Below, one piece after another: positions 1-64,000 of a stretch of DNA of 64,000 bases. The notes under the pieces are model-generated. The model ran no database searches. It had not been told where the DNA came from and saw only the letters and a program-made list of their open reading frames with translations. The stretch's first letter is position 1, and every line of letters begins with the position of its first letter. A program made the position numbers and the translations under genes. The DNA is from a bacterium. Lineage in GTDB: Bacteria; Zhuqueibacterota; Zhuqueibacteria; Residuimicrobiales; Krinioviventaceae. The DNA lies in NCBI GenBank assembly GCA_963674595.2, contig CAXXFV010000006.1, positions 256,001 through 320,000 on the forward strand, in the 5' to 3' direction.

Positions 1-1335
1 AATACCTGGTGAATGTAAATATGACTGTCCGAAATCATTTATTTCATTGTTAACGATTTCATTGTTTTTATTTACATTCTGCCGGCCCGGACCATATCCG
101 GCCAACAGGATGGGCGTTCCGCCCAAATTATTAAATTTGCAGTTCGTAACCTTATTTTGCTGACTGTAAAAGTCAAACCGAACACCGCCGCCGCCGCTTG
201 TGGTAAAAGTACATTGATCTATGATACAGTTTTCAGAATCGATAAACCGGACCAGTGCATCTGAATTGTCATAAAGCGCCCAATCGTGCTGCAATCCGAT
301 TGCATGTTGGTCCCAGGTATCCCGCTTTCCGTGGGCAAAGGTAATGCCCCGAAATTCGATATTTTTTATAATTTCATTATTTTCTTCGTTGCCTTCAATT
401 CGGATGAATTCCTGCAGCATTGGGCAGTATACATTCCCTGGCTTTTCTTCATTCGGCCAATAATAAATCTTTTTTTCAACAGAGTTCACCACCCATTCTC
501 CCGGTTTATCCAAATAATCAATGGCATTCTGCACCCATAAATTGGGATAAAATGGTTCATGATACACCCTGCATATTTTATAGGTTCCGGTAATGGCTGT
601 TCGGGCGGTATTATTTTTACTATTTACTGATTCCAGGGGCAATATATTAGAATCCCATGCATAATGGGGGCGGGTTAAAATTTCTATGTCTTTAACATTT
701 TCCCATTCACGCAAACTCTTTTTTGGGAAAACAAAGGTGCTCAATTCTTCAATAGTAGGAGGGACGTCTTTTTTACGGTCCATTTCTTCCGGCAGATCAC
801 TGATATTGTTACTGACAGATTCGTCTTCATCTGTAAACAAGTACCCTGATATTGCGATGGGCAAAGAAACTGAATCGCTGCAGAGGAATCGGAGGGAGGA
901 CGCATCAATTCCATCGGGAACTTTATTTACCCAAATCTTTCCTTGAGCTTCTTTAGGCAAATAGGGAATTTTTTGTTCCGGTTTTTGCCAATCGGTTAAC
1001 AATTTATCGGAACTAAAAACCGGTTTTTCGTTTTTATATGCTGTAAAAATAATTTTATGATTATCTGAACAAAATATGCTGTCCTGAAAAACGATCGTTT
1101 TATCGAAAAAATACCTTCCCTCATGAAAATAAACACAAATATTTTTATCCTTGGCATTGTCCAAAAGGGTTTGCCGAACTGTCTCTTTTGCTTTAGAAAA
1201 GGTCAGGAAGGGCCGTTTTTTAGTGCCCGGATTGTTATCATCCCCTGTGGGTGATACATAGAATTCGGTTTTGTCAGTAGAACAGGAAAATAAAGCCATG
1301 AGCATAAAGTAAACAGCATACCATCGTATCTTCAT
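1..1335 (-). CDS. Partial secreted right-handed parallel beta-helix protein (GH141-like), probable lipoprotein; runs off the window edge
   Basis: Read manually because it is absent from the ORF track (no stop in the window). ATG at 1335 gives MKIRWYAVYFMLMALFSC (lipobox), then FYVSPTGDDNNPGTKKRPFLT, a typical beta-helix N-terminus. Repeats such as GGGGVRFD and GGTPILLAGYGPG lie near the edge. Confidence 0.75.
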   Translation of the reverse strand, partial: MKIRWYAVYFMLMALFSCSTDKTEFYVSPTGDDNNPGTKKRPFLTFSKAKETVRQTLLDNAKDKNICVYFHEGRYFFDKTIVFQDSIFCSDNHKIIFTAYKNEKPVFSSDKLLTDWQKPEQKIPYLPKEAQGKIWVNKVPDGIDASSLRFLCSDSVSLPIAISGYLFTDEDESVSNNISDLPEEMDRKKDVPPTIEELSTFVFPKKSLREWENVKDIEILTRPHYAWDSNILPLESVNSKNNTARTAITGTYKICRVYHEPFYPNLWVQNAIDYLDKPGEWVVNSVEKKIYYWPNEEKPGNVYCPMLQEFIRIEGNEENNEIIKNIEFRGITFAHGKRDTWDQHAIGLQHDWALYDNSDALVRFIDSENCIIDQCTFTTSGGGGVRFDFYSQQNKVTNCKFNNLGGTPILLAGYGPGRQNVNKNNEIVNNEINDFGQSYLHSPGI

Positions 1336-1631
1336 CCGAAACCTCTTAATATTGATTATGTTATATAATGAAAGAATTAAGATATTAAAACAAGAGTCTG
1401 AATTTTACGAACTCGTGCAGGTGCTGAATTAGAGACTGAAACTTTTCATAATTTTAAATATTATATCTTTCAATAGATATATATACTATATTTGTTAAAA
1501 AGATTCAAGTCTCTATTCTCAAACACTTATTTTTCTGTCTGGTGTGATTAGAGTTTTTAAGGATTTTGAAGATGATGGATGTAACACAGTTGCTTTTCAG
1601 AAATCGATTTTTGCTTACAGGTTGGAAAATT

Positions 1632-2525
1632 TTATTCAAGTATCTGGTTCTTAAATTCCTTGGGACTGATCCCGACCTCTTTTTTAAACAGCCTTGAAAA
1701 ATAGGGAGGATTTTCAAAACCAAGCTGATAGGCAATTTCGGAAATACTTTTATTCCCCTCAACCAGTAAATTTTTTGCTTCGGAAATAACATAAAGATGG
1801 ATTAATTCCAGAGATGTTTTTCCTGTTTCCTGTTTTAACAAATCACTTAGATATTTTGCAGAGAGATTAAGCTGTGAAGCCATATAATTTACCGTCGGCA
1901 GTCCTTTGGCTTCCGCTTCCTGATCAAAATATTGATTCAAACTTTCATTAAATTTTGTTACTGTTATACCTGAAAGCGGTTTTCTGTCTATAAATTGTCG
2001 TTTATAAAAACGCTGTGCATATTTTAGAACCGAATCCAGATGCGACAGGATAATTGATTTACTGAATTCATCCGGATTGTTACCATACTCTGTTTCCATT
2101 TTATAAAACAAGGACCACATTATTTCTTCTTCCCGGGGAGACAGGTGCAGGGCTTCATGAACTTCATAATCAAAGAATCCATATTTTTTAAGTTCGGCAA
2201 ACAGAGGATGGCCTGTTAAATAATCTTCATGGAAATGTATATTAAATCCTTTATCTTTAATTTTCACATCATGTATTGAAAGAGTTTGATTGGGTTTTAA
2301 AAAATAGATAAATCCGCTGTTGCTATCATATTTTGTTTTTCCATACCATAATTCGCCGCTTTTTAGTTTTTTAAAACATATTGTATAAAATCCATAGGAT
2401 GTGTCATCAGCATCTTTAATACGTGGTGTTGTCTCGTCAAACACCCGTAAGCCAAATAAGGGATTTTCGGGCGGTGGATAATCCAGGGATTCGTAAAGTT
2501 CACCAATTGTTTTGAAATGTTTCAT
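1632..2525 (-). CDS. AraC family transcriptional regulator
   Basis: C-terminal double HTH (LPTVNYMASQLNLSAKYLSDLLK; SISEIAYQLGFENPPYFSRLFKKEVGISP). Confidence 0.95.
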   Translation of the reverse strand: MKHFKTIGELYESLDYPPPENPLFGLRVFDETTPRIKDADDTSYGFYTICFKKLKSGELWYGKTKYDSNSGFIYFLKPNQTLSIHDVKIKDKGFNIHFHEDYLTGHPLFAELKKYGFFDYEVHEALHLSPREEEIMWSLFYKMETEYGNNPDEFSKSIILSHLDSVLKYAQRFYKRQFIDRKPLSGITVTKFNESLNQYFDQEAEAKGLPTVNYMASQLNLSAKYLSDLLKQETGKTSLELIHLYVISEAKNLLVEGNKSISEIAYQLGFENPPYFSRLFKKEVGISPKEFKNQILE

Positions 2526-2565
2526 GATGGTTCCTGTTCAAGTTTACCAAGTTATAAAATAAAAC

Positions 2566-2600
2566 ACCACAATGCTGAAAATAGAGTTCAGCATTGTGGT
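2566..2600 (-). terminator. Intrinsic terminator after the Fe-ADH gene
   Basis: 14-bp perfect stem accacaatgctgaa/ttcagcattgtggt, followed on the minus strand by gttttatttt. Confidence 0.75.
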
Positions 2601-2613
2601 AAAGTAATTAAAA

Positions 2614-3780
2614 TTATAGAGCCTTTTCAAGAATTTTTTGGCTCACTTCCGGGGTTATATCCTGTGTTTCCGAAAGGGCGGTCATGCCATGGTCTTTTAA
2701 CTGTTCAACAAGTACGGGTATTTTATCGGCCGTTACGCCATATTCTGAAAGACGGGTTTTAATGCCGATAGATTCAAAGAACTCTCTTGTTTTATTAATT
2801 GCCAGATTAATCTTTTCATCATCGCTGCCATTTTCAATGTGCCATACCCGTTCGGCATATTGCAAAAGCTTTGCGCGTTTTTGTTCTCGTTTTACTTCAA
2901 GTAGTGCAGGCAGAACAATTGCCAATGTTTGGCCATGATCAATGCCGAACAAAGCTGTTATTTCATGTCCGATCATATGTGTTGCCCAATCCTGCGGCAC
3001 ACCGACAGCAATAACACCGTTTAATGCCATTGTTGCGCTCCAAACAAGATTTGCCCGTGCATCATAATTCTCCGGTTCGGAGATTGTGGTTTCGGCAATT
3101 TCTATCAAAGTCTGAAGAATACCTTCCGACATACGGTCCTGAATTTTTGCATCAACCGGAAAAGTGAGATATTGCTCTGTTGTATGTACAAAAGCATCAA
3201 CAACTCCATTAGCGACCTGAATTTTGGGAAGGGTAAAAGTAACAGTCGGGTCGAGAATTGAAAACTTGGGAAAAGTTAAGGGACTCATAACAGGGAACTT
3301 GCCATCTTTATAACTGATAACCGCTCCGCTGTTCATTTCAGAACCGGTGGCCGGTAATGTTAACACCGTTCCAAATGGAACAACATTATTTACCACACCA
3401 GAGGTAATGGGAGTAAAGCCATATTTTAATAAATCTTTTGCATCGCCTTTATAATGTGCGGCCAGACAAATAAATTTTGTACCGTCGATAACAGAGCCGC
3501 CGCCGACAGCCAGGATAAAATTAATATTTTCCTTGCGGACAACCTCAGCTGCTTTCATGAGTGTTTCGTAATGCGGGTTTGGTTCGATACCTCCGAATTC
3601 AAAAACAGTTCTGCTGCCAAGGTTTTCCTTTACTTTATCTAAAATACCATACTTTTTTGCACTGCCTCCGCCAAAAGTGATTAATACCCTGGCATCAGAC
3701 GGCACATATTCATCAAGTTTATCAAATCTGTCCTTGCCGAATATAATGGTTGTTGGATTATAAAAATCAAAATTAAACAT
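2614..3780 (-). CDS. Iron-containing alcohol dehydrogenase (YqhD/BdhA-type, NADPH-dependent)
   Basis: Motifs FDFYNPT, GGGS, GGIEPNP, AVGGGSVIDG, LPATGSE, DWATHMIGHE, HGQTLA. Confidence 0.93.
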   Translation of the reverse strand: MFNFDFYNPTTIIFGKDRFDKLDEYVPSDARVLITFGGGSAKKYGILDKVKENLGSRTVFEFGGIEPNPHYETLMKAAEVVRKENINFILAVGGGSVIDGTKFICLAAHYKGDAKDLLKYGFTPITSGVVNNVVPFGTVLTLPATGSEMNSGAVISYKDGKFPVMSPLTFPKFSILDPTVTFTLPKIQVANGVVDAFVHTTEQYLTFPVDAKIQDRMSEGILQTLIEIAETTISEPENYDARANLVWSATMALNGVIAVGVPQDWATHMIGHEITALFGIDHGQTLAIVLPALLEVKREQKRAKLLQYAERVWHIENGSDDEKINLAINKTREFFESIGIKTRLSEYGVTADKIPVLVEQLKDHGMTALSETQDITPEVSQKILEKAL

Positions 3781-3799
3781 GATTGTTCTCCTCTATAAA

Positions 3800-4798
3800 T
3801 TATTTTTTGAGAAACTTGCTTTCACGGGAACTGTATCTCGGACCGATATTGGAATATTTATTTACAATTTCTTCTATGGCTTCCATATCTTTATCCGTTA
3901 AATCCACATCAACCGATCCGGCATTTTCCTCAAGATATTTTCTGCGTTTTGTTCCGGGTATCGGAATGATATTATCACCCTGGGCAATGACCCAGGCAAT
4001 TGCCAATTGGGCCGGTGTACAATTTTTACTTTTTGCAAATTCAGCAAATTCTGCGGCCAGCCTTTGGTTATTGTCCCAATACTCTCCCAAAAATCTCGGA
4101 AGATTGGCACGAAAATCGGTTTTAGCCAGCGAACTTGCATCCAGCTTGTTTGTAATTAATCCCCTGCTTAGGGGAGAAAAAGGGACAAATGTAATGCCCA
4201 ACTCTTTGGTTAAGGGCAATATTTCCTGTTCAACATCACGGGTAAGCAAAGAGTACTCACTTTGAACAGCAGTAATTGGATGAACAGCATGCGCCTTTTT
4301 TAAATCCTGGGCAGAACACTCACTTAAACCGAGATAACGAATCTTGCCCTGATTCACCAATTCTGCCATTGCACCCACGGTTTCCTCTACAGGAACGTTT
4401 GGATCGACTCTATGGGCATAATACAGATCAATTGTTTCAATTTTGAGGCGGCGAAGACTGTTTTCAACGGCCTGTTGCATCCAATTAGGAGAAGCATCCA
4501 GATAGGTTTCACCACCGACAAAGGCATTGCCTTCACCGCGAACACGAAAACCAAATTTTGAAGCGATAAATATTTTGTTACGATTTGGTACAAGCACTTT
4601 TGATATCAACTCTTCATTTAAACCATTACCATATATGTCCGCTGTATCCCAAAAATTAATTCCAAGTTCCAATGCATATTCCAGTGTTGCTATACTTTCA
4701 GTATCATCCGGCTGACCGTAAGCTGAACTCATTCCCATACAACCAAGACCAAGTTCTGAAACCTCAAGATTTGTATTTCCTAATTTTCGTTTTATCAT
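3800..4798 (-). CDS. Aldo/keto reductase
   Basis: Motifs [42 protein letters not shown]. Start placed at ATG 4798 behind an AGGGA RBS (track start 4813). Confidence 0.95.
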
Positions 4799-5079
4799 TT
4801 TTATCCCTTTCATTGATATAACTCAAGGTGTTAATATAACAAAAGCATACCTGTAAAACGTATACAAAAGGCGGGATTATTGATACATTTTACTGAAACT
4901 GAAAGTTTAATTATTATAACATAGATATGGGTTAAAAAATTTTAAATAATTAGAATATTTATTGTAACTTGATTACGTAAACTTTTTTTGTAATTATACA
5001 ATATCATAAGAATTAATAATTAATAGCATAAACCACTTGCATTGTTGCTAATTTTTTCATATAATATAAACGTTTAACC

Positions 5080-5268
5080 TTGACTATAGAGGCGCCTGTT
5101 ATAAAAGTATCTGTGTTTAAGGAGATGCAGCTCTGATTGAGAATACAGAAAAAGGATAACAGGCCGAAATTGTTGTGTGCTGCATAACTAACAGTTGGTT
5201 CAGATTGGAAATACCTTCTGGACTGTCACGGAAAATATGATATATACCGTGGAGCGCTATTTGGTTAG
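5080..5268 (+). ncRNA. Lysine riboswitch (L-box) aptamer
   Basis: Conserved blocks in canonical order: AGAGGCGC (5088), AGTA, AAAGG, GCCGAA, GACTGTC, GGAGCGCTA (5251). P1 pairs 5080-5089 with 5257-5268. It lies directly upstream of the DAP/lysine operon. Confidence 0.93.
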
Positions 5269-5304
5269 AACCTGAATTATAACTATTTTATATAGAATTG
5301 CTAC

Positions 5305-5350
5305 AGGTTGACTGAATATTGCTTTTAAAAATCAGTCAACCTTTTTTTTT
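5305..5350 (+). terminator. Riboswitch expression-platform terminator
   Basis: aggttgactga (5305-5315) pairs with tcagtcaacct (5332-5342), followed by a T run to 5350. Confidence 0.88.
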
Positions 5351-5366
5351 ATTTTACAGGAATTGT

Positions 5367-6356
5367 ATGCATCAATTACTTGAAAAACTTGTCAACATTC
5401 CATCGGTCACGGATGATGAATTGCATGTTGCTGACTTTTTATCAGATTATATGCAGCAATCAGGTTACCAGATTTATAAACAGCAGGTAAGTCAGAACCG
5501 GTATAATATTATCGGAACAACCGGGCAAACGCCTGTTGTGCTCTTTTGCACGCATCTGGATACTGTTGCGCCATTCATACCATTTAAAAATGAAAATGGT
5601 TTGTTAACAGGACGCGGAACATGCGACGCCAAAGGTATTTTGGTTACAATGCTGGAAGCAGCAAAAAGGTTGCAAGAAGAGGGAGAACATCGTTTTGGTT
5701 TTGCTTTTGTTGTTGGTGAAGAAAAAAAATCGGATGGCGCCAAAAAAGCTGCCGAATTGAATTTGGGATCACGAGCTGTTATTATAGGTGAACCAACGCA
5801 AAGCAAACTGGCAGTCGGACAAAAGGGCGTTTTGTTGTTTCGGGTCCGTGCAAAGGGAATCGCCGGTCATTCGGCCTATCCGCAAAAGGGTGATTCGGCC
5901 ATTCATCGGCTTATATCGCTTCTCAACCATTGGGTAAAATTGGATTGGGGACAAGATAGCTTTTTTGGTAAAAACACATTAAATATAGGCAAATTATATG
6001 GCGGCAGTGGCGCCAACGTGATTGCCGACCATGCGGATGCAGAAGGTATTTTTCGTGTTGCCACATCTTTATCAACGCTTAAAGATATATTAAATAGTGT
6101 TACAGATGAACATATCGAAATAAATATTTCAAGTGAAACGAACCCGCAACATTTAGGAAAACTTGACGGTTTTGAACCAACTATTGTTTCTTTTGGTTCA
6201 GACGCCGCATATATGAAACAGCTGGGCACAATTTATGAATTGGGTCCCGGTTCAATTGAATTTGCTCACAGCGATCATGAACAAATAACAATAAACGAAA
6301 TGGAACAAGCTGTTCCGCTTTATGTAAAAATGGTCAAACAAATTTTAAGTTTATAA
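5367..6356 (+). CDS. M20/M25/M40 metallo-hydrolase (ArgE/DapE-like), probable acyl-DAP deacylase
   Basis: Motifs HLDTV, GRGTCDAKG, GEE, GEPT, GHSA, AHSDHE. ATG 5367 follows an AGGA RBS; the track start at 5319 lies inside the terminator. Confidence 0.85.
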   Translation: MHQLLEKLVNIPSVTDDELHVADFLSDYMQQSGYQIYKQQVSQNRYNIIGTTGQTPVVLFCTHLDTVAPFIPFKNENGLLTGRGTCDAKGILVTMLEAAKRLQEEGEHRFGFAFVVGEEKKSDGAKKAAELNLGSRAVIIGEPTQSKLAVGQKGVLLFRVRAKGIAGHSAYPQKGDSAIHRLISLLNHWVKLDWGQDSFFGKNTLNIGKLYGGSGANVIADHADAEGIFRVATSLSTLKDILNSVTDEHIEINISSETNPQHLGKLDGFEPTIVSFGSDAAYMKQLGTIYELGPGSIEFAHSDHEQITINEMEQAVPLYVKMVKQILSL

Positions 6357-6372
6357 CAGGAGAAATAATCAT

Positions 6373-7755
6373 ATGGTTGTTATGAAGTTTGGCGGTACTT
6401 CTGTTGGTAGTGCTGAAGCCATTAAGCGGGTATGTGAAATAATAAAAACCCGTGTAGAAAACGATCCTATCATTGTCGTATCGGCAGTGGGAGGTATAAC
6501 CAATAAATTTGTCAGTATTATTGAGAATTCAGCTAAAAAGAATAAAAATAATGTGCAAGATATTCTTGCAGAAATTGGTAAAAGACATGAAGAAATTATA
6601 AACGGTCTTGGTCTTGAACAAAATGAAGGACTGAAAATTTTATTGTGTGAAACATTGCAGGGAATTGAAAATATAGCGGATAAAATTTCTCAGGCTGGTG
6701 ATTTGGCCAAACACCTTCATGATGAATTGATGAGTATGGGCGAACTGCTCTCTGCCAATATTGTTGCCGAATATTTAAAAAGCATCGGCCTGGAAGGTAA
6801 ATTTGCAGATTCGCGTGATGTTATGGTAACGGATTCACAGTTTACAAAAGCTGTCCCCCAGTTTGAAGAATCACAAAAAAATACACAACAATATCTGAAA
6901 CCGTTGGTTGGTAAATATATTCCTGTTATGCAGGGTTTTATCGGACGTGACTCTTTTGGCAGAATTACAACCTTGGGGCGGGGTGGTTCGGATTATACGG
7001 CCACTCTTATCGGCGCCATGTTAAATGCTGATGTCGTTGAAATATGGTCTGATGTTGATGGCGTATTAACAGCGGATCCAAGTCTGGTAAAAGAGGCCAA
7101 ACGAATTAAATATATGAGTTTTCAGGAAGCCTCAGAGCTGGCATATTTTGGCGCCAAAGTATTGCATCCTTCCACTTTGTTACCTGCTGTTGAACGTAAC
7201 ATTCCGGTCCATGTTTTAAACTCTATGCGGCAAACAGATGGAGGGACCGTCATAGCCGGCAGCACACCAAACGGTAAACAAGAAGGATGTATCGTTAAAT
7301 CTATTGCTTATAAAGAAGAACTTGTGGTAATTACCGTTATGTCAACCCGAATGTTAATGGCACACGGTTTTTTAGCCTCAATTTTTGAAATTTTTAACAG
7401 ATATGCTGTTCCTGTTGATCTGGTGTCAACTTCAGAAGTAACTGTTTCTTTAACAATTAATCGCACAGATCATCTTGAAAACATTACACGGGAACTGGGT
7501 CGTTTTGCCCAGGTACGGGTTGAGCAAAACAAATCTGTTGTTTGTCTTGTCGGTGAACAAATGAAAAGTACTCAGGGTATGCCCGGAGAACTTTTTAGCT
7601 TGCTTAAAGATATAGACATACATCTGATTTCTCAGGGTGCTTCGGAAATTAATATTAGTTTTGTTATTGATGATAAAGCACTCCCCAAAGTTGTAAGTCG
7701 CCTGCATAACCATTATTTTAGTGGTGAGCTTGATCCTGAAATTTTTGCAGTTTAA
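6373..7755 (+). CDS. lysC: Aspartokinase (lysine-sensitive type) with ACT domains
   Basis: Motifs KFGGTSV, TLGRGGSDYTA, DVDGVLTADP, YFGAKVLHP, QGASEINISFV. Confidence 0.96.
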   Translation: MVVMKFGGTSVGSAEAIKRVCEIIKTRVENDPIIVVSAVGGITNKFVSIIENSAKKNKNNVQDILAEIGKRHEEIINGLGLEQNEGLKILLCETLQGIENIADKISQAGDLAKHLHDELMSMGELLSANIVAEYLKSIGLEGKFADSRDVMVTDSQFTKAVPQFEESQKNTQQYLKPLVGKYIPVMQGFIGRDSFGRITTLGRGGSDYTATLIGAMLNADVVEIWSDVDGVLTADPSLVKEAKRIKYMSFQEASELAYFGAKVLHPSTLLPAVERNIPVHVLNSMRQTDGGTVIAGSTPNGKQEGCIVKSIAYKEELVVITVMSTRMLMAHGFLASIFEIFNRYAVPVDLVSTSEVTVSLTINRTDHLENITRELGRFAQVRVEQNKSVVCLVGEQMKSTQGMPGELFSLLKDIDIHLISQGASEINISFVIDDKALPKVVSRLHNHYFSGELDPEIFAV

Positions 7756-7771
7756 TAAAAGGTATTTTATT

Positions 7772-8500
7772 ATGAATATAGCACTCGTTGGTTACGGACG
7801 AATGGGAGAAGAATTGGAAAAACTCGCTCCCCAATCCAATCATAACATTACAGCGATTTTTGATATTGATAATCCTTTGAAACCGGATTCAGATATTGCC
7901 GGTGCAGATGTTATGATCGATTTTACTTTAAAAGATGCTGTGATGAATAATTTAAAAATAGCAGCCCAAATGGGTGTTCCAATTGTTGAGGGGACAACCG
8001 GCTGGACAGATCAATTTGAACAGGTTTATGATATTGAAAATCTGACAATGATCTTTAGCCCGAATTATTCAATCGGCGTCTACCAGTTTACAAAACTGGT
8101 TGAAACAGCCGCCAAACTCTATGGTATGTTTGAAGATTATGATTGTTATCTGCACGAGTGGCACCATACCGGAAAAGCAGACAGTCCAAGCGGGACCGCC
8201 AACAAACTGGCCCATATTCTGCTTGAGAATTTGCCCCAAAAAGACAAAATATTAACAGAAACAAGCCATATCCAAATAGATCCTTCGGCCTTGCACGTAA
8301 CCTCTACTCGCGTTGGTAAAGTTCCAGGAACACATCAGGTTGGTTTTGAATCTCCCTATGATTCAATTCAGTTGACCCATCAGATACGTGGACGCGAATG
8401 TTTAGCGTTTGGTGCATTGAAAGCAGCCGAATGGATTGTTGGAAAAAAAGGAATTTTTACAATGGATGATTTTATGTCATCTCAGAACAACAAAAAATAA
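7772..8500 (+). CDS. dapB: 4-hydroxy-tetrahydrodipicolinate reductase
   Basis: Motifs GYGRMG, GTTGW, PNYSIG, EWHHTGKADSPSGTA; operon context. ATG at 7772. Confidence 0.95.
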   Translation: MNIALVGYGRMGEELEKLAPQSNHNITAIFDIDNPLKPDSDIAGADVMIDFTLKDAVMNNLKIAAQMGVPIVEGTTGWTDQFEQVYDIENLTMIFSPNYSIGVYQFTKLVETAAKLYGMFEDYDCYLHEWHHTGKADSPSGTANKLAHILLENLPQKDKILTETSHIQIDPSALHVTSTRVGKVPGTHQVGFESPYDSIQLTHQIRGRECLAFGALKAAEWIVGKKGIFTMDDFMSSQNNKK

Positions 8501-8514
8501 GGGATATTGTTTTG

Positions 8515-9408
8515 ATGGATTCTAAAAATTTTCGAGGTACAACCGTTGCGTTAATCACTCCTTTTGACAAAAATGGTAAAATTGATGAGCCGCGTTTAAA
8601 AAATCTTGTAGACTGGCAGGTCGAAAAGGGTACGGACGTCATTTTAGCCTGTGGCACAACCGGTGAAAGCGCAACCATGTCACACGATGAACATCATCAT
8701 GTAATGGATATAATCATTACACAAGTTAACGGACGTGTTCCTGTTTTATGTGGTGCAGGAAGTAATGCCACTGCTGAGGCTGTTGATCTGACCAAATACG
8801 CTGAAAAGGCAGGTGCTGATGCTATTTTGTCCGTAGGGCCTTATTATAACAAACCAACGCAGGAAGGTTTTTATCAGCATTTTAAAGCTATTGCAGAGTC
8901 TACTCATTTACCGATTGTTTTATATAATGTACCCGGTCGCACCGGTAGTAACATATCTTCAGAAACTACATTAAGATTGTCAAAAATACTCAACATTATT
9001 GGTGTTAAAGAAGCCAGCGGCAATATGTCGCAAATAATGGATATTTTACGACGCCGTGATGATGATTTTTTAGTGCTGTCGGGTGATGATTCCATAACCT
9101 TGCCTTTAATGGCAGTCGGTCTGGATGGTGTTATTTCTGTTGTTGCCAATGAAGCGCCGAGCTTGCTGCATGAAATGGTCCATGCTGCTTTTGAAAATAA
9201 CTGGGCAAAGGCCAAAGAATTACATTACAAACTACTGCCCTTGATGGAGTTTAACTTTGTAGAAAGCAATCCTATTCCTGTTAAAACAGCTTTGTCTTTA
9301 ATGGGTTTGATTGAGGACAATTTCAGACTGCCACTGGTAAAAATGACACAAGCGAATAAAGAAAAACTGGCAAGTATTTTAAAAGACCTTGAGCTTATTA
9401 CGGGTTAG
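8515..9408 (+). CDS. dapA: 4-hydroxy-tetrahydrodipicolinate synthase
   Basis: Motifs [36 protein letters not shown]. Confidence 0.97.
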
Positions 9409-9419
9409 GAGATAAACAG

Positions 9420-10253
9420 ATGCACAAGTTACAAAAAACAGTAGAAAATTTATTTTCATCATCTTCTGTAGATAAACAAGAGTTTCAGGCTTTTTTTCAA
9501 GAGTTTTTAAATGAACTGAATTACGGGCATATCCGTGCGGCAGAACCCTGCGGAGATGGCTGGAAAGCCAATGAATGGGTTAAAAAAGGTATTTTATTGG
9601 GATTTCGACACGGCGAATTTCGGGACTATTCTTTAAGCAGTTCATTTCGCTATTTTGATAAACATACCTATCCGCTGAAACCGGTTGAAATTTCCGACAA
9701 TATACGAATTGTACCGGGTGGAACAAGCATCCGGACCGGGTGTTATGTTGCTTCCGGTGTTGTTATTATGCCGCCTGCCTATATTAATACCGGTGCCTAT
9801 GTAGACCAGGGAACTATGGTTGATTCCCATGCTTTGGTTGGTTCCTGTGCTCAAATTGGTAAACATGTTCATCTGAGTGCAGCCGCGCAAATCGGTGGTG
9901 TATTGGAGCCGATCGGTGCTGTTCCTGTTGTTATTGAAGATGATGTGCTTGTCGGTGGGAATTGCGGTATTTATGAAGGAACCGTTGTAAAAAAAGGCGC
10001 TGTAATTGGCGCCGGCACAATTTTAACAGGTTCAATGCCTGTGTATGATTTGGTAAATAAAACAGTTATCAGGAAAACATCGGATAAACCTTTAACAATT
10101 CCGGAAAATGCTGTTGTTATTCCGGGGTCCAGACCGATTAATAATTCAGATTTTGCCAAAGAAAATAATTTACAAATGAATTGTGCCTTGATCATTAAAT
10201 ACAGAGACTCAAAGACCGACGCTTCCACAGCGCTTGAAGACGCTTTAAGATAA
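9420..10253 (+). CDS. dapD: Tetrahydrodipicolinate N-succinyltransferase
   Basis: Motifs [38 protein letters not shown], plus hexapeptide repeats. Confidence 0.95.
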
Positions 10254-10270
10254 AATATCTTATATTTTGC

Positions 10271-10305
10271 AAAAGGACATTTGAATCATCAGATGTCCTT
10301 TTTTT
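10271..10305 (+). terminator. Intrinsic terminator of the dap operon
   Basis: aaaaggacatttga-atca-tcagatgtcctttt followed by a T tail. Confidence 0.85.
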
Positions 10306-10502
10306 GTTTATATCGGTTAAATAGTAATTGACACCTTGTAAAGTTTTAGCTATATTTACCTTATTTATGACATGATTTATTTTGAATTTAATGAATTGAA
10401 GAAATATTAATTGTATTCAATAACATTTCAAAATCCACATCATTTATACATTACCAAAAACAATCCAATTTTATAAAATAACCTATGAGAACAGGCATTT
10501 AA

Positions 10503-11558
10503 ATGTTAATCAAAGAACATCAACGTCAGCCCCTGAAAAGAGACCTTAAAATCGGTTTATTTTTGTTGGGTGTGCTTGCACTCTTTTTTGGTAATTATAT
10601 CATTTCCGTGCCAATAAGTGCATTTGCGGCAATTATCAGTATTATTTTTTTCATCCTTTTTTCTTCTCTATATCTCTTACAGGGAAACCCGACTTTAAGC
10701 AAAGTTTTACAGCTTGAATTTGAAATGCTGCCAAGCCGGACCTGGGGCATACCCATCGGATTATGGCTGCTGACCATGGTTTATGCCCTGTTTACAAAGC
10801 AGTTAAGCGTTTATAATGTATGTGCCGGGCTTGTTTATTGTGTTGTACCTTTTTTGCTTATAAAACCTTTATTGCAAAAAGAGCCAAAACTTTTAGCGGC
10901 GGACGTATTTTTATTATTGTTTTTATGGCTGCCTATAGAATTTGGTTGGATACCCAATATTTCAATTCCCCCTGTTCAAGGCCAGGTAGCGATTTATAAA
11001 TTCATCGGCATTATAATTATTGTTTTTTTATATGCTTCTGTTCGCAAAATCCCGATTGGGTTCACATATCGGTTAAAGGGACAGGACTGGTGGTTGTCAA
11101 TACAAAATTTGCTGATGTTTTTACCTTTTGCGCTGGTAATTGGTTTTTTAACCGGCTTTATCGCCCTGTCACACCGAATGCCGGCCGGTTCGGAATTATT
11201 ATCCAGTTTTATTGCTATTTTTGTTTTTATTGCATTACCGGAAGAACTGTTGTTTCGTGGTGTGATACAGAATTTAATTGTAAAAAGAATGGCTCACGTT
11301 AAAAACGGTCAGATGAAAGCACTGATAATTTCATCTGTTATTTTTGGTCTTGCACATGCCAATAATCCCAGTGCACCATTTTTATCAATATCATTTTTTA
11401 ATTTTGGCACGTGGCAGGTTCCCTGGGTCTATGTTATTCTGGCGTCCATTGCCGGATTTTTCTATGGATGGACGTTTATAAAAACAGGTAAAATAACAGC
11501 CGCCGCATTGGTGCATCTTTATGTAGACTGGATTTGGAGTAATTTTTTAAGCGGATAA
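10503..11558 (+). CDS. CPBP (Abi/CAAX, Rce1-like) intramembrane glutamic protease
   Basis: Polytopic membrane protein with EELLFRG, FGLAH and a C-terminal HLYVD motif. Confidence 0.88.
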   Translation: MLIKEHQRQPLKRDLKIGLFLLGVLALFFGNYIISVPISAFAAIISIIFFILFSSLYLLQGNPTLSKVLQLEFEMLPSRTWGIPIGLWLLTMVYALFTKQLSVYNVCAGLVYCVVPFLLIKPLLQKEPKLLAADVFLLLFLWLPIEFGWIPNISIPPVQGQVAIYKFIGIIIIVFLYASVRKIPIGFTYRLKGQDWWLSIQNLLMFLPFALVIGFLTGFIALSHRMPAGSELLSSFIAIFVFIALPEELLFRGVIQNLIVKRMAHVKNGQMKALIISSVIFGLAHANNPSAPFLSISFFNFGTWQVPWVYVILASIAGFFYGWTFIKTGKITAAALVHLYVDWIWSNFLSG

Positions 11559-11560
11559 CT

Positions 11561-12169
11561 ATGAGAGAAACGAAATTAAATTTGGATGATATTTCACCCA
11601 AAATCATAGGTCAAAAGGTGTTACTGGGTCCGTTTCGTTCAGAACTGGCGGACACTTACCGACGTTGGCTGCACGATCTGGAAACGAGTGTAAATTTACA
11701 CCCGAATATATTATTAACTTTTGAAGACGAGCAGGAGTGGTTAAGGTCTTTTGCAAAACAAGGCAATATCGGTTTTACAATTTATGAAAAGAAAACCGGT
11801 ACACCTATAGGCTCAACAGGTCTTCATTTTAATGAGGGTGTCAACTATACGGCCGAATTCGGAATTTTAATTGGTGAAAAGTCTTTTCAGGAGAAAGGGC
11901 TGGGAACTGAGGCAACCGCATTGACTGTTGATTATGGCTTTAATATTTTAAATTTATCGAGTATTAGTTTAAAAGTCCATGAGTTCAATAAAAGAGGTTT
12001 TCATGTTTATGAAAAAGTCGGGTTCCGAACCGTTGGAATCAGACGAAATTCTTTTTATCTGGCAGGAAAGTTTTATAATGATATTTTAATGGACATTTTG
12101 CCTCAGGATTTGAATTCAGGATTTTTCAAAAATTTTGTTCACAATATAACCCAAGAGAATACAAAATAA
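11561..12169 (+). CDS. GNAT N-acetyltransferase (RimJ/RimL/SpeG-like)
   Basis: Motifs AEFGILIGE..QEKGLGTEA, NKRGFHVYEKVGF, YNDILMDIL. Confidence 0.9.
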   Translation: MRETKLNLDDISPKIIGQKVLLGPFRSELADTYRRWLHDLETSVNLHPNILLTFEDEQEWLRSFAKQGNIGFTIYEKKTGTPIGSTGLHFNEGVNYTAEFGILIGEKSFQEKGLGTEATALTVDYGFNILNLSSISLKVHEFNKRGFHVYEKVGFRTVGIRRNSFYLAGKFYNDILMDILPQDLNSGFFKNFVHNITQENTK

Positions 12170-12190
12170 AGAAGAACCAGGAAAACAGAA

Positions 12191-13465
12191 ATGACAAAAT
12201 TTTTTAGCGGCAAAAAAAACAGAATAATGGTATTTGGTATTGGATCATTTGCACATGCAGCAATGGAAGTATTAGCCGCTGAAGGTGCTGAAGTAAGTTG
12301 TTATCTTACTCGTGATTACGGCCACTTTGGACCCAATCAGGTAGGAGAAACCTATTCATTTATAGATTACCCCAATCCATGTGCTCTTTTAAAAAAGAAA
12401 AAGATAAACCTGGTTGTGCCCATGTCAATTGACTGGCATTATCAGGACTGGACAACAGAATTTCTGCAGCTCGGAATTCCAATATTATCACCCATTCGTG
12501 AAGCAATGTTAATTGAACGTGACCGGGATTTTGCACACAAGCTGTGCAAAAAGTATGGAATACCGTTTCCAATCTCTTATGTGGCCAAAAACCGACCGGA
12601 CGCATTGGAATTTTTGGAAAAACATCCAAAACCCTATGTTATAAAAAACCCTCTATGTTCACCAAGCAGCCCTGTTCATACAATCGTCTGCGAAAATGTA
12701 GCTGACACAAAAAGCTGGCTTTCTAATGTTGATTATGCTGAAGGTGTTTTTTTACAGGAATATTTGGGACGACGCGAAGTTGGTCACATTGCCTTTATAG
12801 CAAATGGTGAGATCATCCCCATGGTGACCAACCAGGAATATAAACGTGCTTTTGACGGCAATATGGGACCGGTTGCCGGAGCTCCATTAGGTGGCCTTAT
12901 TGAAGCAGATCTTGATGATAAATACGGTTTGGTTGAAGATTTAATAAAACCTTTACAACCCTGGTTTCAAAAAACCAATTTTTATGGCCCAATTCAGGTA
13001 ACGGCTGTTCAGCGTGACCGGAAATGGTATGTTATTGAGTATAATGTCCGTACAGGTGTGACAACAGGGCCGGCATTATGGCGAATGCTGGAAAATCCTG
13101 CCCAGGTTATAATGGATGTTGCGAATAATAAAAAACCTCAGTTAAAATTTAAAAAGAATATGGAATGTGCCTGTACGTTGACATTGGCAGGTTGGGGCTA
13201 TCCTTATACCCGGGTTGTCGGTCCATATTTGACTGTTCAGCTTCAGGAAAAACCGACATGTGATATTTGGTGGAATGAAGTTAAAGGTGAATCATTGTCC
13301 CGGCTGTTCATGTCTGGGCACCGTATTGCAGATATAATTGCGCACGGGCCGACCATGGATGAGGCTATTACCAGGGCTTATGAAAATATTAAAAAGATAT
13401 ATTGTTTAGCAAGTTACTATCGCCTGGATGTGGGGCAAAGCCTGTGGCCTCCGGGGAATGATTAA
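12191..13465 (+). CDS. Divergent PurD-fold ATP-grasp ligase (GAR-synthetase paralog)
   Basis: PurD-like layout (PYVIK, QEYL, QEYKRAFDGNMGP, IEYNVR, GYP, YRLDVG), but the substrate motifs are altered. Confidence 0.8.
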   Translation: MTKFFSGKKNRIMVFGIGSFAHAAMEVLAAEGAEVSCYLTRDYGHFGPNQVGETYSFIDYPNPCALLKKKKINLVVPMSIDWHYQDWTTEFLQLGIPILSPIREAMLIERDRDFAHKLCKKYGIPFPISYVAKNRPDALEFLEKHPKPYVIKNPLCSPSSPVHTIVCENVADTKSWLSNVDYAEGVFLQEYLGRREVGHIAFIANGEIIPMVTNQEYKRAFDGNMGPVAGAPLGGLIEADLDDKYGLVEDLIKPLQPWFQKTNFYGPIQVTAVQRDRKWYVIEYNVRTGVTTGPALWRMLENPAQVIMDVANNKKPQLKFKKNMECACTLTLAGWGYPYTRVVGPYLTVQLQEKPTCDIWWNEVKGESLSRLFMSGHRIADIIAHGPTMDEAITRAYENIKKIYCLASYYRLDVGQSLWPPGND

Positions 13466-13500
13466 TTTTATTATTGCGAATACAAACCGGATATATTTTA

Positions 13501-14280
13501 ATGAATCTGTTTTTTTCAGAATACAAGTCGGATTACTCTAATTATATTTTCCCTTATGTTATTTGGGGGACCCCTGAATCGCACGAAACACCGGCTGATA
13601 TTTTTAATAAAGGTTTTTTACCCAATTCCAAAAATCTTGACCGTTTTTATCTTTGCAGAAATGTCCGTGTCGACCTGGAACGATTTTTACCGTCTTCTGA
13701 AAATCGTCGTGTTCTGCGAAAAGGAAGCATATTTGAAACCAAGCTTTATAAGCGCAGTGATTTCGATTTTAATGACAAATGGTTATCCTTTTGTCTGGAT
13801 TATGCCGATACCAAATTTGGTAACGGAGTGATGAGCCGGGACAGAATTTTAAGTCTTGTTAATTCACCTATTGTCTCTCATTTGCTTTTGTTTAAACATC
13901 GCGAAACAGAGGAGGATGTAGGACTTGTTTTTTTATTCCTGGACTCGTCCAGAATAGCGTTTTATTACTATTCTTTTTATAACCTGGATTTTTTTAAACA
14001 AAATCTTGGTATGTACATGATGACGTCGGCTGTAAGTTTTTTTAAAGAGTTGGGCTATGATTATATTTATCTCGGCTCATGTTACAGTCGTAATGCTTTA
14101 TATAAAACGCAATTTAACAGTTTTCAGTTTTTTAATGGCTTCAAGTGGTCTGAAAATATTGATGAACTCAAGTTTTTAATCGACCGTGATAATGGAAATG
14201 TTGATAAACATTTATTTGAGAATGATATATATTTACAAAACTTTTATCCTGACGGAACAAGTTTTATCAAAAAATCTTAA
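13501..14280 (+). CDS. ATE/Bpt-like aminoacyl-tRNA-dependent transferase (GNAT fold)
   Basis: CRNVRVDLERFLPSSENRRVLRK resembles ATE_N. YYYSFY...LGMYMM...YIYLGSCY...YKTQF resembles ATE_C. Confidence 0.75.
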   Translation: MNLFFSEYKSDYSNYIFPYVIWGTPESHETPADIFNKGFLPNSKNLDRFYLCRNVRVDLERFLPSSENRRVLRKGSIFETKLYKRSDFDFNDKWLSFCLDYADTKFGNGVMSRDRILSLVNSPIVSHLLLFKHRETEEDVGLVFLFLDSSRIAFYYYSFYNLDFFKQNLGMYMMTSAVSFFKELGYDYIYLGSCYSRNALYKTQFNSFQFFNGFKWSENIDELKFLIDRDNGNVDKHLFENDIYLQNFYPDGTSFIKKS

Positions 14281-14300
14281 TCAAAACATCGGAGTAAAGC

Positions 14301-15833
14301 ATGGCGCTATCTGGTATTGATTTTGTTATTGTGTTATTGTATCTCGGCGGAATTATCGCAATGGGGTTTGGGTTCCGCAAGTACGTTAATTCATCAGAAG
14401 ACTTTTTCCTAGCCGGTAAAATGCTGCCGTTCTGGGCAATCGGTATGTCGATTGTCGTATCAGATATTGGAGCTGTTGATTTTGTCGGTTTAACAGGTCA
14501 GGCATACAGGTATGGTATTGTTGTCGGCAATTTTGACTGGATAGGCTCTGTTCCGGCAATGATATTGGCAGCATTGGTATTTATTCCCTATTACTGGCGT
14601 GCCGGTGTATTTACCATACCGGAATATTTGGGAAGGCGTTACAATACCGGCGTTCGTACGATTCATGCCCTTGTTTGGCTTGTTTTTATGGCATTTGGAT
14701 TAGGTATCATGCTTTGGGCTACCGGTGTTTTATTAAGTGAGTTAATGGGCTGGCCTATTATGATTTCAATTATTATTACGGCCATTATTGTAGGGCTTTA
14801 TACAGTAATTGGCGGCTTGTCAGCCGTGGTTATGACGGATGTTGTTCAGCTTATTGTCATGTTTGTTGGTGGTATAGCTATTTTAGCCCTTGGTATGTGG
14901 GAACTTGGCGGGTGGAGTGGAATGGTTGATAAAATAACCTCTTATGGTCCTGAATTTTCCGACCACTTTAATCTGATCATTTCACCAAAAGCTAACACGC
15001 CTTATCCCTGGACCGGTATACTTTTTGGCTTGGCTATTGTGCTGGCCCCTGCTTACTTTATTGCCAATCAAACTATTGTTCAACGTTCTCTCGGCGCTAT
15101 TGACGAATGGAATGCAAAAGCGAGTGTTTTATTTGGCGCTTTTTTGAAAATGTTTATACCTGTTCTTTTCGTTTTTCCAGGCCTTATTGCTTTGGGATTG
15201 TTTCCCGGTATTGCAGACGGAGACCGGGCTTTTCCTGTCATGATAAAAGAACTGCTGCCGCCCGGTATGACAGGGCTGGTATTTGCCGCTTTTTTTGCCG
15301 GATTAATGTCCAGTGTTGACTCTACTGTAAATTCTGCCGCAACAATATGGACAAAAGATATTTACGAAAAGTTTATGAAAAAAGATGCGGATGATCGTCA
15401 TTATCTTATTGTAGGACGTATATTTACAGTTGTGCTTTTACTTTTTGCGATTATTACTGCTCCGATCAGTGAAAAATTTCCGGGTATCTATGTATATGTC
15501 CAGACACTTTTATCATTTTTTCAGGGACCTACATTAGGTATACTTGTACTCGGAATGTTTTGGTCACGCATGACCCAATGGGGCGGACTCGTTGGGTTAA
15601 TTGGCGGTATGTGCGTTTCGGCTTTACTTTATGTTTTTAAATCAACTTTGTTTACAATTGATGATCCGTTTCTTTATATATCCTGGTGGAGTTTTCTGGC
15701 TTCATTAATATTAGGCACAGTCACCAGTCTGACAACCAGGCCGGAACCGATTGAAAAACTGCGGGGACTGGTTTATGGTATGGTTGTTAAAGATGACGAA
15801 TTTCAAAATGTTCTTGAAAATCGTTTAAATTAG
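14301..15833 (+). CDS. Sodium:solute symporter (SSS)
   Basis: Motifs DFFLAG, TIPEYLGRRY, GGLSAVVMTDVVQ, Q.IVQRSL, GLMSSVDS..NS.AT. Confidence 0.93.
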   Translation: MALSGIDFVIVLLYLGGIIAMGFGFRKYVNSSEDFFLAGKMLPFWAIGMSIVVSDIGAVDFVGLTGQAYRYGIVVGNFDWIGSVPAMILAALVFIPYYWRAGVFTIPEYLGRRYNTGVRTIHALVWLVFMAFGLGIMLWATGVLLSELMGWPIMISIIITAIIVGLYTVIGGLSAVVMTDVVQLIVMFVGGIAILALGMWELGGWSGMVDKITSYGPEFSDHFNLIISPKANTPYPWTGILFGLAIVLAPAYFIANQTIVQRSLGAIDEWNAKASVLFGAFLKMFIPVLFVFPGLIALGLFPGIADGDRAFPVMIKELLPPGMTGLVFAAFFAGLMSSVDSTVNSAATIWTKDIYEKFMKKDADDRHYLIVGRIFTVVLLLFAIITAPISEKFPGIYVYVQTLLSFFQGPTLGILVLGMFWSRMTQWGGLVGLIGGMCVSALLYVFKSTLFTIDDPFLYISWWSFLASLILGTVTSLTTRPEPIEKLRGLVYGMVVKDDEFQNVLENRLN

Positions 15834-15845
15834 GAGGATTTATAA

Positions 15846-16055
15846 ATGTTTAATTTTAATTGGATTGCAGATTTATCTGAAGGCTGGGCACGTTTTTTAG
15901 TCGTTATGGCATTTATATTACCCTTAATTTTTGCATTGACCCTGCCCAGGAAATATATTTATAAAGGTTCTCAAGATATTGTTCTTTGGAAAAATTTGAA
16001 AATTTGGGTTTTTGTTATTGTTGCCGTTCAGGTTGCTATTTATATTTACTTTTAA
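15846..16055 (+). CDS. Small two-TM membrane protein
   Basis: Strong AGGAGG RBS, two hydrophobic segments, 12 bp after the SSS gene. Confidence 0.7.
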   Translation: MFNFNWIADLSEGWARFLVVMAFILPLIFALTLPRKYIYKGSQDIVLWKNLKIWVFVIVAVQVAIYIYF

Positions 16056-16071
16056 AGAGGAGACTCTTGTT

Positions 16072-16269
16072 GTGAATAAACAAAGTCAAGCACAAATCAA
16101 CAAAATGATAGGTTCCTTTTTAGCTGTTTTTGGGATTGCTGTTATAATAGCCATTTTTTTTACAACGACATTTCATGGTCGCATTGTTAATCTGGCAGCC
16201 GGATTACTGTTATTGCTTTGTGGCGGATTTGCGCTTTTCATGTCATATAGGGCTGGGAAAAAGGAATGA
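16072..16269 (+). CDS. Small two-TM membrane protein
   Basis: GAGGAG RBS before GTG 16072; two hydrophobic segments; overlaps the next gene by 4 bp. Confidence 0.65.
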   Translation: MNKQSQAQINKMIGSFLAVFGIAVIIAIFFTTTFHGRIVNLAAGLLLLLCGGFALFMSYRAGKKE

Positions 16270-16805
16270 AAAAAATTGTTGAACCAAAGATTGAACAGGA
16301 AGAAGCTAAAGAACGATTAGCTAAAAATTTGCGTCCATTGGGACGCAAAAGAGATATTATAAAATCTGAAATGATTTATTTACCATCATACGTATTTAAT
16401 GTATCTGTTGAAACAGCACGTTCAAACAAGCGTGAAATCGTCATTTGTCTCGATGCTATTTTGGGTGAGTTTGCTTTTTTTAATGATTTGCCGTTGCATG
16501 ATTTGGAGGAGATTAATTTTAAAACCATTGATTTTTTAATCCAGCCATCTGAAGCAACAGATAAGGGAAAAGAACATATTCGTCGGTTTTTGTTACAACA
16601 AAGTTTAAAACAAAAATATCGCGCTGAACTTCAGAATATTAATTTGGATAATGAAATTTATTATCCGTTTTGGATTGGATATTTTTATCGTAAAGGTGCT
16701 TTGGACTTTGATGTTATTGATGGTGTAAGTGGCGAAAAACAGGGGGTAACGATGCGGCCTGTCTTTATAAAATTTTTAATGGAGTTAAATAACAAAGATC
16801 AGTAG
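16266..16805 (+). CDS. Hypothetical soluble protein with an internal two-fold repeat
   Basis: Repeated pattern IYLPSYV...LDAILGE and IYYPFWI...IDGVSGE. Confidence 0.75.
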   Translation: MKKIVEPKIEQEEAKERLAKNLRPLGRKRDIIKSEMIYLPSYVFNVSVETARSNKREIVICLDAILGEFAFFNDLPLHDLEEINFKTIDFLIQPSEATDKGKEHIRRFLLQQSLKQKYRAELQNINLDNEIYYPFWIGYFYRKGALDFDVIDGVSGEKQGVTMRPVFIKFLMELNNKDQ

Positions 16806-16907
16806 ATACTTTTTTTTATTGGGATTTTAAATTGTTGTTATTTTATAATAAATTTTATTATATTTCAACTTTTGTATAAATCCATACTTAATGAAAGAGG
16901 TATCAAA

Positions 16908-17936
16908 ATGTATCAGACTCCACGTGAAATAGTAAAAGCAAGTTTAACCTTTGCTACCCCTCAACGCATGCCTCGTGATTTATGGGTCTTGCCTTGGGCT
17001 GACGAATATCATCCTTCAGTTGTAAAATCGTTAAAAGACCTGTACCCACCTGACTTTGTTACCGTAGAAAGTGTCTATCGCCCTTCTCCAAGAATAAAGG
17101 GAGAAAAGTATGATGTAGGATATAGCACAGATGAATGGGGTTGTGTCTTTAAAAATATACAAAAGGGAGTTCATGGTGAGATTGAAAATCCAATAGTGTC
17201 GGACATAAAAAATTGGCAATCTGTTCAACCTCCCTATGAAATATTGCCGGAAGATAAGATAAAAGCTGCAGAAAAAGTAAATCATTTTTGTGAAAAAACA
17301 GATAAATTTGTTTTTGCGGACTGTTGTCCCAGGCCCTGGGAGCGTCTGCAATTTTTACGCGGAACAGAAAATGCCATGATGGATGTTATGGTTCCCGATG
17401 AGGGTGGAGCCGACTTGATCAAGTTGGTGCATGATTTCTATATGAAGGAATTGGAATTTTGGGTTAAAACAGATGTTGATGCCATTATGTTCATGGATGA
17501 CTGGGGTACCCAAACTCAGCTTCTGATTCCACCAAGAATTTGGCGAGAGCTTTTTAAGCCATTGTATAAAGAATACTGTGATATTGCCCATGCAAACGGA
17601 AAATTTGCATTTATGCATTCTGATGGTAATATTCAGGAAATATATACCGATCTTGTTCAGGTTGGCGTTGATGCTGTCAACTCTCAGCTTTTTTGTATGG
17701 ATATGGAATATTTGGAACAGAACGTAAAAGGACAAATAACATTTTGGGGTGAAATCGACCGTCAGCATGTTCTTAATTCTAAAAATCCACAGGATGCACG
17801 AGATGCTGTTAAAAAAGTTGCCAAACATTTATATGATCCCAAAGGCGGGGTTATAGCACAATTTGAATTTGGACCGGGTGCTGAACCGGAAAATACCTTT
17901 GCTATTTTTGACGAATGGGACCACATTACATCATGA
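16908..17936 (+). CDS. Uroporphyrinogen decarboxylase/MtaA-CmuA family protein
   Basis: Motifs DEWGC, LRGTEN, FMDDWGTQ, FMHSDG, FWGEIDRQH. ATG 16908 follows GAGG. Confidence 0.85.
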   Translation: MYQTPREIVKASLTFATPQRMPRDLWVLPWADEYHPSVVKSLKDLYPPDFVTVESVYRPSPRIKGEKYDVGYSTDEWGCVFKNIQKGVHGEIENPIVSDIKNWQSVQPPYEILPEDKIKAAEKVNHFCEKTDKFVFADCCPRPWERLQFLRGTENAMMDVMVPDEGGADLIKLVHDFYMKELEFWVKTDVDAIMFMDDWGTQTQLLIPPRIWRELFKPLYKEYCDIAHANGKFAFMHSDGNIQEIYTDLVQVGVDAVNSQLFCMDMEYLEQNVKGQITFWGEIDRQHVLNSKNPQDARDAVKKVAKHLYDPKGGVIAQFEFGPGAEPENTFAIFDEWDHITS

Positions 17937-17981
17937 TAAATTGATTATATATTATAAAATATTTTGAAAGGACATTCTCAT

Positions 17982-20900
17982 ATGTTCGAACAGGAACGAT
18001 CATTATTAGAAGCTCGTGTTCAAGTTTTTATCCAAAGATTAGAACGACTTGTATATAGCAGCAAAAAATTATTTGATGCTGAATATTGTATTTATGCCCC
18101 ACCGGTGGACTTTGAAAATCGTAGTCAAGGTGAATTTAAACCCATTACAGAGGGTGATTACTGGGGGGAAAATTGGCAAGTCGCATGGTTTCATTTAAAA
18201 GGGAATGTTCCAAAGGAATGGCAGGGTGAAAAAATTGCAGCATATATCAACCTTGGAGGTGAAGCTTTACTGTTTGATTCTAACGGAAACCCTGTAATAG
18301 CTTTTAGTTGTCACTCCATTTTTGATGAAAAATTTTACAGAGACAGATATATTGTAGCGGAAAAAGCCAAAGGAAATGAGACATTTGATTTTTGGATTGA
18401 AGCGACGGCTGCCGAACTTTTTGGGTTGAATATTGATTCTGATCCCGAGTTGGAAAATCCAAAACGTTTCGGTGAGCATAAAGCCAAAGTTTCAGATTTA
18501 GCTCTGGCCGTTTTTCGTGAAGATATTTGGCGGTTGCTGTTGCAGGTCGATTCCTTGAATGATATTATGAAAAAACTCGATCTAAACAGTGTTCGTCGTG
18601 CACGCATCTTGAAAGCATTAATGAATGCTATTGATATTTTTAATTCTGATCGTGATTCCGTAGCAAAAAGTCAAAAATGTCTGGAAACAGAACTGGCTAA
18701 AAAAAGTAACAGCTCTGCGCTAACAGCAGTTACCGTTGGTCACGCTCATTTGGATACGGCATGGCTGTGGCCGTTGTCTGAAACAATTCGCAAATGTGCC
18801 AGAACGTTTTCCACACAAATACGCCTTATGGAAAAGTATCCGGAATATATTTTCGGTGCATCCATGCCTCAGCACTATGCATTTGTTAAAAAGTATTATC
18901 CGAATCTATTTGATGAGATAAAAGAGAAAATTAATCAGGGCCAATGGGAACCCCAGGGAGGTATGTGGGTTGAAGCTGATTGTAACCTGATTGGCGGTGA
19001 AGCGATGGTGCGTCAGATCCTGCATGGGAAAAACTATTTTCGTGATGAATTCGGGTTTGATGTTAAAAATCTCTGGCTGCCCGATGTCTTTGGATACAGC
19101 GCAGCATTACCGCAAATTTTAAAAAAATCCGGCATAGAATACATGGTAACTCAAAAGTTATCATGGAACCAGTTTAATAAAATGCCTTCACATACTTTTG
19201 TATGGAAAGGTTTGGATGATAGTGAAATTATCGCCCATTTCCCTCCGGAAGATACCTATAATTCAAATTTAAAACCTTCGGGCCTCATGTATGCACAGGG
19301 AAATTTTAAAGAAAAAGACGAATTGGATGAATTCCTGACGCTCTTTGGAATTGGTAATGGAGGTGGAGGTCCGACAGAAGAGATGATTGAACGCGGTCTT
19401 ATACAAAAAGACCTTGAAAGTACACCAAAAGTTAAATTCAGTTCTGCACAATCTATGCTTGACCGGCTTGAAAAACATCGTGACCAGTTAATGCGCTGGG
19501 AAGGTGAGTTATATTTTGAACTTCATCGTGGAACTTTAACTTCTCAGGCCTATAATAAAAAAATGAACCGTTTTATGGAACTAAAGTTACGGGAGTTGGA
19601 ATTCCTGTATTCTTTGGTGGATTTTTCCCAATACCCTCAAAGTGATTTGGATGAAATGTGGAAAAAAGTGCTTCTTTATCAATTTCACGATATCATTCCA
19701 GGTTCGAGTATTACCAAAGTTTATGAAGATACTCGTGTCGGTTACAAGGAACTTGAACAAAAGTCTGCTGAACTTTATAACAAAGTCTGCACTCTTTTGA
19801 CAAACGAAAATCATAATTGTGTTTCACTTGTGAATTCTCTTTCATTTACATTTAAAAAACATATCGAATTACCCAAAAGTTGGTGTGGATATGAAATTCT
19901 TGATGAAGAACAAAATATAATTCCTTCTCAAATTGTCAACGGTAAACCGGTTATTTTGTATGACGTAGAATCTCTGGGAAACATCAAAGTTTTTAGAGGA
20001 CAGCAAAATGAAACTGCCGACTCTAAATTACCCAAAGAATTGGTAATGGAAAATGAATTGGTTCGGTATGAGTTTGATGAAAACGGACAAATATGCCGGG
20101 CTTTTGATAAAACATGTCACCGTGAAATTCTTTGTCAGGGTAACGGAAACATTTTGTCTCTTTATGAAGACCGTCCGGTAAACTGGGATGCCTGGGACGT
20201 TGACAGATTTTATGAAAACCAGCTTTTACAAAATGCAAATCTGATCTCCGGAGAATGGCTGGATGATGGTGACGTGTTACAACGAATCAAATTTGTTTTT
20301 GAAATCGGAACTTCAAAAATTGAACAATTTGTAATTTTGGACAGCAACAGCAAAAGACTTGATTTTGTAACCAAAGTAGACTGGGTTGAGCGTCATAAAA
20401 TGCTTCGGGTTGCTTTTCCTGTTAATATAATATCAGATACCGCATTATTTGAAATACAATATGGGTCTGTTAAAAGAAATACCCATCGTAACACAAGCTG
20501 GGATATGGCCAGGTTTGAAGTTGCCGGGCATCGTTTTGCCGATCTATCTGAACATGATTATGGTGTCGCTTTGTTAAATAATTGTAAATATGGTTATAAA
20601 GTATTTGGAAATACCCTGGACCTTAACCTGTTGAGGGCCACCGTGAATCCTGATCCTGAAGCAGACCGTGGCGTCCACGAGTTTACCTATAGTTTATTGC
20701 CTCATTGTGGAGATTTTAGCAATTCGGATGTCATTGCTGAGGCTGCTCAACTGAATCAGGGAATTTCTTTGATTGAAGGTGAAATAAACGACAATTTGTT
20801 TATGCCTGTGCAGTTAAAAGGTAACGTTATACTTGAAGTTTTGAAAAAATCGGAAAAAGAAAATGCCCATATAGTTCGTATATACGAACCATACGGGAAC

Positions 20901-21044
20901 CGTACCACTGCTTTGATTGCCTTTAATAAAGATGTAAATGTTTCTTCTGTCAATCTTATGGAAGATGTCATTGAACATGTTTCCGGGAAAAAAATAGAGC
21001 TACATTTTAAACCTTTTGAAATCAAAACATTTAAAATAGCATAA
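17982..21044 (+). CDS. GH38 alpha-mannosidase
   Basis: Motifs GHAHLDTAWLWP, GGMWVEAD, WLPDVFGYS, GELYFELHRGT, QFHDIIPGSSI. Confidence 0.95.
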   Translation: MFEQERSLLEARVQVFIQRLERLVYSSKKLFDAEYCIYAPPVDFENRSQGEFKPITEGDYWGENWQVAWFHLKGNVPKEWQGEKIAAYINLGGEALLFDSNGNPVIAFSCHSIFDEKFYRDRYIVAEKAKGNETFDFWIEATAAELFGLNIDSDPELENPKRFGEHKAKVSDLALAVFREDIWRLLLQVDSLNDIMKKLDLNSVRRARILKALMNAIDIFNSDRDSVAKSQKCLETELAKKSNSSALTAVTVGHAHLDTAWLWPLSETIRKCARTFSTQIRLMEKYPEYIFGASMPQHYAFVKKYYPNLFDEIKEKINQGQWEPQGGMWVEADCNLIGGEAMVRQILHGKNYFRDEFGFDVKNLWLPDVFGYSAALPQILKKSGIEYMVTQKLSWNQFNKMPSHTFVWKGLDDSEIIAHFPPEDTYNSNLKPSGLMYAQGNFKEKDELDEFLTLFGIGNGGGGPTEEMIERGLIQKDLESTPKVKFSSAQSMLDRLEKHRDQLMRWEGELYFELHRGTLTSQAYNKKMNRFMELKLRELEFLYSLVDFSQYPQSDLDEMWKKVLLYQFHDIIPGSSITKVYEDTRVGYKELEQKSAELYNKVCTLLTNENHNCVSLVNSLSFTFKKHIELPKSWCGYEILDEEQNIIPSQIVNGKPVILYDVESLGNIKVFRGQQNETADSKLPKELVMENELVRYEFDENGQICRAFDKTCHREILCQGNGNILSLYEDRPVNWDAWDVDRFYENQLLQNANLISGEWLDDGDVLQRIKFVFEIGTSKIEQFVILDSNSKRLDFVTKVDWVERHKMLRVAFPVNIISDTALFEIQYGSVKRNTHRNTSWDMARFEVAGHRFADLSEHDYGVALLNNCKYGYKVFGNTLDLNLLRATVNPDPEADRGVHEFTYSLLPHCGDFSNSDVIAEAAQLNQGISLIEGEINDNLFMPVQLKGNVILEVLKKSEKENAHIVRIYEPYGNRTTALIAFNKDVNVSSVNLMEDVIEHVSGKKIELHFKPFEIKTFKIA

Positions 21045-21050
21045 TCTCAC

Positions 21051-21092
21051 AAAAGGGTTGTAATTTTACAACCCTTTTGTTTTAAAAAAGAA
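21051..21092 (+). terminator. Intrinsic terminator
   Basis: aaaagggttgtaa/ttacaaccctttt palindrome followed by T-rich sequence. Confidence 0.85.
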
Positions 21093-21160
21093 TTTGGAAT
21101 ATTAAAATACTCGTGTATATTAATACGATTATTAATATGTAAATCTGTACAGGAGTAGCT

Positions 21161-22210
21161 ATGGAAATAAACAAGGAAAAATTCGGATTTATTAACGGTA
21201 ACGATGTTTATCTATATTCCCTGGTTAATAACAATAATGCCAAAGTACAGGTTACAAACTATGGGGGATATATCGTTTCCATTATTGTACCTGATAGAAA
21301 TGGAAATTTTGATGATGTTGTTTTAGGGCATTCTACTTTTAAGGGTTATCTTGGACACAAAGGCTATTTAGGATGTGTGGTCGGTCGCTATGCAAACAGA
21401 ATTGCCAACGGCACATTTAATTTGGAGAATGTCGAATATAAACTCGCTGTTAATAACAATACCAATCATCTTCATGGTGGCATTAAGGGATTTAACAGTA
21501 AAATCTGGAATGCGATTTTAATTGAAAATTCAGATTCCGTGGGCATTGAGCTCTCGTATAAAAGTCCGGATGGGGAGGAAGGTTATCCCGGAACACTGGA
21601 ATGCCTTATGAGATATATATGGACCAATGATAATGAACTTGTCATTGAATATCATGCAACAACAGACAAGCCGACTATTATAAATTTAACCAATCACAGC
21701 TATTTTAATTTGTCGGGCCGGGATGATATTTTGGACCATTATATTAAAATCAATGCTGATTTTTTTACACCTGTTAATCCGTCATTAATTCCCACCGGTG
21801 TTTTGCAGCCGGTGCATGATACCCCTTTGGATTTTCGAAAATCCATCAAAATCGGTGAACGTATCAATCAGGATTATGATCAATTAAACATTGCCAACGG
21901 ATACGATCATAATTGGGTATTAAATAATTATGACGGTTCCTTTCGTAAATGTTGTGAAGCTTTTGACAACGAAACCGGGCGATTGCTTGAATTGTTCACG
22001 ACAGAACCGGGTGTGCAGTTTTATACAGGTAATTTTTTAGACGGTACCATTACCGGTAAAAAGGGAAAAAGTTATCAAAAAAGATCAGGATTTTGTTTTG
22101 AAACCCAACATTATCCGGATTCTCCAAACCAACCCGAATTCCCTACAACAACACTATTACCAGGTCAAAAATATTTTCAAAAAACAAGTTTTAAATTCTC
22201 AATTCGATAA
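21161..22210 (+). CDS. galM: Aldose 1-epimerase
   Basis: Motifs GRYANRI, HLHGG, NLTNHSYFNL, GYDHNW, QFYTGNFL, ETQHYPDSPN. Confidence 0.95.
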   Translation: MEINKEKFGFINGNDVYLYSLVNNNNAKVQVTNYGGYIVSIIVPDRNGNFDDVVLGHSTFKGYLGHKGYLGCVVGRYANRIANGTFNLENVEYKLAVNNNTNHLHGGIKGFNSKIWNAILIENSDSVGIELSYKSPDGEEGYPGTLECLMRYIWTNDNELVIEYHATTDKPTIINLTNHSYFNLSGRDDILDHYIKINADFFTPVNPSLIPTGVLQPVHDTPLDFRKSIKIGERINQDYDQLNIANGYDHNWVLNNYDGSFRKCCEAFDNETGRLLELFTTEPGVQFYTGNFLDGTITGKKGKSYQKRSGFCFETQHYPDSPNQPEFPTTTLLPGQKYFQKTSFKFSIR

Positions 22211-22223
22211 TTTAGGAGTAGAT

Positions 22224-23288
22224 GTGTTAGTACCACAAGAAATGAACGCCGCTGTTTTAACAAAATATAGAAATATTGAATATCTTCAAGTCCCTGTCCC
22301 TTCATTTACAGATGATCAGGTGCTTGTAAAGATAGGATATGCCGGGATATGCGGCAGTGATCAACATATTTTTAATGGTGATTTTCATCCAAGAACCAAA
22401 CCCAACATGATACCGGGCCATGAATTTGCCGGAACAATCGTAGCGACAGGTAAAAATGTCGAAAATTATAATATCGGCGACAGGGTGGCAGTAGACCCGA
22501 TTATTCCCTGCGGCACGTGTGCCGCTTGTGAACTCGGTCATTTCCCTGCTTGTACGTCCTTAAAGTTGCTGGGTGTGGATACAAACGGCGGTTTCGCTGA
22601 ATATGTAACTGCCGATGTGAACATGTTGTATAAACTTGATAATGCCATTTCAGAACGTGATGCAGCCATGGTGGAAATTTTTTCCATCGGCTTTCATGCC
22701 TGCAATCGTGCTCAAATAAAAGAAAACGATACGGCTGTTATTTGGGGCGCCGGACGGGTCGGACAAAGTATCCTCCAGGCCGCCCGTACAAAAACGGATA
22801 ATAAAATTATTATGATTGATGTATTACCGGACCGGTTAAAAATTGCTCAGGATAATTTTGAAAACGTATATACGGTAGATATAAACCGGCAAGACCCCCT
22901 GGAAGTAGTTAAACAAGTAACAAACGGCCGGGGCGTGGATGTTGCTTTTGAAGCTGTCGGACATGGAAAAGAGCTTAAAGATCGGGTCCATCCGGTACGA
23001 GGTTGTGTGCAAAGCATTCGGGGCGCCGGAACGGTCTGTGTTTTGGGCCTGGCTGATGATCCCGTACCTTTGATTATGAAAGAACTTATCTGGCGTGAAG
23101 GTCGAATTGTTGCTTCAAGGGTCAGTCACGGAGAGTTTAAAGAAGCTATCCACCATCTTTCACAAGGACACCTAAAGCCCGACGCACTCATTTCAAATGT
23201 TATTTCACCCGATAAAATTCAGGATGCTTTTATCGCTCTTGAAAATGAACCGGAAAAATTCCTGAAAGTTTTGATAAAGGTAGCATAA
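22224..23288 (+). CDS. Zinc-dependent (MDR) sugar/polyol dehydrogenase
   Basis: Motifs GICGSD, GHE, CGTCAACELGHFPAC, GAGRVG. GTG 22224 follows AGGAG. Confidence 0.9.
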   Translation: MLVPQEMNAAVLTKYRNIEYLQVPVPSFTDDQVLVKIGYAGICGSDQHIFNGDFHPRTKPNMIPGHEFAGTIVATGKNVENYNIGDRVAVDPIIPCGTCAACELGHFPACTSLKLLGVDTNGGFAEYVTADVNMLYKLDNAISERDAAMVEIFSIGFHACNRAQIKENDTAVIWGAGRVGQSILQAARTKTDNKIIMIDVLPDRLKIAQDNFENVYTVDINRQDPLEVVKQVTNGRGVDVAFEAVGHGKELKDRVHPVRGCVQSIRGAGTVCVLGLADDPVPLIMKELIWREGRIVASRVSHGEFKEAIHHLSQGHLKPDALISNVISPDKIQDAFIALENEPEKFLKVLIKVA

Positions 23289-23304
23289 AAATTATGTGAG
23301 AGAT

Positions 23305-24829
23305 ATGGAACATTATCTGAAAATCGAAAACATTACGAAAACATTCCCCGGAGTTAAAGCGCTTGATAAGGTTAATTTGTTTGCTGATTTAGGTCAGGTC
23401 CATGCTATTCTTGGGGAAAATGGCGCCGGAAAATCCACCTTAATGAAAATTCTAAGTGGTGTTTATCAGGCCGATGAGGGTGATATTTTTATTCAGGGCG
23501 ATAAAGTCCATTTTGCAAACACGAAAGACGCCGAATCTGCCGGGATTGCCATTATTTATCAGGAACTGAACCTGGTACCTATTATGACGGTTGCTGAAAA
23601 TATTTTCCTTGGTAAAGAGCCACTTAATAAAATGGGACTGATTGATTACAAGCGAATGTCCGCTCTGGCCGAAAAACAGTTGGAAAAGCTGGGAGTCCCT
23701 ATTCCTGTTGATGTTCCGGTTAATCAGTTGAAAATAGGGGAGCAGCAGCTTGTGGAGATTGCCAAGGCGCTTTCACTGGACGCCAAAGTGGTAATTATGG
23801 ACGAACCTACTTCTGCATTAAGTGATAAAGAGGTGGAGAGTCTTTTCAAGATTATTGAGGTACTAAAAAATTCCAATGTTGCGGTTTTTATATATTTCTC
23901 ACAAATTGGAAGAGATTTTTACCATTGCCGACCAGGTAACGGTTTTACGGGACGGCCAATATATTGACACAAAAAGTATTGGTGAAACAGAAACAGGCCA
24001 GTTAATCAATATGATGGTGGGACGTGATGTTAAAAATTTGTTTCCAAAACACCAATGTCAACCCGGCAATGAATTATTAAAGGTGCAAAATTTATCCATT
24101 ATGCACCCGGAACAAAAAAACAGGCATCTTTTAAATAATATTTCATTCCAGTTAAAAGAAGGTGAAATTCTTGGAATTGCCGGACTGATGGGTTTCCGGA
24201 CGCACCGAATTACTCATGAGTCTTTTTGGTGCACCTCCCGGGCCGGTTGTTTCAGGCCAAATTGCCATTTTCAGGAACAGATGTACAAATTAAAAATCCG
24301 GAACAGGCCATTAATAATGGAATTGCGCTGGTTACCGAGGACCGAAAATCACTGGGGCTTTTTCTGCAATTATCCGTGAAAACAAACGCTTCTATCGCGA
24401 ATCTTGGTAAATTTTCTTCTGCCGGAGTTTTGCATCAAAAAATGGAAACAAAGGTCGTTTCAGATTATATTGAGCAGCTTCAGATTAAAACGCCGGGTAT
24501 AGACGCAGTTGTTGAAAACACTAAGCGGTGGGAATCAGCAAAAGGTCATCCTCGCTAAATGGCTCATGACCCAGCCAAAAATTTTACTTTTAGACGATCC
24601 GACTCGCGGCATTGACGTTGGTGCAAAAGAAGAGCTTTACCTGCTTATGAATAAATTTGCCAAAGAGGGTATGGGGATTATACTCGTATCTTCCGAATTA
24701 CCTGAACTGTTGGCTATGAGTGACCGTATTCTGGTACTTAACCAGGGTAATTTAACGGCCGAATTTTCTGCTCAGCAAGTTACAGAACAAAAAATAATGT
24801 TTGCCGCCACACATCAAAACAGAAATTAA
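23305..24829 (+). pseudogene. Sugar ABC transporter ATPase (RbsA-type), split by four +1 frameshifts (likely sequencing errors)
   Basis: [28 protein letters not shown] and [10 protein letters not shown] are spread over successive frames. Extra bases fall in runs at ~23885, ~24193, ~24268 and ~24515. Confidence 0.88.
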
Positions 24830-24840
24830 AGGAAACGGAA

Positions 24841-25798
24841 TTGCTGCAAAACATGAAAAACATTTCCAATATGTGGGGTAAACTGGCCCCATTTATGAGT
24901 TTGGGATTAATGGTAATAATCCTCACTATCCTCACACCTTATTTTTTAACCGTTGATAACCTCTTTGCTATTGGCTTACAAATGGCTGTCGTTGCCATTA
25001 TGGCAATCGGTCAAATGATGATTATTATATCTGCGGGAATAGATTTGTCTGTCGGTTCCATATTGGCGTTATCCGGTGTGACAACAACAATTTTACTGAA
25101 ATCAGGCATCGGTATTTTCCCGGCTATTCTTGTGGGATTGTTCGTTGGAACATTATGTGGAATTATGACGGGTTATTTAATCGCCAAGGGCCATCTTCCG
25201 CCATTTATCGCTACACTGGGTATGATGGGTGTTGCCCGTGGTGTCGCTCTGCTGATTACCGGCGGTGTTCCTGTTTTTGGTTTGCCGGAATCATTTAATT
25301 TTTTGGGCGGCGGGAGAATGTTCGGCATCATTCCCATACCTATCGTTTTTACAATTATTCTGGCCTTTTTAGGGACATTTTGTTCTGACACGTTTACGCT
25401 TTGGGCGATATATTTTTGCAATCGGCAGCAATCAACAGGCAGCCGAATTGTCAGGCATTAATGTTTCCCGAAATTTAATTAAAATTTATGCTATCAATGG
25501 TCTTTTGTGCGGTTTTGCCGGTATTATTTTGGCGTCACGATTAAGTACCGGTCAGCCGACAGCCGGAACAAGTTATGAACTAGATGTTATTGCCGCCTGT
25601 GTTATCGGCGGCGCCAGTTTTAGCGGTGGGGAAGGTACAATTTTAGGTGCTATTATCGGTGCGCTGATTATGGGTGTGCTGAGAAACGGATGTAATCTGC
25701 TGGATATTTCAGCATTTTGGCAGCAAATAGCCATTGGTTTGATAATTGTAATTGCTGTTTTTGTAGATCAATATAGAAAACATCATAAAAAAAGTTGA
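24841..25798 (+). pseudogene. Sugar ABC permease (RbsC-type) with one +1 frameshift
   Basis: GIDLSVGS and PPFIATLG precede an extra G at 25372-25374. Removing it restores GHFVLTRLRFGRYIFAIGSN...YELDVIAA. Confidence 0.88.
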
Positions 25799-25801
25799 TG
25801 A

Positions 25802-26536
25802 TCAGGATTTTAGAATTTTTCTGATCCGATACACTTCTGTAAATATATTCATAAAATTTTTAAATGGTTCAAGGCGGCTGTCCAAATCTGCCGTCCAATG
25901 GACCGGAAATTCTTTGATCAGGTATTCTTTTTTCACTGCTCGCAAAATAATTTCAATGTCAAACAGAAATCCCTGTGTTTGACAATCACGGTACAGTTCT
26001 CTGGCAATTTCTCCATCGTAAATTTTAAATCCGCATTGAGTGTCTGTAAAATAACGAGGCAGACCCGCCCAAATTACAAGAACAATATTAATCAATTTGC
26101 TCATTATTTTTCGGTGCCAGGGCTGTGGTCTGGTTATAATACTGTCTTTTAATTTACGTGACCCATGTGCAATATGGCATGTTTTGTTTTTAATGAAATC
26201 AAGACCGGTTTCTGCATAGCGGTAGGGAATACATGAACCCGAATCGGCAAACATGACAAACTTGCCCTTTGATTGGATTATTCCGGTTTTAACAGCGGTC
26301 CCTTTACCCATATGATTGTCATAACCGAGGACATGGACCGGAATTTTTGAGGTTTTTGCTTTTTCCAGGGCTTTTTCTTTTGTTCCGTCACTACTGCCGT
26401 CATCAACAATAATTATCTCACTGTCGATTTTGTTTTCCATTAAAAAAGCTTCCGCTTCTTTAATGTCTTGACTAATTTTCTTTATTTCATTGTATACCGG
26501 AATGATGATTGAGAAATCCATATTTTCCTGTTCCAT
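25802..26536 (-). CDS. GT2 glycosyltransferase (polyprenyl/dolichyl-phosphate glycosyltransferase-like)
   Basis: Motifs IIIPVYNE, VDDGSSDGT, GKGTAV, FADS, DTQCGFK, FDIEI. Confidence 0.9.
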   Translation of the reverse strand: MEQENMDFSIIIPVYNEIKKISQDIKEAEAFLMENKIDSEIIIVDDGSSDGTKEKALEKAKTSKIPVHVLGYDNHMGKGTAVKTGIIQSKGKFVMFADSGSCIPYRYAETGLDFIKNKTCHIAHGSRKLKDSIITRPQPWHRKIMSKLINIVLVIWAGLPRYFTDTQCGFKIYDGEIARELYRDCQTQGFLFDIEIILRAVKKEYLIKEFPVHWTADLDSRLEPFKNFMNIFTEVYRIRKILKS

Positions 26537-26707
26537 AATAAAAATTTACACTACTAGATACTAAATTTATTATAATTTTACAAGGTCTTAAAATTTTTTT
26601 TTAATTTTATTTAAAATCTTTGATTTTAATATTTATTTTTATATAATGATAACGATTGCCTAAAACAGTTAATCAAACCTAAATTTAATAATATAAAGAA
26701 TTATTAA

Positions 26708-28015
26708 ATGAACCCATCCGTTACAAGAAGATCTTTCCTTAACAAATCTATAAAATGCGCACAGGCATCTCTGGCCGCCCCATTTATTATTCCCCATTCT
26801 GCATTCAGTTCTCAAAATAATATTCTACCAAGTGAAAAAATTACATTAGGCTTTATTGGCGTCGGCTCACATGGAACAGGTGTTAATCTGCGAAATTTTC
26901 TCGGACAACCCGATGCCAAAGTGCTAGCTGTTTGTGATGTTGATGAAGAACGGATGGGCCGTGCAAAAAATATTGTAGATGAAAAGTATGACAATAAAGA
27001 TTGTTCTGTATATTCTGACTTTCGTGATCTGCTCGCTCTAAAGGACATTGATGCCGTCGTTATCTCCACTCCAGACCATTGGCACGTTCCACTATCTGTT
27101 TATGCGGCGAGAGCCGGAAAAGACATTTGCTGTGAAAAGCCTACGCTGACTATACAAGAAGGGCAACAACTCTGTGATGTTATAAAAAAATATCAGCGAA
27201 TTTTCCAGACATCTACGGAAGACCGCTCTGTTTTTGTATATCATCGTATGGCCGAACTTGTTCGTAACGGTCGTATCGGTAAATTAAAATCAATTCATGT
27301 TGATTTGTGGCAGGGTCACGGCATTCTTGGTGATTATGGTAAAAACGACCGGCCGCAGCCGGTTCCAAAAGGGTTTAATTATGATCTGTGGCTGGGACCA
27401 GCGCCGGAAGCTCCCTATACGCCGGGCCGGTGTCATTATAATTTTCGCTGGATTATGGAATATTCCGGCGGCATGCTGACAGACTGGGGCGCCCATTTAC
27501 TGGATACGGCACAATGGGGAAATGATACCGAATTGACAGGTCCGATTTCCATTGATGGGAAAGGCGTTTTCCCAAAAGATGGATTATATGATACGGCCAC
27601 TGATTATAATATTGAATATATTTATAAAAATGGCATAAAGTTGATTGTTAAATCCGGTGGATGCGGCATTCGTTTTATCGGATCCGACGGATGGGTTGGT
27701 AATACAGGATGGAGAGGTCCTCTTGAAGCATCTTCTCAACAGATATTACATTCCTACATAGGTCCGGAAGAAACCCATCTCTATACCTGCAAAGGTGGTG
27801 AACACCGAAATTTTTTAGACTGTGTCAAATCCCGGAAACAACCGTATTTCCCTGTGGAAATTGGTCACCGTTGCTGTTCTTTATTGCATTTGGGAAATAT
27901 TTCCATGATTTTGAACAAAAAACTTGAATGGGATCCGGATAGACAACTTTTTCCCAATGATCCGGAAGCGAATCGATATTTGTCTAGACCGAGACGCAGT
28001 CCCTGGCATTTGTAA
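26708..28015 (+). CDS. Tat-exported Gfo/Idh/MocA oxidoreductase 1
   Basis: TRRSFL signal; motifs GFIGVG, TPDHWH, CEKP, WLGPAP, DWGAH. Confidence 0.92.
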   Translation: MNPSVTRRSFLNKSIKCAQASLAAPFIIPHSAFSSQNNILPSEKITLGFIGVGSHGTGVNLRNFLGQPDAKVLAVCDVDEERMGRAKNIVDEKYDNKDCSVYSDFRDLLALKDIDAVVISTPDHWHVPLSVYAARAGKDICCEKPTLTIQEGQQLCDVIKKYQRIFQTSTEDRSVFVYHRMAELVRNGRIGKLKSIHVDLWQGHGILGDYGKNDRPQPVPKGFNYDLWLGPAPEAPYTPGRCHYNFRWIMEYSGGMLTDWGAHLLDTAQWGNDTELTGPISIDGKGVFPKDGLYDTATDYNIEYIYKNGIKLIVKSGGCGIRFIGSDGWVGNTGWRGPLEASSQQILHSYIGPEETHLYTCKGGEHRNFLDCVKSRKQPYFPVEIGHRCCSLLHLGNISMILNKKLEWDPDRQLFPNDPEANRYLSRPRRSPWHL

Positions 28016-28064
28016 ATATTTGCTTGTTGATAAATGGTCTGGAAAATAAAAATATGAGGGAGCA

Positions 28065-29357
28065 ATGAAAGATCGTCGTCAATTTTTAAAAACGAGCGCC
28101 CTGTTGGCAGGAGCCTCCTTATTTCCCACAATAGTTCCTGGTTCTGTATTTGGGAAAACCAGCCGAACTTTACCAAGTGACCGAATTACCATGGGATTTA
28201 TCGGTGTCGGAGGAATGGGAACCGGAAATCTCAGAGGATTTTTGGAAAAAGAAAATTCCCAGGTGCTTGCCGTATGTGATGTTGATGCTGAACATCGCCA
28301 AAACGCCATTGATATTATTAATGAAAAATACAATAATAAAGATTGTGCCGGATATAATGATTTTCGTGAACTGCTCGCACGTAAAGATATTGATGCCGTT
28401 TGTATTGCAGTACCGGACCATTGGCATGCCGTGGCTGCTATACATGCCATACGGGCAGGAAAAGACATTTATGCAGAAAAGCCGCTGGCCTATACAATAT
28501 CAGAGGGTCGTGCCATTGTTGATGCTGTTGAAAAATATCAAACAGTTTGGCAAACAGGCAGTCAGCAGCGCTCGGAACAGAATTTCAGATTTGCTTGTGA
28601 ACTGGTTAGAAACGGAAGAATCGGCCAGGTTAAAACGGTTCGTGTAGGCTTGCCCTATGGTAACAGTATTCATACAGGAAGTACACGGCCGACATTACCA
28701 CCAAAGGGTTTTGATTATAATATGTGGCTTGGCCCTGCACCCTATGAACCTTATTGTCCGGCACGATGTCACTGGAATTTTCGCTGGCATAGCGATTATG
28801 GCGGCGGACAGTTGACGGATTGGGCGGGCCATCATATAGATATTGCGCAGTGGGGCATGAATACAGAGTTATCTTCACCGGTTGAAATCGAAGGTAAAGC
28901 TGTTTTCCCGGCTGCCAAAGACGGCTTGTTTGATACGGCTGAATCATACCGTTTTGAATGCAAATATCGTGAAGGTTTTACAATGATTGTTGCAGACAGA
29001 CAGCAGCAAAAAATGGGAACCTTGTTTGAAGGCAGTAAAGGATGGGTTTATGTACGTCGCGGTTATATCGATGCTTCTCCCAAATCTTTACTTTTTTCAA
29101 AAATACTGCCTAATGAAGTTCATTTATATAAAAGTAATGATCATCGACAGAATTTTTTGGACTGTGTTAAATCCCGTAATGAAACAGTAGCCCCTGCCAA
29201 AGTTGCACATCGGTCTATTATGGTTGCTCATTTGGGGCTTATTGCCATGAAATTAAAGCGCAAAGTTTATTGGAATCCTGAAACCGAAAAGTTTATTGAC
29301 GATCCCGTTGCTGACAGATTACTATCAAGACCCATGCGGAGTCCCTGGCATATATAA
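28065..29357 (+). CDS. Tat-exported Gfo/Idh/MocA oxidoreductase 2
   Basis: DRRQFL signal; motifs GVGGMG, PDHWH, EKP, QTGSQQRS, DWAGHH. Confidence 0.92.
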   Translation: MKDRRQFLKTSALLAGASLFPTIVPGSVFGKTSRTLPSDRITMGFIGVGGMGTGNLRGFLEKENSQVLAVCDVDAEHRQNAIDIINEKYNNKDCAGYNDFRELLARKDIDAVCIAVPDHWHAVAAIHAIRAGKDIYAEKPLAYTISEGRAIVDAVEKYQTVWQTGSQQRSEQNFRFACELVRNGRIGQVKTVRVGLPYGNSIHTGSTRPTLPPKGFDYNMWLGPAPYEPYCPARCHWNFRWHSDYGGGQLTDWAGHHIDIAQWGMNTELSSPVEIEGKAVFPAAKDGLFDTAESYRFECKYREGFTMIVADRQQQKMGTLFEGSKGWVYVRRGYIDASPKSLLFSKILPNEVHLYKSNDHRQNFLDCVKSRNETVAPAKVAHRSIMVAHLGLIAMKLKRKVYWNPETEKFIDDPVADRLLSRPMRSPWHI

Positions 29358-29377
29358 CGAGATACTGAGGAGGTTCA

Positions 29378-30688
29378 TTGAAAACAAAAAATATTAACAG
29401 AAGATCGTTTATTTCTAAAAGCCTGACAACTCTTGGTGCGTTTGCAGCGCCTACCATCATTCCTTCTTCTGTTTTAGGCAAAAATGGAACCATAGCGCCA
29501 TCCAATCGTGTTACGCTTGGATTTATTGGTATCGGCTGGATGGGCGGCTGGAATTTGGAAAATCTTTTAAAAGAAAAAGACGCCCATGTTGTGGCTGTAT
29601 CAGATGTTGATAAAAATTATTTAAATGATGCCCGTAACATGGTTAATTCTACATACGGCAATCATGATTGTTCTGTTTATAACGATTACCAGGAGATGAT
29701 TGCCCGGAAAGATATTGATGGTGTTTGTATCAGTTTACCGGACCATTGGCATGCTATTGCTGCTATCGATACATTAAAATCCGGTAAAGATGTTTGGGGT
29801 GAAAAACCTTTTTCACACAGCCTTTTAGAGGGAAGGGCCATGTGCAATGCCGTAAAAAAATATAACCGAATATGGCAAACCGGTAGCTGGCAAAGATCGG
29901 AAGCTCATTTTCGTTTTGCCTGTGAACTGGTTCGGAATGGCAGAATCGGTAAGGTACATACTGTTCAGGTTGGTTTACCCTATGGACATGATGATTATAC
30001 CCATATGCTGCATCGTTCTCAGCCTGAATTTCCTCCCGATTATCTTGATTATGACAGATGGCTTGGTCCGGCACCTTATAAGCCTTATTGCCCACCGAAA
30101 CTTCATAAAAACTGGAGGTGGTTTTATGATTATGGCGGCGGTATGTTGATGGATTGGATTGGTCATCATGGTGACATTGGTTTATGGGGTATGGATATGG
30201 AATATACGGGTCCCATAACTATTGAAGGACATGGTGAATTTCCCAAAACCGGATTGTTTGAAACCGCCACAAAATATTGGGTAGAAGAAATTTTTGAAAA
30301 CGGTTTAAAAATGGAAATTGCCGGCGGTTATCCTGAAATAAAAAGCGGTACAAAATTCATCGGAACGGATGGTTGGGTTTGGGTGGACCGCAGCGGTATG
30401 GAAACATATCCCGCTCATCTGGCTAAGGAAAAAATCGGCCCCGAAGAAATACATCTATATAAATCGCCCGGACACTGGAGAAATTTTGTAGATTGTATAA
30501 AGTCCAGAAAAACCAGTATAACCCCTTCCGAAGCAGCGCATCGGTCAGCCAGTCTTGGACATTTGGGTTTAATTTCTATGTTAACAGGTAGAAAAATTAA
30601 TTTTGATCCGGTCAGTGAAAAAATTATAAATGATGAAACTGCATCATCATTATTAGGCGCAACATGCCGTTCACCTTGGAACTATTAA
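29378..30688 (+). CDS. Tat-exported Gfo/Idh/MocA oxidoreductase 3
   Basis: NRRSFI signal; motifs PDHWH, EKP, QTGSWQRS, DWIGHH. TTG start follows GAGGAGG. Confidence 0.92.
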   Translation: MKTKNINRRSFISKSLTTLGAFAAPTIIPSSVLGKNGTIAPSNRVTLGFIGIGWMGGWNLENLLKEKDAHVVAVSDVDKNYLNDARNMVNSTYGNHDCSVYNDYQEMIARKDIDGVCISLPDHWHAIAAIDTLKSGKDVWGEKPFSHSLLEGRAMCNAVKKYNRIWQTGSWQRSEAHFRFACELVRNGRIGKVHTVQVGLPYGHDDYTHMLHRSQPEFPPDYLDYDRWLGPAPYKPYCPPKLHKNWRWFYDYGGGMLMDWIGHHGDIGLWGMDMEYTGPITIEGHGEFPKTGLFETATKYWVEEIFENGLKMEIAGGYPEIKSGTKFIGTDGWVWVDRSGMETYPAHLAKEKIGPEEIHLYKSPGHWRNFVDCIKSRKTSITPSEAAHRSASLGHLGLISMLTGRKINFDPVSEKIINDETASSLLGATCRSPWNY

Positions 30689-30709
30689 TTGGTAATTGAG
30701 GGTATCAAA

Positions 30710-32776
30710 ATGAAAAAGCATACATCCATAATATCAATTGTTTTCTTGATCTCTGTTTTGATTTTTAATCTACCGGTTGTCAAAGCCGGTGATGATAAAT
30801 TCAACAAAATGGACAGTCTTTTGTCTGTTTTTAAATGGTATGAATATGGCATGACATTGGAACCATATAACGCTATAAAGGACATTGATAAAAGTTGTCA
30901 AACCGGGATTGAAAAATCAAAAATAGAGATTAAATATTTAACCTTTGTAAAGTCCGAAGCAACAGTTGCTTCGAAACAAATGATTTTAAAAAGACTCAGT
31001 CTGGTCGGCGGGCCGCCTTCTGTTCCCGCATTAGCTGCTCTGTTGACTGACGTTAATTTAGCAAATGCTGCACGCTATGCGCTTGAACGTATTCCCGGAA
31101 CCCAGACAGATGATGCTTTGTTGATGGCTTTGGGTAAAGCACATGGTAATATGTTGATCGGGATCATTAACTCTTTAGGAAATCGCAAGGTTGAAAAGAC
31201 TGTTCCTGAGATAAAAAAATATCTTTCGGACAATGATAAAAATACATCTTTAGCGGCAATAGCGGCCCTGGGACAAATTGCCAATGACAAAGCAGCAAAA
31301 GAGCTTGAAAATGTCCTGGCAAAAACAGATGGAGATGTTTTAAATGCTGTTCTGGATGCTTATTTAAACTGCGCTACTGTTTGTTTAAAAAACGGTGATA
31401 TTAAAAAAGCAGATAAAATATATGATAAAATAGAACAACAGGATAGACCCATTCCAATTCGGATTGCTGTTTTGAACGCAAAATTTTTAGCACACCCTGA
31501 GCAGGCGGAACAATTACTTTATAATGTTATCAAAAATGAGAATGCAGACCTAAAAACAGCCGCCATTGCTTTGCTTCCGGAATGTGCTAAATTAAATAAT
31601 ATTCAAAAATTTGCTGATCTGCTTGCGGCATTGACGCCTTTACAAAAAGTTCAATTGTTAACCAGTTTTGAAATAATCGGTGACAAATCCGTTCTTAATA
31701 CGGTCCTTGAGGCTGTAAATGATCCTGATCAAGAAGTAAGAATTGCCGCCTGTAAAACTCTTGCGGTTATAGGTGACAAATCAACTGTTAATATACTGGT
31801 TGAAAGAGCCGCATCAACAACAGATAATGAACAGGAAGTGGCACGCCAAAGTTTATATCTGTTAAATGCTGACGGTGTTGATGAAACAATTGTGTCATCA
31901 CTTGATACTGAGGATGATAAAATTAAAGTCGAGTTATTAAAAAGTATTGGTGAACGAAACATTGTATCGGCCGCAGATATGTTGTTTAAACTGGCAACAG
32001 ACCCGAAACAACGTGTTCGTACATCTTCTATTAAGGTTTTAGCAGATATATCACAACCACAACAGTTACCTCAATTATTGGATCTTTTATTAAATTGTCA
32101 AACCGGCAAGGACAGGGAAGAGGCTGTTTCAACCGTTACACAGGTTTGCCGTAAAATTGAAAATCCGGAAAACAAGGTTGATCTGGTGCTGCAAAAACTG
32201 GAAACGGTTTCAAATTTAAACAATCGGATTGATTTAATTCGTGTTTTGGGTAAAGTCGGCGTTGAAAAATCATTACCTGTTTTACAAAAAGCACTGGTTG
32301 ACCCTGACCAAGAAATACAAATTTCAGCTATAAGAGCATTGTCTGACTGGCCGACAACCAAACCTATTGATGACCTCTACCAGCTAGCCAAAAACCATAC
32401 TGAAAATCGTCATCAGGTGCTGGCTTTAAGAGGATTCATTCGGATGATCAAAATGGATGAAGACAGGGATGATATACAAACGGTAACTCTTTATAAACAA
32501 GCATTAAATTTGAGTAAAAATAGTGCTGAAAAAAAGAGTGTTCTTTCGGGTCTGGCCGATTTAAGATGTCTGGAAGCATTAGATACGGCGAATCAATTTA
32601 TAAATGATCCTGAATTGCAGGCTGAGGCAGAAATATCAATCTATGATATAGCAAGACATATTCGACGTGATTATCCGGATGAAGCTAAAACCGCTTTATT
32701 AAACCTGGCAAATATAACTCAAAACGTATCTTTAAAAAATAAGATAGATAATATCATTAAGGAAATGGAAGAATAG
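30710..32776 (+). CDS. Secreted HEAT/PBS-lyase repeat protein
   Basis: Sec signal ending VVKA; repeats such as DPDQEVRIAACKTLAVIGD and DPDQEIQISAIRALSDW. Confidence 0.85.
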   Translation: MKKHTSIISIVFLISVLIFNLPVVKAGDDKFNKMDSLLSVFKWYEYGMTLEPYNAIKDIDKSCQTGIEKSKIEIKYLTFVKSEATVASKQMILKRLSLVGGPPSVPALAALLTDVNLANAARYALERIPGTQTDDALLMALGKAHGNMLIGIINSLGNRKVEKTVPEIKKYLSDNDKNTSLAAIAALGQIANDKAAKELENVLAKTDGDVLNAVLDAYLNCATVCLKNGDIKKADKIYDKIEQQDRPIPIRIAVLNAKFLAHPEQAEQLLYNVIKNENADLKTAAIALLPECAKLNNIQKFADLLAALTPLQKVQLLTSFEIIGDKSVLNTVLEAVNDPDQEVRIAACKTLAVIGDKSTVNILVERAASTTDNEQEVARQSLYLLNADGVDETIVSSLDTEDDKIKVELLKSIGERNIVSAADMLFKLATDPKQRVRTSSIKVLADISQPQQLPQLLDLLLNCQTGKDREEAVSTVTQVCRKIENPENKVDLVLQKLETVSNLNNRIDLIRVLGKVGVEKSLPVLQKALVDPDQEIQISAIRALSDWPTTKPIDDLYQLAKNHTENRHQVLALRGFIRMIKMDEDRDDIQTVTLYKQALNLSKNSAEKKSVLSGLADLRCLEALDTANQFINDPELQAEAEISIYDIARHIRRDYPDEAKTALLNLANITQNVSLKNKIDNIIKEMEE

Positions 32777-32972
32777 ATTTTGTTCGTGTAAAAAAATGTA
32801 AATGTTATAATTTGCGCTTGAATTGTACCAGAATGATGATTAAATTACTTGTTAATAAAATTGTTATCTCACTTATACGATTATTTTGTTCATGGAAAAT
32901 CTCAACCTATTATATATACAACCAATGTTCAGTTTTTAAAAACTGAGCCCAAATTAGAAAGGGTATTTGCAT

Positions 32973-34364
32973 ATGAACGAACAAGAAAAAACAACCTCAA
33001 AATTAGGTTCAGCCCTGACAAGACGTGGTTTTTTAACCGGTTTTGCAACAACGGCTGCTACTGTCACCATCGTTCCAAGACATGTTCTTGGTGGACAGGG
33101 ACACAAAGCGCCCAGTGATAAATTAAATATTGCCTGTATCGGTGTAGGTGGCAAAGGACGTTCAGATTCTCAAGCTATGATTGGTGAAAATGTTATAGCC
33201 CTTTGTGATGTCGATGAAGAAAGGGCTGCTGAAAAACATGGTGATGAGCAAAAATCAATTTTTGATTTAGTTCCTCAAGCCAAATTTTATAAGGATTTTC
33301 GGGTTATGCTCGAAAAGGAAAAAGATATAGATGCTGTAACCGTCAGCACACCGGATCATACACATGCTGTTGCCGCTATGATGGCAATAAAAATGGGAAA
33401 ACACGTATTTGTACAAAAACCTTTGACGCATACTGTTTATGAAGCCCGTGCTTTAGCCAAAGCTGCCCGTGAAGCAGGTGTGGTTAGTCAAATGGGAAAT
33501 CAGGGACACGCTGGTGAAGGTGCAAGACTGTTAAACGAATGGATTTGGGACGGTGCCATTGGAGATATTAAAGAGGTACATGTCTGGACAAATAGACCAA
33601 TTTGGCCTCAGGGAATCAATGCACCAACTGAAACACCTTCCGTTCCGCCGACTCTTGATTGGAATTTGTGGGTTGGCCCATCACCATGGCGCCCCTATCA
33701 TCCGGCTTATGTTCCTTTTGCATGGAGAGGTTTTTGGGATTTTGGAACAGGGGCATTAGGTGATATGGGCGCACATTTAATGGACCATCCCTTTTGGGCA
33801 TTGGACTTGAAATATCCTCTCAGTGTTACAGCCAGCTCTACAGAATTTACCAAAGATTCAGCCCCGGTTGCTGAAGTTGTTACTTATCAATTCCCGGCAA
33901 GAGGTAAAAAGCCCCCCGTTACATTAACATGGTCTGATGGTGGTTTAATGCCTCCTCGTCCTGAAGATCTGGAACCCGGAAGAAAAATGGGTGATGGCGG
34001 CGGCGGAATTATTTTTGTAGGAGAAAAGGGCAAATTAATGTGCGGTACTTATGGAAGCAATCCCCGCATTTTCCCGGAACCAAAAATGCGTGCATACAAA
34101 CGTCCTGAAAAAACGATCTTAAGATCTCCTGGTATACACGAAGAGTGGATTCAAGCGTGTAAGAACAATGATCCCAAAGCTGCAACAACAAATTTCGATT
34201 ATTCCGGTCCTTTAACAGAAACGATGTTACTTGCTAATGTTGCTGTACGTCTTAAAGAAAAGAACATGATTCTGGAATATGACGGCGAAAAAGGTGAAAT
34301 TACAAATTTACCGGAAGCAAATGAGTTACTTCATTTTGAATATCGTAAAGGTTGGACATTATAA
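32973..34364 (+). CDS. Tat-exported Gfo/Idh/MocA oxidoreductase 4
   Basis: TRRGFL signal; motifs GVGGKG, TPDHTH, QKPL, QMGNQG, GDMGAH. Confidence 0.93.
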   Translation: MNEQEKTTSKLGSALTRRGFLTGFATTAATVTIVPRHVLGGQGHKAPSDKLNIACIGVGGKGRSDSQAMIGENVIALCDVDEERAAEKHGDEQKSIFDLVPQAKFYKDFRVMLEKEKDIDAVTVSTPDHTHAVAAMMAIKMGKHVFVQKPLTHTVYEARALAKAAREAGVVSQMGNQGHAGEGARLLNEWIWDGAIGDIKEVHVWTNRPIWPQGINAPTETPSVPPTLDWNLWVGPSPWRPYHPAYVPFAWRGFWDFGTGALGDMGAHLMDHPFWALDLKYPLSVTASSTEFTKDSAPVAEVVTYQFPARGKKPPVTLTWSDGGLMPPRPEDLEPGRKMGDGGGGIIFVGEKGKLMCGTYGSNPRIFPEPKMRAYKRPEKTILRSPGIHEEWIQACKNNDPKAATTNFDYSGPLTETMLLANVAVRLKEKNMILEYDGEKGEITNLPEANELLHFEYRKGWTL

Positions 34365-34370
34365 AAACAT

Positions 34371-34398
34371 TCCCCGGACAAATTTAGTTGTCCGGGGA
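34371..34398 (+). promoter_or_regulatory. Intergenic GC-rich stem-loop (mRNA stabiliser or partial terminator)
   Basis: tccccggacaa-atttag-ttgtccgggga forms an 11-bp perfect stem with no clean U-tract. Confidence 0.65.
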
Positions 34399-34432
34399 TA
34401 TTAATATTAATAACGGAGTTTGTGAGAGTATC

Positions 34433-35773
34433 ATGAATGAACTTGTAGGAAAAGAAATTCCCCGAAGAAATTTTCTAAAATATACTGCTGCAACCAGCGC
34501 AGGCCTGCTGTTGCCGACTGTTGCAGGTGCCCAATCTGTAAAATCAAAATCAGATGATTTAAATATAGCATTATTGGGTACAGGCTCACAGGGCCAGGTT
34601 TTGTTGAATTCAATGCTCAAAATTGATGGTATTCATTTCCGCGCCGTATGTGATATATGGGAAAAATATAACCAAAGACGAGTTTCACGTATTCTTAAAA
34701 AATATGGTCATGAGGTAAATACCTATATTGATTATCGTGAAATGCTGGCAAAAGAAAAGAACCTGGATGCTGTGATAATCGCCACACCTGATTTTTGGCA
34801 TTCCGAGCATACAGTCGCCTGTTTGGAAGCCGGTATAAACGTCTATTGCGAAAAAGAGATGTCAAACACTCTTGAAGGTGCCAGGCGTATGGTAAAAGCA
34901 GCCCGGCGAACCGGTAAACTGCTGCAAATCGGCCATCAGCGTAGAAGTAATCCCAGGTATATACATTGTTATCAAAAATTAATTAATGAAGCACATATTT
35001 TAGGACGTATTACCACAATGAACGGCCAGTGGAACCGGGCTGTTCAACCGGATTTGGGTTGGCCTAAAAAATATGCAATTGATCCGTCCATTTTGAGAAA
35101 ATACGGATTTTCATCCATGCATCAGTTCAGAAACTGGCGCTGGTATAAAGGACTCGGAGGCGGGCCCATTGTTGATCTCGGATCTCATCAAATTGATATT
35201 TTTAACTGGTTTGTCGGGGCACAACCGGAATCTGTTATGGCCAGCGGCGGTACGGATTATTATGAAAAGAAAACCCATGAATGGTATGATACGGTCATGG
35301 CAATTTATGAGTATAATACACCGGCCGGCCGTGTTCGTGCTTTTTATCAAACTTTGACGACCAACAGCAGTGAAGGTTATTTTGAAAACTTTTTAGGTGA
35401 CCAGGGTACCCTTCAAATATCCGAATCTGCCGGAAGAGGCGGTGTTTATCGTGAACCTTCCGCACCGGCATGGGATAAATGGATCAACCTTGGTTATATT
35501 GCCGCGCCTGAAGAGGAAAAAAAGCAGGATACAAGTGTCGTTCTTGATGTTCGGGAAACGGTTAAACCTCCTGAAAATAAAATCCCGATAGAATTTACCG
35601 ATCCTTATCATAAACCACACCTGGAAAACTTTTTTAATGCTATAAGAGGTAAAGAAGAGCTTAACTGTAATCACGATGACGGATATGAAACGGCTGTTAC
35701 TGTTTTAAAAGTAAATGAATCCGTTGAATCCGGAAAACGACTTTTCTTTAAACCAAATGAATTTCATATTTAG
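34433..35773 (+). CDS. Tat-exported Gfo/Idh/MocA oxidoreductase 5
   Basis: PRRNFL signal; motifs GTGSQG, TPDFWH, CEKE, QIGHQRRS, DLGSHQ. Confidence 0.92.
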   Translation: MNELVGKEIPRRNFLKYTAATSAGLLLPTVAGAQSVKSKSDDLNIALLGTGSQGQVLLNSMLKIDGIHFRAVCDIWEKYNQRRVSRILKKYGHEVNTYIDYREMLAKEKNLDAVIIATPDFWHSEHTVACLEAGINVYCEKEMSNTLEGARRMVKAARRTGKLLQIGHQRRSNPRYIHCYQKLINEAHILGRITTMNGQWNRAVQPDLGWPKKYAIDPSILRKYGFSSMHQFRNWRWYKGLGGGPIVDLGSHQIDIFNWFVGAQPESVMASGGTDYYEKKTHEWYDTVMAIYEYNTPAGRVRAFYQTLTTNSSEGYFENFLGDQGTLQISESAGRGGVYREPSAPAWDKWINLGYIAAPEEEKKQDTSVVLDVRETVKPPENKIPIEFTDPYHKPHLENFFNAIRGKEELNCNHDDGYETAVTVLKVNESVESGKRLFFKPNEFHI

Positions 35774-35797
35774 CATTAAAAATAAAACAGGTGAAGA

Positions 35798-37699
35798 ATG
35801 AAATTTTTTAATAAAAACACAGCCGGTATTTTATTCTTTATTATTTTTATCTGTATAAAGGGTTATGCTGAACCGGTATTGCTTGGAGACAAGAGTGATG
35901 GTAGCCGCGCCGTCTCCGTTCATTTATTGGACATGCGGGATGAAACAGGCGCCAAAATTACTCCTACAGATACGCCGCTATTACCTTTTTCCTTGAAACA
36001 AACATGTAATGAATGCCATAACTGTTCAAAAATTAGTACAGGTTTTCATTTTAACTATTCTGATTCAATCAGTCATGATGGTCGAAAAGGGGAACCGTGG
36101 ATTTTAGTTGATGCATTGACCGGTACTCAAATACCGTTTTCTCACAGAAACTGGTCCGGGTTGTTTACGCCGGAATATTTAGGACTGGATAATTGGTCCT
36201 TTATTGAAAAATTCGGCAGACATTTGCCCGGAGGTGAAATTGGTGAAAATGGTGATCAGATTTCCAGGGACCACTATTTTAGATGGCTGGTTTCCGGGAA
36301 TTTGGAAATAAACTGTATGGGGTGCCATGACGTCAGTCCGCTGCATGATCAGGCCGCTTATGCGGAAAACATAAAAAAACAAAATTATCGCTGGGCAGCG
36401 GCTTCTGCCTGTGATTTTGCCTATGTAATCGGTTCCGCCAAAGATATGCCTGACAATTATGATATCTATTTTGGCGGTGTTGGTGATGATGCGCGAAAAA
36501 TTCCACCTCAGGTAGCTTATAATAATTCAGCCTTTAATCCGGATAATAAAGTTTTTTTCAACATTACCCGCGATATCCCCAGCGAACGTTGTTATTTTTG
36601 CCATTCGACAAAATACGAAAATAATAAAGAAAAATGGGAAACACAGCAAGACATTCATTTAAAGTCCGGAATGAAATGTGTAGACTGTCATAAAAATGGT
36701 CTTGATCATCAGATTGTCAGAGGATATGAAAATGAATCTAAAGAGCTAGGCCGGCAAAAATTAGCATCAATGACATGTAAGGGATGCCATATTGCTGAGT
36801 CTAATGGTGAGGTTCCGACTTCCGGACGGATGGGCGCGCCTCTTGCAGAACATAAAGGTCTTCCCATCATTCATTTTGAAAAATTAAGCTGTACAGCTTG
36901 TCACTCCGGCCCCTGGCCTGAATCAGAAACCGTTGCTTTAAAAACATCACGCAGTCATGCGTTAGGAGTGCACGGTGCTCCAAAAGAGGCAAACTCTGCC
37001 CCCTATATAACAGGACCGGTGTTTGCTAATGGCGATGATGACAAAATTACACCGCAGAAAATGATATACCCGTCATTCTGGGCATGGGTAGATAATGATT
37101 CTCTTGAAATTATAGATTCTGAAACTATCCGTCCGATCATACTTTATGCCATCCTGTCGGATACACTTTCTGACAGTACTAATATTGTACGGGTAAGAGA
37201 AGGTGTCTGGCCGTTATTAAAAGATGAACAAATTACCGCTGTTTTTGATAGTTTAAATACGATTGACTCGTTAAAAACAGCCGGATTTGTAGCAAATGGT
37301 AGACTGTACACTATGGGCGCAAATGGAACTCTTGTTGCTAAAAAACACAATGCAGCTCAACCATATTCCTGGCCGATTGCTCATGACGTGAGGCCTGCTT
37401 CTCAGGCACTTGGCGTAAGGGGATGCAGTGATTGTCACTCATTGAACGCTCCGTTCCAGTTTGGGCAGGTTCCGGTATTATCCATTTTAAATCAAAATGA
37501 TGTGCAGCATGTTACCATGTCGAGTTTTCAAAATAACGGTATTTTATTTCCAAGACTTTTTGCTTTGTCTTTTATATTTAGGCCCTGGTTAAAATTGTTT
37601 TTAATTATTTGCACAATTTTTATCGGCATTATTATTTTATGGATATGTGTACGTGCTGTAGACAAACTGTTAAAAACGATTTTTCAAAAAGAATGGTAA
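35798..37699 (+). CDS. Multiheme cytochrome c (7 CxxCH) with a C-terminal TM anchor
   Basis: Signal peptide; CNECH, CMGCH, CYFCH, CVDCH, CKGCH, CTACH, CSDCH; hydrophobic C-terminal helix. Confidence 0.9.
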   Translation: MKFFNKNTAGILFFIIFICIKGYAEPVLLGDKSDGSRAVSVHLLDMRDETGAKITPTDTPLLPFSLKQTCNECHNCSKISTGFHFNYSDSISHDGRKGEPWILVDALTGTQIPFSHRNWSGLFTPEYLGLDNWSFIEKFGRHLPGGEIGENGDQISRDHYFRWLVSGNLEINCMGCHDVSPLHDQAAYAENIKKQNYRWAAASACDFAYVIGSAKDMPDNYDIYFGGVGDDARKIPPQVAYNNSAFNPDNKVFFNITRDIPSERCYFCHSTKYENNKEKWETQQDIHLKSGMKCVDCHKNGLDHQIVRGYENESKELGRQKLASMTCKGCHIAESNGEVPTSGRMGAPLAEHKGLPIIHFEKLSCTACHSGPWPESETVALKTSRSHALGVHGAPKEANSAPYITGPVFANGDDDKITPQKMIYPSFWAWVDNDSLEIIDSETIRPIILYAILSDTLSDSTNIVRVREGVWPLLKDEQITAVFDSLNTIDSLKTAGFVANGRLYTMGANGTLVAKKHNAAQPYSWPIAHDVRPASQALGVRGCSDCHSLNAPFQFGQVPVLSILNQNDVQHVTMSSFQNNGILFPRLFALSFIFRPWLKLFLIICTIFIGIIILWICVRAVDKLLKTIFQKEW

Positions 37700-37717
37700 T
37701 TAAAGGAAATATATTTT

Positions 37718-38341
37718 ATGTTTCGATATATAGCTTTTGTTTTATTAGTAATGACAATTGGTTGGCTGATAATAGCGCTACGATCACAGGGAACCGGATT
37801 TAAGAGTTTGGGGAACAGACTCGTTAATTCCGGTAAAATATTGGCAGCGTCTATACGTAAAATTTTTGAAATAACACCATCTGAATTTTCCGTCAAAATA
37901 CTTTTCCCTGCGACTGTTTTTTCTGTTCTCATTTTGGCTTTTACAGGATTTGTACCATCAGTTTTATTCGGACTGCATTTATCCGGATATTTACTGGTCT
38001 TGCACATGATCACAGCACCGATATTCGGTCTTTGTATGGCAATGTGGGCACTGATATGGACAAAAAAGTATGTCATGTCGGAAAAGGACTGGCTTTCTGT
38101 TTGGAATTCTTTAAAGACGAAAACCAATTTGAGTAAAGAACTCGTACAAAAATTGCTTTACTGGCTGCTTGTATGTCTGTCAATGATTGTCATTTTTTCA
38201 ATGCTGATCAGCATGTTTCCAATTTACGGAACAAATATTCAGGAAATGTTGTTGAAAATACATCAATTTTCAACTTTGTTCTTTTTTATTTTATTTATTT
38301 TCTTTACTTTTTTAATCAAGCTTTACAAGGTTGAAAAATAA
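37718..38341 (+). CDS. Polytopic membrane protein, cytochrome b (FdnI-like) resemblance
   Basis: About five TM segments with His in or near TM helices (LVLHMI, LKIHQF); adjacent to the multiheme gene. Confidence 0.55.
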   Translation: MFRYIAFVLLVMTIGWLIIALRSQGTGFKSLGNRLVNSGKILAASIRKIFEITPSEFSVKILFPATVFSVLILAFTGFVPSVLFGLHLSGYLLVLHMITAPIFGLCMAMWALIWTKKYVMSEKDWLSVWNSLKTKTNLSKELVQKLLYWLLVCLSMIVIFSMLISMFPIYGTNIQEMLLKIHQFSTLFFFILFIFFTFLIKLYKVEK

Positions 38342-38382
38342 TTTGTATATCTTAATATTAAGAACCGGTTTAGGAGGAACAA

Positions 38383-39069
38383 ATGATAAAATTCCTAATT
38401 AAAAAAGCAAAATTTATAACATTGATCATGATGATTTTTGTTTTTGCTTGTTCGCTTTTATTTGCACAGGGAAACCTGGTACCGATAAATATTGAATTAC
38501 CAAAGCCAATGTTTATAGGCACACCGACATCCATGAAAGTGCCGAATTTGGAAAAACCATTGGGAAAACCGCGTCCTCCGTTTTTGGCACCTGAAGGTAC
38601 TGTTAATTTAGCATTTGAAAAAACCGTATCAAGTACGGATGATGAACCGGTTATCGGTGAAATTGAAATGATTACCGATGGTGATAAAGAAGCCATGGAC
38701 GGCAGTTATGTGGAATTGGGACCCTTTGTACAACATATAACCGTTGATTTGGGACAAAAATCAAATATTTATGCTGTGATTATGTGGCATTTCCACAAAC
38801 AGGCACGTATTTATTTTGATGTTATTGTTCAGGTTGCTGATGATCCTGATTTTACGACCAATGTAAAAACCATCTTTAACAATGATATTGATAACTCTGC
38901 CGGTTTGGGTGTCGGCACTGACATGCATTATGTTGAAACGGCCGAAGGAAAACTTGTTGATGCTAAAGGAGTGCAGGCCCGATATGTTCGCTGCTATTCC
39001 AATGGAAATAATAGTAATGATTTAAACCACTGGATTGAACTGGAAGTTTACGGCAAGCCTGTACAATAA
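38383..39069 (+). CDS. Secreted discoidin/F5/8-type (galactose-binding-like) domain protein
   Basis: Signal peptide and Pro-rich N-terminus; NLAFEK, ITDGD, ITVDLG, ARYVR, IELEVYG pattern. Confidence 0.75.
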   Translation: MIKFLIKKAKFITLIMMIFVFACSLLFAQGNLVPINIELPKPMFIGTPTSMKVPNLEKPLGKPRPPFLAPEGTVNLAFEKTVSSTDDEPVIGEIEMITDGDKEAMDGSYVELGPFVQHITVDLGQKSNIYAVIMWHFHKQARIYFDVIVQVADDPDFTTNVKTIFNNDIDNSAGLGVGTDMHYVETAEGKLVDAKGVQARYVRCYSNGNNSNDLNHWIELEVYGKPVQ

Positions 39070-39072
39070 ATT

Positions 39073-40620
39073 GTGCGAAAATTTTATCTTTTATTTATTA
39101 TAATACTTTTATTTGCTTCGGCGTTGCGCCTGCCAAAACTGGCGCAACGTCCGATGCATACCGATGAAGCCATCCATGCTATAAAATTTGGGTCTCTTTT
39201 AGAAGATTTTTCCTATCAATATGATCCTTATGAATATCACGGTCCCACTTTAAACTTTTTTTCTCTTGTTCCTGCGTGGTTTAAGGGAACGCATAAATTG
39301 GTCAACGTTTCTGAATCTGATCTTCGTATAGTTCCTGTTTTTTGGGGTCTTTTTCTTCTCGTACTTTTGTTATCGCTTAAACCTGTAATTCCCAAAAATT
39401 TGATTCTAATTTCCGCATTTTTTATGGCTATTTCGCCTGCTTTGGTCTATTACAGCCGATACTATATTCAGGAAACACTGTTCATTTCCTTTTCTTTTGC
39501 TATTATTGTCTTCTTTTTTCGTTTTATGCAAAAGCCTAAATGGTATTGGGCGATGCTTTGCGGAATTTTTATCGGGCTTTTACATGCCACCAAGGAAACC
39601 TGTATTTTGTTCTTTGCGGCACTTTTTTTGAGTTTGTTCATTATCTGGTTGTTACATCGCAATAATCAGTTTTTTACGACCTGCCGGTTTAAATATTTTG
39701 TTATTCTTTTTTTTAGTGCTTTAATAACTTCTATATTATTTTTCTCATCCTTTTTTACACATCCACAGGGCATTTTAGATTCCGTACTTACATTTAAATC
39801 CTATTTTGAAAGAGGCACCGGGAACCATTTTCACCACATTCATCCCTGGTATTATTACTTGAAGCTGTTCATATGGAACAACTATCAAAACCGCCCTTTA
39901 TGGACAGAGGCCTTTTTCCTGTTTTTTTCTATTATCGGAATAGGTTTTGTTTTCAAACCACAGGAAATAAAGCCCCAAACCGTTTTTTTACGCTTTTTAT
40001 CTTTGCTGGCAATCATTCAATTTATTATATATTCTATTATTCCCTATAAAACCCCCTGGAGCATCTTGAGCGCCTGGTATCTCCTCGTTATAATGGCGGG
40101 CTATGGCGTTATATGTATTTATAAAACTATTAAAAATAATGTGCTAAGAATTTTATTCATGGTATTTGTCGGCATGGGGATATTACATATTGGCTTTCAA
40201 ACCTATATGTTGAATTTCAAATATGACGCTGATCTCTCAAATCCTTATGTATATGGACATACATCCTATGACATTTACAAAGTGGTCGATGCCGTTGAAA
40301 AGGCTGCGCAAGTTCATCAGGATTCTTTGAACATGTATATTGAAATCATCGCTTCCGGAGATGATTATTGGCCCTTTCCCTGGTATTTGCGTTCTTTTAA
40401 AAATGTTGCCTACCGACACGATGCGAATTTTCAATTGCCTCTGGCACCGGTTATTTTGGCATCACCTGAGCTCGAAAATCAAATCATGCAAAAAATATAT
40501 ACACTGCCGAAACCCGGTGAACGAAATTTGTATGTGCCTCTTTTTGATAGTTATCTGGAATTAAGACCGTTTGTCGAGTTTCGCGGCTATATTGTTAAAG
40601 ATTTATGGGACAAATTATAA
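39073..40620 (+). CDS. GT-C superfamily membrane glycosyltransferase (TIGR03663/Agl23-like)
   Basis: Motifs RPMHTDEA, YDP.EYHGP, SPALVYYSRYYIQE, ATKET, YKTPW, YWPFPWYLR. Confidence 0.82.
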   Translation: MRKFYLLFIIILLFASALRLPKLAQRPMHTDEAIHAIKFGSLLEDFSYQYDPYEYHGPTLNFFSLVPAWFKGTHKLVNVSESDLRIVPVFWGLFLLVLLLSLKPVIPKNLILISAFFMAISPALVYYSRYYIQETLFISFSFAIIVFFFRFMQKPKWYWAMLCGIFIGLLHATKETCILFFAALFLSLFIIWLLHRNNQFFTTCRFKYFVILFFSALITSILFFSSFFTHPQGILDSVLTFKSYFERGTGNHFHHIHPWYYYLKLFIWNNYQNRPLWTEAFFLFFSIIGIGFVFKPQEIKPQTVFLRFLSLLAIIQFIIYSIIPYKTPWSILSAWYLLVIMAGYGVICIYKTIKNNVLRILFMVFVGMGILHIGFQTYMLNFKYDADLSNPYVYGHTSYDIYKVVDAVEKAAQVHQDSLNMYIEIIASGDDYWPFPWYLRSFKNVAYRHDANFQLPLAPVILASPELENQIMQKIYTLPKPGERNLYVPLFDSYLELRPFVEFRGYIVKDLWDKL

Positions 40621-40626
40621 ATTAAA

Positions 40627-41574
40627 ATGCATAAAAACGAAACAAACAACTCTATAGAGTTTAATACAAAGTACGGGAACTTTTCAGCCTGGTGTTTTTC
40701 TCATAATGCTATGGCCACGGTTTTTCAAATTTACATCATCCATGAGGATAAACTCTACGCCAGTCAGGCCGCCTCAGAAGTATTTTCGGAAATAGACCGT
40801 ATTGAGCTGGAGCTGTCCCGGTTTATTGATAATAGCGATGTTAACCGTATCAATCATCTGCTTCCCAATCAATCTTTGCGCGTTGGGCTGGATTGTTTTA
40901 ATTGTTTAAAACATTGTAAATTGTTGTATGAAAAAACAGACCGTGTATTTGATATTTCTATCCGGCCTTTATATGACCTGTGGTTTGATCAAACAAGTGA
41001 ACCTTCTGAAAAAGAAATAAAAAATGCATTATCCAAAATTGGTTTGGATTCTTTACGACTCGACGAACATTCTTATTCCGTCAGCGTAACGAAACCGGAA
41101 ATTCAGATTGATCTGGGAGGATTTGGAAAAGGTTATGCTGTGGACAGGGTTGTTGATATTTTGCAGGAATGGGAAATTGATACGGCGCTTATTCATGCCG
41201 GACAAAGCTCGGTTTATGCTCTTGGTCACCCGCCAAAACTGACCGGCTGGCCTTTGATGATCCGTCATCCGCTAAATAAACAGGAATTTATTTTAGATAT
41301 TTTGTTGACAAACAGGGCTATGAGCGGCTCCGGAATGCAAAAAGGAAAGCATATACTGGACCCCCGGAATGGACGACCCGTCCGGTTAACTGTTGCTGCA
41401 TGGTCGTTATCAGAAAATGCTGCCGAAAGCGATGCTTTTTCGACTTTATTTATGATTATGACGCCTGAAGAGATACAATCATTTATTGGTGAAAATAAAA
41501 AAACTCAGGCATTTATCCTGAGAAAAACAGATATAAATTCCCAGGCTGAGTTGCTTTCCTGGGGAAATGAATAA
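40627..41574 (+). CDS. apbE: FAD:protein FMN transferase
   Basis: Motifs AMAT, LSRF..SDV.RIN, IDLGGFGKGYAVD, SGSG, HILDPRNG, SDAFST. Confidence 0.9.
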   Translation: MHKNETNNSIEFNTKYGNFSAWCFSHNAMATVFQIYIIHEDKLYASQAASEVFSEIDRIELELSRFIDNSDVNRINHLLPNQSLRVGLDCFNCLKHCKLLYEKTDRVFDISIRPLYDLWFDQTSEPSEKEIKNALSKIGLDSLRLDEHSYSVSVTKPEIQIDLGGFGKGYAVDRVVDILQEWEIDTALIHAGQSSVYALGHPPKLTGWPLMIRHPLNKQEFILDILLTNRAMSGSGMQKGKHILDPRNGRPVRLTVAAWSLSENAAESDAFSTLFMIMTPEEIQSFIGENKKTQAFILRKTDINSQAELLSWGNE

Positions 41575-41610
41575 CATAAGAAAATTTCATTATTTTTCAG
41601 AGGTAGGAAA

Positions 41611-43008
41611 ATGGCAGAATTGACGTTTTTAGGCGCTACAGGTACAGTCACCGGATCACGATTTCTTTTAAATACGGACCGGCACAAATTACTTGTTGAC
41701 TGTGGTATGTTTCAGGGCAGGAAAGAAAATCGTTTACGAAATTGGCAGGAATTTCCCATTAATCCCTCTGAAATTGACAAGGTATTATTGACACATGCAC
41801 ATATTGACCATTCCGGTTATTTACCGCGTCTATATAAAAATGGTTTTGCCGGTCAAGTTCATTGCACACATGCCACCCATGAGTTGTGTCAAATTATGCT
41901 CAAAGACAGCGCTCATATTCAGGAAGAAGATGCTGAATGGGCCAATAAAAAAGGATATTCCAAACATTCACCGGCCCTGCCGTTATATACTTCGAAGGAT
42001 GCATTTAATGTTTTGGAACATTTTAAGCCTGTTTTTTATGGTGAAGAAAACTATCTTGAAAATTCACATATTCGTGTAAAATTTAAGGATGCCGGACATA
42101 TTTTGGGTTCTTCATTTATCGAGTTTAAAAATGAATACGGCCCGGCAACCCGTAAAATTTTATTCAGCGGTGATTTTGGCCGTCCTGCCCAAACCATACT
42201 TAAAGACCCTACACAGGTTTTTAATGTCGATTATTTGATATTAGAGTCAACCTACGGTGACAGATTGCATGAAGAGTCGGACCCTGTTTCTGAATTGAAA
42301 CGTGTTATTAACGCAAGTTTTCAACGGGGAGGCGTGTTGGTTATTCCGTCCTTTGCGGTTGGAAGGACACAAACCCTGCTATATCTCATTCGTCAACTGG
42401 AATTAAGCGGAGAAATTCCGGTAATGGACGTTTTTATTGATTCCCCTATGGCCATTAATGTTGTTGAGGTTTTTGATAAACATTCGGCTGATTTTAATTT
42501 AACAACGCGTGTTAATGTAATACAGGACAGACATATTTTTCAGCCCCAAAAACTAAAAATTTGCCGCTCCCGTCAAAAGTCAATCGCTTTGAACCAGATA
42601 GAAAGCAATGCTATTATTATATCTGCCAGTGGAATGGCGACCGCCGGGAGAATTCTTCATCATTTAAAACAGCGGTTACCGGATTCTAAAAATACTGTTT
42701 TATTTATTGGTTACCAGGCAGAGGGAACAAGGGGTCGTACTATTTTAGAGGGACATCCCACCGTTAAAATTCATGGCATGCAGGTACCTGTTAAAGCAAG
42801 TGTTGAAAATATTTCAGGATTTTCAGGACACGGTGATTATAATGAAATAATGGCCTGGTTAATGGGTTTTAATAAACCTCCTGAACATGTATTTATCGTT
42901 CATGGCGAGCCTGAATCTTCAGAGTTTCTTGCCGATAAAATACGAACCCGGTTCGGGTGGCAAGTAACTGTGCCAAAGTTTATGCAAAAGTTTGATTTGG
43001 ATTTTTAA
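41611..43008 (+). CDS. MBL-fold beta-CASP ribonuclease
   Basis: Motifs VTGS, DCGMFQG, THAHIDHSG, AGHILGS, FSGD, ESTYG, FSGHGD, VHGE. Confidence 0.93.
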   Translation: MAELTFLGATGTVTGSRFLLNTDRHKLLVDCGMFQGRKENRLRNWQEFPINPSEIDKVLLTHAHIDHSGYLPRLYKNGFAGQVHCTHATHELCQIMLKDSAHIQEEDAEWANKKGYSKHSPALPLYTSKDAFNVLEHFKPVFYGEENYLENSHIRVKFKDAGHILGSSFIEFKNEYGPATRKILFSGDFGRPAQTILKDPTQVFNVDYLILESTYGDRLHEESDPVSELKRVINASFQRGGVLVIPSFAVGRTQTLLYLIRQLELSGEIPVMDVFIDSPMAINVVEVFDKHSADFNLTTRVNVIQDRHIFQPQKLKICRSRQKSIALNQIESNAIIISASGMATAGRILHHLKQRLPDSKNTVLFIGYQAEGTRGRTILEGHPTVKIHGMQVPVKASVENISGFSGHGDYNEIMAWLMGFNKPPEHVFIVHGEPESSEFLADKIRTRFGWQVTVPKFMQKFDLDF

Positions 43009-43351
43009 GATAGCAAAACAGGATTTTAAAATCGTTTTTTTTACGAAATAATTTAAAATTTTTTATAAAATACTTGCTTCTTTGCAATGAATTTTATAAA
43101 ATCTATTAATCACAATATTAATATGCATGGGTAAAATAAATTATAGTTGTTAAGGGATCGGCACTCTTTTTATGACAACATAAAATGAGTAAAAACATAC
43201 TATATATTTTGAGTCGGCAATAACGGGATAATATTATATTCAAATTTACACAATTTCAATAGTCTCCAGGTGATTAAGGTGGAAATTTACTTGTTTAAAA
43301 GTATAATCTGGTAAAATTATCGTCTTTTAATTTGTTAAAATTAAAGGAGCC

Positions 43352-45025
43352 ATGCTTTTGAGACGTCTATTCTTATTCAATGCCATATATTTTTTAGGGT
43401 TATTTAGTTGTGAGTCAAAAAAAACGGACCAATCTGATTGTATTCTTCAAATTGAAAATATTGAAATCACAAGATATGAATTTGAAAAGAAATTGGACCG
43501 TTTTATTGGTCATTCTCAAAAATCAACACAACAGATTGATAACTGGATAGACAAATTCATTGATAATACTTTATTCCTGGCTGATGCATTTGAAAAAGGA
43601 TATTATAACGATCCGGACATTGAAAAGAGAGTGGACATTGTTGCCGAACAAATGTTGACGGAATATCATGGTTATCTTTATAATGAGCTTGTTCTTAAAA
43701 ATATTAATATCACACAACAGGATTTACAGGATGCCTATGATAAAAGTGCAATACAACAAACTCTTGCCTATATAAAATTTAAAGACAGACAACAATTTAA
43801 CAAGGTAATGAGTTCTGATACCTTAATAAATAATGATAAATTTTATGATATAGCCGATTGTAAAAATAATGTTTCTTTTGAATTTGTTCCTGAAATTGAA
43901 CTTTATTGGCCTAACTCACAATGGTGGGAAATACGTAAAGACATTTTCAAATTAAAAAAAGGGGAGGTTTCCAAACCCATTTACAGGGACGAGAATATTT
44001 ATATCTTTTATGTTAAAGACATTAAAACTATTCCTCAGAAACCTTATGCAAAAGTCGAAAATAATTTGGAAAAGTTTTTGAATAGAATTAATGAAATCAG
44101 ATTGATGAAAAAATTTACCGATGATATTTATCATTCATCGCAATTAACTATTAATGAAAAATTATGTAAAGATATTTATAATTTATTTGAGCAGCAGCCG
44201 GAAAAGCATGTTTTTAATATAATCCTCTTTGAACCGTTTTTAAACAAAAATGTATTGTCTTTCAAGTTGGGTGATGATATTGTAAATACAACGCTCATGT
44301 CGTTTGTTAATTACTATCATAATCGTTTAATAAGAAAGGCCATTGATAGTTATGAAAAATTTGAATTTTATTTAAGGGAATATGTCTTTCACCATGTTGC
44401 TCTTAAAATGGCAAGAGACCTCGGGCTGGATAAAAACAAACTTTATAAATTGGATTACAACAGTCATAAAAATAAAGTCGTTTTGAAAGAGTATTTATTA
44501 AAGGAATTTCAAAATCTAGAAATTTCAGATACTGAATTGAAAACGTACTATAATGATAATCAGGATAAATATCAGGAAGGAACCAGTGCCATTTTTTCAT
44601 TCTTTCTCTTTAATTCCAGAAGAAACGCTCAAAATGGGATGGAAATTATAAGACATAATATAAAACAAGCATTAAATACTACATTACCGGATTCATTATT
44701 TGAAGGTCTTGTTCTTGCTGAATTTAATGATTCTCTGCATTATTCGAAAAATCATAGATATATTGAAAATGATATTATTTTCCGACTTGAAAAGGGAAAG
44801 GTATCACTTCCTGTTCCGGCTAAAAATAACCAATATGCTGTTGTTTTAAAAGTCAATCAAAATGGAAACAGAACACTCGATTTTGCGCAGGTTAAAAATG
44901 AAATTCGTGAGCATTTACTAAATTTTAAAATCGATTCATTAAAAAACATCAGAGTATCAGAATTAAGGGAAAAGTATTGTATTCAAAATAACATTATTCC
45001 GGCACACTATTATAACATAAACTAA
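43352..45025 (+). CDS. SurA/PrsA-like peptidyl-prolyl isomerase/chaperone lipoprotein
   Basis: Lipobox LFSC; two parvulin-like repeats (IFKLKKGEVSKPI, IFRLEKGKVSLPV); ELKTYYNDN helix; AT-rich coding. Confidence 0.75.
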   Translation: MLLRRLFLFNAIYFLGLFSCESKKTDQSDCILQIENIEITRYEFEKKLDRFIGHSQKSTQQIDNWIDKFIDNTLFLADAFEKGYYNDPDIEKRVDIVAEQMLTEYHGYLYNELVLKNINITQQDLQDAYDKSAIQQTLAYIKFKDRQQFNKVMSSDTLINNDKFYDIADCKNNVSFEFVPEIELYWPNSQWWEIRKDIFKLKKGEVSKPIYRDENIYIFYVKDIKTIPQKPYAKVENNLEKFLNRINEIRLMKKFTDDIYHSSQLTINEKLCKDIYNLFEQQPEKHVFNIILFEPFLNKNVLSFKLGDDIVNTTLMSFVNYYHNRLIRKAIDSYEKFEFYLREYVFHHVALKMARDLGLDKNKLYKLDYNSHKNKVVLKEYLLKEFQNLEISDTELKTYYNDNQDKYQEGTSAIFSFFLFNSRRNAQNGMEIIRHNIKQALNTTLPDSLFEGLVLAEFNDSLHYSKNHRYIENDIIFRLEKGKVSLPVPAKNNQYAVVLKVNQNGNRTLDFAQVKNEIREHLLNFKIDSLKNIRVSELREKYCIQNNIIPAHYYNIN

Positions 45026-45030
45026 AAACA

Positions 45031-45047
45031 AAGGTCGGCAACCTTAA
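45031..45047. repeat. Left 17-bp inverted repeat aaggtcggcaaccttaa
   Basis: Its reverse complement matches 45480-45496 at 16 of 17 positions. Confidence 0.85.
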
Positions 45048-45072
45048 AAACCCTATAAGAGGAGATTTCAAA

Positions 45073-45456
45073 ATGAAACGATTCTTATTTCCCATGTTAT
45101 GTGTGTTAGTCCTTCTTTTTGCAGCAAATATTTTTGCCTGGGAGGCTGAAGTTGCTGCTGTTTCATTAAACCAGGGACTTGTAACAGACAACGATACTAT
45201 TTATCCAAACGATGATGTTTCTGTTGATTGTACGGCTGATGGATGGGGAGGTGGAAGCGGAACAGCTTCAGGGAATGCTGTTTATACCGGGATTGCCTCA
45301 TTCTCTGCATCATTTTATGTAACCGGCAATGATGAAGATATTGATTGGGATGGCGGTAGTGATTACAATGTATCTTCCGCCTATTTGTCGGCATCTGCTT
45401 ATGCTTCGGGGTATCGTGCTGAAGCATGGAGTGTTGTATATGTAAGCTGGTATTAA
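45073..45456 (+). CDS. Small secreted acidic, G/S/A/aromatic-rich protein
   Basis: AGAGGAG RBS; Sec signal ending ANIFA; predicted 105-aa mature part. Confidence 0.82.
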   Translation: MKRFLFPMLCVLVLLFAANIFAWEAEVAAVSLNQGLVTDNDTIYPNDDVSVDCTADGWGGGSGTASGNAVYTGIASFSASFYVTGNDEDIDWDGGSDYNVSSAYLSASAYASGYRAEAWSVVYVSWY

Positions 45457-45479
45457 TAAAAAATAAAATAATCTGATAA

Positions 45480-45496
45480 TTAAGGTTGCCGGCCTT
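45480..45496. repeat. Right 17-bp inverted repeat ttaaggttgccggcctt
   Basis: Complementary to 45031-45047; the single difference is a G-U pair in RNA. Confidence 0.85.
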
Positions 45497-45518
45497 GTCA
45501 TTTAATCTTTATGCATCA

Positions 45519-47162
45519 TTATAAGAGTATGCTGTTGATGTCCCATTCGCCCTTACAGACATCCTCTAATTGTCGGATGATCTGTTCCATTTTTTTCTTA
45601 TCAGAAAATAAGTCCGAATATTCGTTACTCGTTTCTGTACCTGACCCTTGTAATGTCAAATATTCATATATTTCTTCAATTTCATCTACAGCCACCTGTA
45701 GATTAAGATTCACATAATCATACACTTCTTGCTCATACTTTATTAATTTTGGTTCCTTGTTTAATTGCTCACTAATGAATTTTCCAAAAACCATAATAAC
45801 ATCACAAACCTGACAAACTCGAAAACCTTTTTTATATCTATTAAGAGCTAAAAGCTGCGCATAACTTCGCATGGGTTTGCGGTCTTTAGTTTGTATCGTG
45901 ATGACCAAAACATGATATATGAGATTTAAAAACCAGAGCATTGTTTCCTTTTTAATGGTGTTGTAATTACTAAATCGCTCTACATTTTCTTCAGAATAGA
46001 CATAATCCGTAATTTTATCCAATAATGGGTCACGAATTTTTGACATTATATCGGAAATTAATAAATTTGGTCGAATATCAATGTGTTTGAAAGCTTCTTC
46101 ATTGCGTAGATACCAGTTCTCTGGATAACTTTTCATATTTTCAACTAGAATTAATAAACGCCGTTCCAAATTATATCGGGGAGTTGGTCTCCAATCAAGA
46201 GTATTAAAAGTCTTGTTCGCGTTCACAGCTAAATCACGATCGATATAACGTATCATCCAAAGTTTTTCGAATGATGGTTTTTGCAAAATTGTATATAGCA
46301 TTTGTCTTGCTGCAAGGCCTAAAAATGCCAGCCATTTCGGTATATACAATGCTTTGATATCTCGTCCGAAATAATAACGAACCGTTGCATTATAAAGTTG
46401 TTTGTGGGAAGTGCTGATGCATGGACTGGCATTAAATATTGAAAGGTCAGGCAGATATTGTGATTTTTCAATAATTTTGAATATCATTTTTACCAAATCT
46501 TTAATATGCAGATATGGAACAGCACTGTTACCTTTTCCTGCTAAAATTCGAGACATAAATTTTGATGATGTCCAGTTTTTTATAAAGGCATAAACAGGAG
46601 GATACTCACACCAATCACTATAAACGGCTGCCAGCCGAATAATTGAACACGGAAAATGTTTTGAATAAATTTTAATCAGATTTTCTGCCTGTGCTTTACT
46701 GGCGGCATAAGGAAAATTTGCGCTTGTAAAGTTGTTCTCGTCTATAGTTTCACCGGTGCGAGGAAATTTACAACGAACCAGAGAGCTGGAAAATATAAAA
46801 TGTTTTATCTTGAGTTGTTTTGAAAGTTCTAAAACATTCTTTGTACCTTCTACATTTGTATGATAATATTCCGGATTGTCCTTATAGGTGAAATCATAAT
46901 ACCCGGCTAAATGAAGAACATAATCAGCGCCATAATGGTCTTGAATACATCGGACGACCTCTTTTAACTGGTTCCAGTTCGTAATGTCAACCTGGGTCCA
47001 GCGCATATTTTTATATTCCGGTATTTTTGCTTCAACTCTTGAACGGCGGGCAATACAAAATAACCGGTATTTATCACATGCCGCTGCAAGGAAATTGCTG
47101 CCTATAAACCCGGAGGCACCGGTGATGACAATGCCTGGTAAATTCCTGTCCATATTATCCAT
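45519..47162 (-). CDS. Extended SDR (NAD-dependent epimerase/dehydratase) with a C-terminal helical globin-like domain
   Basis: Motifs TGASGFIGS, HLAG, YAASK; an extra ~180-aa helical tail containing LALNRYKKGF...QV. Confidence 0.8.
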   Translation of the reverse strand: MDNMDRNLPGIVITGASGFIGSNFLAAACDKYRLFCIARRSRVEAKIPEYKNMRWTQVDITNWNQLKEVVRCIQDHYGADYVLHLAGYYDFTYKDNPEYYHTNVEGTKNVLELSKQLKIKHFIFSSSLVRCKFPRTGETIDENNFTSANFPYAASKAQAENLIKIYSKHFPCSIIRLAAVYSDWCEYPPVYAFIKNWTSSKFMSRILAGKGNSAVPYLHIKDLVKMIFKIIEKSQYLPDLSIFNASPCISTSHKQLYNATVRYYFGRDIKALYIPKWLAFLGLAARQMLYTILQKPSFEKLWMIRYIDRDLAVNANKTFNTLDWRPTPRYNLERRLLILVENMKSYPENWYLRNEEAFKHIDIRPNLLISDIMSKIRDPLLDKITDYVYSEENVERFSNYNTIKKETMLWFLNLIYHVLVITIQTKDRKPMRSYAQLLALNRYKKGFRVCQVCDVIMVFGKFISEQLNKEPKLIKYEQEVYDYVNLNLQVAVDEIEEIYEYLTLQGSGTETSNEYSDLFSDKKKMEQIIRQLEDVCKGEWDINSILL

Positions 47163-47568
47163 TTTGATTCAATGCCTTAAAAAATGAGCGGTGAGCAATT
47201 AAAATTCCCAGTGCAAATAATCCATCGACAATGCCGGAAACAAGCACCATCCAAATGCTTTCGATGAAAAAGAAATAGATAAATAAAAACAGTGTGGCTG
47301 TTATTTTAACAGTTATGATAAATTTTATTAAAGTGTTATTGTGTTGTGGATTCAGAGCTGCGAGCGCATAAGCTACAGCTAAAAGAATATGAAAAATACC
47401 TGCCTGAGCTGAAAAAAATGGTTGGTTAATATGTCCAAATCCGAATAATAGCATAAGCTTTGGGATTTGCACAATCAGCCCGATACCAACAAAAAAAGAG
47501 TGAATGGCTGTGAGAAGCAGGATAATAATCAATCTTTTATGAGGACCAGAAAAATATACAAAACTCAT
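47155..47568 (-). CDS. Four-TM membrane protein
   Basis: GGAG RBS; four hydrophobic segments; overlaps the SDR start by 8 bp. Confidence 0.75.
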   Translation of the reverse strand: MSFVYFSGPHKRLIIILLLTAIHSFFVGIGLIVQIPKLMLLFGFGHINQPFFSAQAGIFHILLAVAYALAALNPQHNNTLIKFIITVKITATLFLFIYFFFIESIWMVLVSGIVDGLFALGILIAHRSFFKALNQNG

Positions 47569-47889
47569 ATCACTCCAGTTGTTAATTGGAATATCTTGAT
47601 ACTCGTAAAAATTGTTATTTTATCTTGATGTTTTCCAAGGATTGTTAAACTAACAGTTGAAACAGCTTTTGGGAATTTTTTATTTCGTTTTATTTACAAA
47701 GGATTATAAATACTAGTCATACAGTGGCCAGAAAATATTGAGAGATGTTATCCTTTTTTATTTTAAAAAATAATTAGATTGTTGTGTATTTAGATTTAAG
47801 CTTGTTTTAAAAATATAATATAATTACCTTTGCCTTAAATATTTCTAACAAATTAATAACTTGACTCATTATTTCAAAACGGAGCAGAT

Positions 47890-49479
47890 ATGAATTTTTC
47901 TCCTGTTGATTACGGTGTATTTTTTGGCTATATCGTGTTTATTGTAGCTTTAGGATTGTGGGTTTCCAGAGAAAAAAAAGGGCATGAAAAAAATTCCGCC
48001 GATTATTTTCTGGCAAGTAAGGCTTTACCCTGGTGGGCAGTTGGCGCTTCCATTATTGCCGCCAATATTTCTGCTGAGCAGGTTATTGGTATGTCAGGTT
48101 CAGGTTATGTTATCGGGCTTGCCATTGCATCCTATGAATGGATGGCTGCGCTGACCCTGGTTATCGTCGCCAAATATTTTTTACCCATTTTCCTGGAAAA
48201 AGGCATCTATACCATGCCGCAATTTTTGGAGATTCGTTTTGATAAAAGAGTTCGTACCAGTCTTGCTGTATTTTGGCTGCTGGTTTATATTTTTGTTAAT
48301 CTGACTTCTGTTATGTATTTAGGCGCTTTGGCCATGAATACGATTATGGGTTTACCCTTAATATATGGTATTATTGGTCTTGCCGTATTTTCTTCTTTAT
48401 ACACTATTTACGGTGGTTTAAAAGCTGTTGCCTGGACAGATGTTGTACAGGTAATTGTATTAATTGGTGGTGGTTTGCTGACCAGTTTCTTAGCTCTCAA
48501 CGCTGTCAGTGGCGGAAATGGTATTTGGACCGGACTCGTTTCCTTGATAGATCAAGCACCAGATAAATTTGATATGATTTTGGATAGATCAAATCCAAAT
48601 TATTCTGAACTACCCGGAATTGGTGTCCTTATCGGCGGTATGTGGATCGCGAATCTTTTTTACTGGGGATGTAATCAATATATCACCCAGCGTGCCCTGG
48701 CATCCAAAAGCATAAGTGAAGCCCAGAAAGGTCTTGCTTTTGCCGGTTACTTGAAATTATTAATGCCGATGATCGTTGTTATTCCCGGAATTGCTGCTTA
48801 TGTTTTAAATGCTGATTTGTCTGTAAATCCCGAGACCGGTCAGGTTATTGCCGACTCTGCTTATCCCTGGTTGTTAAATACGTTTGTGCCTATTGGTCTT
48901 AAAGGTTTGGCTTTTGCCGCGTTAATTGCTGCCATAGTTTCTTCTTTGAGTTCCATGGTAAACAGTACGGCCACTATTTTTTCTATGGACATTTACAAAC
49001 AGCTTATCAATAAAGACGCTTCTGAAAAACAATTGGTTAAAATTGGCCGAATCGGTAGTGCTATTGCTTTGGTTATTGCCATTTTGGTTGCTCCCCAATT
49101 AAAAAGTTTGAGTCAGGCTTTTCAATATATTCAGGAATTTACCGGATTTGTCAGTCCCGGAATCCTTTTAATCTTCCTGGCCGGATTATTCTGGAAACGC
49201 ACAACTGCAAATGCTGCCTTGTGGGCCGCAACATTATCCATTCCGCTATCTGCTGCGTTTCGATTCTTTGTGCCTGAGCTGGCTTTTCTGGACCGTATGG
49301 TAGCAGTATTTGTAATTCTGGCTGTTCTTTTAATTGCCATTTCTCTCTATGAATCCAAACAAAACCATCCGAACGCTATTCAAATTAAAAAAGGAATTTT
49401 TTATACGGACGGTATTTTTAATGCTTTGTCTATAGGAATTATGGCTATCCTGGCTGTTTTGTACATTATGTTTTGGTAA
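47890..49479 (+). CDS. Sodium/sugar symporter (vSGLT-like)
   Basis: Motifs AANISAEQ, SYEWMAA, GGLKAVAWTD, YWGCNQYITQR, FQYIQE; adjacent to galK. Confidence 0.93.
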   Translation: MNFSPVDYGVFFGYIVFIVALGLWVSREKKGHEKNSADYFLASKALPWWAVGASIIAANISAEQVIGMSGSGYVIGLAIASYEWMAALTLVIVAKYFLPIFLEKGIYTMPQFLEIRFDKRVRTSLAVFWLLVYIFVNLTSVMYLGALAMNTIMGLPLIYGIIGLAVFSSLYTIYGGLKAVAWTDVVQVIVLIGGGLLTSFLALNAVSGGNGIWTGLVSLIDQAPDKFDMILDRSNPNYSELPGIGVLIGGMWIANLFYWGCNQYITQRALASKSISEAQKGLAFAGYLKLLMPMIVVIPGIAAYVLNADLSVNPETGQVIADSAYPWLLNTFVPIGLKGLAFAALIAAIVSSLSSMVNSTATIFSMDIYKQLINKDASEKQLVKIGRIGSAIALVIAILVAPQLKSLSQAFQYIQEFTGFVSPGILLIFLAGLFWKRTTANAALWAATLSIPLSAAFRFFVPELAFLDRMVAVFVILAVLLIAISLYESKQNHPNAIQIKKGIFYTDGIFNALSIGIMAILAVLYIMFW

Positions 49480-49495
49480 AAGTAGTGGAGTAGAT

Positions 49496-50647
49496 GTGAC
49501 TGATAAAACTATACTGGAAATATTTCAACAACATTTTAACGGAAATCCACGTTTTTTTCGTGCCCCTGGTCGTGTCAATCTTATTGGAGAACACACCGAC
49601 TATAATGACGGTTTTGTCTTCCCAATGGCCATTGAATTTTATACCGACATCGCCATATCTCCGAGAAGTGATGGTAAATTGAATCTCTGGTCGGAAAATA
49701 TGCAGAGCAGTATCTCTTTAACTGTTGACAGCCTCAAAAAGAATCGCCATTGGAGTGACTATATAAGCGGCATTCTGTTTATGCTGAATGAAAAAGGTTT
49801 TAAGGTTCCTGGTGCGGACCTGGCTGTTAAAAGTCAGGTCCCATTTGGCGCCGGACTCAGTTCTTCGGCTGCACTGGAGGTTGCTTCTGCACTGGCTTTT
49901 TTGAGTTTATCGGATAAAAAAATGTCCGATAAAGACATTGCCAAACTTGCTCAACAGGTAGAGAACCAATTTGTCGGTATGAATTGCGGCATTATGGACC
50001 AGTTTATTTCCGTACACGGCCAAAAAGACCGCGCCATGTTTTTAGACTGCCGGTCATTGGATTTTAATCTTGTTCCTCTTCCGTCTGATTCGGCCAGAAT
50101 TGTTGTTTGTAACACCATGGTAAAACACAGTCTTGGCAGTTCTGAGTATAATGTGCGTCGTGCCGAATGTGAACAGGGGGTAGCGATAATGCAAAAATCC
50201 CTCGGAAATATTAAGGCTCTAAGAGACGTTAATTCAGAGCAACTGAACAGTTATCAAAATGATTTACCATCTGTTGTTTTTAAACGATGTCGTCATGTGG
50301 TAACGGAGGACGAGCGTACGCAGCAATCTATGAATGCTTTATTAAACAACGATTTAAGGTTGTTCGGGGATTTGATGAATACTTCTCACGACAGTCTTCG
50401 TGATGACTATCAGGTAAGTTGTGATGAGCTGGATGTGATGGTAGACCTGGCAAGGTCCTTACCCGGCGTATACGGCGCCCGTATGACCGGAGGTGGCTTT
50501 GGCGGCTGTACGGTTAATCTGGTCAGTTTGGATCATGTTGACTCTTTTGTGGAAAATATTAAGATTTTATATAAACAAAAAACGTCAAAGAATCCCGATG
50601 TTTACATTTCTTCGGCTGCAAAAGGAGCCCACGAATTTTTTCTGTAA
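49496..50647 (+). CDS. galK: Galactokinase
   Basis: Motifs APGRVNLIGEHTDYNDG, GAGLSSSAA, CGIMDQ, GARMTGGGFGGC. Confidence 0.96.
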   Translation: MTDKTILEIFQQHFNGNPRFFRAPGRVNLIGEHTDYNDGFVFPMAIEFYTDIAISPRSDGKLNLWSENMQSSISLTVDSLKKNRHWSDYISGILFMLNEKGFKVPGADLAVKSQVPFGAGLSSSAALEVASALAFLSLSDKKMSDKDIAKLAQQVENQFVGMNCGIMDQFISVHGQKDRAMFLDCRSLDFNLVPLPSDSARIVVCNTMVKHSLGSSEYNVRRAECEQGVAIMQKSLGNIKALRDVNSEQLNSYQNDLPSVVFKRCRHVVTEDERTQQSMNALLNNDLRLFGDLMNTSHDSLRDDYQVSCDELDVMVDLARSLPGVYGARMTGGGFGGCTVNLVSLDHVDSFVENIKILYKQKTSKNPDVYISSAAKGAHEFFL

Positions 50648-50712
50648 TCTGTACTTGTGCAATAGTTGATAAATTTAGTTAAATATTTGTTAAACAAGAT
50701 TGAGGAGACATT

Positions 50713-51453
50713 GTGATGCGAAAAAACAGTTTTTTGATTTTATTTGTTTTAACTCTCTTTACTTCTACATTATTGCATGCTGATATTTACATGAAACAGA
50801 AACAAACTTCTCCATCCGTAAACATCGGCGGTGCTTCTCAGGCCGGCGGTACGGAAATTCAGGAAATCTGGATGTCTGAAAAATGTTTTCGCCTTGACGG
50901 GGCGAAACAATCCATGTTATTTTTGATTGATAAAAACAAATCCTATGCTGTTAATCATCAAAATAAAACCTATATGGAAATACCTATGGATTTTGGAAAT
51001 GAGGCTGCTTCCAAGGAACTTGACAAAGAGGGGATGGAACAATATCAGAAAATGATGAAAAACATGACCAATATCAGTGTTTCTGTTACACCCACCAATG
51101 AACACAAAAAAATCGGTTCCTGGAATTGTCAAAAATATATCCAGGTAATGGATACATTCATGGGAAAAATTACATCGGAAATATGGGCAACACAGGACAT
51201 TAATTTTGACTATGATATGTATACGAAATTTTCTGCTACGATGATGGCACAAATGCCGGGAATGAAAGAAAATATGCAGAGTCTTATTTCCGAAATGAAA
51301 AAAATTAAAGGTATTCAAGTTTATACAAAAATGACAATGGATTTAATGGGAACGGCCCAAACAACTGTTACCGAATTGATTGAAGCAAAAAATAAGAGTG
51401 TACCCGCTGAAAAGTTAACTTTACCGAGTGGCTATAAAAAACAAACTTTTTAA
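50713..51453 (+). CDS. Secreted DUF4412-like protein
   Basis: Signal ending LHA; NKTYME, KKIGSWNCQKY, EIWAT and C-terminal LPSGYKK pattern. Confidence 0.75.
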   Translation: MMRKNSFLILFVLTLFTSTLLHADIYMKQKQTSPSVNIGGASQAGGTEIQEIWMSEKCFRLDGAKQSMLFLIDKNKSYAVNHQNKTYMEIPMDFGNEAASKELDKEGMEQYQKMMKNMTNISVSVTPTNEHKKIGSWNCQKYIQVMDTFMGKITSEIWATQDINFDYDMYTKFSATMMAQMPGMKENMQSLISEMKKIKGIQVYTKMTMDLMGTAQTTVTELIEAKNKSVPAEKLTLPSGYKKQTF

Positions 51454-51476
51454 CCTTATTAAAAAGTGAGGATGCT

Positions 51477-52361
51477 ATGAAAAAAAAGCTGACTCGACGT
51501 GATTTTATTAAATCCGGTATTTGTGGCGTAACGATTGCTTCTACCGGATTTACAAAGGTTTTGGGGCAAAATGCTGCGATACCGGATATTGCGGTTTCAA
51601 CAAGTTCTGATATTGTTAAAAATGTTAATCAGGTTATTGCTGCACTGGGGGGAATGAACAAATTTGTGAAAAAAGGGGACAAGGTTGTTTTGCTGCCGAA
51701 TCCTCAGGGCAGACAAATCAGTACAGCGACAAATCCGCAGGTTGTTGCCGAAATAGTTAAATTATGCCTTGATGCGGGCGCGGCCGATGTCAGTGTTTGT
51801 TCCGTACATAGCAACCGATCATGGCAAAACACGGGAATTATTGAGGCTGTTGAAGCTGTGGGCGGAAAAATGTTTTATCCTGGTCAAGATTCTGATTACG
51901 TCAAAATAAAGATACCCAAGGGTAAAATTCTAAAAGAAACAACCCTGCTTAAAAAAGCTGTGGAAAATGATGTTTTTATTAATTTACCTATTGCCAAACA
52001 GCACGACAGTACACGATTTACCTGCACATTAAAAAATTTGATGGGATTCAACACCAACAACAGTTCTTTTCATAAGGGTCCGGAACATTTGCATCAATGT
52101 ATTGTTGATTTGGCCTCTGTTATTAAACCGGATTTATGTGTTGTGGATGCAAACACAATTTTGATTGAGAACGGTCCTTTTGGACCCGGAAAAACTATTT
52201 CCCCTCAAAAAGTGTATGCCGGAACAGATATGGTATCAATAGATGCTTTATGTTGTCAATTGATCAACATCAAGTCGCAGGATGTTCCCCATATTTTAGG
52301 AGCGTACCAACTTGGTTTGGGAGAAGTTAATATCGACAAGCTGTTGATAAAATCGATTTAG
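51477..52361 (+). CDS. Tat-exported DUF362 protein
   Basis: TRRDFI signal; motifs GGMNKFV, TNPQVV, INLPIAKQH, LKNLMG, GPFGPG, DMVSID. Confidence 0.85.
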   Translation: MKKKLTRRDFIKSGICGVTIASTGFTKVLGQNAAIPDIAVSTSSDIVKNVNQVIAALGGMNKFVKKGDKVVLLPNPQGRQISTATNPQVVAEIVKLCLDAGAADVSVCSVHSNRSWQNTGIIEAVEAVGGKMFYPGQDSDYVKIKIPKGKILKETTLLKKAVENDVFINLPIAKQHDSTRFTCTLKNLMGFNTNNSSFHKGPEHLHQCIVDLASVIKPDLCVVDANTILIENGPFGPGKTISPQKVYAGTDMVSIDALCCQLINIKSQDVPHILGAYQLGLGEVNIDKLLIKSI

Positions 52362-52371
52362 AGGATTTTTA

Positions 52372-53547
52372 ATGATTTTGAAAAACCTTAAAAAATATTG
52401 TATTCTTTTTATCCTTACTGTTACAAGTATAAACTGTAACGAAAATTCCGGTTCCTGGCAACCGATGTATAATTCACCGGGAGATGGTTTTTATAAACTC
52501 TTTAATGGTAATGACTTTACAGGTTGGGACATAGAACCGGACCACGGTTCCTGGTTTGTTCAAGACAGCCAGATGAAATGCAAAGGAACCCCTCGTAAGC
52601 CCTATTTAATACGAACCGTTAAAGAATATGAAAATTTTGAATTTTATGCCGAATTTCAAATCAGCAAAGATTGTAATAGCGGCATCTTTTATCATATTCC
52701 TTTAAAAGGTTCCGGCAGAGAATCGAAACTTGGTTTTGAAACCCAGATTTTGGATGATTATGGGCAACCCCCGTCCATTGGCTCCTCAGGTTCGATCTAT
52801 TCACAAATTGCTCCTACTGTTAACGCCATGTTTCCGGCCGGTGAATGGAACCAATATCATGTTTATTTTGATTGGCCGCAGTGTAAGGTCTGGTTAAATG
52901 GAATTTTAGTTCAGGATGCCAATTTTACAGAATATGAACATCTAAGACACAGATTGCGTATAGGCGCTATTGGATTGTCCAACCACGGGCATATTGTAAA
53001 TTACCGTAATTTGTGGATCAAAGAGTTGCCTGGAAAACTGGAATCCATTAATCTATTTAACGGAACGGATTTGTCCAACTGGGATAAAACAGGTAATGCT
53101 GATTGGCATGTTCAGGATGATATGATTGTCGCAACAAAAGGAGAGGGGTATCTGGTTTCTAAAGACGCGTTTAGCGATTATCAGTTATTGGCATATTTTA
53201 ATAATGATACATTGCAGACGCGAAAAGGGTGTTTTTATTATCGCTGGAGAAACCAAAATGATCCCGGGTATGCGGTCGAATTTTACAATTTCCCCTTACA
53301 ACAAAACCTGAGAGAGCAATATGGTGAAAAACTGACCGGCCCCTTATTCTGGTATGAATGGCTGCCGTATCAGATTATGTCCCGCAATACGCTGTCGCAG
53401 GTTAGAATCGCCGGAACGATCATTTCGACCAATTCAAATCTGAATAAGGTAGGTAACGGGAAAATAGCTATTTACCATCATCCGGATGACGGTGTTATTA
53501 AGATTAAAGGATTAAAAATAATACCCTTGAAGGATTTGGAAATTTAA
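52372..53547 (+). CDS. Tandem DUF1080 (3-keto-glycoside hydrolase-like) lipoprotein
   Basis: LFNG.D..W occurs twice; motifs NSGIF, ETQILDD, GEWN, GLSNHG, YRNLWIKEL; Cys after the signal peptide. Confidence 0.85.
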   Translation: MILKNLKKYCILFILTVTSINCNENSGSWQPMYNSPGDGFYKLFNGNDFTGWDIEPDHGSWFVQDSQMKCKGTPRKPYLIRTVKEYENFEFYAEFQISKDCNSGIFYHIPLKGSGRESKLGFETQILDDYGQPPSIGSSGSIYSQIAPTVNAMFPAGEWNQYHVYFDWPQCKVWLNGILVQDANFTEYEHLRHRLRIGAIGLSNHGHIVNYRNLWIKELPGKLESINLFNGTDLSNWDKTGNADWHVQDDMIVATKGEGYLVSKDAFSDYQLLAYFNNDTLQTRKGCFYYRWRNQNDPGYAVEFYNFPLQQNLREQYGEKLTGPLFWYEWLPYQIMSRNTLSQVRIAGTIISTNSNLNKVGNGKIAIYHHPDDGVIKIKGLKIIPLKDLEI

Positions 53548-53560
53548 AAGAATTTTAACT

Positions 53561-53599
53561 AAAAGCGATCACAAGTATTTTTTTGTGATCGCTTTTTTT
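53561..53599. terminator. Bidirectional intrinsic terminator
   Basis: aaaagcgatcacaa...ttgtgatcgcttttttt between convergent genes. Confidence 0.88.
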
Positions 53600-53615
53600 A
53601 TATAAACACATTCTA

Positions 53616-54878
53616 CTAATGTACAGAGTTTAAAATATCTCTTGCCCTATATTCGCCTTTTGCAACTTTGGGTGTAAAGTTTTTAACAGCTTTAGGGTCA
53701 AAAGCCAGTTTTTTACCCACTTCACTTGATTTATAAGCTGTCATCAATAATTGTGTAACCAATAATCCATCATTCCAGTTTTCATGGGGCATTTTACCTT
53801 CCAGAAAACATTGCGACATATAACGGTTCTCATGAGTGTAACCATATACTAATTCTTCGCTTGACACAACAGGCATAAGGCCCTGCTCTGCGGATTGTTT
53901 TTCAACCAAATCTTCACCTGTTTTACCTGAAACGGCCCTGCTGAAAAATACGTTCAGATCTGAATTGAGTGTATTAATCTGCATAAAATATTCCGGTCCC
54001 ATAAGTTCAAAACTTAAACGGAGTCCCGGACCTACAAAACTCCATGATGTGGTTACTTCAGAGACAAGGATATTATGCTCATCATCTTCAAATGTTATGT
54101 TGGCACGGGCAAAATCTTCACTGGGTATTTTACTATAGTCTATTTGATTTTGAGACATCTCTTTTAAAATATCGATATATTCACTTCGCGCCCATTTTAA
54201 TGTAGCGATTTCTGCATTAACGGCAACGGGAACCAGGCAGGATTTGGGTTTGTCCGGGTCCTGTAACAGAAACCGTGCGGCTTCGATGCTATGGCACATC
54301 ATGTCATTTAACACGCCGCCGCCTTGTTTTTCACCATTCCAGAACCAGGGCTCGTGGGGACCGCTATGTTCTTCTGCACATCTGGCAAGATAAGGTCTGC
54401 CCACAGTATTTGCGCCCCGACGCCAGATAATTTCCCGTCCGCGTGTTACCGATGGTGCAAATACCTGGTTTTCTAAATATCCATGCAGCAAACCAAGTTC
54501 ATTAACCATATCAATCATTTGCTGTGCTTCTGCAGCATTTCTTGCCAAAGGTTTTTCACAGGCAATGCCGACAAGGTTGCCTTTACCGGATTTTATCGTT
54601 TCTGAAATTTTTTGCATAACGTCAATACGTGTATAGTTGGGAGAACAAATCCAGATAGCATCAATATTCGGGTCCATTACAAGTTCGGTCACATCAGCAT
54701 AAACTTTGGGAGAACCGACACCAAGCTGTTGACATACAACGGCTGAATCTTTAGCTCTTTTAATATTCGGATCGGCAATTCCTAAAATATCCGCATTACG
54801 AACACCTTCCCAGGCCCTTATATGAAAATTTGTATTAAATCCTGCACCTACAAACCCCACACCTAAACGAGTTTTCAT
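53616..54878 (-). CDS. Cytoplasmic Gfo/Idh/MocA oxidoreductase
   Basis: Motifs GFVGAG, CEKPLARN, GGGVLNDMMCH; no signal peptide. Confidence 0.9.
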   Translation of the reverse strand: MKTRLGVGFVGAGFNTNFHIRAWEGVRNADILGIADPNIKRAKDSAVVCQQLGVGSPKVYADVTELVMDPNIDAIWICSPNYTRIDVMQKISETIKSGKGNLVGIACEKPLARNAAEAQQMIDMVNELGLLHGYLENQVFAPSVTRGREIIWRRGANTVGRPYLARCAEEHSGPHEPWFWNGEKQGGGVLNDMMCHSIEAARFLLQDPDKPKSCLVPVAVNAEIATLKWARSEYIDILKEMSQNQIDYSKIPSEDFARANITFEDDEHNILVSEVTTSWSFVGPGLRLSFELMGPEYFMQINTLNSDLNVFFSRAVSGKTGEDLVEKQSAEQGLMPVVSSEELVYGYTHENRYMSQCFLEGKMPHENWNDGLLVTQLLMTAYKSSEVGKKLAFDPKAVKNFTPKVAKGEYRARDILNSVH

Positions 54879-55170
54879 TTATAACCTCCGTATTCAATTG
54901 ATAATATTGACGCTATAATTTTGTTTTAATATATATAATAGTTGGTAATTTTACAAATATAACTTGACAATTTACGGAATGTTATTAAATTTACTAAATA
55001 TTAATAGTTCGGGAAATATTTTCTCGATCGGGTTGTTATTATAGGGTGTTATATTAAGTAAGTTTTTGTGATCAATGTCACCGATGATATAAACTGAAAG
55101 TCGTATTATCCCCACAGAAAATGAAATATTCCATTTTAAATAATTCTTTACTTATATGGAGGAAGAGCAA

Positions 55171-56064
55171 ATGAAAAACAGGCCTATTCTTTTCAAGATG
55201 TTATGCTTGTTGGTTATCCTTGCAAGCCCGCTATGGGCACAATACGTTACAGAAAATATTGGAACAACCGGTACTGTTGATTGGTCATCACAAATGATAC
55301 GTTCCACAGGTATCGGATCACCGAATCCCAATATGCCTCAAACAGCCCAAAGGGCCGGTGCCATAGAAGCAGCAAAACGAGTTGCTTTGAGAAACTTATT
55401 GGAAACAGTTTTAGGAATGACTCTTGATTCTGAAACAACAGTACGAAATTACGTCGTTGAAAATGATGTTATCAGCACCCGCGTTCGCGGAGTTGTAAGA
55501 AATTTTACAGTTGTTGATACAAAATATATGTCTACCGGTGATATAGAAGTAACAGTTGAAATGCCGGTGAGCGGCGCTCTTTCTGATGCTCTGTTACCAC
55601 AGCAAATGGGTGGTGCTATAGGCGTAGGTGTAGGTACGCGCGTTTGTCCGACATGCGGTCAGCCATTACCCGCAGGAATGTCCGTACCACAAGCTGCCAC
55701 GACAAATATGGGAACCACAGGCGGCGCTTTTACCGGATTGGTAATTGATGCCAAAGGTTTGGGTGTTCGTCCGGCAATGGCTCCGCGAATTCTTGATGAA
55801 AACGGACAGGAAGTTTATGGTTCAAAAGTAGTCAGCCGTGAATGGGCCGTTCAAATCGGGATGGTTGGATATGATAAAGATGTTAACCGTGCCAGAAGTA
55901 ATGACCGTGTTACAAACAATCCGCTTATTGTAAAAGCGATAAAAACAGCCGGTGCAAACAAGGCTGATCTTGTTGTGTCAAATCAAAGTGCTGCACAAAT
56001 TCGCAACGCAGCTTCCAGTCAAAATTTTCTCGACAAATGTAAAGTGATGTTTATTGTCGACTAG
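55171..56064 (+). CDS. Secreted LPP20-like domain protein
   Basis: Signal ending LWA; AAKRVALRNLLE..G.TLDSETTV; FTGLVIDAKG...PAMAPRILDE. Confidence 0.7.
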   Translation: MKNRPILFKMLCLLVILASPLWAQYVTENIGTTGTVDWSSQMIRSTGIGSPNPNMPQTAQRAGAIEAAKRVALRNLLETVLGMTLDSETTVRNYVVENDVISTRVRGVVRNFTVVDTKYMSTGDIEVTVEMPVSGALSDALLPQQMGGAIGVGVGTRVCPTCGQPLPAGMSVPQAATTNMGTTGGAFTGLVIDAKGLGVRPAMAPRILDENGQEVYGSKVVSREWAVQIGMVGYDKDVNRARSNDRVTNNPLIVKAIKTAGANKADLVVSNQSAAQIRNAASSQNFLDKCKVMFIVD

Positions 56065-56097
56065 AGACAATAAGGATATAATTTAAGGAGAGTTGTA

Positions 56098-57252
56098 ATG
56101 TTAAGAAAGAGTTTAGTGCTTTTTTCAGTCTTGATGTTGGCTTTAACCCTGGTGATTGGCTGTGGTCCCAAGCCTATTAAAGAAGCATCTGTTTTGGATA
56201 CACCGGAAAATCACTATAATCAGGGTATGCGTGAACTTGATCGTGGTAATTTAACAGAAGCTGCTTCAGAATTTCAACGTGCTTTGGCTTTAAATCCGAA
56301 TTATGCTGAAGGTTTTTCCGGTTTGGCCCTTGTTGCTGCAAAGAATGGTAATTTTGATAAAGCTTTAGATTTGGCAGATAAAGGGATCGGTAAAAATGAC
56401 AAGTCTATAGATGCCCGAATTATTAAAGGCCGTATTATCACCATGCAAAGGAAAGGTGACGATTGGGTTAAAAAAGCTGTAAAGGAATTTGACAAAGCAT
56501 TGGAGATTAATCCCAACAGCGCCAAAGCATTATATTATAAGGGTGAAGCTTATAAAGACGCTTATATGTTTGGTGAAGCAGCAGCCGCTTTTAGCCAGGT
56601 TATCTCTTTAAAAGGTGATTATGCCAAAGAAGCCAATGCCGAATGGGAATTGGTCCAAAAAATCCAAAGAGCTGCACCCGGTACCAAAGTAGGTATGAAA
56701 ATCGCTTTAATAGACGCTATTGATCGTGCTGATCTAGCGGTTTTGATGCTTGAAGAATTGAAATTATTGGAAATTATTGATAAAAAACGACCCAAAACCT
56801 ATGATACCGGTTTTAAAGCACCGGAAGATCCGACACAAATGCAAACATCTCAAATGGTGCAAATGGCCGATGCAACTGATATAGATGGTCATTGGGCTAA
56901 AAACTGGATCGAAGACGTTATTGAAGCAAAAGGAATGGATGTTTTTCCTGACCATACATTCCGTCCGGATGAAAAAATTACCCGGGCCAATTATGCCATG
57001 CTTATGCAGAATGTATTGATTATGGCAACAGGTGATGAGTCTTTGGCAACAAAATATATTGGTACCCAATCACGTTTCCCGGATGTTAATCCAAGCCATT
57101 TTGCTTATAATGCAATTTGTTTAATGACGGACCGCGGAATTATGTCTGCAAACAAAATGACAGGTGCGTTTGATCTGAATTCGACAATCTCAGGAGCGGA
57201 TGCGTTGCTCATTATTCGGGATTTTCAGAATGCATTACGCATGACCTTTTAA
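56098..57252 (+). CDS. TPR plus S-layer homology (SLH) domain lipoprotein
   Basis: Lipobox VIGC; TPRs (ALALNPNYAE, ALEINPNSAK); SLH motifs DIDGHWA...FRPDEKITRA and FPDV...HFAY. Confidence 0.85.
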   Translation: MLRKSLVLFSVLMLALTLVIGCGPKPIKEASVLDTPENHYNQGMRELDRGNLTEAASEFQRALALNPNYAEGFSGLALVAAKNGNFDKALDLADKGIGKNDKSIDARIIKGRIITMQRKGDDWVKKAVKEFDKALEINPNSAKALYYKGEAYKDAYMFGEAAAAFSQVISLKGDYAKEANAEWELVQKIQRAAPGTKVGMKIALIDAIDRADLAVLMLEELKLLEIIDKKRPKTYDTGFKAPEDPTQMQTSQMVQMADATDIDGHWAKNWIEDVIEAKGMDVFPDHTFRPDEKITRANYAMLMQNVLIMATGDESLATKYIGTQSRFPDVNPSHFAYNAICLMTDRGIMSANKMTGAFDLNSTISGADALLIIRDFQNALRMTF

Positions 57253-57260
57253 ATATTTTT

Positions 57261-57292
57261 AAGGGTTAGCTGGAGCTAACCCTTTTCCTTTT
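57261..57292 (+). terminator. Stem-loop or terminator within the envelope operon
   Basis: aagggttagct-gg-agctaaccctt followed by ttcctttt. Confidence 0.7.
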
Positions 57293-57325
57293 CATTATTG
57301 TTTACATGTAAAATGGAGCAAAACA

Positions 57326-58542
57326 TTGAACAAACGTGGAATATTTTTTATTATTTTTTTCATCTTTTGTGGTCATTTATTGGCCCAGGGATATGGTTCA
57401 TCCAGAGTACAAGTTCAGTCAGTTGGCGTTGGAAATATCGTTTACGGTGATGTTGCCGCCGCCCGTGATCGTGCAATTGACGATGCTTTAAGAAAAGCGG
57501 TTGAACAAACGCTGGGAACCTATATAGATGCTCAGACAAAAGTTGAAAATTATATGGTCGTTGAAGATCGCATTTTAAACTGGAGTCGCGGCTATGTAAG
57601 CAACTATACAGTCACATCCGAGTATAAACAAACTCCGGAAACATATCAGGTCCAGATTAATGCCACAGTTGATATGGCAAATTTACAAAATGATGCCATG
57701 GCCGTGCAGAACCTGCTTCAAAGTATGGGTAACCCACGTGTGATGGTTATTATGGATGAGCAAAACATAGGTCAATCCTATAATAAATATCACTATTTTG
57801 AAGTAAATATGACGGCATCAGAAACAGCCATGAATAATCAATTTATGGAAAAAGGGTTTGAAATTGTCGATCCGACAACTGTCCGTCAGAATAAAGAACG
57901 TGACGCTGTTATTGCCGCTATTAATGGTAATGCAAAGGCGGCCGCAGAAATTGGTGCTTCACTAAGCGCTGAAGTTGTTGTTACCGGAAAAGCTATAGCC
58001 AAAGTTGCTACAGGTCTAAATTTGGCAGGCATGAAATCCTGTCAGGCCAATTTAACGGCCCGCGTGATTGATGCTGATGTGGGAACAATTCTGGCAACCG
58101 GAAGTAAACACGCCGCTTATCCGCATATTGATGAGGTTACCGGCGGAACAATGGCTATTGAAAAAGCAGCCAAGGCACTTGCTGATGAACTTATTGCCAA
58201 AATACTTGAAAAATGGCAAAGTAAATTTTATAGCTTAAACACTGTAAAATTGATGGTTACCGGCCTTAACAGCTATACAGAGGCTTCTAATTTTAAAAAT
58301 TCTTTACAGTTTACAGTACGTGGTGTGAAAAATGTTTTCAGCGTAATGTCATAGGCGGTACCGGAGAGTTTGATATTCAAATTTCAGGAAATGCAGAACA
58401 ATTGGCCAGAGAATTAGACCAAAGAAATGTAGGTGAATATTCATTGGTTGTGACAGGCGCATCTGCAAATAAAGTTACATTACAAGCTGAAAGATCTACC
58501 CAGGATGCCGGTGCTGATACAACAGCAACTGGTGTCGAATGA
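57326..58542 (+). CDS. Secreted FlgT-N-like domain protein; a one-base deletion at ~58335-58338 shifts the frame
   Basis: ARDRAIDDALRKAVEQ.LG..I motif. Adding one T extends the frame (FQRNVIGG...ELDQR...GVE) to TGA 58540-58542. Confidence 0.75.
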
Positions 58543-58595
58543 TACTATTTGAAAGGAAAGTAAAAGATATAAAAAATTCTAAAAATGAGGTTATT

Positions 58596-59534
58596 ATGAA
58601 AAGCAGGAATTCTTTTTACTCTTTAACAAGTATTTTTTTATTGTTTATAATATTTTGTTCTGCAAGCCTGCAAGCACAGGATATTCAAAAACGTTTGAAA
58701 AAACGTGTTGCTGTTTTTGTGTTTGATGACAAAACAGACCATCGCGTTCGCTGGTGGTCCGGGCAGAATGTTGGTGAAGGTATGAGCGACATGCTGACAA
58801 CTTCACTTGTTAAAACAGGAAATTATCAGGTTATCGAACGAGCAGAATTGGACAAGATTATAAGTGAACAAAAGTTAGGACTTAGTGGAGCTGTCACCGA
58901 ACAAAGTGCTGCTCAAGTAGGAAAATTATTAGGCGTTGAACTTGCTGTTATAGGCGCTGTCACTGAGTTTGGACATTCACAAGGACAAGTCGGCGGTAAT
59001 TTAAAGAAAAAAGCTTTTGGCATTGGTGTTAAATCTAGCAAAGCTACGGTTGGAATTGATGTTCGTTTCGTCAATACTACTACCGGTGAAATTATCATGG
59101 CTGAAAATGTCCGTGAGGAAGAGAGTAAAAAAGGCCTTTCTTTAGATACTAAGGATTTTAGTTTTGATAATCGTAATAAATTCGATGAATCCATTGTAGG
59201 TAAAGCAACACGTAAATCAATTGATAAAATTGTGGAAATGCTGGATAAAGCTACACCAAACATCCCCTGGCAGGCCAAAGTTATCAAAGGCGGGGCACAG
59301 ATTTATATAAATGCCGGTTCTGTTTCCGGTGTAAATGTGGGCGATCAGTTTGTTGTTTATCGTGCCGGCGAAGAATTGATTGATCCTGATACCGGTATCT
59401 CTTTGGGGTCCACCGAATCAAAAATCGGTGTTATCAAAGTTACCAATAATACAATTGGAAACGGTAAAGCGTCTCAATGTATTGTTGTGAGTGGTAGTGG
59501 ATTTGATCGAAACGATATTGTTCGCATTAATTAA
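58596..59534 (+). CDS. CsgG/HfaB family protein with an FlgT-C-like tail
   Basis: Motifs KKRVAVF.F, VIERAELDKIISEQ, GAVTEFG, DVRFVNTTTGEII, YINAGS..GV.VGD, LIDPDTG..LG. Confidence 0.85.
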   Translation: MKSRNSFYSLTSIFLLFIIFCSASLQAQDIQKRLKKRVAVFVFDDKTDHRVRWWSGQNVGEGMSDMLTTSLVKTGNYQVIERAELDKIISEQKLGLSGAVTEQSAAQVGKLLGVELAVIGAVTEFGHSQGQVGGNLKKKAFGIGVKSSKATVGIDVRFVNTTTGEIIMAENVREEESKKGLSLDTKDFSFDNRNKFDESIVGKATRKSIDKIVEMLDKATPNIPWQAKVIKGGAQIYINAGSVSGVNVGDQFVVYRAGEELIDPDTGISLGSTESKIGVIKVTNNTIGNGKASQCIVVSGSGFDRNDIVRIN

Positions 59535-59542
59535 ATTTTAAA

Positions 59543-59569
59543 AAGGAAAAGCATTTAATGCTTTTCCTT
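59543..59569. terminator. Stem-loop after the csgG-like gene
   Basis: aaggaaaagcat-tta-atgcttttcctt forms a 12-bp stem. Confidence 0.6.
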
Positions 59570-59592
59570 ACCTTATTATAAAGGAACTATAA

Positions 59593-60348
59593 ATGAAACG
59601 TAACATCCGGCTTTTGTTTATATCTTTTTGTATAATTTTTTCATTTTATTCTATTGTTTTTGCAGAAAGTGCAATCGGTAATTTAACCTTCATGCTGGGG
59701 AGACCCGTTGATGTGAAGGTGAAACATGCAGGGCAGGAAAAATGGACAAATGCGCAATTAAAAATGAAAATATTTAATCAGGATATTATTAAAACGAGTA
59801 AAGAGGCCAGATGTGAAGTTAAGCTGCTGGATGGAAGTATCATCCGGATAGGTGAGTCATCAGAATTTGAATTTAATCAGGCAAATGTTACAAATTCAAC
59901 CAAAGATGTCAAAGCTGTCATTAAAAAAGGAAAAATTTGGGCTAATCTGAAAAAGATGAAAGGAAAGCAGGAATCTTTTCAAATTAAAACACCGACGGCT
60001 GTTTGTGCTGTTCGTGGAACGATTTATCGAATTGATGCGGGTAAAGAGTCCAAGTTTTTAGTTTATGATGGAATTGTTGACGTAGGTCCCAACACTTTTT
60101 GGGGAAAGACCGTACAAACACCCACAAAAAGCTTAAAACCTGTTGAGGTTCCCGGACCTCACGAGATCCCGCCACCTTATCAGGTCAGCCTTGATGAATG
60201 GGTGAAAATTGTCAAGGGGTACCAAATTATTGTTCGACCAGACGGCAAGTTTGCAAAATCAAAATTTGATGATGATAAAGATAGTCAACTCGATTGGGTA
60301 AAATGGAATAAAAACCTGGATACGCAAGCTAGTAACACAGATCAATAG
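59593..60348 (+). CDS. Secreted FecR-domain protein
   Basis: Signal peptide; D.IKT...RCEV.L.DGS.IRIGE; F.IKTPTAVCAVRGT. Confidence 0.85.
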   Translation: MKRNIRLLFISFCIIFSFYSIVFAESAIGNLTFMLGRPVDVKVKHAGQEKWTNAQLKMKIFNQDIIKTSKEARCEVKLLDGSIIRIGESSEFEFNQANVTNSTKDVKAVIKKGKIWANLKKMKGKQESFQIKTPTAVCAVRGTIYRIDAGKESKFLVYDGIVDVGPNTFWGKTVQTPTKSLKPVEVPGPHEIPPPYQVSLDEWVKIVKGYQIIVRPDGKFAKSKFDDDKDSQLDWVKWNKNLDTQASNTDQ

Positions 60349-60418
60349 ATAAAAATTTTATCTTTATTATTATTTTTAATATTGTTATCTTTTCTCATTA
60401 TTTTGATGATAGTACATA

Positions 60419-61714
60419 ATGATATTCGGACAATATAAATTGAAAATATTAAAAATATCCAAAGGGGGATTTGCAGAAGAACTTGGTTTGTTACCCGGTG
60501 ATGATATAAAATCCATCAACGGCCGCTTGATAAAAGATAATATCGATTTTCAATTTTGGGGAAACGATGACTTGATCGAAATGGTTGTTCAGCGCGGAAA
60601 CGATGAATATTTATATGAAATTGAAGACGGTATAGAAGGTGATTTTGGTGCAGAATTTGACCAAATGAAATATAAATGCTGCGGGAATAAATGCATTTTC
60701 TGTTTTGTCGATCAAAATCCTAAAGAATTGCGTTCATCACTTTATTTTAAAGATGAAGATTATCGTCTGTCATTTCTATATGGTAATTATGTTACGTTAA
60801 CAAATACCTCAAAACAAAATTTAAAACGGATAGCAGAGCAGCGTCTTTCACCACTTTATATTTCGGTCCATGCAATAAATGTTGACGTGCGCAAAAAAAT
60901 GCTGGGCTTGAAAGGCGATGACCATCTTTTGGAAAAAATCAAGTTTTTGTATGAAAACAGAATAGAAATGCACGCCCAGATCGTTCTTTGTCCCGGTATA
61001 AACGATGGCCCAATTTTAAATGAAACTATAAATACATTATCAGAGTTTTATCCTTATGTCAAGACTGTTGCAGTAGTACCGGTTGGTTTGACAAAACATC
61101 GAAAAGATCTGTTTCAAATAAAGCCGGTTGATAAAAAACTGGCTTTAAATATCATTGAATGGTCTGACAAATTGTCTCAAAAATTTTATGGCGAATTTGG
61201 CAGTAATTTTATATATATTGCTGATGAGTTTTATTTAATGTCTGGTCAAAAATTACCTGATGCACAAAGATATGAAGATTTTGCGCAAATTGAAAACGGA
61301 GTTGGTCTGACGCGTGAATTTTTGGGTGAATTTCATAATGATCGGAAAAGTTTTCCCAAAAAAGTAAAACCACAAAAGTGGACCGTGGTAACCGGAGAAA
61401 TGGCATCAACTTTTTTTTCATCAGAAATTATACCGGAATTAAATAAAATAGAAGGGCTGGATGTTCAGTTAAAAGTAATAAAAAATGAATTTTATGGCGG
61501 CGGTGTAACTGTTTCCGGTTTGCTGGTCGGACAGGACATTGCAAGTCAATGCGAAAACAATGATCTGGGTGATGTTTTGATATTACCTCCAAATTGTTTA
61601 AATTATAATCGTTTATTTTTGGACGATTGGGATATTGATAAATTACATGACAAACTTGATGTATTAATTAGACAACCTCAAGTTGGATTTTTGGAACTAT
61701 TAGAAAATATATAA
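60419..61714 (+). CDS. PDZ plus radical-SAM-like DUF512 protein
   Basis: N-terminal PDZ-like segment; CGNKCIFC (CxxxCxxC); KDEDYRLSFL.GNY; PVGLT; ENGVG. Confidence 0.9.
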   Translation: MIFGQYKLKILKISKGGFAEELGLLPGDDIKSINGRLIKDNIDFQFWGNDDLIEMVVQRGNDEYLYEIEDGIEGDFGAEFDQMKYKCCGNKCIFCFVDQNPKELRSSLYFKDEDYRLSFLYGNYVTLTNTSKQNLKRIAEQRLSPLYISVHAINVDVRKKMLGLKGDDHLLEKIKFLYENRIEMHAQIVLCPGINDGPILNETINTLSEFYPYVKTVAVVPVGLTKHRKDLFQIKPVDKKLALNIIEWSDKLSQKFYGEFGSNFIYIADEFYLMSGQKLPDAQRYEDFAQIENGVGLTREFLGEFHNDRKSFPKKVKPQKWTVVTGEMASTFFSSEIIPELNKIEGLDVQLKVIKNEFYGGGVTVSGLLVGQDIASQCENNDLGDVLILPPNCLNYNRLFLDDWDIDKLHDKLDVLIRQPQVGFLELLENI

Positions 61715-61716
61715 TT

Positions 61717-63036
61717 ATGAAAAAACCTATTGTTGCCATAGTCGGCAGACCTAATGTTGGTAAATCAACATTATTTAACAGAATATTACAAAAAAGAGAA
61801 GCTATTGTTGCCGATGTTTCCGGCGTAACCCGTGACCGTCTTTCGGCAACGGCCGAATGGGCCGGTGTTGAATTTGAACTGTTGGATACCGGCGGCTATG
61901 TTCCTTCGTCAGAAGATGTGTTTGAAAAAGCCATCCGTGAGCAGGTTGACTATGCCATCCATGAAGCGGATGTTATTGTTTTTGTAACGGATATTGTAAC
62001 CGGTATTACCTCGATTGATGAAGATGTCGCCAAGATATTAAAACAAAAAAAGGTTAACGTAATTTTAGCCGTTAATAAAGTTGATAACGAGTTACGAGAA
62101 CCTGAGCAGTATGTATTTTTAAAACTTGGTCTTGGTGATCCGGTCCCGGTTTCTGCCATCAGTGGACGCCGAATGGGCGATTTTTTAGACAAAGTAATTG
62201 AACAGTTACCTATAACTGATCAGGTTGAAGAGATTATTGATGAGGATGCTATTCGAATAGCTATCATTGGCAGACCTAACGTTGGCAAATCCTCCTATAT
62301 CAATGCGATCCTCGGCAAAGAAAAACATATCGTCACAGATATTCCGGGAACAACACGTGATGCCGTTGATACCTTGATAAAACGGGAGGATCACAATTTT
62401 ATTCTTGTTGATACAGCGGGTTTACGTCGTAAAGCCCGTGTTAAAGAGAATATTGAATATTTCAGCAATGTTAGGACCATACATGCATTACACCGCTGCG
62501 ATATTGCGATTGTCTTGATCGATGCGACGGATGGAATGACAGACCAGGACAAAAAAATTATTGATACGGCTATCCGTGCCGGCAGGGGAGTGGCACTGGC
62601 TGTGAATAAATGGGACTTGATTAAAAAGGACACCAATACGGCCAGAGAGTTTGAATTGGATTTTAAACAAAATTTTCGTGATATGGCTTATATACCGATC
62701 ATGTTCATATCGGCCCTGGAAAAGCAGCGTATTTTTAAATTGCTGGATTTAGCTGCCGCCATCTATCAGGAAAGGAAAAAACGTATCCAAACTGCTGATT
62801 TGAATAAATTTCTTGAAGATGCTATTGAAAAGAACCACCCGCCGGCTTATGGTGACAAGTATGTAAAGATCAACTATGCTACCCAAACAAAATCGGCCCC
62901 GCCAATGATTACCTTTTTTTCAAATGAACCAAAGGGCATTAAAAAGAACTATAAAAACTATCTTGAAAATTTACTGCGTCAACAATTCGGATTTATGGGA
63001 GTACCGATCAGGCTTCATTTCAGAAAGAAAAACTAG
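61717..63036 (+). CDS. der: Ribosome biogenesis GTPase Der (EngA)
   Basis: Two GRPNVGKS G-domains, DTGG/DTAG, NKVD/NKWD, and a KH-like tail. Confidence 0.98.
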   Translation: MKKPIVAIVGRPNVGKSTLFNRILQKREAIVADVSGVTRDRLSATAEWAGVEFELLDTGGYVPSSEDVFEKAIREQVDYAIHEADVIVFVTDIVTGITSIDEDVAKILKQKKVNVILAVNKVDNELREPEQYVFLKLGLGDPVPVSAISGRRMGDFLDKVIEQLPITDQVEEIIDEDAIRIAIIGRPNVGKSSYINAILGKEKHIVTDIPGTTRDAVDTLIKREDHNFILVDTAGLRRKARVKENIEYFSNVRTIHALHRCDIAIVLIDATDGMTDQDKKIIDTAIRAGRGVALAVNKWDLIKKDTNTAREFELDFKQNFRDMAYIPIMFISALEKQRIFKLLDLAAAIYQERKKRIQTADLNKFLEDAIEKNHPPAYGDKYVKINYATQTKSAPPMITFFSNEPKGIKKNYKNYLENLLRQQFGFMGVPIRLHFRKKN

Positions 63037-63039
63037 ATT

Positions 63040-64000
63040 ATGTCGGCTATTCGTAAATTTAAAATAATATTGGTCCTGCTCACAGGTTGTATGCTTTGGA
63101 ATCAGGCTGCATTTGCCAAACCATACCTTGCCAGTGTTTTAGAACAAGATAAAAATGATGGTGTCATATCATTGGGGATGACTTATTATTACCAGTATCA
63201 GGCCAGAATTGGTAAGATAAATCAATTACCTGAAAAATATCAAACATACTCTGTATCGCCAAATCACTCATTTTCTCTGTTTAAATCAGAGGTTAAATAC
63301 CATTGGTCTGAATTTTCTTTACAGGAACAGCAATTACTCATGCCAATGTTTTGGCGTCCGTCGAGTTCAGAATTACCGTTAACTATCAAGAGTCCTTCGG
63401 GATATTTTTTAATTCATTATACTAACGAAGGTGAAGACGCCGTTTCGCAAGAGTTTTTATCTGCTGCTGCTGAAAACTTTGATCTGACTTATAATTATCT
63501 TGTTAACCAATTGGGCTTTTATCCGCCGCCTGTCGATAATATAGATTCACCTGAATATGATATTTACATCCGTAACCAAAATTCCGGAGATTATGGTAGT
63601 ACAACATCTGAAAGCGCGGATTTATCGACTACGAGAGATGACTATAGCAGTTGGATTGAAATTGACAATGATTTTACCCAAACTTTTACAAAAGGATTGA
63701 ATGGCTTGCGTGTAACGGCAACACATGAATTTTTTCATGCTATTCATTTTGGTTATAAATCATTTACCAATGAACTGGATCGTTTTTTTTTATGAAGCAA
63801 GCGCTACATGGCTGGAAGATCAGTTGCAAGATGATATTAACGATTATCTTCAATATCTTCCGGATATGTTTCAAGCTTTTTATATACCTGTTTACAAACA
63901 TCATTATGCTTTTTGTATTTTTAATAAAATGCTGGAAAAAAAGTATGGTGCGGCTATCATTAAAAGGATGTGGGATGAATTCATTTCTTATCGCTCTTTT
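63040..64000 (+). CDS. Secreted zinc metallopeptidase-like protein (MXAN_6640-like), partial, with a frameshift in a T9 run
   Basis: Signal peptide and HEFFHAIH. Removing one T at 63783-63791 gives RFFYEASATWLED and an open frame to the window end. Confidence 0.75.

Follow-up and report, generated by a model that had tools for sequence, protein, structure and literature searches.

A PurD-like ligase and an ATE-like transferase form a conserved pair that tracks missing Mur ligases and could assemble the cell-wall peptide by a hitherto undescribed route

In this work, we analysed a cluster of eight co-oriented genes in a bacterial DNA stretch of 64,000 nucleotides (hereafter, the window). The ORFs lie on the + strand at 10503-11558, 11561-12169, 12191-13465, 13501-14280, 14301-15833, 15846-16055, 16072-16269 and 16266-16805, and these coordinates confirmed the gaps of 2, 21, 35, 20, 12, 16 and -4 bp reported in a preliminary description of this DNA. 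Upstream of the cluster, a separate transcription unit (6373..10253, + strand) carries the genes for aspartokinase, dapB, dapA and dapD according to Pfam, i.e. lysine/diaminopimelate supply, and a URO-D-like gene and a GH38 gene are located downstream. Between dapD and the first gene of the cluster, a terminator-like hairpin was found at 10271-10302 and the best promoter-like site at 10328-10356; the latter counts for little, since the scan found 27 such sites versus 23.4 expected by chance. As had been described, neither a purine gene nor aat is found near the cluster; additionally, no mur gene adjoins the PurD-like and ATE-like genes and no Mur ligase fusion was seen.

The families previously assigned to the cluster (CPBP, GNAT, PurD paralogue, ATE/Bpt-like and SSS) were matched by profile scores. 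The first gene (10503..11558, +) encodes a CPBP (Rce1-like) intramembrane protease scoring 66.9 bits with PF02517 (cut-off 22.4), whose translation contains EELLFR, FGLAH and HLYVD, which we take to be the catalytic motifs. It is followed by a GNAT acetyltransferase (11561..12169, +; Acetyltransf_3, RimJ/RimL-like; PF13302, 71.8 bits), by a PurD-like ATP-grasp ligase (12191..13465, +), by an ATE/Bpt-like GNAT-fold transferase (13501..14280, +) and by a sodium:solute symporter (SSS; 14301..15833, +) that reaches 246.5 bits with PF00474 (SSF) and 266.5 bits with PRK10484, the latter under the model's own cut-off. Two small membrane ORFs and a 179-aa ORF (15846..16805, +) have no family match above cut-off; the ORF at 16072-16269 has a GTG start and lies inside an ORF listed from 16012. 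For the transferase gene, an earlier in-frame TTG is present at 13474, and the ATG start at 13501 is supported by the N-termini of its orthologues, which read MK(L/I)xFSEY.

The PurD-like ligase carries GARS_A and GARS_C domains and scores 119.5 bits with the purD model TIGR00877, i.e. below the cut-off of 288; the true purD of the genome (556.5 bits) is located on another contig, and the ligase is a paralogue rather than the genome's PurD, as had been proposed. Its AF2 model (pLDDT 88.9) matched 13 PurD entries with Foldseek (E 1e-32 to 1e-26, TMq 0.76-0.83, 17-23 % identity) and shows the same four-domain ATP-grasp fold as PurD (GAR synthetase, EC 6.3.4.13). Both proteins have the ATP/Mg residues (E-Y-N and K are conserved) and an Arg binding the substrate carboxylate, the EYK, EYN-x-R and GxR motifs are kept, and the PurD chemistry, in which an acyl phosphate is attacked by an amine, is likely common to both. 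PurD binds glycine through Asp212, Arg287 and Glu292 (numbering of PMC8880213). Part of this set is found in 45 PurD-like sequences: the Arg is kept (N-x-R), the Asp is changed to Glu (QEYK), and Glu292 is lost since GDPE is replaced by G-V/I-T-T/S-G-P; the N-domain GGREH is replaced as well. The ligase further differs from PurD by its context, which is devoid of purine genes and linked to alr (alanine racemase), to the ATE-like gene and to Mur ligase loss. Its orthologues are found in 30 of 61 relatives and share 51-70 % identity across three phylum labels.

The ATE-like protein has in common with ATE1 and Bpt (PF04376, PF04377) a C-terminal YLG...YK core and a basic helix located after an RV...F...S motif, but it is ~260 aa long, stands alone and has neither a Pfam ATE_N match nor the four-cysteine zinc-binding cluster. 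Its ATE_C match lies just below the Pfam cut-off (23.4 vs 25 bits), the NCBIfam arginyltransferase models reach at most 46.7 bits versus cut-offs of 170-358, and a precomputed PF04377 match is present in many of its homologues. For its AF2 model (pLDDT 94.8), the best folds are the ATE1 chains 8tzv, 8e3s and 7wfx (E 2.3e-9, TMq 0.60); MprF synthase domains, FemX and Sba18 rank next, and all these best matches are aminoacyl-tRNA-dependent transferases. Fem/MurM and Sba18 belong to the same double-GNAT fold class and use aminoacyl-tRNA non-ribosomally in cell-wall chemistry (precursors or amino sugars); they rank lower among the fold matches (E ~1e-5, TMq 0.41-0.45), and the ATE-like protein has no PF02388 match. 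Besides the ATE1-like fold, the family displays a Tyr-Lys pair (Tyr201-Lys202) invariant in 81 sequences and a conserved basic helix (SSENRRILRK) corresponding to the tRNA-binding one, the residue mapping being approximate (positions 140-205 align with ATE1 residues 238-305 in a weak profile match, and the family profile recovered no ATE1 chain at E<=0.1). A klAte1 study (PMC9351520) links, by mutagenesis, the Tyr-Lys pair and the basic helix to catalysis and tRNA binding. From its fold class and these conserved residues, the donor of the ATE-like enzyme would be an aminoacyl-tRNA.

The ATE/Bpt homology, in the only gene of this type in the window's genome, would also suit a Bpt-type N-degron transferase marking proteins for ClpS/ClpAP, with neighbours unrelated to it. 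We consider this highly improbable: Aat, Bpt and ClpS are all absent from the window's genome, which lacks the adaptor of a ClpS-dependent N-degron pathway, and among 18 further genomes of the family, all carrying the ATE-like gene, ClpS is absent in 12, and the six that possess it all have Aat too (Aat is found in 7/18). The lack of ATE_N and of the cysteine cluster argues in the same direction, and the conserved linkage to alr and to the PurD-like gene would be left unexplained.

The conserved unit comprises only two of the eight genes, i.e. the PurD-like ligase and the ATE-like transferase. Genomes with this pair carry the labels KSB1, Calditrichota and Verrucomicrobiota; the usual order is PurD-like / alanine racemase / ATE-like, and the two genes are adjacent in many genomes. 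Of 20 fetched loci, 15 have the ATE-like gene within 9 kb, and in the other five it is found at another place of the genome. Among 80 related loci carrying these three labels, 48 have the PurD-like gene and 51 have alr, which in 45 of the latter immediately precedes the ATE-like gene. An ATE-like orthologue was found in 76 of the 167 genomes of the window's phylum; when both genes are considered, 65 genomes have both, 15 the ATE-like gene only, four the PurD-like gene only and 83 neither, and the pair is near-universal within carrier families. The PurD-like gene is missing from eight good-quality genomes that have the ATE-like one, and five of these also lack MurE. The pairing put forward in the preliminary description survives both objections raised there, since purD lies elsewhere and the two genes co-occur in other genomes.

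The linked alr is the sole alr in the four Verrucomicrobiota genomes checked (4/4), all of which have an ordinary ddl. In the window's family, the racemase is gone from the cluster and the CPBP protease was gained, its gene lying immediately 5' of the PurD-like one in 9/9 loci (12/80 in the wider set); ddl is present elsewhere in the window's genome. The same dap genes are found within 9 kb in three of these nine loci (L030, L031 and L032), and a lysA-like decarboxylase gene lies directly upstream of the CPBP gene in L049 and L050. A FemAB-type gene adjoins the ATE-like gene in L148, and a gene for a Wzi-like outer-membrane protein is found downstream of the ATE-like gene in 13/80 loci. The usual third partner, a housekeeping alanine racemase, had been missed by the preliminary description, as had the link to MurE/MurD absence.

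The other genes of the cluster are poorly retained: among the 80 loci, the GNAT gene occurs in three (as in 3/20 fetched loci), the SSS gene in two, and the small membrane ORFs and the 179-aa gene in 1-2 each. The earlier proposal of an eight-gene system was not borne out, and nothing was found pointing to the secondary metabolite or tagging system envisaged with it. A related alternative is that the cluster makes some other aminoacylated metabolite, a lipid or a D-Ala envelope polymer, the CPBP protease, the GNAT enzyme and the transporter being responsible for processing, capping and export/import. The shared orientation of the eight genes, their short spacing and the lack of a notable terminator-like site between them are consistent with it, as are the Wzi-like neighbour and the MprF synthase domains among the fold matches, but its accessory genes are precisely those that are not conserved. 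Moreover, a pair sharing 51-70 % identity across phylum labels and near-universal in carrier families is unlike secondary metabolism, and the Mur ligase pattern described hereafter would have no explanation, making this alternative quite unlikely.

The pair tracks missing Mur ligases, a newly found association that is strong but not exclusive. In the window's genome, which is 97.6 % complete, the Mur_ligase_M ORFs number exactly five: MurF (401.6 bits, within an ftsI-murF-mraY-ftsW cluster), a MurD-type ligase (405.1 bits), an Mpl/MurC-type ligase (Mpl 447 bits, MurC 337.2 bits), FolC and PgsB. MurE is absent from this genome, which thus lacks the complete four-ligase pathway (MurC, MurD, MurE, MurF), and a tblastn search of it with a relative's MurE recovered Mur_ligase_M paralogues only (23-28 % identity). 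The set is reduced to an Mpl-type ligase, MurF and FolC in G168 and G060, and G167 has three Mur_ligase_M ORFs in total. Among 40 other genomes bearing the ATE-like gene, MurE was found in 3/40 and MurD in 2/40; in an even sample of 151 Verrucomicrobiota, MurE was found in 149 and MurD in 143, and the single genome of that sample with the ATE-like gene lacks both. Within the window's phylum, MurE is present in 14/76 ATE-like carriers versus 68/91 non-carriers; the related genomes behind these counts are not independent, and most are metagenome bins. The scores of MurF (401-426 bits) and of the Mpl-type ligase (441-471 bits, cut-off 388.7) are similar whether or not a genome holds MurE, and neither ligase looks retargeted.

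Exceptions are found on both sides. The 14 carriers of the phylum that also hold MurE include a closed genome (G008), and MurD and MurE lie side by side in another carrier (G045). Conversely, MurE is missing in 23/91 genomes of the phylum without the ATE-like gene (e.g. 5/8 in family f4 and 5/10 in f10), and in one genome of the Verrucomicrobiota (G175), MurD, MurE and the ATE-like gene are all absent. In the window's class, MurD loss needs another explanation, since MurD is absent whether the pair is there or not (0/14 in f2, 0/4 in f6, 0/14 in f9 and 0/5 in f15); in G048, G138 and G056, the set is limited to MurE, MurF, an Mpl/MurC-type ligase and FolC. The window's genome retains a MurD-type ligase, and its Mpl-type ligase is just over the murC cut-off (337 vs 335 bits).

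The strong link of the pair to MurE/MurD absence therefore points to peptidoglycan precursor synthesis. The reading that we favour, at roughly even odds (about 0.5), is that the pair takes over the stem-peptide bonds for which MurE (and MurD) is normally responsible, probably acting on a free peptide that the Mpl-type ligase then loads. The diaminopimelate/lysine gene neighbours and the FemAB-type gene of one locus were counted in its favour. The substrates and the assignment of each enzyme to a bond are inferred as follows. L-Ala-gamma-D-Glu-X (X being diaminopimelate or lysine) would be made nucleotide-free: the ATE-like enzyme would take L-Ala from Ala-tRNA and join it to the D-Glu alpha-amine, and the PurD-like ligase would convert a carboxylate to an acyl phosphate and then join gamma-D-Glu to X. 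ATE1 and Bpt use an acidic acceptor. The Mpl-type ligase would put the free peptide on UDP-MurNAc, and an ordinary MurF would append the D-Ala-D-Ala provided by Alr and Ddl. In the Verrucomicrobiota carriers, the pair would cover the loss of MurD as well as that of MurE.

Alternatively, the pair could decorate an otherwise normally made peptidoglycan: the ligase would attach D-Ala, or a different small amino acid, to the amine of the residue 3 side chain, the ATE-like enzyme would extend this branch from aminoacyl-tRNA in a Fem-like manner, and residue 3 itself would come from an enzyme that is not recognised as such. The D-aspartate ligase of Enterococcus faecium is a precedent for a ligase plus racemase acting on the residue 3 side chain, and the adjacent alr (45/80 loci), FemX and Sba18 among the fold matches, the FemAB-type gene of L148 and the genomes holding both MurE and the pair all fit this scheme. 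We nevertheless judge it unlikely: it leaves the absence of MurE in 37/40 and 62/76 carriers unexplained, it is without a candidate for the missing step since no other Mur_ligase_M ORF exists in the window's genome, and the linked alr is the only, housekeeping racemase rather than a dedicated extra copy. Fem enzymes add branches, whereas in pair carriers a main-chain step seems to be missing.

Stem-peptide synthesis by the pair would resemble the recycling of murein tripeptide by Mpl (TIGR01081), as carriers keep the Mpl-type ligase and MurF and the model uses the same Mpl reaction. In known bacteria, Mpl salvages the peptide released from the old wall; here, it would instead serve net synthesis, with a peptide that would come from non-Mur enzymes. 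There are precedents for stem-peptide steps being replaced or extended by ATP-grasp ligases and racemases, or by variant enzymes: Aslfm, the D-aspartate ligase working with a racemase in E. faecium, and the Xanthomonas MurD2/MurL variant. They differ from the pair in families and steps, and to our knowledge neither system combines a ligase of the ATP-grasp type with an ATE-like transferase.

A broader version of this proposal, which we regard as rather doubtful, is a partly tRNA-dependent, Mur-ligase-sparing stem-peptide route composed of the ATE-like enzyme, the PurD-derived ligase, the Mpl-type ligase and MurF, rendering MurC, MurD and MurE dispensable in whole Verrucomicrobiota, Calditrichota and KSB1-like lineages. 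The steps that Mur ligases carry out in the cytoplasm belong to textbook knowledge, are nearly universal and serve as antibiotic targets. If whole lineages have indeed swapped MurE, and MurD and MurC, for an ATP-grasp ligase and an aminoacyl-tRNA transferase, there would be a second way of building the stem peptide, the ATE/Bpt fold would gain a role outside protein degradation, and the purine enzyme PurD would have been recruited to wall synthesis. Finally, missing mur genes in metagenome bins would have to be re-read, e.g. where they have been taken as a sign of wall-less life.

An ORF check bore out the eight co-oriented reading frames reported in the preliminary description (forward strand, 10503-16805; gaps of 2, 21, 35, 20, 12, 16 and -4 bp), and domain and profile scores matched every family assignment made there. 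These were a CPBP/Rce1-like protein (66.9 bits), a GNAT of the Acetyltransf_3 type (71.8 bits), a divergent PurD relative (12191-13465; 119.5 bits with the purD model versus a cut-off of 288), a distant ATE/Bpt relative (13501-14280; ATE_C at 23.4 bits versus 25, and NCBIfam arginyltransferase models at no more than 46.7 bits versus cut-offs of at least 170) and a sodium:solute symporter (SSS; 246.5 bits), while the last three ORFs belonged to no family. The region lies between aspartokinase, dapB, dapA and dapD on its 5' side and a URO-D-like gene and a GH38 mannosidase gene on its 3' side. A terminator-like hairpin and the best promoter-like site were located in the dapD-CPBP interval, the promoter scan being a weak one (27 sites found versus 23.4 expected by chance). 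No riboswitch or leader RNA was found in 5500-17500, where a single snoRNA match below the gathering score was taken as chance. On the 3' side of the PurD-like/ATE-like pair, the stretch 14301-21044, i.e. the symporter (closest model PRK10484, YidK-type), two small membrane ORFs, the URO-D-like gene and the GH38 alpha-mannosidase gene, resembles an independent sugar-use unit that became attached to the operon in this genus alone.

The PurD-like gene is a paralogue and not the sole PurD of the genome, since a genuine purD (556.5 bits) sits on another contig (C29). Its orthologues (53-73 % identity) were retrieved from 30 of the 61 relatives searched; four more matches (25-26 % identity) represent ordinary PurD. 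When 20 close-relative loci were compared with about 9 kb of flank on each side, the ATE-like gene was present at 15, the other five genomes carrying it away from the locus; CPBP occurred at nine loci, every one in the window's family, GNAT at three, and the symporter and small genes at none. At several loci, the two core genes are separated by a gene of about 1.2 kb that encodes alanine racemase (alr).

Scanning one genome per species yielded 376 stretches encoding ATE-like relatives. The best 80 of these bear mostly Verrucomicrobiota titles, together with candidate division KSB1, Calditrichota/Caldithrix and a few other labels. Among these best 80 of 376, the PurD-like gene was found at 48 loci and alr at 51 (directly upstream of the ATE-like gene in 45), and 16 loci had none of PurD-like, alr, CPBP, GNAT or SSS. 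At those 65 of the 80 loci whose upstream flank reaches 3 kb or more, PurD-like and alr occurred together in 33, PurD-like only in 10, alr only in nine and neither in 13. Of the 167 genomes of the window's phylum, 65 have both core genes, 15 the ATE-like gene only, four the PurD-like gene only and 83 neither; two genomes flagged as unpublished (G158 and G162) are counted here, and without them the counts shift by at most 2 and the conclusions are the same. Four of the ATE-like-only genomes hold just a paralogue at 36-38 % identity, and eight, of good quality, carry an orthologue. No ligase replacing the PurD-like one was seen beside alr and ATE-like genes in genomes devoid of it.

CPBP, GNAT and SSS are rare at the ATE-like loci (12, 3 and 2, respectively, of the best 80 of 376) and the pair itself recurs. 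What is conserved is therefore the pair, in most cases accompanied by alr; the CPBP gene is characteristic of the window's family and the remainder of the eight-gene set is local. Neither the eight-gene system first proposed nor its reading as a metabolite or tagging pathway was supported; its core idea, a PurD paralogue and an ATE-like transferase forming an undescribed amide-forming unit, gained support from co-occurrence across genomes.

Other neighbours were also recorded. The gene immediately downstream of the ATE-like one encodes a Wzi-like outer-membrane protein at 13 of the best 80 of 376 loci (within L066-L111, e.g. L069:8716-10392) and likewise at locus L145; in genome G060, the slot of the PurD-like gene is taken by a second Wzi-like gene. 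In a genome without PurD-like (G144), a FemAB/Acetyltransf_6 gene (L148:5013-5993) ends 4 bases inside the ATE-like start, and an oligopeptidase F (M3) gene is directly upstream of the ATE-like gene at four loci lacking both alr and PurD-like (L073, L089, L107 and L114). A second ATE-like subfamily (35-37 % identity) was found in family f9 (L141-L144, from G051, G133, G126 and G046), with neighbours that are not conserved (restriction endonuclease, ABC exporter, nitrilase-type hydrolase, MFS transporter).

The AF2 model of the PurD-like protein (pLDDT 88.9) displays a complete PurD fold, matching 13 PurD entries at TMq 0.76-0.83 and 17-23 % identity, with biotin carboxylases next in the ranking (about 0.65). 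GGREH is a hallmark of PurD; the N-domain of the PurD-like protein has G-x-G-S-F-A-H at this position. In PurD, glycine is contacted by Asp212, Arg287 and Glu292 and ATP by Lys103, Lys143, Glu185, Glu192 and Lys214, according to Yamamoto et al. 2022 (PMC8880213). Across 45 PurD-like sequences, the Lys and E-x-N-x-R are retained, Glu stands in place of Asp, and G-V/I-T-T/S-G-P in place of GDPE. The enzyme is still expected to form an acyl phosphate and hand it to an amine, and neither of its substrates is likely to be that of PurD.

The ATE-like family comprises 2151 members (E<=1e-3, 90 % clusters) and 411 clusters at 50 % identity. Human, yeast and K. lactis ATE1 head the solved folds that match its AF2 model (pLDDT 94.8), at E 2.3e-9 to 1e-6 and a TMq of about 0.6, followed by the MprF aminoacyl-phosphatidylglycerol synthase domains, then FemX and Sba18, every one of them an aminoacyl-tRNA-dependent transferase. 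Sequence profile A1 gave no match to solved structures at E<=1, and A2 only weak GNAT matches plus ATE1 at E 0.5. R56, Y195, Y201, K202 and G213 are invariant in 81 aligned sequences, and the SSENRRILRK helix is nearly invariant across orthologues. In K. lactis Ate1 (Kim et al. 2022, PMC9351520), Tyr303-Lys304 are the counterparts of FemX Phe304-Lys305, the 3' part of the tRNA is held by a basic helix, an Arg pocket recognises the acidic acceptor and four cysteines hold zinc. Family positions 140-205 align, in a weak profile match, with ATE1 residues 238-305, which maps Y201-K202 approximately to the Tyr-Lys pair; unlike ATE1, the window's protein has only three scattered cysteines and no ATE_N match. 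No fused forms were found among longer proteins, which is weak evidence. One singleton from a metagenome contig (P0198, 809 aa) fuses an ATE-like domain to a PPDK_N ATP-grasp and a PEP-utiliser swivel domain, its two nearest relatives having PF27448 in place of the ATE-like part, and a 373-aa protein combining GARS_A and ATE_C (P0171) may result from an assembly or deletion artefact.

Several rival readings were tested. Replacement of Ddl was ruled out, an ordinary ddl being present in the window's genome and in all five other carriers considered (carriers being genomes with the pair or the ATE-like gene). An N-degron role is not indicated on present evidence: the window's genome is devoid of Aat, canonical Bpt and ClpS, and 18 further genomes of its family all have the ATE-like gene, with ClpS in six and Aat in seven, all ClpS genomes also having Aat. 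A complementary distribution of Aat and ATE-like genes was rejected, as both coexist in three families (f8, f10 and f11). The linked alr is not a dedicated extra racemase, as it is the only alr of four Verrucomicrobiota carriers; the window's genome encodes two alr elsewhere, 38-44 % identical to the pair-linked type.

Besides an Mpl-type ligase, carriers retain MraY, FtsW, FtsI, MurF, Ddl and Alr, and therefore appear to make peptidoglycan; of the ligases that assemble the peptide, one or two are missing. In the window's genome (97.6 % complete), five Mur_ligase_M ORFs and no MurE were found: MurF (401.6 bits, within the mraZ-rsmH-ftsI-murF-mraY-ftsW cluster), a MurD-type ligase (405.1 bits), an Mpl-type ligase (mpl 447 versus 388.7, murC barely passed at 337.2 versus 335.1), FolC and PgsB; a relative's MurE used as tblastn query hit only these paralogues (23-28 % identity). 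Two trio-bearing (pair plus alr) Verrucomicrobiota genomes are more minimal, G168 having an Mpl-type ligase (mpl 471.4; murC 311.4, below cut-off), MurF and FolC, and G167 three Mur_ligase_M ORFs with matching scores; G060, with alr and ATE-like only, likewise has Mpl-type, MurF and FolC. MurE was not found at E<=1e-40 in G167, G169 and G170. The closed, pair-bearing genome G008 of the window's family encodes Mpl-type, MurE, MurF, FolC, a second FolC-like ORF and PgsB, without MurD. The PgsB-type poly-gamma-glutamate synthase of the window's genome (341 bits) lies at G000:C4:359500-360640. Between an uncharacterised 409-aa gene and aspartokinase, the window's genome has dapA2 and the MurD-type ligase (G000:C4:136331-141400), and G008 has MurE followed by murA in the same slot (L157, G008:C1:5650700-5656000); within the window's family, a MurD match was found in the window's genome alone (1/19).

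In a set of 40 ATE-like-bearing genomes, reached via ATE-like loci and including 30 from Verrucomicrobiota-type records, MurE was found in three (two above cut-off; one carrier being a 12.5-Mb bin) and MurD in two. In an even sample of 151 Verrucomicrobiota, MurE was present in 149 and MurD in 143, and the ATE-like gene only in G168, which has neither ligase. Within the window's phylum, MurE was found in 14 and MurD in six of the 76 ATE-like-bearing genomes, versus 68 and 35 of the 91 others; MurE occurred in 11/69 PurD-like-bearing genomes versus 71/98 without PurD-like. All these figures are raw counts, uncorrected for relatedness and taken mostly from metagenome bins, and related genomes are not independent.

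Misfits to this pattern were found. MurE and the pair occur together in 14 phylum genomes, including the closed G008, and G045 has adjacent MurD and MurE plus the pair; 23 phylum genomes have neither MurE nor the ATE-like gene, and five good-quality genomes have ATE-like without PurD-like or MurE. MurD is absent from almost the whole of the window's class, including pair-less families that keep MurE (TIGR01087 in 0/14 genomes of f2, 0/4 of f6, 0/14 of f9 and 0/5 of f15). Pair-less, MurD-less genomes of this class include G048, G138, G056, G029 and G040; three inventoried ones have only MurE, MurF, an Mpl/MurC-type ligase and FolC, and a distant ATE-like gene does not explain such genomes, being found in only one of five. 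In the Verrucomicrobiota sample, G175 lacked MurD, MurE and ATE-like at the thresholds used; this genome is an incomplete bin or else represents a third solution.

With these ligases missing, two amide bonds are unaccounted for in minimal carriers, L-Ala-D-Glu and gamma-D-Glu-residue 3, and we infer that they may correspond to the two amide-forming enzymes of the conserved unit. The best-supported reading, to which we give a probability of roughly one half, is that the pair functions in peptidoglycan stem-peptide synthesis in place of MurE/MurD. An aminoacyl-tRNA donor supplies an activated alpha-carboxyl only; of these two bonds, the ATE-like enzyme could therefore make just L-Ala-D-Glu, and on free peptide only. 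It would join L-Ala to D-Glu, an acidic acceptor like those of ATE1 and Bpt; the PurD-like ATP-grasp ligase would form the gamma-D-Glu bond, which needs carboxylate activation; and the Mpl-type ligase, an enzyme known for loading ready-made peptide on UDP-MurNAc, would load the free peptide. This allocation of bonds to the two enzymes is tentative, and distinctly less probable than the general role. MurF might instead have been retargeted to attach a tRNA-made X-D-Ala-D-Ala tripeptide; this variant would better account for the tight adjacency of alr, but it is disfavoured because MurF (401-426 bits) and Mpl-type (441-471 bits) scores fall in the same range in genomes with and without MurE.

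In full-text literature, we found no account of a grouping of ATP-grasp, alanine racemase and arginyltransferase genes, and the PurD-like/ATE-like pair was not described in publications on PurD-like proteins or paralogs, Bpt, Verrucomicrobia, Calditrichaeota/KSB1 or MurE/MurD/Mpl. The amidoligase survey of Iyer et al. 2009 reportedly covers gene contexts of ATP-grasp and aminoacyl-tRNA transferases, and may already mention the pairing. Nor did the literature covered, PMC10214165 and PMC8871954 included, give an account of free-living lineages devoid of MurD and MurE. The enzyme superfamilies and the pathway are known; the pairing appears to be new, and it probably represents a non-homologous replacement of core stem-peptide steps.
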